The position numbers and the translations under genes are program-made. DNA of 64,000 nucleotides from Marsupella aquatica (Eukaryota; Plantae; Marchantiophyta). Below the pieces are notes generated by a model, which saw nothing but the letters and a program-made list of their open reading frames with translations, did no database searches and was not told the DNA's origin. Within the stretch, counting starts at the first letter, position 1; each line of letters starts with the position of its first letter. The stretch spans positions 10,024,283-10,088,282 of the forward strand of contig OZ316892.1 of NCBI GenBank assembly GCA_973895155.1, written 5' to 3'. Of this stretch, positions 1-64,000 are shown piece after piece.

Positions 1-3000
1 CGCTACTGACATGCGTTGTGAACTTCTTGGCTTAATAAGGGGGCTCCAAGGCTGAGCCCCGTTCTAACAGAGGATTTAGAATAGGCACTCCATAAATGGG
101 GACTTTATGGGTTGCGTGAAATTTTCAGAAGGTTATGTTATGCGAACAAATACTGAACTTTTCCTCTTCTTGGCATAGTATACAAAGCAGGCACTGATTA
201 ACACTATAATGGCAAGGACCAGAAATACAATGCCAGCAATGAGTCCAGCCGAGACCTTCCTTCTTGGATTTTGGCCAATATATTCCTGTTCATAAAGAAG
301 TGAAAGTGTTAGTGGTGCTCGTCAAAACTGGGCGACGACAGATGATCACATTGATATGCATATATCTATCTATCTATCTTTTCCCATCGTGCACTCCAAT
401 AGAGCATTCAATGATTCAGCTGCTAACACAAGCGTCAAAGATGAGGAAACGAATTTCCTATTGTACAAGAAGAAAGGAATCAATGTTCAACCTGTCCAGG
501 TGCGGGGTGCAAGCCTGGTCTGTCCAAAGGCTCCAAGTCCACGAATGTTGCATTCTCAATTCTCCCTTTCAGCTACAACAGAAGAAGAGGTTTAGAAAAA
601 CAACCAGCAAGATTTGCAATCACCGCTATCTCAACGGATCCAGAGATACTTTATGCGATCCATCCATAATCTCGGGGCATAAACGGACGATTTCAGTGCT
701 TCTGAAAAAGGAATTTAGTCAAACATAATAACTACCTCCCAAGAATGGTCTGTTAAAGATACGACGTCATAGACAGCAGGTTGAGCAGCTACACTTCGCG
801 ACCCAGTTTCCGGATCAAACTCCACCAATCCGGTGCAGCCATCAAAGCTGATCTTCTCGGTACCACTATAGTTGAAGGCCAAATACACATTTTCTCTTGA
901 AAACTCCATCCCTGCAGCTTCTAGACTATCCAGTACTTCATAGAAGGCGGTAACAGTATCGAACAAATATGGTACGTAGGATCTGGACTTGTTTGCCCCC
1001 AGAGCTGGAAGACCTGGGTATTTGTCTCCCATTTGTTGCCAGTAGGTGTAAAACTGGTTGCACTTAGAATTCGGTGATAAGTCACCACCTGAAAGGACGC
1101 ACAATAACAAATAGGTTGATTCAAAATTGAAAGGGATCATAGAATTAACATCTGGCAACTGTACAGGAAGTCGAGCAAGAGCAGCGAAAACAATCTGAGG
1201 CGCGAAATGACTAAAGGGGCCAGGGTCAATTTTACCATAAGGGGCCAAGCCGATCTCCCCTTGAAGAGCATTTAGCAGATTTGGTTCTGCAAGGGACAGG
1301 GATGGGACTTGGTTAACATGTTTCTAGATGCTTATGACGAAGCCTGACAGAAATGTAACAGAGCCTGGCCCATCTGCATTGTCGATATCCTTCCACTTCA
1401 CCTGATCTTGAGAGAATGGATTGCATGAGACATACTGAGTGAGGGCATACTGATGAGTTTAGAAAGAGAGAACTACAAGACAGTCGCTTCAGAACTTACC
1501 CACGTCGAGTGGGTCGAATACAGTTGCTCCATCGGTACCAAAATACCACCAGGGAAAATTTGTCTTGCCCTGCAGAAGATTCAAAAGTATTTAACAACGA
1601 TAAAATCCGCTCACCGTGGCAACGCATGGCATCATTCTCTACGAAACTCTCAGACCATGCATCCGAAATGCTCTAAAAATGAAGTGCATTCGTAAAATCT
1701 CAGGCTTAGAGTGTGTTAAGCGGGGTCACCATTTCATACGCAGCACTAAAAATCTCTTCGGCTGCAGTTGGTTGCACGACAAGAATAACGAAATCAGTCG
1801 GCTGTAGAGAGTTCAAAATAGTTCTGAGCTGGTCTCTGTCAACGGTCGAATTATTTGGGCCTTCTTCGAGGAGAATCATCCTTAGTCCCCTGCCAGTCTG
1901 CCAAAACTACCTTCGTAAGATAAAGTCGCACTGGGTGACGATTGATTGAACAGTGCATAAATTGCTTGCCCTTGTCTGACATGATAGCCCGTCGATAGTT
2001 CGGATATCTAGATTTACAGGTGCCGCGGAACTTTGAAACGAGGATAAGAATGCTTCGTGGCAATCTTACGTTCCAAATCATTTCGATGCTTATACCGGAA
2101 ACAATTTAGAATTACCGAATTCATGAAAAGTTCGAAAACTCTGTTATCGTTGCGGACTGAAGACAATTAATTAAATGTCGACACGTCGGGCAACAAACTT
2201 CATTGCGGACAGGAGTCCTGGATTCCCTTAAATTGCATGTACTCCTGGACTATATAGACCTGAAGTATCATCGTGCATTTAGATTTCTGCTCTTTTCACC
2301 TCAAAACAATCTACCTTGAAACAAGTCTTAGTGAAACCATGTATAGGAACGTGTCGAGCACATGGCAGGCATTGTCCACGAACAAAAGCCTTGATCGAAT
2401 CTACTCGGGATCAACACAGAAGTCCAGACTGTCCACACTTGCAAATACAAACCAGACCTTCAATTAAGAACCATTGCTCAGAGCAATCCTACGTCCTAGA
2501 GGGCGCTTACCTCGTTTATGTTTCCAGCTAAATTCGAGCTGTAAAAGTCTTTCGTGTATAGTAGAGTCGCATTGATTATGCCTAGTCTCTCAATCTGCAC
2601 AGATGAGAAAAGCGGATTTTACCTGAATTTGGATTCTTGCGATTGGAAATGTACAACACTGTCAGAGAAGAGGCTAAAGAAGTTCCATGATTTCGTCTTT
2701 TGAAGCATTGGACACAAAAGGTTTCGACATGAATTGTGACGATCTTTGTAAAATGGTCAAGTCACGCGTTTTCAGGTATCACTCGATAGAACGACGAAGT
2801 TATGATCAGACAAACCCGCCCTTAACCAGGAGAGACAGATTAGGTTACCAAAGGCACATACGAGCAATTGATACGCAGGTTCCTTCAATAGATTTGATTA
2901 TGATATTAGAATTGGTGCAGTACTGGCACGTCTCTTCTTCGACGAAAATAGACCAGGAAGCAGCGAATACCCAAGTGAGTGTAGCAGACATGATAACTGC

Positions 3001-4459
3001 GTCGGAGGACTCTATCGACCTGAGTGGGAGACGCAAGAGTAAGACAGAACAAGAGAATAAGATATAAAGAATACATACAGTGGCTGCCATCGCCAGAGCT
3101 TGATGTTTGTCACTGTATCTGCAATTTAGCCAACAGACACTACAGTTTGAGTGACTTTACTGGCCTCATTCGTTGAGAGAATTCCACTCTCATCCGCAAA
3201 TGGGAGAAATCTGATGAATCAATTTGGACAGACGTGGCGTGCAATATCAACAGTACGCTACCATTTCCAAGATTCAAGATCGTTGTATGTGATGATTGCA
3301 ATTTAGCTGCAATAAATCTGAATCGTTGCAGATTTGCAGAATACTAGATCGATGTCAACTGCAAATTGAACCGTAAGAAGCAGTATGTAAACATCATAGT
3401 AATCAATTGGCAGAGAGTAGAGATGGAGGAGATTGAGACTTTTCTTACACAGTACGGAAAAATGCTGGATAGTATCCCCTGTCCGACAAAGGTTCCGCAG
3501 TGGCTGCAAAAGATACTAGAGCGACACGCCCTGCTTGATCAAAGACATGAGCAGCAGCAATGGCGGCATGACTACAAGCTGGTCCAACAGCTCCAATCAA
3601 TCTATCTTGTTGCAACATTAGCTGGGCTCCAGTCAGTGTTGGCATGTAACTGCACTCGCTATCCTCTACATGCGGTACAAGGGTGTAGGAGCGGTTCATG
3701 TTCAGCACATCGACAGCCACATGGAATGCAGATTGCCTGCAACGTCATGAAGACATCAAGTTAGAGACGATCGAGGCTATCTGCAGGGCTATAGCACCTC
3801 CAGCTCAATGAAAATTTGATCCATTTGAGACTTGCAAACTTTCAACACTACCTTCCCATTTTCAAACTCAGGTGGAATGGTGTCTCAATCAAAGCGCTTT
3901 CACTGAAATCAAGTATGATGATCTTCGATGATGTACGAGAATGATGCTCTTAAAGATTCGCAGTGTCCTGAGTGCTATTGGATCCAATTTCTCACAAGAA
4001 TCGTAGCACTTTTCACTAGCAAAAGGAAGGTCGCCTGAGTACGAGCTTTCCCGGACCACCAGAAACGAAGTTTTCCCAGAATTTTCGAGATCCCCCCTGC
4101 TGTATGCATTTTTAACAATTTCTAGTTGTACATGGTAGACCAGTCTGTCGAAGAATTCAAGACTCACTGAAATCCCGATTGAACTTCTGGGGCATCATAC
4201 TCTCACATTGGCAAAAAGTAGCACGAGATTTCTGACGAGAAAACACGTACCATTCTAACGCTAGATTTTCTGGAATGCTGATACCAGCTGTGGGGGCTAG
4301 AAACCCCAGCAGGTAGGTTCCATTATCCAAAGCCTCCGTCTCGGTCGGAAATTGAAGTACTTGCCATGAGAGCAGAAGGCAGAGCTGGAAGCACAGCCGT
4401 AGTTTGAATGTGTCCCGAAAACAGCAAGGTTGTCCGCCAGAAGGAAATAACGATTGCAT
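1..4459 (-). CDS. Single-pass membrane receptor with N-terminal Venus-flytrap (PBP1 / ANF_receptor-like) ectodomain; 3' end outside the window
   Basis: Manually spliced exons (minus strand): 4459-4251, 3736-3449, 3118-3079, 2594-2511, 1897-1730, 1569-1500, 1286-1236, 1088-736, 572-492, 285-154, 63-1. All introns are GT..AG, phases are consistent, and the 513 codons contain no stop. The protein has a hydrophobic signal (LCFQLCLLLSWQVL) and PBP1 motifs TYLLGFLAP, IGAVGPACS, LVSFAATAEPLSDRGYYPAFFRTVYSD, LLYTKDFY, WWYFGTDG, YLFDTV and FDGCTGLVEFD. These are followed by a TM helix AGLIAGIVFLVLAIIVLISACFVYYA and a basic stop-transfer KKRK. Confidence 0.88.
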
Positions 4460-6389
4460 TGGTTTCTGCGGAGTTTAGGGATGAAAGCGGCGTGGGAAAC
4501 ACTCAGCGGGATTCAGAAATTGGCTGGAAAAGGGCAGCTGAGATAAGACTTGTCGAGGGTGTCAAGTTGGCACAACGCAATCTGCAGGTTCGATGGAACG
4601 GATTCTGCGTCCCTTAGTACTCGCCACCTTGGGAATGAGCTGCAGAGAGAAAAGAGTGACCGTGCAAAAGAGACATTGCCCGAGAAGTGCGGACACTAAG
4701 ATTGGACGGGCAAGTCGCCTTGTCGAAAAATGAACTGAATTTGGTCCCCGCAGGAAATCGTGCAGCAGAAGTTGATCAATGGCGCACGTTAAAGGTGTAC
4801 CTTATGATTCACTGTCAAAACTGTCTGGATAGGAAAAATACTTCAGTAGCCCTTCAAACTGAACCCCGACCCGTGCTAAAACCAAAATTTGTAGAGCCCG
4901 CGGTACTGCACTAAATCTAGTTCTCTGCTGTGCGGGAGGACGTCAAGGTGATGAGGTAAGTGCCCACGGACCGCGTGTGCACAGCAGAACACTAACTTCT
5001 TAGTCAAGACGGAGGCAACCAGGGAGGAAGGGAAGGTGGGAGCGCGGCAATTCTTCTTAGACGGCTCTTATATCAGCTGAGGAGCAAATGAGTGGAAGTT
5101 AATACTGGTAGAATCTTCGGCTCAAGCCAGAGAAGCAGGGAGGTACTTGTCGGCACACAATCCAACCGGAGCTCAACCACGAGAGCACCGGTAGCAGCTT
5201 AACACAATGTACGTAGGTGCATTTACGGACCCTCGTTGAAGAGACTGACCCTCTAGAGCAAACAAAAGTCAGGGTCCCCTCCTCCTAGCTCCTTAGAATG
5301 CAGCCTGTTTTCCAGCTCGACAGACGCTGCACATCCTCAATGGTAGATTCAGAAAAATCTATTTCGAATCCCTGGCGAAGCACTGGAATAGTGATGGACA
5401 TACAAGTTGTCCGATGCTCCTCCTTCTCGTCAGCTACAGCTTCGCTCGATATGTGGTTGCCGATCCCAAATTCCGACAGGAAGAAAGCACTCGGAATGGT
5501 TAGGTTCTGCAGCAAACCTGACTGCTCGTCGATGTCAGTCCTGAAACAAGTTGAATAAGGTGTTCAGGCATGTTCTGTTTCAAATGTTGCTCGATCCCCC
5601 CCAGAACAATGTTCCTCACTGTGAAGTTCCTGGAGCAACGACGCCCGTAGGACCCGGTTATGACGGCTCAACTGTCCGAGTGTTCAACATGTAAACGGGA
5701 CAACATTTAACAGCAAGGCCGCGAGCTACGGGCCGTTATCGGAGCTCGCCCAGCTCGATGGTTGCAGTCTTGATTGATGGCAATGCAAAGCAGAGCAGCT
5801 CAGCAACAATCTTCGAAATTGCCCCGCGCAGCGCGAGAGTGAAGTACCAACCAAAATGTAATCCAAAAATAATATGTCGTGCAGCTAATAATGAGAGCCG
5901 CAAAGCTCGGCTCGAGATGACAAACGATCTAGAAGCACAGTAAGTAACCGAAACGAATGCCCCTGGCCCGCACGCCAGTAAGTAATCAGTCCACTGAGAA
6001 TGAAAAATAATACGAGGTGTAATCCCAGGCCAGCAGAAAATGATGAAATGGCCTGTCACTTGTCGCTTCTTCCGTGCTGCTGCTGCCGCACCAAATAAAT
6101 CCAAACCCAACAGATGAACCGACTCACCACAACACAACAGCAAGTTCGTGGGAACCCGTGAACCCGACGCACGCCGAGTCGCCAACTCTCCTGGCCTCCG
6201 CGCCAACGCTACTCTACAGTGCTGCAATGACTGAGCAAAGCTAGTAAATCTCTAGAGATCGCCTGATCGATTGATTCACTTCCCGTCCATCGTCCAAACT
6301 CTTGGCCAGCGAGTGGGAGTCGCAACGTGACCCTGAGAAGTGCAATCCACACAATCAAAACTTCACAGAACTACTAATTTCCGTGGCAT

Positions 6390-6577
6390 TTTCCAAACTC
6401 GTGCCGAGGGGAAGAAGAAGCGAGAGTCGTCGTCACGGCTGAATCGATGTCAATCCCAAAACCATTCCACACTCATGCAGGACTGATTTTCAAACTCGCG
6501 CCGAGGGGAAGAAGACGCGAGTCGCCGTCAGGGCTGAATCGATGTCAATCCCAAACCCAAGTGCACACTCATGCAGA
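6390..6577. repeat. Tandem duplication of a ~95-bp block upstream of the receptor gene
   Basis: AAACTCG(T/C)GCCGAGGGGAAGAAG...GGCTGAATCGATGTCAATCCCAAA...CACACTCATGCAG occurs twice (~6395 and ~6493). Confidence 0.85.
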
Positions 6578-6644
6578 GCTGATGCAAGCGAGGAACTCTG
6601 CACGTGCGATCAAGCAGGCGAGCAGAGGTAGGCAAACAGACCCA

Positions 6645-6685
6645 GAGAGAAAGAGAGAGAACAGACACAGAGAGAGAGAGAGAGA
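6645..6685. repeat. (GA)n-rich tract, probably 5'UTR/promoter region of the receptor gene (CT-rich on the minus strand)
   Basis: AGAGAG run is visible; the promoter role is inferred from position only. Confidence 0.6.
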
Positions 6686-7860
6686 ATTGAGAAGTGCGAT
6701 GCAAAACTCATCAGTGAATGACGGAATGAATGAATCAATGCATCAGTGTGCATTCACGATCGTAACGAGATTCAAAGGAGAAGGAGAGGCAGGAGGGGTA
6801 CTTGAGTTATAGAGCGTGGGGGATGGAGGGGGGGAGCAACCGAAGAAGGCGGGGCCGCCGGGCGGGAGTAAACGAGGAGTACTGCTGCTGTTCTGCTGCT
6901 CTGCTGCTCGGCTTCCACCTTTACAACAGCACTACAGCAGATCGAGTTTAATTGAAGCACGTAAGGGGTGGTCTACCGTGGTCTGGGTTTAACCACAGTT
7001 GCCCCTTCAAGAGCTTCGGGTTACCTGTAATTTCAATGCAAATTTCACTAGAAAAAAAAAAAAATTCCGCAAATTGAGCCCTTCAAGAGCTTCATGACTT
7101 GTCCTCGTGAGCTTCACTAGGCCGTTTCTTGACATTGCTACATTGGCACATCTCTCTTTCCTCCTGTTATGGTAAAACTCTATTTCAGTCTCCTGAGCCC
7201 ATGTTTCTTTGGTTATTATTTCCATTGTAATTTCAGCCTATGAGGGCTGTCTTCTTTGTTATTCCAACCAGTTTTAGTTGAACTGAGCCCCCCATACATC
7301 TTTCGTCGTTATACCAGCATTCATATATTAAGTTGAAGCCCCCATATTGGTTCACTCTGCCATTCCCTTTCAGAATGCTTTTCTCACTTTAAATAGTAGA
7401 ACATAAATGGTAGTTTGGAACAGAACGACAGCTGTTGGGTAGTCAAGTCTCTCATGAAGGTACGGTGGACTCCAAATGGAGGAGAACCTTGTTGCTGCAG
7501 TGGCTCTATGCACTTCAAGGAAGACTCATTTTATGGGGCTAGGATTTCAAATTGGATGCCCTTGTTCCTTTTTGTACGAGGGAAACCGACGACAGACAAC
7601 AGACAGCAAATGATATCTTTGCTTTCCAGGATGCATTGGCCTTCGAAGAATGGTGCAAGGAGGGGAGTCGGGACCTAGTACCCCGCCTAGTACTTGAGAA
7701 GTGTAATGTCTTTGTTACTAAGGGGGCAGGATGGCAGGGATGGAGCTGGCACCTACTCACTCGCAATGATAGGCGCTTCTATCTATCCAGCTCCTCAGCG
7801 GACAATAAAAAATCTGTTTAGGTCCTGTGCTGGTTGAGTTGCTCACTCTGGTTGACCTTC

Positions 7861-9273
7861 GAGATATATACTTAGTGGACCTCCAAATGCAACTTTTTCT
7901 CTTAATGGACCAAAAGTTGCACACGCCCTCCCACTGGACCCCAATGTTTAGATTCTCTCCCAATGGACCCCGGGCCCACTCCGTACAAGCATGTTCTTAT
8001 GAAACACCTTGCCACATAGTTCAGGTCCACTACATACCCTGTGGACACCATGGTTGGTCCTGTGTAGTAGGCCATCGATAACGTCGCAGTCCACAAGCAT
8101 CGTAGCCCTGGTCGCAATCGAGCGCGGCAACATGATAGCTTCCTAGTTTTTGTGAATACAATATAGCATTGTATTCAAACTACAATAGTCGCAAACTAGA
8201 ACAATCGGAAGAATACAACATGGTCAATGTATTTACTCTACGCATGCAATGACATGTCGCGATTCTAGGTTGCGTCTGCTTTGCTTCTTGGTTGCGTCTG
8301 CTTTGGATACACAGTGGACACTGTATTCAAAGATTGCACCTAAACAAAGTTAGGATTCCCCTGCCTTACATTAGTTAGGATTCCCCTGCCTTACATACAG
8401 GCAATAAGGCTTGCTATAATCAACAAAACCAAAACCTGTTCAACATAGAACGATAAATGTGTGTCTTGCATACAATATGCATGTTGTATGCACATTTCCC
8501 CGGACTTTACGACGAAGACACCCCCTTGTCGAAGCCTTCCCAAATGGACAAAACTTATCATATTACAACACAAAAATATGATTTGTCATGTATACACTTT
8601 GCACGTTGTATTCAGATTTTCACACTTAGGAAAAAATTTGTCCCTCCGACTTTACGAAGATGCCCCCCCCTTCCCCGCCGAAGCCTGCTCAAATGGGCAA
8701 AACCTATTGTATTTTAACATAGAAATATGATTTGTCATGTATACACTTTGCACGCTGTATTTAGATTTCACACTTAGACAAAAACTTTGTCACTCTGACT
8801 TTACGAAGACACCCCCCTCCGAAGCCTGTCCAAATGGACAAAACCTATTGTATTACAACACAGAGATATGACTTGTCATGTATACACTTTGCAAGTTGTA
8901 TTCGGATTTCACACTTAGAAAAAAAAATGTCCCTCCAACTTTACGAAAACGCCCCCCCCCCCCCGCGCCAAAGTGACGGTTCATGTTTGTATGCACTGTG
9001 GTCAATGTATACATTGTGGGATACATTGATTCACTCGGAACTGCAATCGTAGTCGACCGCGTTTGGCGATGCGGTCGGACACCGAAGAACAGTAGAACAT
9101 GCTGCATTTTACAGTGACAATCTCGCGTTATAAGAACTGCACAATGTGTTAGAAGAACATCTCACACGAAATGGCACCTCTGGTGGGCCCGGAGGTCCAT
9201 TGGGAGGGCATGTGCAACTTTTGGTCCATTAGGAAAACAAGTTGCATTTGGAGGTCCACTAAGTATATCTTTC
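7861..9273. mobile_element. Non-autonomous Mutator-like element (MULE)
   Basis: ~70-bp TIRs beginning with G (GAGATATATACTTAGTGGACCTCCAAATGCAAC... / ...GTTGCATTTGGAGGTCCACTAAGTATATCTTTC). Perfect 10-bp TSD GTTGACCTTC at 7851-7860 and 9274-9283. Confidence 0.9.
8503..8962. repeat. ~145-150-bp tandem repeat (3 copies + partial) inside the MULE
   Basis: Units start (G/A)ACTTTACGA at 8503, 8648, 8797 and 8937; shared TTGTCATGTATACACTTTGCA core. Confidence 0.9.
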
Positions 9274-9569
9274 GTTGACCTTCACTCTCTGGCCTTTGCT
9301 CCTCCCAACAATTTTAACCCATCCCCCCTTCTCTCGAAGCAAGGTGGTCTCATCTTACTCACAAACTGGCCCCAACTGGAGCCCTTGTTTCTGCAGGGTC
9401 TCTATGCACTCTAAACAAGACTCCTCTCACGGCTAAGTGATCCTTTCTGCAGTGTCTATGCGCTCTGAAAAAAAACTCCTTTACTGGGGATAGGTGACCC
9501 TTTTTGCAGTCTATGCAATCTATAACCCTGTTCTAAAAACAGGGTAGTCTCCCTTGCCCCAAAGACACT

Positions 9570-10040
9570 ATTCTAATTTCAATCATTGAACGTCTTGTCG
9601 TGGTCTCTTGTTTCCTATATTGGGGGCTGGCTAGGGGTTGTTGCAATGTCCATGCACTGACTCTCTAAGCGAAACTTGTTCTATCTTCAATGATTGAAAT
9701 TTTTGTTTATGATATCGTGTTTCCTATCTTGGGGCATGACTACTGTAGGCGTTGTTGCAGTGCTATGCACTCTAGCCAAAATTTGTTCTATTTTCAATCA
9801 TTGAACTTCTTTTCAACATCTCTTTTTCCCCTGTATTTGGGGAATGGCTAGATGGTGTTGCAGTAGACACAAAACTTGATCTTGCTTCAATCATTGCACT
9901 TGTTTTCATGGTCTTTTATTTCCTCTTGTAACTTGGGGAATGACTTGGAGTTGTTGCACTGACTTGTGCACTCTAAACGAGGCTCGTTCTATCTTCAATC
10001 ATTGAAATATCTGTTCATGGTATCTTTTTCCTTATATTGG
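9570..10040. repeat. Degenerate ~100-bp tandem repeat (about 5 units)
   Basis: TCAAT(C/G)ATTG recurs at ~9579, 9687, 9794, 9886 and 9995, with TTGGGG..TTGCA motifs between. Confidence 0.7.
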
Positions 10041-10199
10041 GGACTTATTACTCGGTGCAAGGCCTAAGGTATTTTGCTATCTTTCCATTGAAATTAGATT
10101 TGTTCAAACACAGATCCCCATCCTGGGCGTCCAAGCCAACACTGGTTAATGTGAGCTGGCAAGAATGCTCCAAAATCGTTTTTCACGTCCAGTTTGAGG

Positions 10200-13100
10200 T
10201 TTGTATGCTGTTGCCTTTTGGAAGTCAAAACTTAGAAGATGTTAGTCCAGGCTTATCTTGAATACACCCGGATGACATGGATTGTTTGTAAAAGAACTTT
10301 CAGTTCCTAGACCTAGTAGCCCAATGTCCGTGCATTACACAGTATTGTCAATAGTAAGTGATTTGAGGATGAATAACAGCCAGGTAAGAAGGGCCCTGAG
10401 GCAATAACCTGACAACTGGATTTCAAGAAGTGTGTGAGGTATAGAGAGAATGACGGGTTGGGCGTGGAAAGGTGTGCAGTGGAAATTTTAGGGTCCATCC
10501 CATGGTTTGAAAATGTCACCATAATCAAACATGCAGGGAGGGTTCCCACCAGACTCATGTTTCACAAAGAGACCATGAGTCATAAATAAAGAGTAGCATA
10601 GCTGCAAACTATAGTTTTTAGATAACTCTGGGATCCAAGCTTTGGAAAATGCTGTTCTCATGGACAAGCCCATGAACCATGCAACCCCAATAGAGAGTAA
10701 TATGTTTTACACCTTCACTAACTGACACACTTCTTGTTTGTGAACACTTTCAGCAACAAAGTTTGACCTTAGTACCTCCGGTCATATCCAATAGAATTGG
10801 CTTTCCTGCACTCTTTAGAAGTGTTTGGACAGATCTTTCTAACTAGTCCAACATACATAGTTTCACTCCGGATCACGAGAGTGTTATGAATTTCTAAAGA
10901 TTACTCCATGATTCAATGTCCGGGTATCATCAAATCTGATTGAGATTAACAAAACTACAAATCCAAACATGACTCATTTTTGCTACATACCCATTGTGTA
11001 ACATGTACTATATGAGCAGAAAAGGTTTCTCTGTGGTTCATCCAGGTTACAGCAGTCTATCCAGGCAAACATCATGGTCCATCCAGGCTTCAATTTCAAG
11101 CTTACGACTCATTTATAATCACTTGTCTTTTCGTATGTTTGTCGTGTATTGACATTTACGACGAGGAATATCAGCTTGGGAGCGAGGCAGAGGGGGGACC
11201 AGGACAGCAGAATGATGCTGGACAGCCGGCAGGGCACATGCTCGGGTCAGGACCGTCAGGAGACCGGTGGTAGCCAGTGCAAGGTCGCTCTGGGCAACGT
11301 CCTGTTCATTCCTCTGCGTGCGTATCAAAGGACGTGGAAGATCTTCCCCGTCTCCGGTCACCTCTGCCGTCCTTCCTGCCCATGGCCCTCCCCGGCTCCC
11401 CCCGGCCCATGCTGACCAAGGACAGTACTGTTCCAACTCGTTGCTGGCTCCACCGGACCAGACCCGTACGCAAGAAGCAGGGGAGGCGCAGTACTGTACA
11501 GTACCGTAGTAGTTCTGTAGGCTGTAGCATACGGACGTGGCAGCTTTCCAGGAAAGGAGGAGCACCTAGTCTTCCGGAACTGACCCTACTCTACTCTACT
11601 ACTGTAGTAGTCTGATCAGACCTGTGGTTTCATTTCGCATCGTCCACCGCGTCGTTGCATAGAATTCCGGAAAGGCTGCACTGATGCCCTCAGTTACTCA
11701 GTAAGTTCCCTGCCTCAGGCATTAGTCCAGGACTCCAGGGAGCCCACGAGCTGGCCTTTATTGTGCTACGCGACAGTAGACAGTCATGTTTATTGAGCCG
11801 TCTTTGGTCCTTCAGAGCCGTCTTTCTCTCTAGCCATAATTTTATTTTTCCTCGGGGAAAGGCCCAGGGGCCAGCAACTTTCTCTCTAGCCATTTTTGAG
11901 TCGATTTAATTAACGAAAATATGTCCTGGACACGAAGATCTTTCTTTTCTTTTCTTTTTTAGTTTTAATCTCTAACGAAAACTTGAGTGACCAGTACTTT
12001 ACAAGAGTTGGGGGCACTTGGGAGGTTTTCCACCAAAGCAAACTGGAAGCTCATTCATTACATATAGAGTACCGTGGCTAAGTACATTTTTTAAATTCTT
12101 TTGTTGTCCCCAAGGTCTTGTAAAGCCAATTGTAACCGGCTGAGCTAGATTAATTTGCTAAAATTAAGATCGAGTACCCACTCCACCTGAATGTGATCTA
12201 TTCTTTGGCTAATGTCTTTTCAGATGTGATAAGAGAAGAACTTATAAAGGACTTTTGGGTTCTTTTTTTTGTAATGCAAATGACTTAAAATATGAATGGA
12301 CCAAGAGACCAGAAGAAGAGACCTCCAATAGAGGTGGTCTATAATCTAGGACAAAAAAGTACTCCACATAAGCAAAATTGGATCTCACTCCATTCCATGT
12401 AGGATTTGTAACAGGTTTGGTTGAAAATACCAGGGAGACCAACTGAAAGACCAAACAGCCTGAGAGTCCCAATGAGAGCTCACCATAAACTTAAACAAAA
12501 GCCTAACTCTACTGAGGGGACAACTGAAATACCACTTACAATCCAAAGTAAACCACATGGGAGGGTCAATAAGAGGAATTTGACTACTTACACTCTCTAC
12601 TGAATTGAGTATAACAGCCTAGGGTTTTTCTTGTGAGAGACAGTTGGTGTTAGTTGTTCAAAAAGAAATCCTAGATGACTAAACATTCTAAAACGCTATT
12701 GAGGGACAAGCTACTTGAATGGATGAACCATTGCCACCCAGATGTAATGTATGCAAAACTGTGGTTTGAACTCAAATGGTGCTTCTCATTTCTGTAAATT
12801 TTATCACACTTTATCCATTTTGGCTGTGTGTGGGAAACCAATTTAGGGCTGCACAACCTGACCAAATACTAGGGCAAGGAAACTTTGATTGGTTTTTGGC
12901 TTCTTGGAATAGACTAGTCAATGCTATGAAATTCTAAGAGAAAAAAAATCCATTTCAAGGCAAAAAGCTTTAAATTTGTGTAAGATTCAAGATCCTTGGT
13001 TTTTAAGGGAATCAAAACAGAGGGAAACCAAGCCCCCAAACGCAAAGTAACCCCATGCACTAGCCTCAGCTTTTTGAGCCAGGGGAAACTAGATGTTATT

Positions 13101-14400
13101 AGCCACCTGTCATCTGAAGCCTAGTAATCCTCTAAAGGGGTACTGCCAATGTTCCATATCGCTGCTTTATCCCAACTGATCATTGACAATCAAATGTAAT
13201 GCTACGTCATGCTTTAAGATATGCACTAGCTCAACTTGCAAGTCGTACTCAAAACCATTTAAACCATTATTTACCTGTCCTACATGAAGTCAGATGTCCA
13301 ACACGTTCCTTGTTGAATATGAAACTATCACTGATATTGATGTAGAAATGGTATGCGGTTTATGGTTGTCTCATAAGGCACCATACCAGGCCTAACATGG
13401 TTAATTGCTGATTGGAAGATCTAATCTTTGCGTTTGTTGTTGAAGACTTTGACACTCAAAATGAGAGGTATTGCAGATACTACTCACAGTTTTCAGTATT
13501 CTATAAAGACATGTGGGTTGTCCTGGACCAAGAGAGATTAGACAAAGCTGTGAGCATCTCAAAAACCCTGACCAAACTAGGGGTTCTGCACATACTCTGT
13601 TATACTTAGCGGTTACCAACAAGATAAGTCTCAATCAAGATTGATTCAACAGCATTCCCATCTTCTCTGTAAGTCTGGAAACTTTGTTAGGTGTGGAGAC
13701 ATACAAAGGCATGGTTGAGTCATTCATGGTTCTAATTGAATGAAAGCCCCACCATCTTATAAATTCTCTACCCTAACCATGATGCTAGTCCATGAAAGTA
13801 TGTCCATATCACAAGCAGTGACAGTACTTGCTCTTAATGTCTGAAAGTTCTTACTAGAGATTGGAAATTCGTCAAGACACAAGGAGAACAAGACAACCTA
13901 AAGGTCCTTGTCAGTTTCTTGGTCAGTTTGAACCTTTGTTACATCAACTTTGCAGATAGTCACATATGATATAAAGTAGCTGTTTTGGAAGACTCATCTC
14001 CACGAGGAGCTTCTCCGAATGGGAATGTATAGTTTTGCTCTAGGCCATAGAGATTGATCTCCCGGTGGAGGCCCAGAAAGGGGAATGATGACTTGGATTG
14101 GTCACTAAAAACTGAGAACAATGGAGGCTTATATGTCCACAGTTGGGCAAGTATCTAGAATTACTACTATTTCATGCTGGAATACCTGGAACAAACATGA
14201 GGAGTCTGAGTCATGGATGAAGAGACATCCATCACCAAGTAGGCATCAATCAGGAAGGAGATCATGACTAAACATGCTCCTCTTGACAATCACGAACCAG
14301 GTGGAGGAAAATGACCCCACAAAGAATAATGAGATACCAAATCTTGTGTAGCACTTTCGCTCATCCTCCCATCTATTGCGCTTACAATGCCAACCATGGT
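10200..14400 (-). mobile_element. Highly degenerate L1-type LINE remnant
   Basis: Minus-strand traces of endonuclease motifs (G..xTW ~14300, IDAYLV ~14245, FSDQ for SDH ~14105) and a decayed zf-RVT-like SLCE segment at ~10570. No intact ORF; boundaries are approximate. Confidence 0.4.
11140..11775. mobile_element. Probable solo LTR (GC-rich)
   Basis: Termini TGTCGTGTA...TACGCGACA form an imperfect TG..CA inverted repeat, and the composition shifts abruptly. No matching TSD found. Confidence 0.4.
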
Positions 14401-16319
14401 AATAAGGCACAAGAGATCCATGGCAATAAGAGCACCTAGGGGAGCCTTTGTCAGATCAGCCTTGCACCGTGATGACCATAACGATGGGAGATGGCAACCT
14501 TTACCCCGAAGTTGCTGCATGACCAGAAAAGAGAAAGAGCACACAAACATAATTGAAGCACCATGCCTCCAGTCACGGATTTGCAATCCATCACCTATGA
14601 GAGAATAAAACCAATCTTGCCAGTTTGTTATCCCCCAAGGTCCTCCCCTGTAAATGCAAGCCATTGGATTCCCCATTGGAGTCAATTCATCTCCAAAATA
14701 AGCATTGATTTTATTGGGTTTCCAATGAGATCTTCGCCATTTTTTAAGGGGCTTCACAGCTTTCAAGACAAGTCTTCTTTATCTTCTCGTACATTGTGTT
14801 TGTGACAGAAGATTAAACCCAAATACCATGGATTTGGGGACGGCCCTCCAATCTATCACCTGAGAGAGAAGAACACCAATCGAACACCAATCGGGCCAAT
14901 TTGTTATCCTCAAAGGACCTTCCCTTCTACACGAGCCATTTGATTCCCGATTGAATTCAATACCTCCAAGATATGCACCTATTTGATTGAGTTTTTGATT
15001 ATGATATATTGCTTGGTTATTTCAGGGGCTTCACAGCTTCACAGAGTCTTCTTTTTTCTCTTTGATTGTGTTTGTGACGTTTAATCAATCCCTTGTTTCC
15101 TACCCCATACACTAATATTAACTGCTAATGTCTTGGCCTAACCTGCCCCCAAACACTATTTCAATTACAGCAATGGAAATATGCCCCCATTTTGTACATG
15201 GCATAAATTGACTCGACTTGAATTACCTGAGGTGCCATTTCATTGGTCTATGGCCACCTGGAAGGTCCTCATTCCCAAACCCTAGTCCTCATGCCTCCAC
15301 CCCACCCTGTGTTGGTCCAGACAATATTGGGCTTTAAAAATCTGTCATGCGTGTAATTCTGCCCACCTCTCCCCGACTTTTAGTCCAGAAATTGCACCTA
15401 AATGTTTGCACATAAATGCATTGGGATTGAACCAGAACCAGGCAGAGACTTCCCATAAGGTTCAGGATTGTACGAGAAGGAAAGTACCTCTGTTCAGGGT
15501 GAGTTAATCCCAATGCTAGCTGTGCGGTGGAAGGAAGGATTTGACAAGGCGGGCCTGATTGTTGGCCACAACAGCCAGGATAGCCATGAGATCAGGGTTT
15601 GCAGTAGAACTAATGGCGCTCTGCCAGGTGGCCATGGACCAATAAAGTGCCACCTCCAATCATCCTACTCAAGTTAAATTAACTTATAATTAAAAATTTT
15701 AGAAATTTTTTGCGGGGCGGGGGCCAAGGCAAATATTACCATTAGTTTGGGGGTTAGGCAAGTAACACACGGTTAATCAATTTCCCAGTGGTCATGGACT
15801 TTGGGATAGGTCGTTTCCTTTCAGAGCTATGTTGTTTTTGGGCCTGGAGCCACCAACGCCGTGCATAAATTGGACTACAGTAGCAGGCATGCACACAGTA
15901 CACGAACAAGAATCTCTTTGACAGGCTTTCAAAATTATTCTCTCAATGTCTGTCAAAATGCGGGGAAAATAGAATGCATGGCCTGTAACCATGAAGTCGT
16001 GGAGCTAATTACAATCGCTCACGCATAGAATGCCCATTGGCAAGCAATTCGAAAATCTGTTCATCGACTGCACCACTGCTGTGCTGCAAGTTTGGTGGAT
16101 CCCCAATCCCAAAGCTGCGAGGAGATGCCTCGCTTTTGCCCTGCAATTGCCTGAGTGCCTGCCGTTCCACCTACATGTATTCCTGACCGAGCCTGGACAA
16201 TAATGGCACCCGGGACCATATAAAAACATATATAAAGAGAATAAAATTGTCATGGCAACCTCCCAAAAACAATATAAAAATGAAAATTAAATTATGATGG
16301 CAACCTCTCCATCCTCAGT

Positions 16320-17040
16320 TGTGCCGTCACCAGAATGATAAAATAATCTTGTGCATATCCCAAACAGCAGCTTCCAAAGCTGAGTACTACCTACACCAGA
16401 AGACAGCACATAGACCCATTCAAGTAGTCCTCTGTTGTGATATCTACAGTAGATTGCAAATACGAGATGGATTTGGCAAGGGTAGAGGGCATTTTATTGT
16501 CCATCCAAGCTGGAGCTGGGAATCCTGATCGCACCGGAGCTTCCATGTTTGGAAATGCCCAATGTGAAATGATGCAATTGAATGATTACTCTGGAGCTTC
16601 CATGTCTGCAAATCTCCACCGTGAAATGATGCAATTGAATGATTACTCTGACATAATTCACAGAAAGCAACCATTTGCCAAAAATGGACCACCCAGATTC
16701 TATGCTCTTTTTGGAGGATCTATTGTAACAACCTTAGGAGTGCATGATAATAAGGGTGGCTTTACAAAGAAGTCTGCCTTGTGCTCCTTTTTCATTTACT
16801 TCTACTGTAGGCTGAATCTGGACCAAATGATGAATGGGATGGTTGCAGTTAGCTTTACAGCCGCTGGGGCCATTCAGATACACTGTCTACAGATCTTACA
16901 TGGCAATGGCAAGCAGTGGGTCCATGATGTGTACTGCTTCAAATGTTTCCAAACTTGGCTGCTTTATTGAAAGGATTAGCATTTATCATTTCAATATTCT
17001 TAGAACAAGAAGTGGCACTTCAGTTTTTTTTGGTGCTAAA
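16320..17040 (+). mobile_element. Possible decayed hAT transposase fragment
   Basis: MNGMVA...AIQIHC followed in a shifted frame by IERISIYHFNILRTR loosely resembles the hAT (M)xGxxxG...IHCxxH...IYxxF region. Also contains a ~55-bp internal duplication at 16537-16650. Confidence 0.3.
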
Positions 17041-20018
17041 ATTCAGAAGCGCCCCCTAGGTCTTGTAAACCCACCCTAATACCATTATTTGTTGGCCTGC
17101 AGCAGTCTTGTAACGAAGGCTTAATTAAAGAAGTACATACAAAGAACAGTTCATGTGTGTCTCACGCAAAGGAATCAAAGTTAGATCTCTGGGTTTGCCT
17201 AAATTGTCCCATGAATTTTGGTTACCTGGATCCATCACATTTAGCTGTTTTTTCAGAACTCAAGCTAGGCCGTTTACCTTGAACACGGATTTAGTCACAA
17301 GGTTACAGAGAATATATCTAAGAAACTTTGGGGGTCATGGTTTTTAGCTAAGGTCCATGGGAGCATCATATCTGAGCATCACATAAACTCTTAAGAAAAA
17401 CAAATCGTCCTGGGAAGACCACAGGACAACGTGAAGATCTCACTATACTGAGGTCTGAGTTTTGAAGTTTGGGTATTTTATTCCAAAGTGGGTGCAATGA
17501 ATCGAAGGGTAGATCCCACTGAAGCTTCACCGATTACAATTCACACGTTCAGCTCAGCTGTTGTTGGGCTTTCATTGTCGTTCTCCCCTCACGTCCTTTT
17601 CATGTCATCTTCATTTGGTCCTTGCTTTCAGTAAGTTGATTGGAATATTCTTCTAGTGACATGCCCATCCGGTCCTGTATTAAATACTCCTGCACGCAGA
17701 GAGGGTCAAATTGTACAATCTGAGTTAGTCAGACTTGGGCCCAGATTGAAGGTGGCTGTCGTGAATTCACTGCCCAAGGGACGCTTTGACCGTCGATATG
17801 AGACCCTTGCTCGAAGTACCCCAAACCCACCCCCAAGGGCAGTTGGTGGGGCCAATTTAAAAACGTGGTCACAAAAGAGTGACACTGCTGCTGTCTTCTT
17901 GAGCATCATTCATAACTCTGCCATTGTAGAGAGAGAGAGAGAGACTATGGGTGCACAAAAAGCACTTCTGTCACTTGTAATCGTACCAGGGAATTGATTA
18001 TCACAAAAAACAGTACTATGGATTATATCGTGATGTATATTATTTTCCGTTGTGTAAGTATTTCTATAGTAATCGTTAGTCCCTATGCTCCAGCTAAGAA
18101 GCCCACACTGAGTCAAATTAAGGGAAGGTGGTTGTTTAGGGTTTACAAACTAAAGTTGTTGACGAGTTTCTTTCTAATTGATAGATAGAAACATTTCATA
18201 GTTTCTTTTTATCAAAGGAAATTGATTGAGAGCAGGCCAGGGGGCAAAACACCACCCAGCACACGGAGCACAGACAAAACTCCCACCTCATTAGGGCCAA
18301 AAGGCCCAATGGATTCCCTACTGTATGCAACGAGAACAGGGACAGTATACCAGTTGTCCTTACATTCCAAAGGTTCTTGGTGCTGTGGGGGCGGGTACTA
18401 CACTGGCTACTTCTCTGCACACTAGTATAGTCCCTATTCCGCCTAGTTTGTTGCGGAGTTTGGATCATTTTCTTCTGTCAGTGCTTCTGCAAGGTGTCCT
18501 TGTTGATAGGTAGAACCATGCATAGTCCATCCAAACCTTGAACTCCAATGCGATCCCAAAATGTTCTTTGGAATCCATACCTTGAACTCCAATGTGATCC
18601 CAAAATGTTCTTTGGAATGCAGGTCACGTTCTTTGGAATGCAGGTCAAAGTGCAAAAAGGGGGCCCAACCGGGAGACATGATCCAACAGGTGAAAGGCCC
18701 ATTCAATGAAGGTAGGCACCAAAAGAGCCAAGAAGGCCACAGGAACCAGGCAAAAATCCGAAAACCAAAAGTAGGGAACAAAACATTGAAAGTAGGGTCA
18801 AAGCAACGGAAACTGACTAGAGGCCGTAACATACAGTACCTTGCCTCTCCGTAGAATAGTCAATGTCTAAGTCCGCCTAAGAGAGAAAGACACACACTGT
18901 CTAAAAAAGGCAAATATGATCCCAAAATGCTCTTTGCATGCAGGTCACGTTCTTTCACTCTATATCCATGTTATCGCAGTTCATTGCATGTTTTATAGCT
19001 CCGCTGCAAACCTAAGAGTTCCATCCAAGCAAACATATAAGGTCGTTTTAGTACATTTTACTCAAGCCTCGTCGTCGCAGAATTATAGCCAGGGTAGACA
19101 GTATGACGACATCGTATCGTACTCGTAATAATACACTTCTCGTCAATGACGGCAGCAGCAAGGAAGGTACCCTCTTCGGTTTGAAGACTGAATCCTGGTC
19201 CGGTGTCCCGGCGAGTAGGCACAACTCGTGTAACCGACCGGAACTCCGGTCAGTCAGGGGTCCCGACGTACTTTTCATACCATATCCCCGACAACCACAT
19301 TACATCGTACTACGTGTCTATACGTATGCCTCTGCGGCTAAAGTACCAGTACGAGCTACACATAGGTATTTATCTGTGTATTGTAACCGTACGAGTTGAT
19401 TGCTACTGTTATTGTACCTGTACTGTTGCTCTCTTTACTATGACAAGGAGTTCGATCCCCGACGTGACTGCTCGCTTTGACCGGTCATCTTGACCGTTGT
19501 CTGCGGTCGTTGACGGCAGAGCCTACCACTAACCTCTTCCATTAGTTTTTGGGGCCGTTCCACGACTGGAAAAGAAGGTCCTGCGAGAAAAAAAGGACCA
19601 TCATTCGTCCATTCCCGTAATGCCTACTTTCCTTGTTCACCGAATAATGTCGTTGGGCATCGTTATGATATCCAAAAGTTCGAGTTTACCGAGTCATCTT
19701 GTGTCAGGTGACCTTTTGCCTTTGTTTTTACCTTCGAAGATGTCTTGTCATTAAATATGTGCGAAAGGGTGCGAAGTGCACAATGTTCACGACACTTGGG
19801 TGGAGGGTGTCACACTGAAATAATGTAGTTCAACCCCTACTGCACTTTTGAAAAAATTTAAAATGTTTGAACTCATTAGTCGAGATAAATGTCGTCTGTG
19901 TAAGCATACAAAAAAATTATTTTTATGTGGGAAACAAATTGTACAAACTTCTGTGCAAAAATACTTTCTCTGTGGAAAGTAAGCCATTGAAATAACTCTA
20001 ATGGGATTTGATGCTTTA

Positions 20019-20267
20019 GAGCATTCCCACCAGTTGCTATAAATGCCTGGCCAGGGGCGAGTTTAGCACTACCGGCTCAGGAAACCAGTTTTTGATCCCC
20101 ACCAAGCCTGGTAAAACTAAGCAGTGGAGCCCGACCTGCCAGAACTTACATCCCACATGCCAGAACCAGGTGCAGTCCACCTCTGACTAGCTGCACGCTG
20201 ATTAGCAACTCAACCAGAGACTCATGGGCTTACTGAGTTTTGAGTGGCTTCACCAGTGAGAATGCTC
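20019..20267. mobile_element. Tourist-like (PIF/Harbinger) MITE
   Basis: TIRs GAGCATTCCCAC / GTGAGAATGCTC; TTA TSD on both sides (20016-20018, 20268-20270). Confidence 0.85.
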
Positions 20268-20842
20268 TTATCAAGGATAAAATCTTCCCTTGCTACCCAA
20301 GTAATTACCGATAATTAGGTCAAAACTGATTAATTTAAAATACCCTTGCACTGTTCCCACCGTCTCTCTGAATGGACCCAAGTAAGTGCTCATGGCTTAC
20401 TATTGATCTATTTTCCTTGCAAAACTCAATCTCACTGCCAGGCTTTATGAATTTCTTACAATCCAAGGTTTTATAGTCTCTTTGTTCACATTTTCCTTTT
20501 CTTTTTTCTTTTCATGGAACAATTTACTAACAATTTTTTGTTAACCTTCATTGTGGTTCTTGGTCTCCTCCCCCACCCACTCATTTCTACCTATGCTACA
20601 GTGTTTTCATTAGTCAACACCACACCGAATTTTGCTGCACTCAGAATGCGTTTCCTCACCAATTTGACCCGCCAAGGTAGACTTGTTGCTACAGGAACTT
20701 ACTTGGAATGGCTTGGTATGATTCTGCACGCCTACCCAATATCCTCTCAATATTGGAAAGCAAGATCCACAGGGTAACCGCCAATTTGTAGATAGTAGTG
20801 CCTTGTGAACATGGCATTGTACACTATCATGCCTCCCTAAAT

Positions 20843-21172
20843 TGTTAAGGATTGCTCTTAGTCTTGTGACTCATAGGTTACGGCACTTAGGCTAACCACA
20901 GTTAGGATCTTAGCTGAGGTTAGATTAGTCGTGTGACCTTGTATATACCAGGGCTAGTGTAAGCCGCTGGGGTGTGGTGCTTACTGATTGTAACAGAGCA
21001 ACTTGAGGAAGAGAGAGAGCATGTGTGTTCGTCTACTCTTGAAGTAAAGCTTGAGTGTTCGTGTGGACGTAGCCTTGGAGAAGAGGTGAACCACGTAGAG
21101 ATTGTGTCGACTACGTGTGCATGGAATGAGTCATGGTTGTATGGTCGTTGCGAATGACGTCTTAGTTCAACA
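20843..21172 (+). mobile_element. Solo LTR (330 bp)
   Basis: TGTTAAG...TTCAACA termini; TSD TAAAT/CAAAT (1 mismatch); homologous to the LTRs at 41363 and 43701 (GGTGAACCACGTA core). Confidence 0.8.
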
Positions 21173-21334
21173 CAAATGAGGGTTTTGGCTTTAGTTTTTG
21201 AGGGGCTGTTATTGCCCACAATAGATTGATTGGTAACAGGAAATAGGAAACTTCAAAGTCTGAGAGGTTTTTTATTACTATTTTTAATAAAAGCAGAGGA
21301 GAAGTTTCATAATTCACTCAACCAAATCTGGAGT

Positions 21335-21690
21335 GTACATTCTACTTCCCATGAAAGCACCCAAAATTACAACGAACAAAGTCACGAAGGCATTAAGAAT
21401 GTTTTTGAGCTGGTACCTTGGACTGTACATTCTTCTTCCCATGAAAGCACCCAAAATTACAACAAAAAAAGTCACGAAGGCATTAAGAATGTTTTTTGAG
21501 CTGGTACCTCGCAGTACATTCTTCGTCCCATGAAAGCACCCAAAATTTACAACAAAAAAAGTCACGAAGGCATTGAGAATGTTTTTTGAGCTGGTACCTA
21601 GCAGTACATTCTTCTTCCCATGAAAGCACCCAAAATTACAAAAAAATAAAATCACGAAGGCATTAAGAATGTTTTTTGAGCTGGTACCTC
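21335..21690. repeat. ~90-bp tandem repeat x4
   Basis: GTACATTCT..TCCCATGAAAGCACCCAAAATT...AAGAATGTTTTTGAGCTGGTACCT units start at 21335, 21425, 21514 and 21604. Confidence 0.95.
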
Positions 21691-22124
21691 AAAATTGCAG
21701 CTTGCTTTTAGTATACAATAAAGTCCTGTTTGGAAAGTCCTGTTTGGAGTGCATTATGGAACATAATGGTCCAACAACAGTACCTTAGTACACTTAAAAG
21801 TATACATTTTTAAATTTTCTTTAACTTTAATAAAAGTAGAGTAGAATATTCACAAAGATGATTCAAATTTTCTGGATGGGGCATAACTCTCTAGAATACT
21901 TTGGAAAATACAAAGAGAAAAATCACGACGATCATTAAGTTGTTTTATAAACATTCATCTCTTTTCTACATTGTGGTGAGTTCTCGAAGACCTCAAAGTT
22001 TACCCTTCACTTGTTCGGATTTGGCCCCCAAATCCCCCAAATCCCCAATCTCGGCAGCTCAAAACGCTTCCGACGACATGGTAGGCCATCTGTCGAACTG
22101 CTTGTGTTGTGGCAGAACAATCTA

Positions 22125-23120
22125 CAAGCTCATCTGGTAAAGTAAGTGCACGTATATGCTAGTCGTGCATGTATTACCCAAGTTCTGTCCAGCACCATCT
22201 TTGTACAGTCTCCTCAAAACGAAGGTTCTTGTTCCTGTCAAGGGATGCAGCTCTTAATTTCTCCATTAGATGTGTGGATGGTGCTCCCAGTTTGTGCTTT
22301 GTACTCGGCTTTATGAGCAGTACAGTAGGTGAGAATAGACTGGCGGGATATTTGGATCCTTGCAGGAATTTCAGGAGCACATCTGCCTACACCAAGATCC
22401 CAAACGTCAGTGCACTAGTGCAGGTTCGTTTTCAATGAGAGCGTTTCCAGACTTTCGGCGTTTCTAGAGGCGACTCGTATAACTACGGCCCGGTTCCATT
22501 CAATCTTATGGTATGAGTCGGATGGTCCGGCTAGTCTCACTCGACGGTAGCCATGCTCTACTTTCCTGGAGAGATTTCTTGGTTTCCGGCCAGTACTGTT
22601 GTAGTAGTCTGGCACATCGCGCCAAAGGCAAAATAATGCTGTCTGTACTCTGCAAAAATCTCCGCGCTCTCGCAGTTTCCGTGTGGATCATTTGTCCTGA
22701 CGTCCTGTCCTTCGAGCACCACGGTCCCACCAGCCTCGTGAGAAGGCGACTTTGGTTACTTATTACCGTATGGTTACGCTCTCTCTAGGGTGGTCCTTCC
22801 AGCACTTCCAGCAGGGAGAACCTACTCGTTTGATTTGAACCTGGCACGTATAATGCATGTTGCGCAATGTCAAATTTTTAATGATTTCCTTCGTAGCTCC
22901 CCGTGTACGTGCTCAGACTGGTCCAAGCTAGCCTTCGGTCCAGACTCCTGACGGGCTTGGCAAGATCACGATGGCTTTGATCCTGCAGCTTTCAAAGAGA
23001 GCTCAAATTATGTCATTGCCTGTAGCCGGTGGCCAGTGGACCTCATCTTGAAAGGATAAGTCTAAGGGTCGCGTCTTCGTTCTGGCACTGGATCGACCTG
23101 GATTGAGTTTTCCTGACTAG
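22125..23120 (+). pseudogene. Possible decayed F-box gene interrupted by an LTR-like insertion
   Basis: Frameshifted F-box-like words (LIW..VHVLPK, LCTVSSKRRFLFLS) followed by YLDP..IP and VVLPALP; many stops. Confidence 0.3.
22436..22784. mobile_element. Probable solo LTR
   Basis: Inverted termini TGAGAGCGT...ACGCTCTCT; shares TGTAGTAGTCTG with the 11140-11775 element. No TSD seen. Confidence 0.4.
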
Positions 23121-25779
23121 CTCTCGATTAACGTTCTATTTGGGGACTGGAATGTTTATTAATTTCGACGATGGAAAATTCGAAAATGGTGATGGGTACT
23201 TAGCAGTGCTGGTTGGTACCAGATTGAATTGGCTGAGTTAGTTGAACGTTAGTACTAAGTATACTTGAATGATCGTTGTCTATATCTTTCACGCTTGCGG
23301 AAATGTCATCATTATCACCAGTGCACCGTCAATGATTTGGGGAAACGAAGAGATTGTTCTGACTGAACATGAACAGCTTAGCCTGCATCACGCATTAGAG
23401 ACTGTTCTCCAGCATTGTCGTGAGTGTTGTTGATTAAAGCCCACGTCAGTTGCTCACATGGACAGGGACTGAAGAGATACAGCAAGCATTTTAAGCTTCC
23501 TTAGAAACGCCCGCCGACCGTTCTCACTAGTTTCAGTTGACCTAAACTACCACGCCGGTGGCTGAGTCTAACATGGGATAGAGTACAACATTCTCAGCAT
23601 TCTAGAATCCCATGCTTTTGAATCCCATGGTCGTAGCTCAGAAACGCTGCATGAGAATATGTATAGTGTGTGAGTCGCCGCTAACTTTGAAATTTCTAAG
23701 CCGAAAGGCTCCTCCAACATTAGCAGCCAATACTGACTAGAAATACAACAGCTTAAAAATTGATTGGGTATATTAATATGCTGGGAACCATCAATCCTTG
23801 AATTAGGACATGGGGGCTCTTACACAAAATCGTCTTGAACTTAATATACTCCATACAAACTGCTTTGATTACATCAGACTCAAAGGGGATTTTCTTGTTC
23901 AAAATTCCTAGATATATCGGGACCGTAGACAAGTCCTTCCAACTTGATTTCCAGAATTGAAGGCAACAAAAGCAACAATGCTAATCTCGCTTTACCACTT
24001 TCTTCATGATTCATGTTGATGTACAGTATTGCGCAACGAGTCCAGAGTGTATATATGAACTGAACAAGTGTATTTCGGGAAAAGTGAAGTTCGTCTTCAT
24101 CCAACGAGTTCTGCCGTTCCGAACAAGATAATATGGCATTCAAGATCTATCCAATGATTCGAATTTGTGGAATGGCCACAACTCTGTTGCCTAGTTCACT
24201 TAAAATTTCTTTGCAATTCGTGAATCACTCGAAGTGTATTTCAGGACAATGAAAATCTTGTCATCAATTAACCAGTTCAGCTATTTTCAACAAGGAAATG
24301 AGATCATATTTGAATTTGCGGAACCACAATCACCATAACTCTGTTTCTGAGTTAGTTGACATAAACATTTCATGTCAGTTCACGAAACCAATTGTATCAC
24401 GTAATTATCTTCAGCTACAGCACCAAACATAATAGAGTTGTTGATTGAAACGACTGCTTTTCAAGTCACCAGAGACAAATCTAGAGTTTTGCCAACCATC
24501 AAGAAAGCTAGAACGTTCAGATCGGTGCGGGGATAGGTGTTGGGTGATCTCTCCAAGACTGCCTGTCATGTACAATGCGGGTGTTTGCTAACTCCCCGGC
24601 TAACTCAATAATGGTGACATACCATGATTGAAGCTAAACTCTTAGGGCCTGCTCCTTTAGGAACCGAACCCTAGAGACAGAGGACATTGACTATCACCGC
24701 GGATCGACTGCTTTGGTCTCTGGAACAGTTAGACCACAAAGATTTCTTATTTTGAGGTCATAATTCGATAGAATTATAGAATGATAAAAGCTCTCTGCCT
24801 TTTAATCCAGCCTCCAAGGTGGACTCAGTACTCATGATTGTGTTGAGTACGAAGTATTTGGTCTAAAGTTTACATCATTAATTACAACAATGCTGGCATG
24901 TATCTATAGTCCTTCGTTATGTGGAAGTCATACGGCCCCTGAAATTCGAAAGTCGAATGCACCTTTGGGTGTGTAGAGTATACGACTCGGCCTGGATGTT
25001 TGTCGGAAGAGGCGGCAAACCTTGCATTGCAAATCAATTGGTAAGTAAGTCGTCGCCTTGGAAGACATCAACCGCCCAACAGTCCTAGCACACTTCCACT
25101 ACAGAACTTGTGATCCACACGTAGTGTAACAGGGAAATCCTATTAAGGCTATTCCTTGGCAATAATGATTAGCGAGTATCATAATGCTTTCGCAAGATGG
25201 ACCAGAGGAAGCCCACACTTGGTTACCGCGCAGAAGCAGCTCGAGCAGCCAGCACTAACTCCAGTATGTCGCAGAAGCTGTACAGTCCGAGAAGTCACAG
25301 GATAAAAACGAACTGACAAGAAGTTTCATCTCTTCGCAGGAAAGCTTTCTTAGCTCGAGGGATCGACATAATTCCACGGCAGAGCGTCGATGAGCTACAC
25401 CATATACCTCGTCTGCGGTAAGTACTGCATCTTCGCTTCCCAAATTAGTTTGCCTCACTGACCCACAATGCTAGTTCCGTGGTGACGCTCCCCAATCCAA
25501 AGTGGGAGGAAGTCTCGAGGCGGCAGATTCAACTGTAGTTCGGCCTGTGAAGTCTTTATCGCAGTTCAGGGTAAATTAATGGTGGTACCTTTTCTAGTTG
25601 CCGGACTGAGCTAGAATGATAGAACGAACGAACCCGATTCACAGACCTAAGATTGGTTGCGGGATCACGTCACAACAAAAGCTCTACACCTCTAAACGAT
25701 GGGTCGCCACATCAAAATATGATAGACGAGTTCAATACCAACCCACAAAAGAGTCTGTGAAGTCCAAGATGTCCTACAG

Positions 25780-26320
25780 AGAAAGGATGTCATGACGCTC
25801 AAGATGTAGTTCACAGAAAAGATGTCATGTCACCCAAGATGTGATTAAGAGAAAAGATGTCATTGAGACAAAAGACGTCACCCAATATGTCGTTAAGAGA
25901 AAAGATGTCATGTCGTGATGTCATTGAGACAAAAGACGTCACTACGTAGCCCAAGATGTCATTAACAGATGTTATTAAGTACAAAATTGTTGTTAAGTAC
26001 AAAAAGGTCCATAAGTAAGTGATGTCTGTTAGCATATATGTTATGAAATCTCTTTTGCACAAAAGATGTTGTTGCCGTAAATACTTCATTGCATTTACAA
26101 TATTGTTAAATAAAAGATAGTAAAATATGCGATTGCTCAAAGATGTCGTTGTGCAAAAGATGTAGTTTACTAAAAGATATTGTTCGGCGAAAGACGTCAA
26201 TGCGTAATAGATGACGTTGTGCTAAGGATGTAGTTGAAAAATGTCATGGTGCGCAATATATCTTTGTTAGAAAGATCTCATTGCGTAAAAACATTGTTGA
26301 GTGAAAGATGTCATGACACA
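25780..26320. repeat. Degenerate AAAGATGTC minisatellite (~18-20-bp units)
   Basis: Repeated AAAAGA(T/C)GT(C/T) words; similar to the arrays at 47500-48130 and 63317-64000. Confidence 0.8.
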
Positions 26321-28608
26321 AAGCGAGGCAAAAACCACCACCAAAGTACAACAAAATGAGAATTATTTTTAAAATTTAATATTTGAAAACCTTCTTTCTT
26401 TTACACTATTTTTCTTGTCTTGTCTTTATCTCATTGATTAGGTTGTGCACTATTTTCTTAAATATGTAAAATATTTGTCATTAAACTCCTCTCATGATAC
26501 ATGCATCACTTCCTTTGTATAGATGATATGGCATGGGGCATAGTATGGCATGGATGGTAGAGGGAGGAGCATGGGGTAGCATGGATGGTAAAGGGGAAGC
26601 CTTTGTACTTTTCTTGCTTGGCAAAGCGTGTTCACACAAAACATAATTATTTTCTCTTATTCTTCTCTTTTTAGAGTTTCCTTTCTTTCACTTAAAAAGA
26701 CTCTCCAAATTTGAAAGATTACCACTTCAAAAAGTGGCGCAACTCTGTATTATAGTTTCTGATGATATACTATGTAGGACATCATTCCATACCATGATAA
26801 AAGTAATAAGATTTTTTTAATCAGTATATATTGTCACATTTTGATGTTTATTTAATCTGTGTATATTATCACATTTTGATGTCTGATTACCTGCTGGGCA
26901 AATCGACTACACCACCTAAAATTCATTCATGTAAGCAGGTCAACTGAAAAACGAGTGATCATGAGTAATGGCAGGTTCAAGGCTGCCAAAGTCATTAAGT
27001 TATCTAGGAGACTGGTGAGGTAATGTAATTGAGACCTGTTGCAAACAGTTAGGAGACCCTTCACAGGTCGCATGTCAGTCAAAAGTGTAAACAGTGCTAT
27101 TTGAGTTAATTTAAATATTCTGAGCAAGTCCATCCAAGCTTTGCCAGCCCATCTTGGCTTTAGACAAAATAGAGGGCCATCCGAGCTTTAGTTTTTGAAT
27201 AAAGATGGGACCAAAAAAATCTCAAAAAAACACCTTATCATTTCCGTCCATCTTTTTTCCCACACGCACTTTAGTATCCCCTTAGAGTCAGAGTCTAGAG
27301 AGTCAGAGTCTAGAGACTTCACATTAGCCCTCTACCCTGCCCTCTAGAGTAGGTCTAGAGGCTTCACTCTAGACATTAGCCCTCAACAATAAGTTCTTTC
27401 TTGCCATTTGTTATTTTTTGTTATTTTTAAAAATTATAAGGGGAAGTCTGTGAAACCCCACATAAAGGGAAGTTCAATCTGCTTGTCTTGATTAGTCAAG
27501 CGCATTTCAAATTTATGGGCCAATCACTGATGGACCCTTCATATGTCCATGCCACACTTCACTAGCAAAACTAGTTACTAAATATTACCCATCAGTAGCC
27601 TTTTGTTTATGATTTTTGAAGGATTGGCTTCTGCTCTCATTCTACTAACAGATGTTTCCAAACTTTCAGATCTTCCAAGATTTTAGGAGTACCCCTAAAT
27701 ATGCATTTTGAGATCTATTCTCTACTTGTCTCTTGGTGAAAACTGTCACTTCTTTCTTTGCATATTAGGTTGTTGGTAGTTGTTTCCTTGGATAAGAGTT
27801 TGACTCAAATTAGGTGGAAAAAAATGGCTTCACCTATCACAAGTTACTCAATAGCATTTTGAGGTTTGTCCATTACTTGTCACCAATCTCGTGCTGTCGC
27901 TTCTTTCTTTGTATAGGTGTTCTCTGCTTACTTAGATTTGGTAAAAATCAAGCAAAGCAAAAAGGCATATTATCCATCACACTTGGTGCAATAATACTTT
28001 GAGATTTGTACTCTACTTAATATCTTCTAGTGGAAAAGTGTCACTTCTTCCTTTGTATTGGTCGCTGGTATTTTCTTAGATAAGAACTTGGAAAAAATCA
28101 GGCAAACTGAAAGATATACAGAAGGTTATCCATCACACCTTGCGCCATGGCGCGCACTTATGTTTTTCCCCCAAGGTATGACTGTATATAGTCAAGCTTA
28201 TTTGCAATTAATGTTTACTATTATTTGCTGAAGGAGCATACTATCTCGTCCAACTATTAATTGCTATCCTCCATACATTAACTAGTACCTCATTTCTCAA
28301 ATAGTTTTTCGTGAATTAGATCGCACAGGCTATATAACCCCAATCCCGACTCTAGATGCTCTTAGTTTACTGGTGTTGTTTTCGAAAAGAACGTAATAAA
28401 GCACAATCATGCAAAACCACTTTCAAGGCCTAAAGTCTGGAGTGAAGCCTCTAAACAGTAACTCTAAATGTTGTCAAGACTAAGAGTCATTCTAAACCAG
28501 TATAATGTGAGTCTTGCTAGTCCACACATGTTTGATTTGGTATCATATGATATTTACACGCACAATCTTCACAACTCAGGGTTTATGCGGAGGTTCATGA
28601 CATGTATG

Positions 28609-29456
28609 CTGCTGCCCACTCCACTCCAATTTTTCCAAAACATAAACCAATACTCTACAATTTTGTAACCCGCTCCGGGCCGATCAACTTTGTGCCATCA
28701 ACTGGGTAATGTTCTAGCACTCTTCACTTTTTGTCACCCACTCCCACATAGTTAACTTGGTGCCATTGACTTCTTCCTTGTGAAGTTGTGGTTTATGTTT
28801 TGCCAACACTTCGTTCCAACAATGTCAGACCCCGAGTGATACTTGCTTAGTTTGTAACAAAGTCTAAGTGTTCAAGAGGAGCCTAGTGCTTTGATAAAGA
28901 GTCATGATTGATAGAGTCTTGGTTTATGTTTTGTCAATTAATTCTTCTTGATGGAGTTGTGGTTTATGTTCTTACATCACTTTTTCCCAATGGAGTCATG
29001 CTTGCTTTGTACCAGAGTCTATCAATCAAGCAAAGCCTAGTTCTTTGGTTAAGAGTTACGATTGATAATCTTCAGTTGGTTGATGTTTTGCCAAATGCTT
29101 CTTTTCTATGGAGTTGTGGTTTATGTTCTTGCAACATTTTTTTCCAATGGAGTCATGCCTGTTTTGTAATACTTAGAGTCTATTTAAGTGTTTAGGCAAA
29201 GCCTAATAATTTGGATAACAGTCAAGATTAATGATATAGTCTTGATTTATGTTTTGGCAAACTTAGGTCTCTTGTAGCAACTTTGGAGACTTGGGCCGGA
29301 GCGGGCGACAACAAGTGGAGGGTGCCAGTCAAAACATAAACCCAAATTTGATTGCACAAAGTTGATCACGCTGGAACGGGTGCCAAAATGGTAGAGTATT
29401 GGTTTCCCGATTGGTTTAAGTTTTGACAAATTAACTTGGGGTGGAGTGGGCAGCAG
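28609..29456. mobile_element. Non-autonomous TIR element (~100-bp TIRs, probably mariner-type)
   Basis: CTGCTGCCCACTCCAC..AAACCAATACTCTAC..GATCAACTTTGTGC at the left end matches the reverse complement of 29345-29456. Flanks are TG/TA. Internal GTTGTGGTTTATGTT repeats. Confidence 0.75.
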
Positions 29457-29589
29457 TATCAGGTACTGGGATGGGCAGGTATGGGGCCCCGGGAAAATGA
29501 CGGGGAAAATGGGGCCTGAACACTAACTTGGCATAGATTTAACACGCTGTATATCTGATGGTTAGATATAGATACACATTTTTGTGCAA

Positions 29590-29910
29590 GACAAAAAAAC
29601 AGGGATGGGCAAAGATAGACAAAACGGACATGGACTGTAAATAAGGACAAAAGGGTGGACAAAAAATGCGGATAGGGCAAAGATGAACAATGGCTCTAAA
29701 TAAGGTTAACACTGACAGTTGGACAAAAATAGGGATGGGGACTAAAATTTAGAGTCATTGACCATCCCTGTTTTTTGTCCAACTGTCAGTGTTAACCTTA
29801 TTTAGAGTCATTGTTCATCTTTGCCCTATCTGCGTTGGTTGTCCACCCTTTTGTCCTTATTTAGAGTCCATGTCTGTTTTGTCTATCTTTGCCCATCCCT
29901 GTTTTTTGGT
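29590..29910. repeat. Long near-perfect inverted repeat (foldback), ~145-bp arms, ~23-nt spacer
   Basis: 29590-29738 is the reverse complement of 29762-29910 with about ten differences. Confidence 0.92.
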
Positions 29911-30769
29911 CAATCTCTAAATGGGGACTAAATGGAAAACCAGGGTGAAAAATAAGCAAGGATGGAGCAAAGACGTTCAAAGACTCTAAATGAGTACTAC
30001 AGCGTGGGTGAAAAATAAGCAAGGATGGGGCAAAGATGTTCAATGACTCTAAATGAGGACTAAAGGGAAAGCCAGGGTGAAAATAGAAAAATAAACAACG
30101 ATGGGACAACGATAAATGTGAAATATCATACTTACAATTATTTTTGTCTTATTATTTTTGTGTCTTCAATCTCTACTTACTAGAAATAGCACATGCTTCT
30201 ATTTGCAAGATTTTGTTTTGTCGTCAATTTCTATTTACAGGAAAAAGCATAGAATTTTTTATAAAAGATTTCTTTGGGTCGGCAATCTCTGTTTATATGC
30301 GGATAAGAGTTTTTTTTGGGTTTTCAATCTCTATTGGGGTATTGAAAGGGAGAAAGAGTGAAGTCGATCCTCAAGCTGTCCCGGACGAACGAGAGAGAGC
30401 TTGCTCGGATCGTGTCGCTGATCGATTGATCGCTCACTGGTTTCACGTACTCAGTATCTCCTGGACGGGAGATCTCCGCATTATCGAATTCTTCGGTGCG
30501 AGGCGGAGGTGTCCCTCATGACTATAAAGCTGTCACTGACTCCACTCATTTCCATTACTTCCACTCTTTCAGTCGTCGAAGCTGTTCTGGCTTTCGCTCT
30601 CGAGCATTACAGACAATTGCAAGAGTGAGTATAGAGTATTAGAGTTAGTGACAGTCTGCCAAGCCAGGCAGAATTACTTCCACTCTTTCAATCGGCGAAG
30701 CTGTAGTAGAATCAGTGTTTCAATCGCCGAAGCGATTCTGTCACTGGCGTGAGGACGAGCGCGCTCAGG

Positions 30770-31588
30770 ATGTCGACGGAAGGTATTAGAGCTGCTGCTC
30801 CTTCGGGGAGGCAGTATGGGAGGTTCACCAGGTACGTGATGATTTTTTGCATCATCGCAGCCAGCAGAGGTCTCATCTTCGGATACGGCAGCGGAATCTC
30901 AGGTCTGTGTTACCCCTCTCTCTCATGAAACCTCTGCACACAGAACGCTTTCGTGAGTGCGGAATTGCAAGCTTTGCAAACTGACTGTGCTTCATACTTC
31001 GAGCGCTGCAATTTCGTAAAGCATGAGTAGTTCGTCTGTGGCGTTCCCTGGAGCTCAATTGGTAACTTTGGGATTAAGAGTTCTTTGACAGGAATGGGTC
31101 TGATGAGTGTTGATGAATATGATTCGTTGGTCGATGAACAGGCGGAGTCATGTCTATGGGCAAGCTCGTGCAGAAGATTTTCCCGAAAGTTGACGGTTAT
31201 CCAGTTCTCCACCTGTTCACCTCCTCGCTTTACCTTGCGGGGCTGGTTGCCACCGTTGTTGGTGCTAAGACGACGCATACCTTGGGCCCGCGCCCATCCC
31301 TGGTTCTCGCTGGCGTCTTATTATTGATTGGAGGCATCCTGAGTGCTGCTGCCCAGGGCTTGGCAATGCTCACCATTGGCCGCATCTTACTCGGTCTGGG
31401 CATGGGTTTCGCCTGCCAGGTCGGTTCAGATTTGACCAATTCTCATCACATCATGGCTGCGCCATTTTTTTCAGTACAGGCATGAGCGTTTACGGAATTG
31501 TATTTGAAATAATTCTCTAAATTTGCGTGACATGCCGTTCGCGTGTGTGCAGGCTGTGCCTCTTTACTTGTCCACATCGAATATATAG
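30770..31588 (+). pseudogene. STP: Truncated sugar transport protein (STP, MFS sugar porter) gene
   Basis: Exons 30770-30902, 31142-31419, 31553-31588. Translation: YVMIFCIIAASRGLIFGYGSGISG|GVMSM..IFPKV..LFTSSLYLAGLVA..MLTIGRILLGLGMGFACQ|AVPLYLS, then homology is lost and TAG follows. Intron positions are typical of STP genes. Confidence 0.88.
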
Positions 31589-34032
31589 CACTTGCGTTTG
31601 TCATGAATTTCGACCATTAGCTCAACGAAAGTTTCCCAGCTGGAGCTTCGGTGATCTTCAATGTTAGCTTAAATCTCTGGACAAAATGAGTCTGATACGG
31701 AGTTTGGAAGAATAGAGTCAACCTACTAGAAAAGGCCTTATGGAAGACCAGTCTTACTTGCATGTATGGTGACGTTAGTGAATCTTTTATACAATCTGTT
31801 ACCTGATGCATTCCTCGATCAGTTTTGAGTTATGCCCACAGCCAGTGGACCAACTTACAGCAGCTTATCACTAATTAAACAGACTAATCACTTGGAGCTT
31901 AAGTTGTGGAGGAGCGAATTGGTGTCGGTATAAACTCCAACAATTAATCTAACAACCTGCATATATATAAGTGAGCTCAGGCACTTGTGGGAGAACCCCA
32001 GTGAAATTCTCCAGTCGATGGATTGGCGAATTTTAATTTAGCCTCGCAATGAAGCTAGCTGCTTGCTGGGGCCTCCACATGGCACTGCGTTCTTAATAAG
32101 TGATGCAATCATCGAACTTACTTTTCAATTTGAGTTTTAACTGCGGTATTCGGGGATGTGAAGATCTTTTCGCGCGACATTGCTCTCGTGGAGTTGGTGT
32201 TCATGATGATCTCTTTCCGTCACTTGCTGCATCGAACGAATTGATTAAAATATTTCTTTCCATGAATGCTAAATCTTCATCCCGGGCTGGTGCGGTCGAG
32301 GTAGCCTGTTCGCACTAGAAAGCCCCTGAAAACGCCACAAAAATTCACAAACATGGATCCAGGTAAAATTGATCGTATAGGCTTTATCGAAAGAGCCGGG
32401 GGTACAGCTGGCGTTTGTAGCGCTTGTAAAGGTGAGTCAGGCCACCTCCAACGCCGGTAATGGACCAAGCGGTCAGGATCAGCCCATGATCTAAGAGCAC
32501 CGAAGTCTTAGGGTCCAAACATATTGGTCAGGAAGCTGGAGTGGTACCTGGACCGCCTCCATGCGTAACAGTGATGGTCCAGATCATGCATCAGAATGCA
32601 AGGACTTTTAAGGCAATTCTGGCAACACCTTTTGATTTGTCAGCTCTCCTAGTTTGCTGTTTGTATATTTTCAACTAAAAATGACACAATCATGTTTGAC
32701 TCCAACCCTTACTCTAAGTCCAATTCAATCTATTGGCAACTGTAGAGCCTTCATGTTTCAATCCTTCACCAAATACGAAATCAAAGGGCAGTCAATCTGC
32801 TACTTCATGCTGCAAGACCAGGAGATTGGGTAAATCAGAAGCAATTCAGTCTTAACAGGAAGCGCTAACTAAGACAAAATCCAGTTTGTAATGTAGACTT
32901 TCAAGCTAAACTAAGAAACCAATTGAAAGGAAGTTCTAGCGGTCCGGAGCAACATGATGTTGAGGTTGAGTTACAGTACGGATTGGCCAATGGGATCGAC
33001 GAGTTTCTTACTTAAGCTGTATCTTGGATGAGTGATGGAAAGACGAGCAAATCCACAGGGAAACCGCTCAGCACTTCAGACTGCAAATTAGTGAACGCCG
33101 ATTCCTATTCTCAAACAATCATGATGTGTGCTGCCTGTTGATATCAACACTAAGAAGGTGCTAGAAAAGGTGCAATGCAAATTGAATATCATAAGATTTG
33201 TAAACTCTATTCCATGCTGAGAAAGAACAGACCATGTGGAGCAACTCCAGAGTGTGATTTGGTCAACCGATGTAGGAAATTCTTGATTTAGGAAAAAGTT
33301 AGCCAACAAAAATTGTTGATAATGTAGTTACTTTTACGCGTAGATGCGCGGTCTCCCCAAAAGGAAAGTCATACAAGAGTACTTTTGGGAAATGCTCGTA
33401 GGAACGTCAAACAAGGATTTCTAAAGCTTGAGAAACTGGGAATGCCCAGACGTTCTAGTAAGTGTGAACTGTTAGTCCAAGGTCAATAGAGCCAACTCCG
33501 TAAAAGCTGCCCGCACTGATTGAGTGATTGAAAGGCCCTTGACACTGAAAGAATTCTGAATCAGGAGTCTGTTTGAACACTATTGTCAACAAGTGCGGAT
33601 TCCTTACACCATTGAGCTGCTAACGCTGCTATCGATACGCAGAATCTAGTGTCAAATTAAAGTAGGATTGGTTGCATGTGAGGGCCGGGACCAGTTCAGA
33701 GCTCCCTTACGAACATTGGGACTAGCCAGCTGAGGCGGTATAATTGGTGCAACATATCCCTCGTAGCTATATTCAGCTACTTCTAGTTTCCTATAGAATT
33801 CTCATTTCACAGTGGAAATTCATATGCCTTGGGGCATCCTGTGAAAGCGCCTCAGTCGGTTCGTGTAGTTGTATCCAGCTGCAAATTCTATTTGCAATTA
33901 TCTGAGTACCTTGTTCTAATAGAGAATTCGCATCACTACAATTCTGCAATGACTTCACAGTAAAGTGTTCGCCGAGGGTACCTCCTAACATGTGATGAAC
34001 AGACCCACCAGCAACATCCTGATCTACTTCTC

Positions 34033-34971
34033 TCAAACCAAACCAACCATCTTCAACGAGTCAGCCCACAACCGATCCTCCTTCTCCTCGTCGTAAGCCA
34101 ACTTCCCATATCCCCGTTCATGAAGCGGATCCCCCTCCTTCATCGGCGGGGAGACCTGCACATCCTCCAAGTACTTGCCACCCTTCCCCTCCCACTCCTT
34201 TCCCACTGCAGCCCAGACAGTCGATGCAGCCCCCTGAGCCGTGCTCTTCAGAGAAGCGAGTAACCAGGGCTGCAACGACCAGAGAGCCAGCTGCTCTTCC
34301 GACAAATACTTCAGTTGTGGCGTGATGATGCCACCCGGGTGCACGCTCGTGGCGTGGAGCCCCTGCGGCCCAAAATGCCGATCGATGTAAATCGCCATGT
34401 AGATGTTTGCCATCTTGCTCTGCGCGAATGCCTGGAAGGGGTTGTACTCTCTTTTCTTGAAGTTAGAGTCGTCGAAACGGACCTCGCCCGTTTTGACCGA
34501 GGAGCCCGTGACGACGCGTGAGTTGAACTCCGGGGTGGACGAGCTGAGCAAACGGGGCTTCAGGAGGTTGAAGAGCAGGAAATGGGCGAGGTGATTGGTG
34601 GCAAATTGCGTCTCGAATCCGTCCACAGTCGTGGTACCTGGGGCGGGGATGGCCATCACACCCGCATTACAGACAAGGACGTTGATCACATGGCCGGTTC
34701 TGGAGTGGAACTCCGCTGCTGCGGCTCGAACGCTCTCGAGGGACGAGAGGTCAATGTAGAGGAGCTCCACGCGGCCGGGCTCGATGTCCGCGAGTACCTT
34801 CTTGCCCTTCTCAAGATCTCGTACCCCGCAGTACACCGTTGGTCCTGTGGCGGCGATCGCTCGAGCTGTCTCGATGCCGAGTCCGGAAGAGCAGCCGGTG
34901 ATTAGGAAGACTTTGTTCTTCAATTTGCCCTCCAGCCCTTCGTCCTCAACGATCTGAATGGCAGGCGTCCC
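34033..34971 (-). pseudogene. Intronless short-chain dehydrogenase/reductase (retinol-DH/WWOX-like, fungal-type), probably non-functional
   Basis: TGCSSGLG Rossmann motif, CNAGVM, FETQFATNHLAHF, HPGGI, QGAA..VWAA. The expected catalytic YxxxK reads FAQSK. The frame is open back to TGA 34972-34974 with no ATG before the Rossmann motif. GC-rich relative to the flanks. Confidence 0.85.
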
Positions 34972-35974
34972 TCACTTCCGGAAGAAGCTAGCTATGGTGA
35001 TGACGTACGAAACTTCCATGATAGGCTGAAATAAAGCTGAAGTGTAGTGGTGGCTTGGCAGTAATCGCACACAAAAAAGGGTGCACGGCGCAACCGTGGC
35101 AAGTGCTTTTACAGGTTTTAACAAATGTTTTTTAACATGATAAACTCGATGATACCATGACAGAGTAGACATAAAAAGCTTTTTGGCACTGCTATATGGT
35201 GAATCCATGAATAGTTTCGGTATTTTGTATTACTAATATTATTAGTTGTATATATATTTTATTTCAATGTGCCATTACAAGGTGCATCACTTGATTTCTA
35301 TTTTAATTTATTTGGCACCCTTTTTTATCTTGCTATCCTAAATCTCTCCTTTCTTACTACATTTCGTTTCAATAGACTCCATCCACCACCCCATTTAGCA
35401 AAATGTAGAGAATTTCTCCCAATTCTAGTGAATTAGTTCGTGGACCCCCACCTGTTTTTATTCGATTAGTGGACTACTACGTTGAGCTTCAGTGATCTGC
35501 TAGAGTAGTTGAGGTTGATCAGTCCTTATCGATCTTGTCAATGTCCTTATCGATTCTCTTTGCTTCTCCTTCTTTCTGCTCGATCTATTTGTTTCTGATT
35601 AAGATGTGCTGCGCCTCTTTTCTGTCCTCGATCAGTTCTCATTTTTCCTTTTTTCATTCAGCTTCTGATCTTTTTTGATTTTGTTTCTCCAACATTCCTC
35701 TTTACTTTGCACTTCAAGAGGCGAAACTCCTTTCGAGCTTTCCTCTTTTCATTACGTTCATCAAAAGCCTTCCTCCCTTTCGAAATGTTGATGTGCTTCT
35801 TTTGTTCTGACTATTTTATTTCGGCAGTTACACAGGAATACGGTTACTGTTTACGTTGAACACTATTTACTTTTATAAAAAAACATTTATAAATTTAAGT
35901 AAAGAGAATATGGGTGAATGTTTTTAATCTCGCCCTTTGTATCAATAGATTTGGATAAACTTTTAATTACTTTT

Positions 35975-36130
35975 ACATTATGTTTTGACGGCATGGCGTC
36001 CATAAAATTACACGAAAAGCGATATAAACAAGATGGAGAGGAGTTTTTTCTTTGCGCAAACATGACCATTCTTGTTTGTTGCGGTTGTTGCTGATGTGGC
36101 ACGCTGTGGTGCCAGGAATTTTGGAAGGAA
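35975..36130. repeat. Dispersed repeat, inverted copy at 48535-48690
   Basis: Shared CCTTCCAAAATTCCT, CAACAACCGCAACAAACAAGA and GGACGCCATGCCGT words. Confidence 0.75.
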
Positions 36131-36557
36131 CCTCTAGTGAGGTCCGTAATGAGAGAGAGAATTGATACTGTAGTATATGTAAGGTAGTGCTTGAAGTACT
36201 CATTGATACTTTCATTCCATAAGCTTATGGTTTTTCTTGTCCTTACCTAAGGCAAAGGAGTATCTTGTGAAAATTATGTGAACAATGTTTGATTGAGAGT
36301 CATTAGGGCAAGTGAGAATCTATACCTCATTTATTTGTGTACTTTATTTGTGAAAAAAATATTTTATTTCATTTATAGGTCCCTAAATGTTCCCTTTTTA
36401 TTTTTAAATATACAATTTTTAACATTAAATTGTACATTTTTGAATTCTAAATATACACTTTTTAACACTAAATTGTACATTATAATACAATACTCTACAC
36501 CTAGATGATAAATTGTAAACTTGAGAATGCAAAAAGCATTTTACTAGAATGAGTCTA

Positions 36558-36858
36558 CACTCTTCATGGTAATTAGTGTGACTAACACTAATTCAAAAGG
36601 GCCCATTTTCAGGGTCTACTTGCAAATTAATTTTGTGCTAACACTATAGTTGCGCACATGAATTAGTGTTATTATGGTCTTAAGAATGGCAAAATAGAAA
36701 AAAAAAACTATTTTGAAAAAAATACAAAACTTTATATTATTCATTTTTTACACGCAAAAGTGAATTTTTAATTTTTTTAAATAGACAAAAATTAAAGTTA
36801 CTTGGACTTTGGTACTAACACTTTGGTACTAACACTAATTCTTAATGAGTGAACAGTG
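36558..36858. mobile_element. Possible TA-flanked MITE
   Basis: TA|CACT..AATTAGTGT ... ACACTAATT..CAGTG|TA; a similar end occurs at 52561. Confidence 0.4.
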
Positions 36859-36996
36859 TACTACTAATGTAGTTGATTTAAAAAAATGAACATGGTTGTA
36901 TGTGACATAATGGCCATGAGGTTATTTCTTACCAAAATCTAAACTTTTTTAAAGGCAAATGTACACTTTATACTTGCCCAAATGTCATGATTGTAA

Positions 36997-38820
36997 GTGA
37001 GAAGCTGTAATACGACTCCCGCTCTTGAGCTGGGGCTCAATTTGTGGAGGGATAGCATCGTCTTAGCACCTCACATCAAGAATCGCTTGTTGTATAGAAT
37101 TCTTGACCTTGTGCATCGGGAACGAACTGCAGGTGAGCTTATTAATCGAGTGTTGATGCGAAATGTCATCAAAATGTTCATGGATCTTGGGCCAACTATG
37201 TTTGACGAGGACTTTGAGAAGCCTTTCCTGATAGCCACGGCGGATCACAACGGCTCATTGAACCCTGAACCCTTTGGGTTATTAAAAGAGGGCAGAACGG
37301 AGGACAAGTGTAGAATTACAGCGGGGCTATTGACTATCTTCAAGGCCAAACTCAGTTTAGAAGTACTTCTGTCTTTTCAGAGTAATGGTGAAGGTTCTCG
37401 CGGAGTTGGAGAAGTCCGGCCTCTTGCCCATGCTAGTGGATGATCAGTATGACGATTTGCTGTACTTGTATACCTATCGACGTTTTGGCAAAGGATTGCA
37501 AATTCTTCAGGAGGTTCTGAGGGACCATCTGCGAGAAGGGGGCAAACAACTTGTCATGGATCCAGAAGTATGGAAACACTCTGTGCGTTTGTACAAGCGC
37601 TACTTGATGAGAAGGACAAATCTAACCACGTCATCCGGTTGTATTTTCGGAACGATGCGAGATTTCAGAACGCTTTGAACCCGTCCTTCACATACTTCAA
37701 CATGAAGGTGCTGGAATTCCTATCTATCTCCGTAAATGAGAAATTCGGTAAAGGTAACATGAAGACAAAGGCGGAAGTTGAGATATATTGCTGGAAAAGT
37801 CATGAGGTTCTTCCGTTATTTGCAACGGAAGGATGTATTTGAGTGATACTATCAACAGCATCTGCGAAACGGAGTCCTGTCAGGCAGATACAGATACTAG
37901 CTAGACGCTTCATTCTCAAGTTGAAGACAGAATGTGGAGACCATTTCACATCTGATAAGATCTTCGTCATTTTAACTGATATCAGGACAGTATATATTTT
38001 GTATACCCAGTGTGCTTTCGATGTCATGGTCTCGTCTACCGAATCTAGTGAAGAACTTCCCGTGCTGTCTGTACGTGAAGGTGCTCGATCACACGTGATT
38101 AATGGCCAGTGCAAATTTCGTACTCAGTGTAATCTACCAACGGACCTCCTCCCTATCTGCAAAAAGTTCAAGAATCATTATTTGTCTACAAACATGGGTC
38201 GGGAGTTTGTATGGCACTCGACTTGGGAACTGCAGATCTGACAGTCACCTTTGGGAAGGGACAACAACGGCAGCTGAATGTTTCAACATATCAAATGTGT
38301 GTCCTCTCGCTTTTCGACTGCTGACACGTTACATTTCTGAGAAATTAAACTCACAAATCTACCGACAAACGGCAATCATGAGGATCTAAAGAGGACTCTC
38401 CAAGCACTAGCATGTATGAGAGGAACAACTGTCCTGTTAAAGGAGCCAATGAGCCAGAATGTTAGTGGCTAGGATTGTTTTCCTTATCAATGATAAGTTT
38501 TTGAGAAATCGTACAAAATTACGATTGGTGCAATAGTCGCTCAGACGATAATGGACCAGAAAGGCAAGAACCCCACCAGAAAGTGCACGAAAATAGGAAG
38601 GTTCAGATAGATACCAGGGATAGATTCAGCGGTGATCAGAATCATGAAGGCTAAGCTCAGTTTGGATCACAAGAACCTTTTGAAGGAGGTCACAAAGCAG
38701 TTACAGGCCCTATTTCTTCCCAATCCAGCAGCCATTGAAGAGCACATCGAGTCTCTTATAGACCGTGGTTTTCTGTTCAGAGGGATGAAGCTGACAGGGA
38801 CCGCTATATATCTCTAGCTT
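36997..38820 (+). pseudogene. CUL3: Cullin-3 pseudogene (5'-truncated, multiple frameshifts and stops)
   Basis: ELGLNLWRD..RLL..ILDLVHRERT.GELINR.LMRNVIKMFMDLG..EDFEKPFL; KLKTECG..FTS; CNLP..; C-terminal neddylation domain IRIMK...LDH..L..EVTKQLQ..FLPNP..I..IESLIDR.FL. These pieces lie in several frames. Confidence 0.92.
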
Positions 38821-38899
38821 TCCATAAAAATCAGGGCAACGTACCCCACTGACGGCCTAACTTATCTTTCAAATTTCACGTGCCGTCAGGATGATCGAT

Positions 38900-40860
38900 T
38901 TTGACGGGAAGTGCTAGTAGTATTGTTATATAATAATGTGGCGGCATGGGTAAGAACTGCCCCGTAGCCTACAAATCATACTGAGTTACTCTTACAGAGC
39001 TTCCAAATTTCTGTCTCTCATTTTAGAACAATAAGAAACTCCTTGTTGCCTTACTGTGGCCGAGTGAAAGAAAACAGTCAATTGTCGACGTCCACTGCCT
39101 CAAGGGGTTCGGTTCCCAAAGGGATCAACAACCGTAGCTTGTACATGATGTTGATATTCTTACGCGATTTATTGAGTTGGCAACCCGGTTGGTAAATACC
39201 AAACAGTATTAGTCACGCAGGACCCTACAGTCATGCAGGACCCTGCCCGAAGAGTAACTCAGCACTTAATCTCAATGTTATAATTTGCAGGTTTGGTTGT
39301 CTGAAGAAAGTTGTGTGCAGACTTCTTGGTTCATCCATTAAATACGAAGTTCAATTCCTCGTTTCTCGCATTATCATTTCACTTACGTCTGTAACTACGA
39401 ACTAAGGACCGATCTTTGACGTTTGATTATACAGTGAGATCTGTTACGCACTATGTTTTGTACTCCTAAGTTTAGTGAGGTTGATAGTCAGATCAGATGC
39501 AACCAAGAGAGCCGCTGTATTTTATTTTGTCCATTGATTCGTACGTCACTGAGATAAAGACTTTTGTGATCAAATCATAGATCTTAAACGCACAAACCTG
39601 GGACACAAACTCAACTTGTTCAATGAAAACCAGATTTTAGTTGTCGTGAAATAAATTTTCTAATGCATGAGACGGAATCAAGACCACTTTAAAACGGAAG
39701 TCTTACACGTACTGAGTGAGCTTAGGAAACCGGATTTTGGCTCATGCCTTCAATATCCACACATTGAGGCATGTGGTTGTCTACAATTGGACGTCTTACT
39801 ACAATATCGCTCAAGGGTGACATTCAAAAAGGTGAAAACAATATACACAACACCGTCAAAAGCGGAGAGCTGAAGTGATTTGTCACAGTGCCAAATAATG
39901 GAGTGAGCATGGAATTCGCTTTTCACTTCAGTGAGTGTGTCATTAAAGCGCAGCAAACATCAATGTCATGTCTTTCCCTGAAACAAAACTCAGTACGATA
40001 TAGAATCGTGGCACCCAATGCTACTATGTCAAGTCTGCTCCTACCAATTAATATGTCTTTTGGATTGGGATTTAGTTTTGCTGCTAGCCGATGAGGAGCT
40101 AGCGTGTCCGTTCAGGTTCAGAACAATTTCTGATGAGTGATGCAGGTTACGGTAGATAATAATCAGGTTTATTTCTATTGGTAATAATTGACGACATTTG
40201 TTTGAGTGTGGAGGTATAGAAATTTGACTTAAGGAGAGGACAGGCCGGTCAATGAATGTGGTACTAAATATATAGTGAGCTACATTCTATAGTTATCCCG
40301 AGTAGTTATCCTATCTTCCGCTGTTAGAATCAGGGTAAGCCTCGGGTTAAGCCGCACATACTAACGGCTAGATTTACTACTTTTTAAAATAAATTTTAAA
40401 AGGCGAGTAGTCAATGCTCCAAGCTTTACTTCCCACTTACTGGGAGACACAAAAAAACACCTTACCCAAAAGGAACATACAATAAGTCAAGTTATAGCAA
40501 AAGGAGTCCTAATTCAGAGGATTTATGAATAAACTTTAGAGCTCCCAAAGAGAAAACTGAGCGAGAGGCAGCCACTAAAGGATCAATTCAGGTCCAGTAG
40601 CTTCCAGACTCAAGGAAAGAAAAGTTTCAGAGCCATAACTTTCTGGTCGTAGTGCTGTCTGAGGTTCTGATGTCAAAGGAACTGCCGCAGTTTTTTTGCA
40701 ATGGAATAGAAGGCGGAGGATCACTGAAGAATGCTCTCTCACAAAGCATGTCGACAAATTCAATTGCATCATTCCTAATCCGGAATGGAGCACTTGTAGT
40801 AGAAGGCAGTTTTATAATCTTATTGAATAATGTCATCTAGCTCAATAAAACAAGCTTGCT
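38900..40860 (-). pseudogene. Probable decayed NB-ARC/NLR gene fragment
   Basis: DAIEFVDMLCERAF..P (RNBS-C-like), CG/VPLT..TALR (frameshifted GLPL), FIDRPVLSL and a WV-HD (MHD-like) word at ~40010 occur in the expected order; LRR-like words follow downstream. Confidence 0.4.
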
Positions 40861-41362
40861 CAGAGGCCAGACACACACAATCGTATTCAAAAATGGGACT
40901 CACAGCAGTAGCTGAGGGAGCTCTTTAGAAGTCACTGTACAAAATCCTAATGTTTCTAATCCTTGGACCACCCCTCATCTAAATACTAATGGGTAGTTTT
41001 AACCACGGGTAGTTTTAACGACTTTGTAGATCCTCAAAATGGGATCATTTCTAGGCTAGAGTAACATTTCTAAAATGGTCTATCTGGGTAGTGAGATCTA
41101 TCCAAGTTGTTTGTCGAGTGTTGTTAGTCCGGGCTTCTTGGTCCAAACTTAGACGGAGTGCCCTTGTTTCAGTAAGGCTTAACCATGGATTTTGGATCTG
41201 AGTTTGTGAGATACAAAATTGGGGAATTGAGCTCATTGAGTGTTTGGGATGCATAATGAACAAAAGAATTTCAGCCAACCCACACTACATAGCATGGACA
41301 AAACAAATTAATTCCTTTTGTCCAGGCATTTGTGGCAGAAACATGAAGAGCTTATTAGTTAT

Positions 41363-41707
41363 TGTTAGGATTTACTCTTAGTTCTAGAGTTACGACTGTA
41401 CCAGAATTAAGGCTACCCTTAGTCACATACTAGGTTAGGTTAGTCATGATGTGCACACACTATACCCAAGCGATGTTTGCTTGGAGAATAATAACTCAGG
41501 CTCATTATAACGAAGCCAGTTGAGAGATAGGGAGAGCTTGTGCTATGAATGTTTGGTATGGTCGGTTGGTCTAGAGTACAATAAAACTCTTGTGTGTTCA
41601 CATGGATGTAGTCTCATGTGGAGGTGAACCACGTATCTCTCAGTGTTGATACTTGTGCGTTGGATGGTTCATGGGCTTGCCATTGCGATTATCATCTATA
41701 CTCAACA
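41363..41707 (+). mobile_element. Solo LTR (345 bp)
   Basis: TGTTAGG...CTCAACA termini; strong similarity to the reverse complement of 43701-44020; TSD eroded (GTTAT/ATAAT). Confidence 0.8.
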
Positions 41708-42976
41708 ATAATTGAGTTACACTTTTCATTATAACCTACCAGTTCTATCATGAGGGAGGAAGAGCTCATGCTAAAATCCTGGGTGTGTCTTGGTTGGCAT
41801 AATTGGCTGGCTGCCTGCATGCAATAAAATATAAATATATAGTCTAGCAAATATGTGCGCTAAGAAGGAAAACCTAATAAGATGTGTATATAGTAAGCTC
41901 TCAATCATTTCAAGGGAATATTATTGCCCATATGTACAAGTTGTAATGGGATATTAATTGATTAAAGGCCTAAGTTACTAACAGAAGTTTCATCATGCCC
42001 ATCCAAATATGCATTGTGCATTCTTCTATATAAAGCACCAAATAAATCACAAAGCTAGAGAAAACTCACAAATGACATTAAGATTATACTAATGTCTTGC
42101 TTACAAAGCATTGCAAATCATAATGAAAAGAGCTTTAACTCAAACCTGGTTACAAGACTGGGCTTTACAAGACAAGTTTGTAATTCCTTATAGTAGCCTT
42201 TTATCCAATTGACCATTGCAGGTTTCATTCTAGTATTAATTGCCTTGGTCTAACCTTTTGTAATTGCAGTTTATTTTTGTTTCCCGTTTTGTTTTCATGC
42301 TTCCACTTGTATGCACATGCATGCAGCTTTGCATTTAATTGTCACCAATGAGCTCCTTGTCTTTGGTTAATGTTCACTTTATTCCTCGGCTGGATTTTTA
42401 AAGGTTTTTATATAAATTACAGGAAGTTGCTTTTTAGGATTTTTATTGAGATTTACAAATATTTTAATGAAAATTAAATCAAGTTGAGAAATGTTTTTAG
42501 TCTTAAATTTGTAAAAATAATAAACACCAAACTTTATATATGACCCATTAAATTTTAAAAAGTGGAAAATCAAACTTTTTTCAAGTTTTAATTTTTTTAT
42601 AGCCAACTTTTCAGTTCATACAAAAATGTACACCCCTGCCTATTATACAATTTGGTTGCATACTAGGGGCCAGAATCAAATGCTGAAAATGGCATGCATC
42701 TGAGCATCCGAAGTTACATCTGGTCCCTCACTAAGAGCAATGTAATGAGATATACCCGGAGATATATCATTGAGTCCAAACACAATCAAGTGACAGGAAA
42801 ATACAGCTTTACGTTTTTTCATTTTTAGGGAAATAATTTATTATTATTTATATTGAAAGTTTTTCAAATATTGCAATGTTTTTTTCCAGTTTAAATTTAA
42901 ATAATTCTTATATGAATCACTTTAATTAATTTAAATTATTTCTTCATCTTGGGCAGATGAGGGCAAGCTAAGGGGC

Positions 42977-43550
42977 CTCGGGGGTTTCACTTTCACAAAA
43001 ATGGCATATCACGTGCGACGAAGGATAAGGTCATTTTATTGGTTCTAAGGGAAGACTTAAGAATTTTTGTAAAAGAACAATAGGGTCTTTTTAATTCAAT
43101 TTTGAGACTTATAAGAACATTAGGGTCTTTTTAATCCAATTTTTGGAATATTCCAAGAATATTCCAACTTTATAGGGGTTAAAAAAAAATTCTTACATTT
43201 TAGGGGGTCCAAGGCTTGAAAACGTCGCAGGTGATGGGGAGGTCCCCATATAGGTCAATTGCAAGCTTGAGGGGAGCAAAAAGGATGTTCAATTTCTCCA
43301 CCAAAAGGATTCCAGTCCTTCCCAATTTACAAGGGGTGGACAAGGTGCTACACCAAATGGCTAGGATTAGTTTGTTGAGATTGGATGGTGAGATCTTGCA
43401 TGTCAAGTCTTTGGAAGTGTGTCCAGGTTTTTAGGAAGTCCCAATCTTCTTGGAAGTGTGCACAACAATTTATTCTCCTTTTTGAGCTAATCCTTTTTGC
43501 GTCCTTTTGCCCCCCTCAATCTTGCAATTGACCTATAGTGAGACCCCGAG
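42977..43550. mobile_element. hAT-type MITE (~295 bp) carrying a nested MITE
   Basis: TIRs CTCGGGGGTTTCACT / AGTGAGACCCCGAG; perfect 8-bp TSD TAAGGGGC (42969-42976, 43551-43558). Confidence 0.9.
43253..43533. mobile_element. Nested MITE with ~32-bp TIRs
   Basis: GGTCAATTGCAAGCTTGAGGGGAGCAAAAAGGA / TCCTTTTGCCCCCCTCAATCTTGCAATTGACC, flanked by TATA on both sides. Confidence 0.85.
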
Positions 43551-43655
43551 TAAGGGGCATCTTGCATGGACAAACGTTTATTTTAGATGGGGTGTATGGA
43601 TACTTAGATCTAAGTGTATTTAAAAACCAATGTTTTCATTGATGAAAGGTCAAAA

Positions 43656-44317
43656 TGTTAGGGTTTCGATTCAACCTTGACTAGGTTAACTAGAGTAAGT
43701 TATTGAGCATAGACGACATTCGCAAAGGCAAGCCCATAAACCATCCAACGCACAAGAGTCGACACAAAGAGATACGTGGTTCACCTCCACATGAGGCTAC
43801 GTCCACTAGGCCGACCGGCCATACCAAGCATCCACAGCACAAGCTCTCCCTATCTCTCAACTAGCTTCGTAACAATGAGCCTAAGTTTCACCAGGGTCTG
43901 GCATCAGCCATGGCTTAGTTAATACACAACAACACTAGCGCTAACATTAGCTAAGTCCTAACCCGAGTTAGACTAACTGTGGTTAGCTCATGAGTCACAA
44001 GACTAGAGCAATATCTAACATAAGTTAACTAGAGTTAACATTAGTTGACTAGACTCTTCATGAAAAGATAACCCTCTTTGGATCCCATGGAGAGAGAACA
44101 CTCAGTGAAGAACTTTGTGTGAGAATGAGAGAGCTTGGACCATAGAGCTATAGTGATATGTACTTTTTGTGTTCATAGTGAAGCTCTTGGTGCGGCCGTG
44201 GCATAGTCCTTAACGGGGTGAACCACGTATCTTTGTGTCAGTGTACTCGAGTGCTATATGAATGATGATTATGAGATGTCATGTTGTCCGTTTTGATCAT
44301 ACAATTGGTATCAGGGC
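43656..44317 (+). mobile_element. 5' LTR of an LTR retrotransposon with tRNA-iMet PBS, interrupted by a solo LTR
   Basis: TGTTAGGG (43656)...CATACA (44303), then AT, then TGGTATCAGGGC (PBS, 44306-44317); contains the GGTGAACCACGTA core. Confidence 0.75.
43701..44020 (-). mobile_element. Solo LTR (320 bp) nested inside another LTR
   Basis: Perfect 5-bp TSD TAAGT (43696-43700, 44021-44025); homologous to 41363-41707 and 20843-21172. Confidence 0.88.
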
Positions 44318-45634
44318 AAGCATAGGAGTGACAACAGGATTTTTTCGTGACAGTTTTTTTCCAACCATTAGTGTCAAAAGAATTCATGGAGTTTCGTCAC
44401 ATGGAACTAAGAGGTGTTGGGCTCAACAGATAGATCGGGGCAAGGGCATTCTAGCGGTGCTTAGAAATCACTGATCAAAGTTTGTGGTGAGGCGTAATTG
44501 AAGTTTCCATCGTTCTGGATTTTTTGTGAAAATAAATTTGTGTTTGAAGGTTTCTTTGACAGAGGAGGGACCTGAGATCGTTTACTCGACGGTGTGAGCT
44601 TTGCAATGCGTGAAGCCCCCAACATTATTAATAATGGGCCAGACGTGCGAACGGATGAAGGGTGCAGAAAATTTGATTTGAGATTAATTTTTATAATTGG
44701 CTTAGAAGTATCAAGGGATGGTTTTATTCAAAGAACCCTTTCTAACTAATATAGGCTCATATAAATGTCGCCCAAGTTAATATGCTTCAAGAGGTGATGT
44801 AATATGGATGCAACACGCGTCACAATAGGATTGGTTTGTGGGCCACCCTTTATTGGAACATGTGTATATGACATATAATTGTGGTTGCAACATCTATGAT
44901 TCAAAGTAGTTTAGGACTTTGGGGCTTTGAACCTTGACTACCCCGGCCCTAGGGTTCAGAAATGCCCAAAGTTGAAGTTTGGGGTTAAAGGGTCACGAAC
45001 ACAAAAATGTAAGTACCCAAAACCCTCCCAAAACACTCCCTTTAGTTTTGAAACCGTTTGCACGCTGATGACTTTATAAATTTTCAAGGCTTTCATAAAT
45101 GGTGTAAAATATGAAATTATAATATCTCAAAGGGGCAGATTTATTCTACATGAAGTTTTTGAGAATAACAAGAGAATTTTTAATAGGCTCCCAAAAATAA
45201 TAAGGGGTACTAGGGAAGGGGATGTACGCACGTAACCTCTTTAGTTTACAAAAGCTGGGGGCCCAGGGCGTGAAGCGTTGCATACTATAGCTCAAATTGT
45301 AGATCCGACACCTTGGGCCCTCACTCCATTTAAAAGAAGTGGACCCCTATGCGATCAGGCCCTTTTCGTGTTTACCCGTTGTTATTTCTATTTTACCATT
45401 AAAAGTTCCCTTATTACCGGTAATAATTATAATTATTAGTTCAAATGAATAAAAACTATCCTTCAAGCGTTCACACATCCTCCATGTATTAGTTAAGACT
45501 GAGGGCCCAGAAATCAAGCAAAGCTGGTCGTTTTGGTATCTGGTTTATTGCCGAGGGTGAATAGAGTGTGACATAACAAGCAAAAGAGACATTTCTGGTT
45601 TTTTCAAGGCTATGGAGAGTTAGCTTTGCTGAAG

Positions 45635-45931
45635 CTCGGGGATCTCACTATATGGATGTCTCCCTATCACCTGCGATGTTTTTAGGCCTCGGACCCCTTA
45701 AAATGTAAAAAACATAAATTAGTCTTCAACCCCTATAAAGTTGGAATATTTTTGGAATATTTCAAAAATTTAGTTAGAAGGACCCTGATGTTCTTATGAG
45801 TCTTAAAATATGATTTAAAAGACCCTCTTGTTTTTCTTAGAAAATTCTTAAGTCTTCCCTTTGGACCAATAAAATGACCCTATACTTTGTCACATGTGAT
45901 GTGCCATTTTTGTGGAAGTGAAACCCCCAAG
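45635..45931. mobile_element. hAT-type MITE (297 bp), same family as 42977
   Basis: CTCGGGGATCTCACT...AGTGAAACCCCCAAG; perfect 8-bp TSD TGCTGAAG (45627-45634, 45932-45939). Confidence 0.92.
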
Positions 45932-47316
45932 TGCTGAAGTGCATTTTCTCTTTGTCTGAACGCTTGACACAGGAGTAGAAACGCAAAGTGCTAAGGTTCA
46001 ACGTAAGATAGGAGCAAAGCCGTTGTTTTGAGACCGGGATTGATACTTGAAGCGGAGGGATCAAGACGTACCGAAAGATTACACAGTGCTGGAGTGGACC
46101 ACAATGCCAATGCAATTTGCCAACATTTACTAGATGACGGTCAACACTTTTCTTGTTTGAAACGGCATCAGTTGAGTGAGAAACCCGGGCTTTTTTGTTT
46201 AAACAAATTTGTGGTTTTTTAAAGGGGTTTAAGGGCTGGTTTTTGGTGTGTATACACACATTGCCCATACCCCATTTGCGCCCTCTGTCCTGTGTATACT
46301 AAGTCATGGCCGCGACCCCACACAGGTCGGCGTCATTTGCACCATTGCGGCCCCAGCCGGGAGCCTACTTACTCATCGCCCTCGCTCCTCCCTACGCGGC
46401 CCCGTTTGCCCCTGCGCCCCCATTTTGGACTTGCTTTCTCTCCCTTCGGCGATTGCCTCACGGCCGGCCAGGACTCCTGGCTGAGTACACAGTTGTATGC
46501 TCCCGCCCTCGACCCCTACGCGTCCCCGCCCCCACCTGGCCCGATGCGCATTTTACGTTGTATTTTTCCAATAAGGGGCTTAAGACCCCCATAAGGCCCA
46601 TTTTTAAAAATCTTTCCCTCCACTCTGTTGGTTGTGGCTTTTTCCGGCACCTGCTACCCCCTAATTTAACCACTTCATCAGGGGGAATGGTTCCCTATGA
46701 GTGTTGTTGCTCTATGCAAAAATATCCCAAAAAATAGAGAGCAATTTTTTGGTGGTTCGATGAAGATTTTATCTAGGAAACAGTAACTTTTTACGGTCAT
46801 CTTTGGGGAGTTGGTAGCCAATGAAGTTGGCAACATGGTGCACTGATCAAATTACACTTCTGACATTGGGGTGTTACTTGGATTTTGATTATTCCCCAAG
46901 GTGGTCAAAATGAGGGAGAATTTTTGAGTTTTACCTACCCGGACCAAAACATGAAAAAGTTTTTTGTCGGAACTTGATTTTGATTTTGGATTTTAGTGTT
47001 GGTTTGCTAGGCTGATGGGCTACATGGCGGTGACAAGTTTCAAGTTTTTTAAGAAGTTGCAAAAATTTACATTTGTTCATGATTTTGAGTTGAGTCACCA
47101 GTACGAACGGAGGGGGAAAGCGACAAAGGGATAGAAGAGCGGTTGCAGCACTAACAATGGGTTCTTTGAAGTTTTGAAGGTCCTAGGGGTATACAATGGC
47201 TCCATGAAAAGTTACTACTACAAAATATAGGGGTGGAAAAGTTTACTGGCCACAATAATTTTACGTTATGGCAAGTTCAAATGCAAGATGTGTTAGTTTT
47301 GCAAGGTTTGGGCGCA

Positions 47317-47483
47317 AGACTTATAAGACCATTAGGGTCTTTTTAATCAATTTGGGAATATTCTAAGAATATTGCAACTTTATTGGGGGCAAAAAATATT
47401 TTTTTTCTCTTGCATTTTAGGGGATCTTAGGCCTATAAACCTTGCATATGATGGGAAGCCCCCCATATACTGAGACCCCTGAG
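47317..47483. mobile_element. Partial copy of the hAT-type MITE
   Basis: AGACTTATAAGA..TTAGGGTCTTTTTAAT..GGAATATTC..CCCCATATACTGAGACCCCTGAG. Confidence 0.8.
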
Positions 47484-47494
47484 GGTGCAAGAAA

Positions 47495-48130
47495 AATCTT
47501 GAGGTGAAAATAGATGTTGAAGTGAGAAAAGCAGTTGAAGTGAGAAAAAGATGTTAGGGAGAGAAAAGATGTCAATGACAGAAAAGATGTCAAGGTGAAC
47601 AAAGATGTTGATGCCATAAAAAGAGATGTCAAGCTAAGGAAAATAAGTCAAGCAAAAAATATGTCAAGTAGAGAAAAGATGTCAATGATTGTGAGAAAAA
47701 TATATATGGAAAATATGTCGAGGGTGAGGGAATAATGGTGTAGTGAGATAAAAATGTGAAGGTGAGAAAAAGGTCAGATGTCGAGGTGCAAACAGATGTC
47801 AATTCAATGAGAAAAAGAGATGTTGAGGTGAGGCAAAGAAGAGAAGGTGCACAACAATCATGGCGAGATGAGAAAAGATGTAAAGACGAGGAAAAGATGT
47901 GAGTCAAGGGTGAGGAAAAGATATATATTGGTGTGATAAAGATGTCAATGTGAGAAAGATGTGGAGGTGAGGAAAAAATGTTGAGTCACGTGAAAATATA
48001 TATTGAGAAGAGAAACAAAAATCAAGGACCTAAAAGATGTCAAGGGTGAGAAAATAACTGCCATGATGAGATAAAGATGTCAATGTGAGGGAAAATGACA
48101 AGCTGAGATTGAAAAAGATGTCAAGGCAAG
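47495..48130. repeat. TGAGAAAAGATGTC-type minisatellite
   Basis: Many degenerate ~18-20-bp units. Confidence 0.85.
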
Positions 48131-49399
48131 GTGGAGTTATTGTGGATTGTGGTGCTCAACAACTCGTGCATTGACATTGGAGACGCAAGATAAAAGGTCA
48201 CCAGAGCATAGAGCTCAAGCACAACCAAATGATAGAAAAAAATGTTTTTTATTTAAAAATGTTAGAGAAATTAATATTGTATTTATTCTGAAGTATTTTC
48301 CAAAACTTTAAGGCTATTATCCAATTCTTTAAATCTCAATTTTGATAATTAGTTTGTAATTAATATTCAATTAATGTTTTTATCTTGGTCAAGTTTGGGT
48401 AGGTTACTGGTAACTTGGGCAGAGATACTTGAGATTAATAGGGGTATAGATGGATCCAGCCCATGTAGAAAAACAAATTTTTAATTAAGGGCTAAGATTT
48501 GTTCCCATTATTTACGGACTCCATGAAAGGTCCCTTCCAAAATTCCTAGCACTAGAGTGTACCATGTCAACAACAACCGCAACAAACAAGACTCATCAGT
48601 TATATGAATCAACTTACAATTTTCATTTGTGTTTGCGTCAATTTGGGTGTAAATTTTGGGACGCCATGCCGTAAAAATAAATGTAAAAATTTAGAAATGC
48701 AAAGAGCAAGATGGGTAAAATTGTCACTATGTAACCGTTTTAGTTACATATCCAATTTTAAAAATTAAATTCAAAGGTTTAAAATATATTTTTCAAATAA
48801 TAAACAATGACTAATAACTAACTTGATAACTTACTTGTTAAATGGTAATTGGCACATGGAGTAAGATTTCCAACCTTTTGCAATTCAGGCAAAGTCGGAA
48901 CTTGAACTCAATGAATTGATTCAATTCATTTGATCAGACATTGATCTGGTTTCAAATGGACTTGCCACGGATTGACTATTGACTATTGCCATGAATTTGG
49001 TTGCATGTAACGAAAAAGTCTGATTTTGACAACTACTTGTGATAACCATGTTGTCTACTTTGGCATGCAAAGGAAAGTATTCATACAGTGGCAGTTAAAA
49101 ACATGTCAACTGCTCAATTGGGTCCACAATTGATTTCGTGAGAAAATCTAATCTAATCTAATCTAAACAATACAAGCTATAAAATCTAACATATTTGTAG
49201 AGGGAAGAGTGATGGATGGTTTCTGATGCATAGATGGTACCAAATAGACTTTGATTGGCAGCCCACTTTTCTTGCTTGGAACACTGTGTCACTTGTTCCA
49301 GCTAAATGTAATTAATTTTCTGTTTATTCCGTGTCTTTGTCAGATTGTTTACTGTATGGGCCTGCAAATTAAAAAGACAACCACTCTGTAAACGAGGCG

Positions 49400-50940
49400 G
49401 ACCTTGCATTACACTTCTTGATGAATTCCTTTGCATTACAGTTATTGATGGACACCTTTTCAGTCAGCGTGATTGTGGGAGCACTTGGTCTGTTTTGTCC
49501 TAAATTCCAACGAGGTGCATGGCTGACTGCCCGGCATGTTCAGAAATTGCTGATGCCTGAACAACGCCTTAACAACGCCTGAACAACTCCATTGATTCGC
49601 CGCTCTCCGTGTTTTCCAGGTTTTCGAGACCCACCGACACGTCTAACGTCGGTTAGAAATGGTGGAAGCGTGCGAGGTAGACACTGATGGCTTCGAATAT
49701 GGTGGCTTCTTACTAGACGGAGCCTACTCTGAATCCAATCAACATCCTCTTAAGATGGAAACATACTCACCCTCCTGGAGTCCTGGTATACTGCATGGGG
49801 ATTGTCTCCGTCCAGAAGCTCATCTTCTGCTACCATTATCGAACATACACCGGCCGGATTGCATGGCATGCAAAACCTTTATAGTGCCAGCTGAGGACCC
49901 TTCTGATGCCAAACACTTGGTACTTTGTCGACGATGCCGTTGAATCCATCCTGACGAAGATTCCAATCGCTGATAAGGAAGTTGACATCCGACGAACGCT
50001 ATGCCGCCCACACAATAGCCGCTTTAATGCTAGCCTACCTAGCTATGAAACCCAATATCCTCAGCGATTTGAGAGCTATTCGATGGAGTGATCAGCAACG
50101 AGCATGACGAGATATTCTGTTCCAGTCCTTATCACTCGTCCAGAAGCACTTTAGTTAGTTCGACAAATCTATCAAGAATGTCGCGACTTGGAATGTGAGT
50201 CGTCTTAATGGCCACTAGATCGCAGGAAATGTCCACTAAATAATTACGCAACCTTTGTAGCTTAGGGAGGCTCCCTAAATATAATGCCCACGAGAAATCA
50301 AGGGATGTAAATTGCTGCTTTAATTCAAGATTCTCCACTTATAAGACCTCCAAAGTCACTACCACATGAAGTAAGGGCACTAATATATGCTGACGGCACC
50401 GGCCCAAAGGTGGTGCAGTGTGCTCCATATCTAGGAACTGGACGGTTTCTACATTGCAAATTATTATTGTGTCCTTTGTTATAAGCTTCGTATCATTAAA
50501 GGGACTACCTCAATTGTAATCCTCAACATAATTGGTTTACTATCCAAGCTTTCCTAATTGACAGACTCTCGATCGGCTGTTTGGTAGCGTCTCCATCATG
50601 CTGGGGGACTTCAATTTAGTGGAAGGGAACTTCGGCATGATAGGCTATCATCTGATTCTCCTCTTCTCCAAGGGAATGAATTGACTACGGTCACAGAACT
50701 CAAAAAGTCAAACAATTGAATGTTGTGACTGTTAGATTTCATGAATGCCCATTCTCACGGCACTGTGGTGCATAATCTATTACAGTTCTGATGCCACAGC
50801 GGCAGCTTAACTTAAACAATTTGTGTTTCTCGCTCAGGCTAAAATTCGATCGATCATCCAAAAAATTCATCTCTAGGGGGACCGAAGGGTTCCTCGCGAT
50901 GTTCTTCCTGATATGGGTAATCCATCACGCCATTCTCCAC
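49400..50940 (+). mobile_element. 5' part of a decayed LINE (ORF1 remnant + ORF2 endonuclease domain)
   Basis: NVATWNVSRLN (~50176, the SWNVRGLN motif), IAALIQD (~50311), IMLGDFNLVE (~50595) and later DR- and HHAIL-like words occur in APE-domain order. Upstream LKMETYSPSWSP resembles plant LINE ORF1. Confidence 0.6.
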
Positions 50941-51343
50941 TGCTTTCATTCTCAAGAATGAATATTTCATGTTGTGTTTCTCTCCTTGAGCTAATTAGCA
51001 TAAACACAGCATGAAATTTTCTGTCCTTGAGACTCGCCTTGAGAATGATAAACGTACGAATTGTACCATTCTCGTGTAGCCATCACTGCAAATCTCGAAA
51101 GCCGCCCGTGCAGTGCAGCTGCTGTGGGATGCACGCTCAGAACGTGGGCGATTACATGAAGGTTCAAAAGCTTGGGGTAACTACGATGAATTAGGTTTCC
51201 CGGGCAGGTAAGGGACCGCCAGGTCGGAGCAGCGAAAGGTACAGAGCCTGCACGCAAGGAAGAAGAACGTGAGAAATGTTAGCCATTTTCCTCGAGGCAG
51301 ACGAACCGAACCCCTCGAACAGGTCGATCAGGATGGCCTTCAG

Positions 51344-51346
<3 letters not shown>

Positions 51347-51396
<50 letters not shown>
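51347..51396. repeat. (CT)n microsatellite
   Basis: About 24 CT units. Confidence 0.97.
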
Positions 51397-51398
<2 letters not shown>

Positions 51399-51469
51399 CA
51401 CCTCGTCCTTGGTAGCCTCTACCTTTGGTCCTCAGGGTCTCGAGTATTCCCCTTTGTTTCCCTCTGGTT

Positions 51470-52070
51470 GTATGATTTGTCAAGGCAAGGAGATCCACTA
51501 CTGAGAGTCTTGTCCTCCTTTCTTCGATCTCTGAGTTTCCACATTATTGTGTGTACGCCTAGAGTACTCACTTAGTTCTGGAATGATTTGTCAAGGCAAG
51601 GAGGTCCACTAGCTACGCAGATACTTCTCCTCCTCTCTTCCATCTCTGAGCTTCCACTTCATTTGCCCGGCACGTCTAGCGTACTCACTTAGCCTCTGCA
51701 ATGATGTGTCAAGGCAAGGAGATCGATCCATTACTCGGAGTCTTGTCCTCCTCTCTTCTCTGAGCTTCCACATTATTGTCAGTGAGTCTAGAGTACTACT
51801 CACTTAGTTCCGGAATGTTTTGTCAAGGCAAGGAGATCTACCATTCAGAGTCTTGTCCTCCTCTCTTTTCTGAGCTTCCACATTATTGTCTGTGCGTCTA
51901 GAGTACGCGCTTAGTTCTGGAATGATTTGTCATGGCAAGGACATCCACTACGCAGAGAATGTACTCCTTTCCTCCGCGAGCTTCCACATACTTGTCTGTT
52001 TAGAGTTCTCAGTTCGCTCGGGAATGATTGTGAAGGAAAGGACATCCACTCCTCGGAGACGTGTCCCTTC
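51470..52070. repeat. ~105-120-bp tandem repeat (5-6 units)
   Basis: ATGATTTGTCAAGGCAAGGAG-like starts at 51472, 51582, 51702, 51816, 51922 and ~52024; shared GAGCTTCCACATTATTGT..CTAGAGTAC..CTTAG. Confidence 0.9.
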
Positions 52071-53089
52071 TTGTATGCGAGACCTCTGGTGGTGTCCTGC
52101 TCTTACAATGGACTCTAAAAACTGCTCTAGTCTCCATTGTATCAAACCCCGAAATTTGATCCATGGACCTTAGTTAGCATTTAAGATTTCCGACAGAAAA
52201 AGTTGTCTCTTTGCAAATTCATGATCCATGACTTTTTGCCATAATCTAATCTGGGACGTCATATGCCATGAATATCAGTGAAAACAAATAAATACTTTCA
52301 TATGATTTTGTGAAAAGTCTATGGCCATTTGTTTATGGTCAAAAGACTCCCTATCCTCTAAACTTTCTTGGCTATAGTGATGCCCCCGGTGATGCCTCCT
52401 CCGCCTACAATGCATCTCATAGGAAGTACCATTGTGGCTCCCATTTTCTCCTGTTTTATTTGTTGCATGTGGCTCTTTGTCTCCAAATCCCACTATTGCA
52501 AGCTGTCACTAGCTCGCACTTCTTCCACTTCATGAATTCGTCAGCTCGTACATCATGACTTACACTGGTTATAGTAATTGGTGTTAGTGCATAATTAGCG
52601 TCACTAACCCCATTTCACAGGTAGAGCAACCTTGTATTGATTGATAATTTGATAGATTTGATTCTGTCTATGTCACACTAAAGGAAATGGGATGGCCTAC
52701 TATACTCTGAATGTTAAACTAATGGTGCTATTCAACTTGTTTGCACACTTGGGCCAGTATTTACTGAGCCTCATTAGGAGTCCTCATTGGATAACTTTTG
52801 CCATGTCTCCATAAGCTCAAATTTTGCCAACATATTCTCCCATCTCATATTTATCAGTCACCCTAAAAAGTTGGAGACCATTTTGTCCATTTTACTATGA
52901 ATGAGCACTAAAAGGGTCCAATATTATCAGTCAACTCCTGACAGACGTTTGACTTTCATTAAAGCCACCTTGGGTACTTTGGGCATGAGTTGCAAATTAT
53001 TACTTTTGGGAGGGCCACTTCCCCTTACTGTGTGAAGAACCCCCTAACTACCGTAGTTTGACTATATGAGCAGCAAATTATCAAGTTGC

Positions 53090-53280
53090 TTTGTGAAGGA
53101 TGCCTTAAGTAGTTTGGGCAAGCCATGAGTAATCATTTACTACTGCATAAACTCATTGAAACCGACTGAAAATGGTATTATCATGTTGTTTTGTGAAGGA
53201 TGCCTTAATTGGTTTGGGCATCATGGGCATGAGGAACAATTTACTACTGCATGAACTGATTGAAACCGCCTGAAAATGGT
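53090..53280. repeat. ~100-bp direct duplication
   Basis: TTGTGAAGGATGCCTTAA...TTTACTACTGCAT...TTGAAACCG.CTGAAAATGGT occurs twice. Confidence 0.85.
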
Positions 53281-56200
53281 CTAAGTCTGAAAATGTAAAA
53301 GGTTCTATTCAAGCATTTTTATATGTTCTGTGGCAGGCACCCCAGCAATGGAAACCCATTAGGGTTCTACAAACAGAAAAAAAAAACTTGATCCATCCCA
53401 GTAATGTAAATCCATGTGGGCTACACATAAAACCCCTTGATGCATCCCATCAATGAAAATCCATTTGGGCTACTTAGCAAACCCCTTGGTCCGTCCTCTC
53501 TTCATTTTCAATCCACTTTTACCTAATCTATATTTTGATGTAAAAACATTGTTATTGTGATTGTTCCTATCATGCTTGTGAAATAGAATATTGACATTGA
53601 TCTCAATTTATATGGTAGCTTTGGTGCGTCTTATTTTCATTGCTTTTGGGGCCTTTTGGCTTGTTGGTTACTTCTTCATTGGTTCTTGAGCCTCTGGGAT
53701 GTGTGTCTTGGTTGGGAGCTTTTTGTCGTTTGGTTGGTGGAATACATAACTACAATGCAAGTACAAGGACTAACACTTTTGCCAAAGAATACACGTTATT
53801 TTAGTTCATTTGAAAAACAATTGTCTATCCACTTTTGGTGATTCATCTTCCTGCAGTTGTTTGGCAAACGGTTATCGCGTATATAACGTTCGTAATTTAA
53901 AAAACAAAACGTAAATCTCACTGACACGGAGTCTTACACATGGATTGGATTTTCTGACATAGTGATCCAAAAATACAGGAATTAACGGTCCAGAAACAGA
54001 TGAATATAGGCGAACAGCATATCACCAAAAAGTCTCGTTTGTCACATTAAAATGAACGCCCATTTATTCATCGCGTCACACTTTATTTAGTTTGCTAACA
54101 TGCGCTGTTACAGCACTTTTATGTGACACGTGGAAGAGCTCATTCCAAGAAACCTAGACGTGTCCCCAACTGATTGCCTGAGTCTGGTGGGCCCGCCTTG
54201 GTCAGGGCAGAGGAGCAAAACTTTCAAGAAGGAGGCGGGCAGTGGCCGGCCCGTTCCCAAAAAAGAACTCTTCCAAAAACCAAAAGAAAAACACAAAATC
54301 AATAAAATTCCTCTGGCAGAGGAGAAAAAACTATATTTAACCGTGGTATCAAACTGACACCAGTACTGAAGTACGAACCCTCTCCTGGTTTCTCTCGGTA
54401 CAACCACCTGCCCTGCCCGCCCCCTATTGAATCCTCGGCAGCATCAAAAAATCCTGCCCGGCGAAGAAAATATCAAACTTCCTGCCCATTTTAAATCCGG
54501 GCAGAAGTAGAAAATACTAAACTTCCTGCCCGGGGAAACGTAGAAGAAAATACAAACCTTGCCGACCGTTGATACCGGGGAGGTGGGCAGCAGCAGAAAG
54601 GACCAAGGAGATGTTGCAGGTAGAGGGCTACCCAATTGCTTTGGTTTTGTGAGACTGATCAGTTCCTCGACTAAGCAGCAAGATTGTTTTTTGGTAATCA
54701 GATTACTCAAGAGCTTTTCGAGCTTATTCCAAAATTCCAAACTCTACATTTATGTCGCAGGGTGCATACATAAATCTGGAGCGGAGACTACTCATACCTC
54801 TAGAACGTGATGCCACTCGTCTCCATCGCTGCTCCCTTACAAAGTCTGGTTGATAGGCAGCCAGGGTGAAATGTGAGACGATAGGCAGGACGGCAGTGAT
54901 GGACCAGCTTGATTGTGGTCGTCAAGCTTCCAAGGGCTAGCTGATTTGAGACTATACCCCAAGGATGTGTTGCAAACTTCCCCATCAGCAGGCGACTGAT
55001 AGTTTATCTGCCCCTGTTGTCAACGAGTGTGGCTCCAATGATTAGCAGTCTCTCAGCGAGGTAGATTGGTCAGTCATGAATAGAAGTAAACATTACGGAA
55101 GGAGTTGGAGACGATTATTACTTATCCTTGGAGATGCTGCAGAATTTTCGCACCAGCGTTCCTTGAATTTGCTTCGTTAATATCGGAGATAGGTATAAAT
55201 TTGGTCGCCAGGACAGGAGAGAGAGATGAACGGACATGCAGCAGAAAGAAAGGCTGTTCCTGTTCCTTTAGATAAGGTTGTTCCTGGATTGGGTGTGTGC
55301 GGCAAAGCTCATATCACAGCACGTACAAATGGTCTCGTTTAGGGAGGAGAAAAGGCGGAGAAAAGGTGGAGAAAAGGAATCGAAAATGGTAGTCAGAAAG
55401 GAGTTTAAGATAGTAGTCAGACATTTGGGTGAGAGGGATTGGAGATAGTCAGAAGAATAGCTATATTTTAACAGAGTAAGTTTCGTAGGATACAACGTAC
55501 TTTGATGGACTGTACAACATCTTCCTGACTCCGGGAGTCGGACTGTTCCAAGTGCATTCTTCCTGGCAACTGCACGCTCGTCATGGCCTCGATGGTTGAC
55601 ACGCGTCTGTTGTCTGCAACGTCAATAATATAGGTCAGGACTTCATCAACCGATAGCGATGAATTAAAGATTACAAGTACGTGCCAGCCCCTGCATAGCT
55701 CGCTCACATGCGTTAAAATCTACAAGTACATGCCAGCCACTGCATTGCTCGCTCACATGCGATCGAGAGCAATTAAGCGCCCACAAGTATCGACAGTACT
55801 AACTCAATCTCACTCATCCGAGCTGCCCAGTTGCCTTTGAACTTTTGTGAACAACAGAGTGAATTTGACAGCCCGAATTCTACAATTCAGCTGCCAGTCT
55901 CTGAAACAATCATGTAGCAGACTCAACTAAATCTTGCAATATTCAACCGGTGAAGTGAGCCATGGACATGCACCTTCCGTTGAGTCCAGCTCTTGAAGAA
56001 ACGTGAAATGTTCCTGAATTTGCAGGGAGAACTTCAGCGAAGCTAAATTCTGTAACTTGGTTTTGCAGGGTTGTACACTAGCTACAGTGTGACTCAGTAG
56101 AATGCTAAGAGAAGAATACTAGCTCGTGTACAAAATTTCCTCTGTGGTGGCTGTGCGAATCATCGAACTGACGGTTGTGCTGATCCCGGATGCTGATAAG

Positions 56201-58049
56201 ACTGAAGGGTTTCTGAATGAGTCAAAGTGACCAGTAATAGCATGATCACAGGTTACTTAGACACCCATTTCTCTCAACGTGCAAGGAATCACGGATGACC
56301 CGCAAAAAAAGAACAAATTGGATTCACCAATGAAGCATTCACCCACGAGTATTAGGATCGAGTTCCAATTCGCCCCACCAGAACTTGAATTTAGGGCTAT
56401 GACATGTACTATGTTGAGGAGTACTCATACCACAGTTCCCGGTTCCTCACGACAAATCAACATGGCCTCGGACACATGGCATGCCTTGCATTGGTCTCAC
56501 CTTTTGCCCGCCTCTCGGGATGCACCTCGGGGTACGTTCACGTCGGGAGGAAGCTGATTCGATACTCGGTGCTGGATACTAGCGTAAGTTGAGTTGTCCC
56601 TCGGATTATGGCCTGCAAGCAAGCAGAAGTAACAAATAAATTGACTTCTGTCACCACTTCCCTCCCACCTCACCAGTCCCCGAGTTTAAACTATCCGGCA
56701 ATACAAAGAATGACAAGCCGTCGTAAAAATTCTACGTACAGCAGGAAGACAGCAGTGACAAGAACATGCACCTTGCTAGTGCTGTTCAGCCATCAAACGG
56801 GTACGAAATATTCCGAATACTGATATCGACACTGAGTTTTCTAAAGCTATCTTATGGTTGGCTCCCGAAACGAGACAGTAAAGACTGTTCCAGATGACTA
56901 TTCTTGTACGTATTAGGAGCCGTCAAAAAGTACTCAATAAAATCTACCCTTTCAAACGGAGATAGACTAATGCTATCAAGAATCACAGGAGCTGAAAGAT
57001 ATCAACCGTCCAGATTTTGAGGATTGTCATCTCGATTTGTCGAGCAAGAGGCGGAAGTGGCGGTCGCTAAGCCCCGTTTTGAGAAATCTCAGCCAATACG
57101 TAAACGAGGGAACGTCAAGATAAGGTCATATCCTTCCGTCAATTAGTATGATATCACAGTAGTATCCGGGGCTCCAACGGACTGGGGTGAACTGTTGTGT
57201 CGTCCCCTATTGTCACGACATTGATGGATCCGTTGGCCAACAAACTGGTTTTCTCGCAGAGAACCAAGAATATATTCCTATGCTTGACGCACCTTGCCAT
57301 AAGTTATGCAGAAGATTAAGGAAGTGTGGGGCACATCATGGTGTCTCCTAAGAATTTGATGAGCCGCATCAGTAATTTGAACACAAGGAAATACAAGAGA
57401 GAGAACATCTACATCTGTTCGAGTCCCCCCTTCATTTATCCATTGCAACTGAAGCTCCAGACGAACGAACAAAGGACAGGATTACAGTACATGACAATCC
57501 ATGGCAAACGATCACGATTCCGGCCTCAGTGGTGCTGCCTGCCTTTGCTTCACATACAGAATTCATTATATACTAGGCGTGCCCTAGAGTGGTCCTGTTG
57601 TTGACTTCCGAATCCCAAGCTAAGAGTTTGCAGTCTTCCAGCTGGACAACATCCTAAGGAGCTCGCCAAGAAGCTGTCTTACTACTGGAATTGCCCACCA
57701 TAGCTTTGGAGTGCTGAATCGATGCTTACACTGACGACTCTCGCTAAACTCAGAAGCTGCACTGCGTCGTCCTTCGAAAAAGCTCCAGGAGATTCAGACG
57801 GAAGCAACACCCACAGAGCAAATCCACAAGCTGAACGAGATCGAGTACAATATGATGGCACCCCGAACAATGTTTCACGAGTGCTGCCCAAGTCAGCTGG
57901 ACTGAACATCAATCAAAGCTGGTCACTGCCTACTTCACTATCCTAGAAGGTAAGACCGGAAGGTTTGCGAGCAAATGTGGGGGGCTCAGACATGTACACA
58001 AGGTGTTGGAAATGAACCACACTCGAACGAAGATGGATACAGCCACAAA

Positions 58050-58120
58050 GGGCCTGTAGCTCAGTGGTAGAGCACTATGATGTACACGGGAGGTCCTAGG
58101 TTCAATTCCTAGCCGGTCCA
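58050..58120 (+). promoter_or_regulatory. tRNA-like Pol III type-2 promoter module in the 5' LTR
   Basis: A box TAGCTCAGTGG, B box GGTTCAATTCC; D-stem GCTC/GAGC, T-stem CTAGG/CCTAG, acceptor GGGCCTG/CCGGTCC-A; anticodon arm 1 nt short and mispaired. Confidence 0.85.
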
Positions 58121-58244
58121 TGCTGTTGAAAGTTCCAACATGGTATCAGAGCCAAAGAAAAGGAGTTTCCCTTGTAGCGAGTGCGGCTCAAGGGTGGGTG
58201 TTGGAAATGAACCACACTCGAACGAAGATGGATACAGCCACAAA

Positions 58245-58315
58245 GGGCCTGTAGCTCAGTGGTAGAGCACTATGATGTACACGGGAGGTCCTAGGTTCAA
58301 TTCCTAGCCGGTCCA
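58245..58315 (+). promoter_or_regulatory. Identical tRNA-like module in the 3' LTR
   Basis: Exact copy of 58050-58120. Confidence 0.85.
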
Positions 58316-59277
58316 TGCTGTTGAAAGTTCCAACACAAGGCACATCTGAGCCCCCCTGGAAATGTTGATGAAATAGCGCACTCTTTTGAAGAGTTGGAGC
58401 TAGCTCAAGCTATCAATCGCTGAGGAATTGAAAGTGTTAAAAAGTCGCAGTGTGGAAACAACTCCGTCAGGTATATAGGTTCACACAGGGAAGGCGCCCA
58501 CAGCCTACAGACTACAGCTCTGTAGCCCTGGGCTGGTCAGTCCTTCAATTACTGAAGCATAATGATGGATTTGTAACCTTTTGTCCGTTTGTAAGCAGAA
58601 TCATGGTTTGACTCATAAAATCCTAATGAATGATCGCTCACGCCAAACATCTTCCTTTCCGCCGAACTTTAAAGTACTGTAGTTACACTGAGATCTTGGT
58701 GCAGCTAAAGTTGACATTAGCACAATTAGCTGAAGGATGTAATAAAGCAGGATCCAGAGCTACAATGGATGTGATTTGCATAAAACCCAAAAGGACATGC
58801 TTGCACTGTGCTACATAACCCTGACATTTGGGCGACGTTTCTCAAGTGAGTTTTTCTTTAAAATACAAAGAAGGCAATGCCCACCGCTCATTTAAACACC
58901 AATACAATCGTCCCATGACTTTGCATGCCGCTTACACAAGAAACAAGGAACTCAGGCTGCACGATAGGAATGTGCAATTGTGCACCTCTCCATGAATGAA
59001 AAAAAATTTGGGAAAAGTACAATTGTACTCGAAGGGGACAGGGGAACAAACTAAAATGAATTAACAGTCGCCTACCTACAGTATTCTACCTACAATAAAA
59101 GGAGATCGGATTTATGCAGGAGTAGCATTTAGTGGCCCCCAAAGTTAGTGATCTGTCTATGTACTACGCTTCCTTGGTGATCATGGTCTACTGGCAACTC
59201 CAGATCAGAATTTCAGAATCTGAAAATGTGTAAATCCTTAACGAGAAAAAATGCAAAAGCATAGATTTAAAAGAAAG

Positions 59278-59563
59278 TGAAGCCCCGATGGACCACCATG
59301 TTGGAGAGAGTGTTACTTTGAATCACAGTTTGGTGGTCCATGGGAATTTGTCCATGTGAATTCTAAAAGAATAACATAACCAAATGGCCAAAATTCACTC
59401 TCACTTTGATCAGAAGTTTAGTTTACCTACACCTCTAGTACACCCTCAAAACTAGAAAACATTTGAATTTAGGAACATCAAGTTCTTACAATTAAACTCA
59501 AATTTTTGAAAATGTGGTCCATGGGGTTTTCAAAAGACCAATGTTGTGGTCCATGGGAGCATC
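59278..59563. mobile_element. Possible degenerate MITE
   Basis: TGAAGCCCCGATGGACCAC versus the reverse complement of GTGGTCCATGGGAGCATCA; internal TGGTCCATGGG repeats; a similar end occurs at ~17352. Confidence 0.4.
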
Positions 59564-59631
59564 ATGTTTTATTTAAAGACTAGGTGATTGTGAACTGAGT
59601 TCGCCAACTATATCATATAGCTATCTCATTC

Positions 59632-59772
59632 TTTTTTTTGTCTTCAACGGAAATGAAGACACCACCCACCCACACACATATACCTAAACCCTGTGTGTGG
59701 AGGGGGATTGAACCTGGGACCTTTCACCTCCAAGCCCAATCCTATCCCCTAGCCAGACCTAAGCCAATTAGT
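59632..59772 (-). mobile_element. tRNA-derived SINE
   Basis: Minus strand: A-box-like TGGCTTAGGTCTGG, B box GGTTCAATCCC, short A8 tail; decayed TSD-like AGCTATCTCATTC / AGCTACATCACTC. Confidence 0.6.
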
Positions 59773-60060
59773 AAGCTACATCACTCTACTACTTTCCTAC
59801 ATTACCTTAATCAGAAAATTATTAACAATATGTTATGTTATCATATTTTATTTAAACCTATTAAATAATGATTTGAGATAAAAATGATGATAATAAATGT
59901 ACTGCATACAAATGCAAGGGGAGCCATCTTGCAGGGGGTGTGCAAGACACATAGATGCGGGCCAAAGGGTGTTCGTCATGAAACCCTCCAAACCTTCTTA
60001 CTATATATGATAACATGATTGCTTCAGGCTTGGTGCTGACCTCTTATTGGGACTGGCAGG

Positions 60061-61042
60061 CTAAGGGGTTTCAATTCCACAAAAATGACACATCATGTGT
60101 GATGCAAGATTTATTTTATTGGTTCTGAAAGAAGACTTGAAATTTTATTGGCAAAAATACTACCATCTTCCCCCGATCACAACGCCCGGCCGTTGTGTTC
60201 GAATATGACTTTTTTGGGGCCCTAAAAGTAAAAAGTGGTTTTTATTCAAACACAGCGTCGGATTAACACAACACCCGGGCGCTGTGTTCGAGTTTGGCAT
60301 TGTGTTTGAAGTTGGCACATACTTTCAAAGTTGGCACAACACAGTGTTGGCGTTGGCTCTATGTGAGATCATATTTTGGTAGGTAGTGTACATTTGAAAC
60401 TGAATAAATGAAGTAGGCAGTCCACAGTTTTTGCAACATGTAGCAACAATTTATCAAGCAAAAGCTCAGAACACATAGTAGACAACTTGTCCAAGTCTAC
60501 TGGGTTATGTGATTTTATTGTGCTGTTAGATATCTTTTTATTGTTTGAGGCAACCAAACAATTGTATTATGGTATGACATGCACTAAGTTGACAATAGTG
60601 ATGTTTTGGAACAATTTTTAGGATATTGTTGATTATCATAAATTTAGGGTACTTATGATTTGCAAGGTCTGTTCTCTTAGCTTCCCTTGTGTAATTCCAG
60701 CGTTTGAATTACCTACACATTCCCAAACACTTTATTTAAGACTTCAGTTTGTGCTTACACAATACATTAATCTCCTACCCTTGTACACAAAGGCCTATAT
60801 TCAAACACAACGTCAAACTCAAACACAGTCAATGCTATTTTTGAACACAATGCCATTTTCAAACACAGCGCCACTAGTGAAAAAAATCCAAAACCATGTC
60901 AAAAAAATTGAACACAATGCCTAGGGCACTATATTCAAATATAACGCCCCCCAGCCCACTATTAGAATACAGCGCCTGGGCGTTGTGTTCGGGGGAAGAT
61001 GGTAGCGACTTTTAAATCCAATTTTAAGACTTATAAAAACAT
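60061..61042. mobile_element. Old partial copy of the hAT-type MITE, interrupted by a mariner-type element
   Basis: CTAAGGGGTTTCA..CACAAAAATG..TTTTATTGGTTCT..GAAGACTT (60061-60160) resumes as AATCCAATTTTAAGACTTATAA at 61015. Confidence 0.7.
60163..61002. mobile_element. Tc1/mariner(pogo)-type non-autonomous element
   Basis: TIRs CCATCTTCCCCCGATCACAACGCCC / GGGCGTTGTGTTCGGGGGAAGATGG, TA on both sides; subterminal AACACA/TGTGTT repeats. Confidence 0.85.
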
Positions 61043-63316
61043 TCTCACATTCTAGGGTGTGTGAGGCCTAAAAACAAAGAGCAGTACACAGTTGGCATTT
61101 ACAACATTTTCTGCTTTTTGCCAGCATCTTTGGGCATGACAAGGGCTGGAAATTCAAGGGCCAATGACATGCCAGTTGAATGTCAGCTCATAGAGTTTTG
61201 AGATAATATGAGCTGTCTTTGGCTCTGATCAGAATTCTGCTTAGGTTTCTTTGCAGAAAGCTAGCCAAGCTCAAAGGTTACTTAAAAGGTCAAAGACAGA
61301 GTGAGTTAATATCAAAATTTATGGCTTATATAGGAAGGATAGGTACAGTCCAGAGCCTCTAAATTGGAAGGTCCTAAACTGTCAAAACAACAGAAAGGAA
61401 TCCAATGGCTTCCTTTTGCCAATTAAAGCCTTAAGACGGGTATCCATTGAATTTTGAACGGGTGGCGTTTCGGGTTAGTAAAGCACTCATTCGGGGCCAT
61501 GAAAAAATGAATTAAAATATTCACAGATACTCATAAAAAAGACTGTTCCCTTGGTATGTAAATTATTTAATTAATAAGGTCGGACAGCATTTCTTTGGTT
61601 TGGGGTACAACATTTTCTCATGATCTACAGTAGAGAAGTAGATACTTTTTCAGGTAAATCACGCATTTAATGAGCCCCAAAGTTTCTGAAATTACTCGGT
61701 GGGAATCTTTCTTTTTTCCTTTTTCTTGGTGGGACTCTTTTTGCATCATCCGAGTGTCTTCTTCTAAAAATAAAAAAATAATAAATAATAAATAAATAAA
61801 AAATTCTTCTTCTAACGGTTACGATAGCCTTGGAGAGAAACTATTGACCATCGCTCCAAGGCACTCGTATGATTGCCTACAAGTATGATTGTACTACTTG
61901 TAGAGACGGTGTAAATACACAAAAATTTAGAAGGTAAGTTAAAAGGAGATATATATTTAATAGACCCCCTACTCAAAAAATAAATTATTTGTTCAACCCC
62001 CCTAAACGTTTTTGCCCCCAAGAGACCCCCTTTTAATGAACAGTAGGGTTTGTTCTAGTTCGGGTCCTTCTAAAGCGAGAATATGGGTTACTAGGACCAA
62101 ACTTTGTCAATAGTGACTACACAAATTTGCTCCGTTTCACCATAGACTGTGTCCGATAGAATTGCAGGCCGTGAAGGAGTCTGGTCCTCGTCGACGGCGT
62201 TATTTCAACTAGGCGCTCAACCATGAGGTTGGGATTATTGGACTGCATTCCTTGTTTTGGCAATCCTCCCAGCAGGTTGCTTTGAGGCTTGAGCACGGGT
62301 ACAGTAAAGTGAGGTACCGTTGGACTGGCATATGGAAAATGTAAACTAAAAAAACCTGAAGACAATTTTCATCATGACTTCCCAAACCACCCATCTTAGT
62401 CATTTGCCTCTTCCCCCAAACTGCACCTTGTCTGCAAAAACTACTCTTTTCCAAACAAATGCCAAGTGTGACCTGAAGACAATGTCCACAATGTCTTCCC
62501 AAACCACTTGGGTAACTCAATGTATATTTTGGGATACCACGTGCAATCCTACTCTAATATAAATAACCCTATTTAATAAAAAAAACTTCTATAAATATTG
62601 ATGATTTTCACTATTAACTACTTATTTCACTTTGTAAAATGTATAATTATATAATTAGAGAATACTCTATTTATAAATTTGAGTTCATAAGACCTACTTT
62701 AACCCTCGCTTTAACTTCCTATGCTTTTTACAAGTTTAGCTATTTCCATCCAACATACCTATTTTGGATTGCACATGGTTCCTACATTTTTTGGTAGTCA
62801 ACTCCCTGAGCACTAGTGTCAACCATTTGGCTGCCTCAACCCAACTGGCATTATATTTGCAAAATTACTCATGGCTAAAAGCAGTGTCAAGTGTGACATG
62901 AAGACAATATCCACAATGACTTCCAAAACCCCTGGTGGGGTTTAGGATATTTCAAATCCCTAAGTTCCAAGTTCTTGTGCTTTGGTTGCAATGCACTCAT
63001 CCTCATGTCTATTAGTCTACCATCAAATTGCTTCATGATGCAGAATTTAGGATTTGGCCAAATCTTACAAGTTCTACCTTGAAGGTATTTTTCATTTTTC
63101 ATTTGTATTTCAACAAAATGGTTCACCGTGAAATGTTGGCCTGGTTTCCCGGGATCCTCACTTCTTTTCTTCCAACTCATCACACGCAAATAGGTATAGT
63201 GTTTTTACTGGGTTTAGTAAAAGTCTTTAAAATTTTTGTGGGAGGAACATTAGGGATATTTTAATCCAATTTTGAGAATTACTATAATCACTAGCCCGAT
63301 GCCCGTGCATTGTACG

Positions 63317-64000
63317 AAAGATGTCGAGTGATAAAAAGATGTTGAGGTGATAAAAAGGTGTGGAGTGATAAAAAGATGTCAGATGATAAAAAGATGTTGA
63401 GGTGATAAAAGGATGTCAAGCGATAAAAATATGTCGAGTGATAAAAAGAAGTCGAGTGCTCAGGGGTCTCACTATATGGATGCCTCCCCATCACCTGCAA
63501 CGTTAGGCCTCTGACCCCTAAAATGTAAGAAAAAAAATATTTTTCAACCCCTCTAAAGTTGAAATATTCTTGGAATATTCCAAAAAATTGGTTATAAGGA
63601 CCCTAATGTTCTTATAAGTCTCAAAATTTTATTTAAAAGACCCTATTGTCCTTCTCAAAAAATTCTTAAGTCTTCCCTTTGAATCAATAAAATGACCCTA
63701 TGCTTCATCGCACGTGATGGGCCATTTTTGTGGAAGTGAAACCCCCAAGGTTGAGTGATAGAAAGAAGTCAAGTGATAAAGATGTCGAGGTGATAAAAAG
63801 AAGTCAAGTGATAAAAGATGTTGAGTGATAAAAAGATGCCGAGTGATAAAGACATGTTGAGGTGATAAAAAGATGTCGAGTGATAAAAACATGTTGAGGT
63901 GATAAAAATATATCAAGGTGAGAAAAGATGTCAAGGTGAGAACAATATCTCAAAGTGATAAAAAGATGTAAAGGTGATATTAAAAGATGTCGAGATGATA
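63317..64000. repeat. TGATAAAAAGATGT(C/T)GAG minisatellite (17-19-bp units)
   Basis: Regular units at 63317-63458 and 63750-64000. Confidence 0.93.
63459..63749. mobile_element. hAT-type MITE inserted in the minisatellite
   Basis: CTCAGGGGTCTCACT...AGTGAAACCCCCAAG; 8-bp TSD GTCGAGTG/GTTGAGTG. Confidence 0.88.

What the first reader, a model, noticed from the sequence alone, without database searches (positions are those of the whole stretch)
58004..58335. Very young 332-bp TRIM whose LTRs carry a tRNA-derived Pol III promoter
Seen: two 100% identical 137-bp LTRs, an iMet PBS, a PPT, a 58-bp interior and a perfect CAAGG TSD. More than half of each LTR is a 71-nt tRNA-like cloverleaf with intact A/B boxes and D, T and acceptor stems but a broken anticodon arm. 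The plus strand has no T4 run anywhere in the element (the first is at 58384). Established: Cassandra TRIMs carry 5S sequence in their LTRs, and as I recall tRNA-bearing TRIMs have been reported as Helenus. Inference: Pol III initiates in the 5' LTR and reads through PBS and PPT into the 3' LTR, making this a SINE/LTR hybrid mobilised by an iMet-primed partner. Identical LTRs suggest recent or ongoing activity. The family may be new for this lineage.
Basis: partly seen in the sequence, partly recalled or inferred. Interest (0 to 1): 0.85.

Follow-up and report, generated by a model that had tools for sequence, protein, structure and literature searches.

The report
Liverwort tRNA-bearing mini retrotransposon (Helenus)
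A 332-base, gene-less jumping element with a tRNA look-alike in each end repeat sits at many sites in what is most likely a liverwort genome and is absent from this spot in a close relative; it is a new family of the already described Helenus type, likely copied into RNA by polymerase III, and I found no earlier report of this type from a bryophyte.

Summary
The element is real: identical 137-bp LTRs, 58-bp interior, Met-type PBS, PPT, 5-bp TSD and a tRNA-like unit (Rfam 46 bits) without an anticodon arm. Window genes place the host among liverworts, nearer Calypogeia than Marchantia. Public runs show a dispersed family, with at least 24 different right flanks in one run. One contig of a close relative lacks exactly the element plus one TSD copy. 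Across copies the D and T arms carry no common variant (0 of 35 sites, against 14 of 102 elsewhere; p 0.013). It meets every testable defining feature of Helenus (Kojima 2024), whose only plant family is from Selaginella. That family is the closest I saw (50 of 57 letters outside the anticodon arm, by eye), only just above true tRNAs (41-49). Unlike it and 28 of 32 fungal families read, this family has no T4 after the tRNA unit. Pol III transcription and the Copia helper remain inferred: no RNA run and no genome were available. The scan has noted Helenus-type elements before in other genomes, none in a bryophyte. Verdict: new member of a known kind.

The parts
57999..58003 (+). left target-site duplication (5 bp)
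   Evidence: empty-site joint in X3 skips 337 = element + one TSD
58004..58140 (+). 5' LTR, 137 bp, with an 8-bp terminal inverted repeat
58004..58049 (+). predicted U3 (46 bp); first 27 bp show no common variant, the rest is variable; CAA at 58046-58048 just before tRNA +1
   Evidence: CAA role from PMC13437025; the U3 assignment is inferred
58050..58120 (+). tRNA-like unit of the 5' LTR (predicted R region and internal Pol III promoter)
   Evidence: Rfam RF00005 46.1 bits
58057..58067 (+). A box (TRGCY..YGG type) within an intact D arm
   Evidence: sequence; motif definition in PMC10886601
58075..58088 (+). degenerate anticodon arm, no stem, variable across copies
58100..58108 (+). B box within an intact 5-bp T arm (58096-58112); no common variant across copies
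58121..58140 (+). predicted U5 (20 bp); T-rich but no T4
58141..58152 (+). primer-binding site, Met type, directly after the LTR; same 12-mer as the Cassandra PBS
   Evidence: PMC7215508; that it pairs with initiator tRNA-Met is recalled
58190..58198 (+). polypurine tract (one T at 58195; most family depth has A)
58199..58335 (+). 3' LTR, identical to the 5' LTR
58245..58315 (+). tRNA-like unit of the 3' LTR
58336..58340 (+). right target-site duplication (5 bp)
58384..58387 (+). first downstream T4, in host DNA; predicted nearest Pol III stop for this copy
   Evidence: T4 as minimum terminator from PMC13437025

Best explanation
This is a recently inserted copy of a dispersed, non-coding LTR mini-retrotransposon (a Helenus-type TRIM) in what is likely a liverwort genome, whose tRNA-like unit likely serves as an internal RNA polymerase III promoter and whose RNA is likely copied and integrated by a tRNA-Met-primed Copia helper. 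Shown: the anatomy, many insertion sites, an empty site in a close relative, and invariant D and T arms across copies. Inferred steps: (1) TFIIIC binds the A and B boxes of the 5' LTR and Pol III starts at about 58046-58050. (2) With no T4 in the family, it reads through U5, PBS, interior, PPT and the whole 3' LTR into host DNA, stopping at the next T run (58384 here). (3) A helper's Gag packages the ~340-nt RNA and tRNA-Met primes at the PBS. (4) The ~90-nt strong-stop DNA (U5 plus tRNA unit) jumps to the same sequence in the 3' LTR, so extra flank RNA does no harm and the 46-bp U3 is rebuilt from the 3' LTR. (5) The PPT primes the second strand, and integrase makes a 5-bp TSD. The promoter lies inside R, so every daughter copy keeps it.
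For: Anatomy. Dispersed family: contigs leaving the LTR at exactly 58140 into unlike flanks number 24 (X1), 6 (X2), 30 (X4) and 15 (X5), agreement 0.37-0.47. Summed depth in X1 is 1,857-4,105 over the element against 14.5-16.8 in the flanks (not a copy number). Empty site: one X3 contig joins 57995 to 58333, skipping 337. Older copies exist: a full copy with 41 differences in X1, whose 3' LTR has the same offset and differences in X4. Conservation: D+T arms 0 of 35 sites variable in two or more runs against 14 of 102 (p 0.013); the anticodon arm has 4 of 14. Related copies keep the 5' tip and the tRNA unit but have a different U3 middle (loose ends at 58028/58223 and 58048-58057). No self-priming match (best 6 of 12). 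[quoted passage not shown] Kojima links 5-bp-TSD fungal Helenus to Copia. Host: the ANF-receptor-like gene groups with Calypogeia at 99/99, excluding Marchantia; the SDR gene groups with Calypogeia at SH-aLRT 96 in a quick tree; cullin-3 best hits are Riccia and Calypogeia.
Against: No transcript evidence. The strict A+B boxes alone are not significantly conserved (0 of 20 against 14 of 117, p 0.10), and the first 27 bp of the LTR are just as invariant. True tRNA genes laid at 80% likeness could inflate conservation in the arms, and the arms hold few CG/CHG sites (2 of 35, against 17 of 102). The variant table comes from assembled contigs, not phased copies, and the four runs are not independent. 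The empty site rests on one contig with only 24 letters on its short side, in a flank that is repetitive in that run. No RT or integrase domain was found among the window ORFs scanned. Most chromoviruses also use tRNA-Met, so a Gypsy helper is possible. Identical 137-bp LTRs only bound the age to under about 0.8-4 million years under assumed, recalled rates.
Confidence: 0.72

Rival explanations
1. An ordinary Pol II-driven TRIM in which the tRNA unit is kept for its RNA shape (packaging, strand transfer or end trimming by tRNA-processing nucleases), or as a passenger, not as a promoter.
For: Whole D and T arms, including stem positions outside the boxes, are invariant, while the strict boxes alone are not significant. 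Against the Selaginella family, 6 stem differences include two double changes that keep pairing and one wobble turned Watson-Crick (by eye). Six random changes give two or more such double changes in 0.5-1% of simulations.
Against: U3 is only 46 bp with no TATA-like box (sequence). Common acceptor-stem variants within the family are uncompensated CG/CHG transitions (58114-58116). The predicted 338-nt RNA forms the 5' acceptor stem at probability about 0.5 and the 3' one at about 0.01. Cutting both units like tRNAs would destroy the template (inference).
Confidence: 0.15
2. Same mechanism, but the liverwort family arose independently of the Selaginella family by capturing a different tRNA gene or SINE head; the likeness reflects general tRNA conservation.
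For: True tRNAs picked by a pattern built from the shared letters reach 41-49 of 57 (28 loci), against 50 of 57 for Helenus-1_SMo. U3, anticodon arm and interior do not align by eye. The PBS likeness only reflects the host tRNA. Kojima favours multiple origins. Stems from two different tRNA genes covary trivially.
Against: None of the 28 tRNAs has the acceptor ends (positions 1-4 with 69-73) that the two plant families share. In Data S1 the variable-loop/T-stem 9-mer occurs in only 2 places (Selaginella and Amylostereum). The LTR-terminal 8-mer occurs 3 times and is terminal only in Selaginella. An oyster Helenus with the same A-box motif reaches only 40 of 57 (by eye). Layout and size are nearly the same (332 against 325 bp).
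Confidence: 0.4
3. The identical LTRs are an assembly collapse and the copy is older than it looks.
For: The family is high-copy, so short-read assembly could homogenise repeats; no listed contig spans the whole locus.
Against: Both junction contigs in X1 match with 0 differences 27-29 bp into each LTR. The copy carries minority letters rather than the family majority (for example 58078, 58159, 58195). The TSD is perfect and the site is empty in X3.
Confidence: 0.07

Closest known systems
Helenus-1_SMo, Selaginella moellendorffii (Kojima 2024, PMC10886601; whole main text read, supplement searched and parts 4 and 5 of 11 read)
   Same: TRIM of 325 bp (this one 332), 5-bp TSD, PBS for the 3' end of tRNA-Met directly after the LTR, full-length tRNA-like unit near the LTR 3' end with a scrambled anticodon arm; 50 of 57 letters alike outside that arm, same last 8 LTR letters, both with G3:U70 and A73 (by eye).
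   Different: Host is a liverwort, not a lycophyte. LTR 137 against 120 bp, interior 58 against 85 bp; U3, anticodon arm and interior do not align. No T4 in U5 here, whereas SMo has one. Not the same family.
Helenus-1_AmAr, Amylostereum areolatum, and other fungal Helenus (same paper)
   Same: TGTTG..CAACA ends, 5-bp TSD, TGG-starting PBS with no spacer; 27 of 32 letters alike over the 3' half of the tRNA unit (by eye).
   Different: Longer LTR (209 bp), two extra D-loop letters, A3-U70 instead of G3:U70. 28 of the 32 fungal LTRs I read carry a T4 after the unit (by eye); most fungal families prime from a half-tRNA.
Cassandra (PMC7215508 passages; Kalendar 2008 not held, known here through Kojima's text)
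   Same: Plant TRIM with a small-RNA-derived Pol III promoter in each LTR and the identical 12-nt PBS; the only TRIMp3 with shown Pol III transcripts, according to Kojima.
   Different: Carries 5S (A and C boxes), not a tRNA unit; 565-860 bp; reported from vascular plants.
tRNA-derived SINEs (SINE2)
   Same: tRNA-type internal promoter, decayed anticodon arm, predicted termination in flanking DNA.
   Different: This element has LTRs, PBS, PPT and a fixed 5-bp TSD, and no body or tail for a LINE partner.

Membership tests
Helenus | non-coding TRIM under 1000 bp with two LTRs | tested here: met
   332 bp, two 137-bp LTRs; frames crossing it are 55-73 aa stop to stop and were not scanned against Pfam
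Helenus | tRNA-like sequence within the LTRs | tested here: met
   Rfam tRNA 46.1 bits in each LTR
Helenus | box A with TRGCY and YGG, box B with GGTTC | tested here: met
   sequence 58057-58067 and 58099-58103; definition
Helenus | PBS and PPT between the LTRs | tested here: met
   58141-58152 and 58190-58198
Helenus | 5-bp TSD in plant and fungal families | tested here: met
   empty site in X3
Helenus | unit unlikely to be a working tRNA and not complementary to the PBS | tested here: met
   no anticodon stem; ARAGORN default finds none; best PBS complement 6 of 12; tRNAscan-SE not available
Helenus | conservation concentrated around the promoter boxes | tested here: inconclusive
   D+T arms 0 of 35 against 14 of 102, p 0.013; strict boxes 0 of 20 against 14 of 117, p 0.10
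Helenus | interspersed repeat family | tested here: met
   24, 6, 30 and 15 contigs with unlike flanks at 58140 in X1, X2, X4, X5
TRIMp3 | transcription by RNA polymerase III | not testable with these tools
   no RNA holder listed; also unvalidated for Helenus itself
Helenus (Copia-dependent branch) | autonomous Copia helper sharing PBS or internal sequence | not testable with these tools
   no genome held; no RT or integrase hit among the window ORFs scanned
a named Helenus family (exact match) | identity to a published consensus | tested here: not met
   this PBS 12-mer and the unit's 5' 11-mer occur 0 times in Data S1 (line breaks can hide a motif); Repbase and Dfam not available
Cassandra / Ajax | 5S rRNA-derived sequence in the LTR | tested here: not met
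   no 5S hit up to E 1 on the locus or E 5 on the window
SINE2 | head, body and tail, no LTRs, variable TSD | tested here: not met
   LTR-PBS-PPT-LTR anatomy; the unit spans tRNA 1-73 only

The most novel reading that the evidence does not exclude
The liverwort, Selaginella and Amylostereum elements are one lineage of tRNA-Met-primed, Copia-dependent Helenus that either predates the split of bryophytes and vascular plants, making it among the oldest parasite-on-parasite elements known, or crossed between agaricomycete fungi and early land plants. It arose by capture of a whole tRNA gene with its terminator rather than by a SINE insertion, its tRNA fold and not only its boxes stays under selection, and the liverwort branch dropped the leaky T4 to become a pure read-through unit.
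Probability: 0.2. Interest if true: 0.7.

Novelty: new member of a known kind. Interest (0 to 1): 0.42.

Why it matters
It gives Helenus a second plant lineage and, as far as my searches reach, a first bryophyte TRIM record (Gao 2016 found no TRIM in Physcomitrella). Pol III transcription of Helenus has not been validated. A 332-bp, terminator-less, recently mobile family makes that directly testable with one 5' RACE. Its likeness to the Selaginella and Amylostereum families poses a clear question of deep ancestry, horizontal transfer or convergence. In practice, such families inflate tRNA gene counts and offer insertion markers between close liverwort relatives. It is not a new kind of element.

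Tried and rejected
No whole genome is held, so there was no copy census and no helper search. No RNA holder listed. A metagenome scan for B box plus LTR end plus PBS gave 0 loci. A second scan for the tRNA core gave 28 loci, all ordinary tRNAs (16 Ile, 8 Thr, 3 Ala, 1 Leu), none with a PBS. The parent isotype is undetermined. An alanine origin from G3:U70 and A73 (identity rule recalled) was considered; it is weakened because U70 is shared with Amylostereum, which has A3, and because Ile tRNAs match as well. 'No T4' as proof of read-through was rejected (74% of shuffles also lack it). Folding energy gives no support (z 0.06 for the unit, 0.52 for the LTR, -1.26 for the interior). Self-priming was rejected. 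There is no second copy in the window. Pfam scans of 202 frames (11 + 61 + 130) found no transposon domain at a curated cutoff; frames under 70 aa were mostly not scanned. My first guess of a Selaginella host was dropped. ARAGORN at relaxed thresholds gave only noise. The scan's look-up by sequence returned three unrelated prokaryotic or phage tRNA notes; by relatives and by genome it returned nothing. Kalendar 2008 was not held, and PMC13578239 was not read. The careful SDR tree did not finish, so the quick tree is cited. Comparisons with published consensus sequences were made by eye only, so no alignment score or tree supports them.

Full report
Observation. The LTRs at 58004-58140 and 58199-58335 are identical over 137 bp, the interior is 58 bp, and the 5-bp TSD is perfect. 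The first + strand T4 is at 58384. The termini form an 8-bp perfect inverted repeat. Rfam's tRNA model scores 46.1 bits on 58050-58120 and 58245-58315, covering the whole model except the anticodon arm; ARAGORN at default calls nothing. Fifteen of 16 acceptor, D and T pairs are standard; the exception is T6:C67. A T4-free sequence is expected from composition alone (74% of 5000 shuffles), and the unit folds no better than shuffles (z 0.06).

Host. No genome is held. Three window genes point to a liverwort. An eight-exon ANF-receptor-like gene groups with Calypogeia and one unnamed protein at 99/99 and excludes Marchantia (11 rows, only one exon of the window used). An SDR groups with four Calypogeia paralogues (quick tree, SH-aLRT 96; 19 of 120 listed hits used). 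Cullin-3 fragments hit Riccia and Calypogeia first. Identities of 67-95% per exon argue against Calypogeia fissa itself. A Jungermanniopsida host is likely but rests on thin sampling.

Family and age. Five runs hold the stretch, from two organism labels and three studies; none is on record as RNA. Contigs that leave the LTR exactly at 58140 into mutually unlike sequence number 24 in X1, 6 in X2 (57% of the run read), 30 in X4 and 15 in X5. Summed depth over the element in X1 is over 100 times that of the flanks; the tool warns that this is no copy number. Both junctions of this copy are on single-copy X1 contigs with no difference. One X3 contig (organism B) joins the two flanks and skips 337 bp, which is the element plus one TSD. 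It has 167 letters on the right with one difference but only 24 on the left. X4 has no cover at 58383-58439, and X2 has none at either junction flank, so they say nothing. An older full copy with 41 differences exists in X1, and its 3' LTR appears at the same offset with the same 14 differences in X4. The family therefore predates the A/B split, while this copy is likely younger or polymorphic. Identical LTRs alone allow up to about 0.8-4 million years under three assumed, recalled rates.

Conservation. From the complete 40-row variant table (variants at 8% or more in any of four runs), sites variable in two or more runs were: D arm 0 of 18, T arm 0 of 17, anticodon arm 4 of 14, acceptor 2 of 15, U5 3 of 20, inner U3 5 of 19, first 27 bp 0 of 27. 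D+T arms against the rest of the LTR give p 0.013 (0.0175 in X1 alone). The strict boxes give p 0.10. Caveats: the data are contigs rather than phased copies, the runs are related, true tRNAs may be laid on the arms, and the arms hold few methylatable sites.

Mechanism. The best reading is a Pol III-driven TRIM (confidence 0.72). The promoter lies in the predicted R region, a CAA sits at -4 to -2, and U3 is only 46 bp. CAA is less frequent outside angiosperms (PMC13437025 section 7), so it is weak support. With no T4, the transcript would run into host DNA. That would not hinder the first strand transfer, because the strong-stop DNA can pair inside the 3' LTR (inference from the standard LTR cycle described). 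The PBS equals the Cassandra 12-mer (PMC7215508 passages). Most plant Copia lineages and most chromoviruses prime from the 3' end of tRNA-Met; Bryco uses a half-tRNA and Tcn1 self-primes (PMC6317226 passages). Copia is the likelier helper by analogy with fungal Helenus, but no helper was seen.

Comparison. I read the whole main text of Kojima 2024, searched its supplement three times and read parts 4 and 5 of 11. All testable defining features of Helenus are met, one of them inconclusively. The only plant family, Helenus-1_SMo, is closest: by eye 23 of 25 and 27 of 32 letters on either side of the anticodon arm, the same last eight LTR letters, and a similar size. Of its seven differences, six lie in stems: two double changes, one wobble to Watson-Crick, and one break. 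The control tempers this. Twenty-eight true tRNAs picked by a pattern made from the shared letters reach 41-49 of 57, though none has the same acceptor ends. The fungal Helenus-1_AmAr also matches 27 of 32 in the 3' half. Common descent is thus plausible but unproven (about even odds), and vertical descent cannot be told from fungus-plant transfer. One difference from relatives is clear: 28 of 32 fungal LTRs and SMo have a T4 after the unit, while this family has none, and no listed variant at 8% or more creates one. The unit's exact 1-73 span, and the terminator in its relatives, fit capture of a tRNA gene better than the SINE insertion proposed in the paper (inference).

Novelty. Searches for Helenus with TRIM and tRNA, Helenus with retrotransposon, TRIMp3, and TRIM with liverwort, Marchantia or bryophyte found no bryophyte record. 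Two citing papers mention Helenus only in passing (passages); a third (PMC10946416) was seen only in the listings. Gao 2016 found no TRIM in Physcomitrella and does not mention liverworts (passages). Repbase, Dfam and subscription journals were not searchable. The scan's own notes list Helenus-type elements in fungi, a diatom, clubroot and an annelid, and none for liverwort or moss; I did not test those notes. Verdict: a real, young, well-supported new family of a known kind in a new host lineage. Interest 0.42.

Noticed in passing
window 57300-58001: The left flank is single-copy in organism A (depth 16.8 in X1, about 35 in X2) but matches a sequence at depth about 200-16,800 in organism B (X3, X4), whose single-copy contigs lie at about 22-46. 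It may be a repeat burst in B or a sex-chromosome repeat; unexplained. No Pfam hit at cutoff in its frames.
   Followed up: partly
window 57979-57990 and 58345-58356: The element landed in the loop of a perfect 12-bp inverted repeat, which marks roughly the end of the flank repeat seen in organism B.
   Followed up: no
window 34033-34971 (-): Intronless short-chain dehydrogenase whose relatives are Calypogeia paralogues (66-69%) and then ascomycete fungi (about 52-60%): a likely fungus-to-liverwort gene transfer (no outgroup test).
   Followed up: partly
window 36970-38781 (+): Cullin-3 copy broken by stops, 39% identical to Calypogeia cullin-3 over 637 aligned residues in one piece: likely a processed pseudogene.
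   Followed up: partly
window 136-4459 (-): Eight-exon gene for a ~500-aa protein with only the ANF-receptor ligand-binding domain, with relatives in liverworts, Sphagnum and ferns among the 10 hits.
   Followed up: partly
window 59700-59780 (-): A B-box-like stretch matching the element's T arm at 17 of 19, with an A-box-like motif upstream: possibly a decayed tRNA-derived SINE; no Rfam hit up to E 5.
   Followed up: partly
runs X1, X2, X4 laid on 58004-58198: Family derivatives: a copy skipping 58025-58088 (no A box) seen in three runs, and copies with a different U3 middle, so at least two subfamilies.
   Followed up: no
Data S1 of PMC10886601, parts 4-5: 28 of 32 fungal Helenus LTRs, and the Selaginella one, carry a T4 (rarely T5) after the tRNA unit; the paper's text does not discuss it. 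It suggests capture of a whole tRNA gene and a leaky terminator. The fish families read lack it (by eye).
   Followed up: partly
window 29590-29911: 140-bp arms, 94% complementary, 42 nt apart: a long hairpin, MITE-like or a miRNA-like precursor; only sub-threshold Rfam miRNA hits.
   Followed up: no
window 25765-26010, 47491-48106, 63298-63982; 21335-21719: Dispersed arrays of an 18-19-nt purine-rich unit linked to a ~220-bp repeat (42976-43202, 45709-45931, 63527-63750), and a 90-bp tandem array.
   Followed up: no
window 31138-31482 (+): Sugar-transporter (MFS) exon.
   Followed up: no
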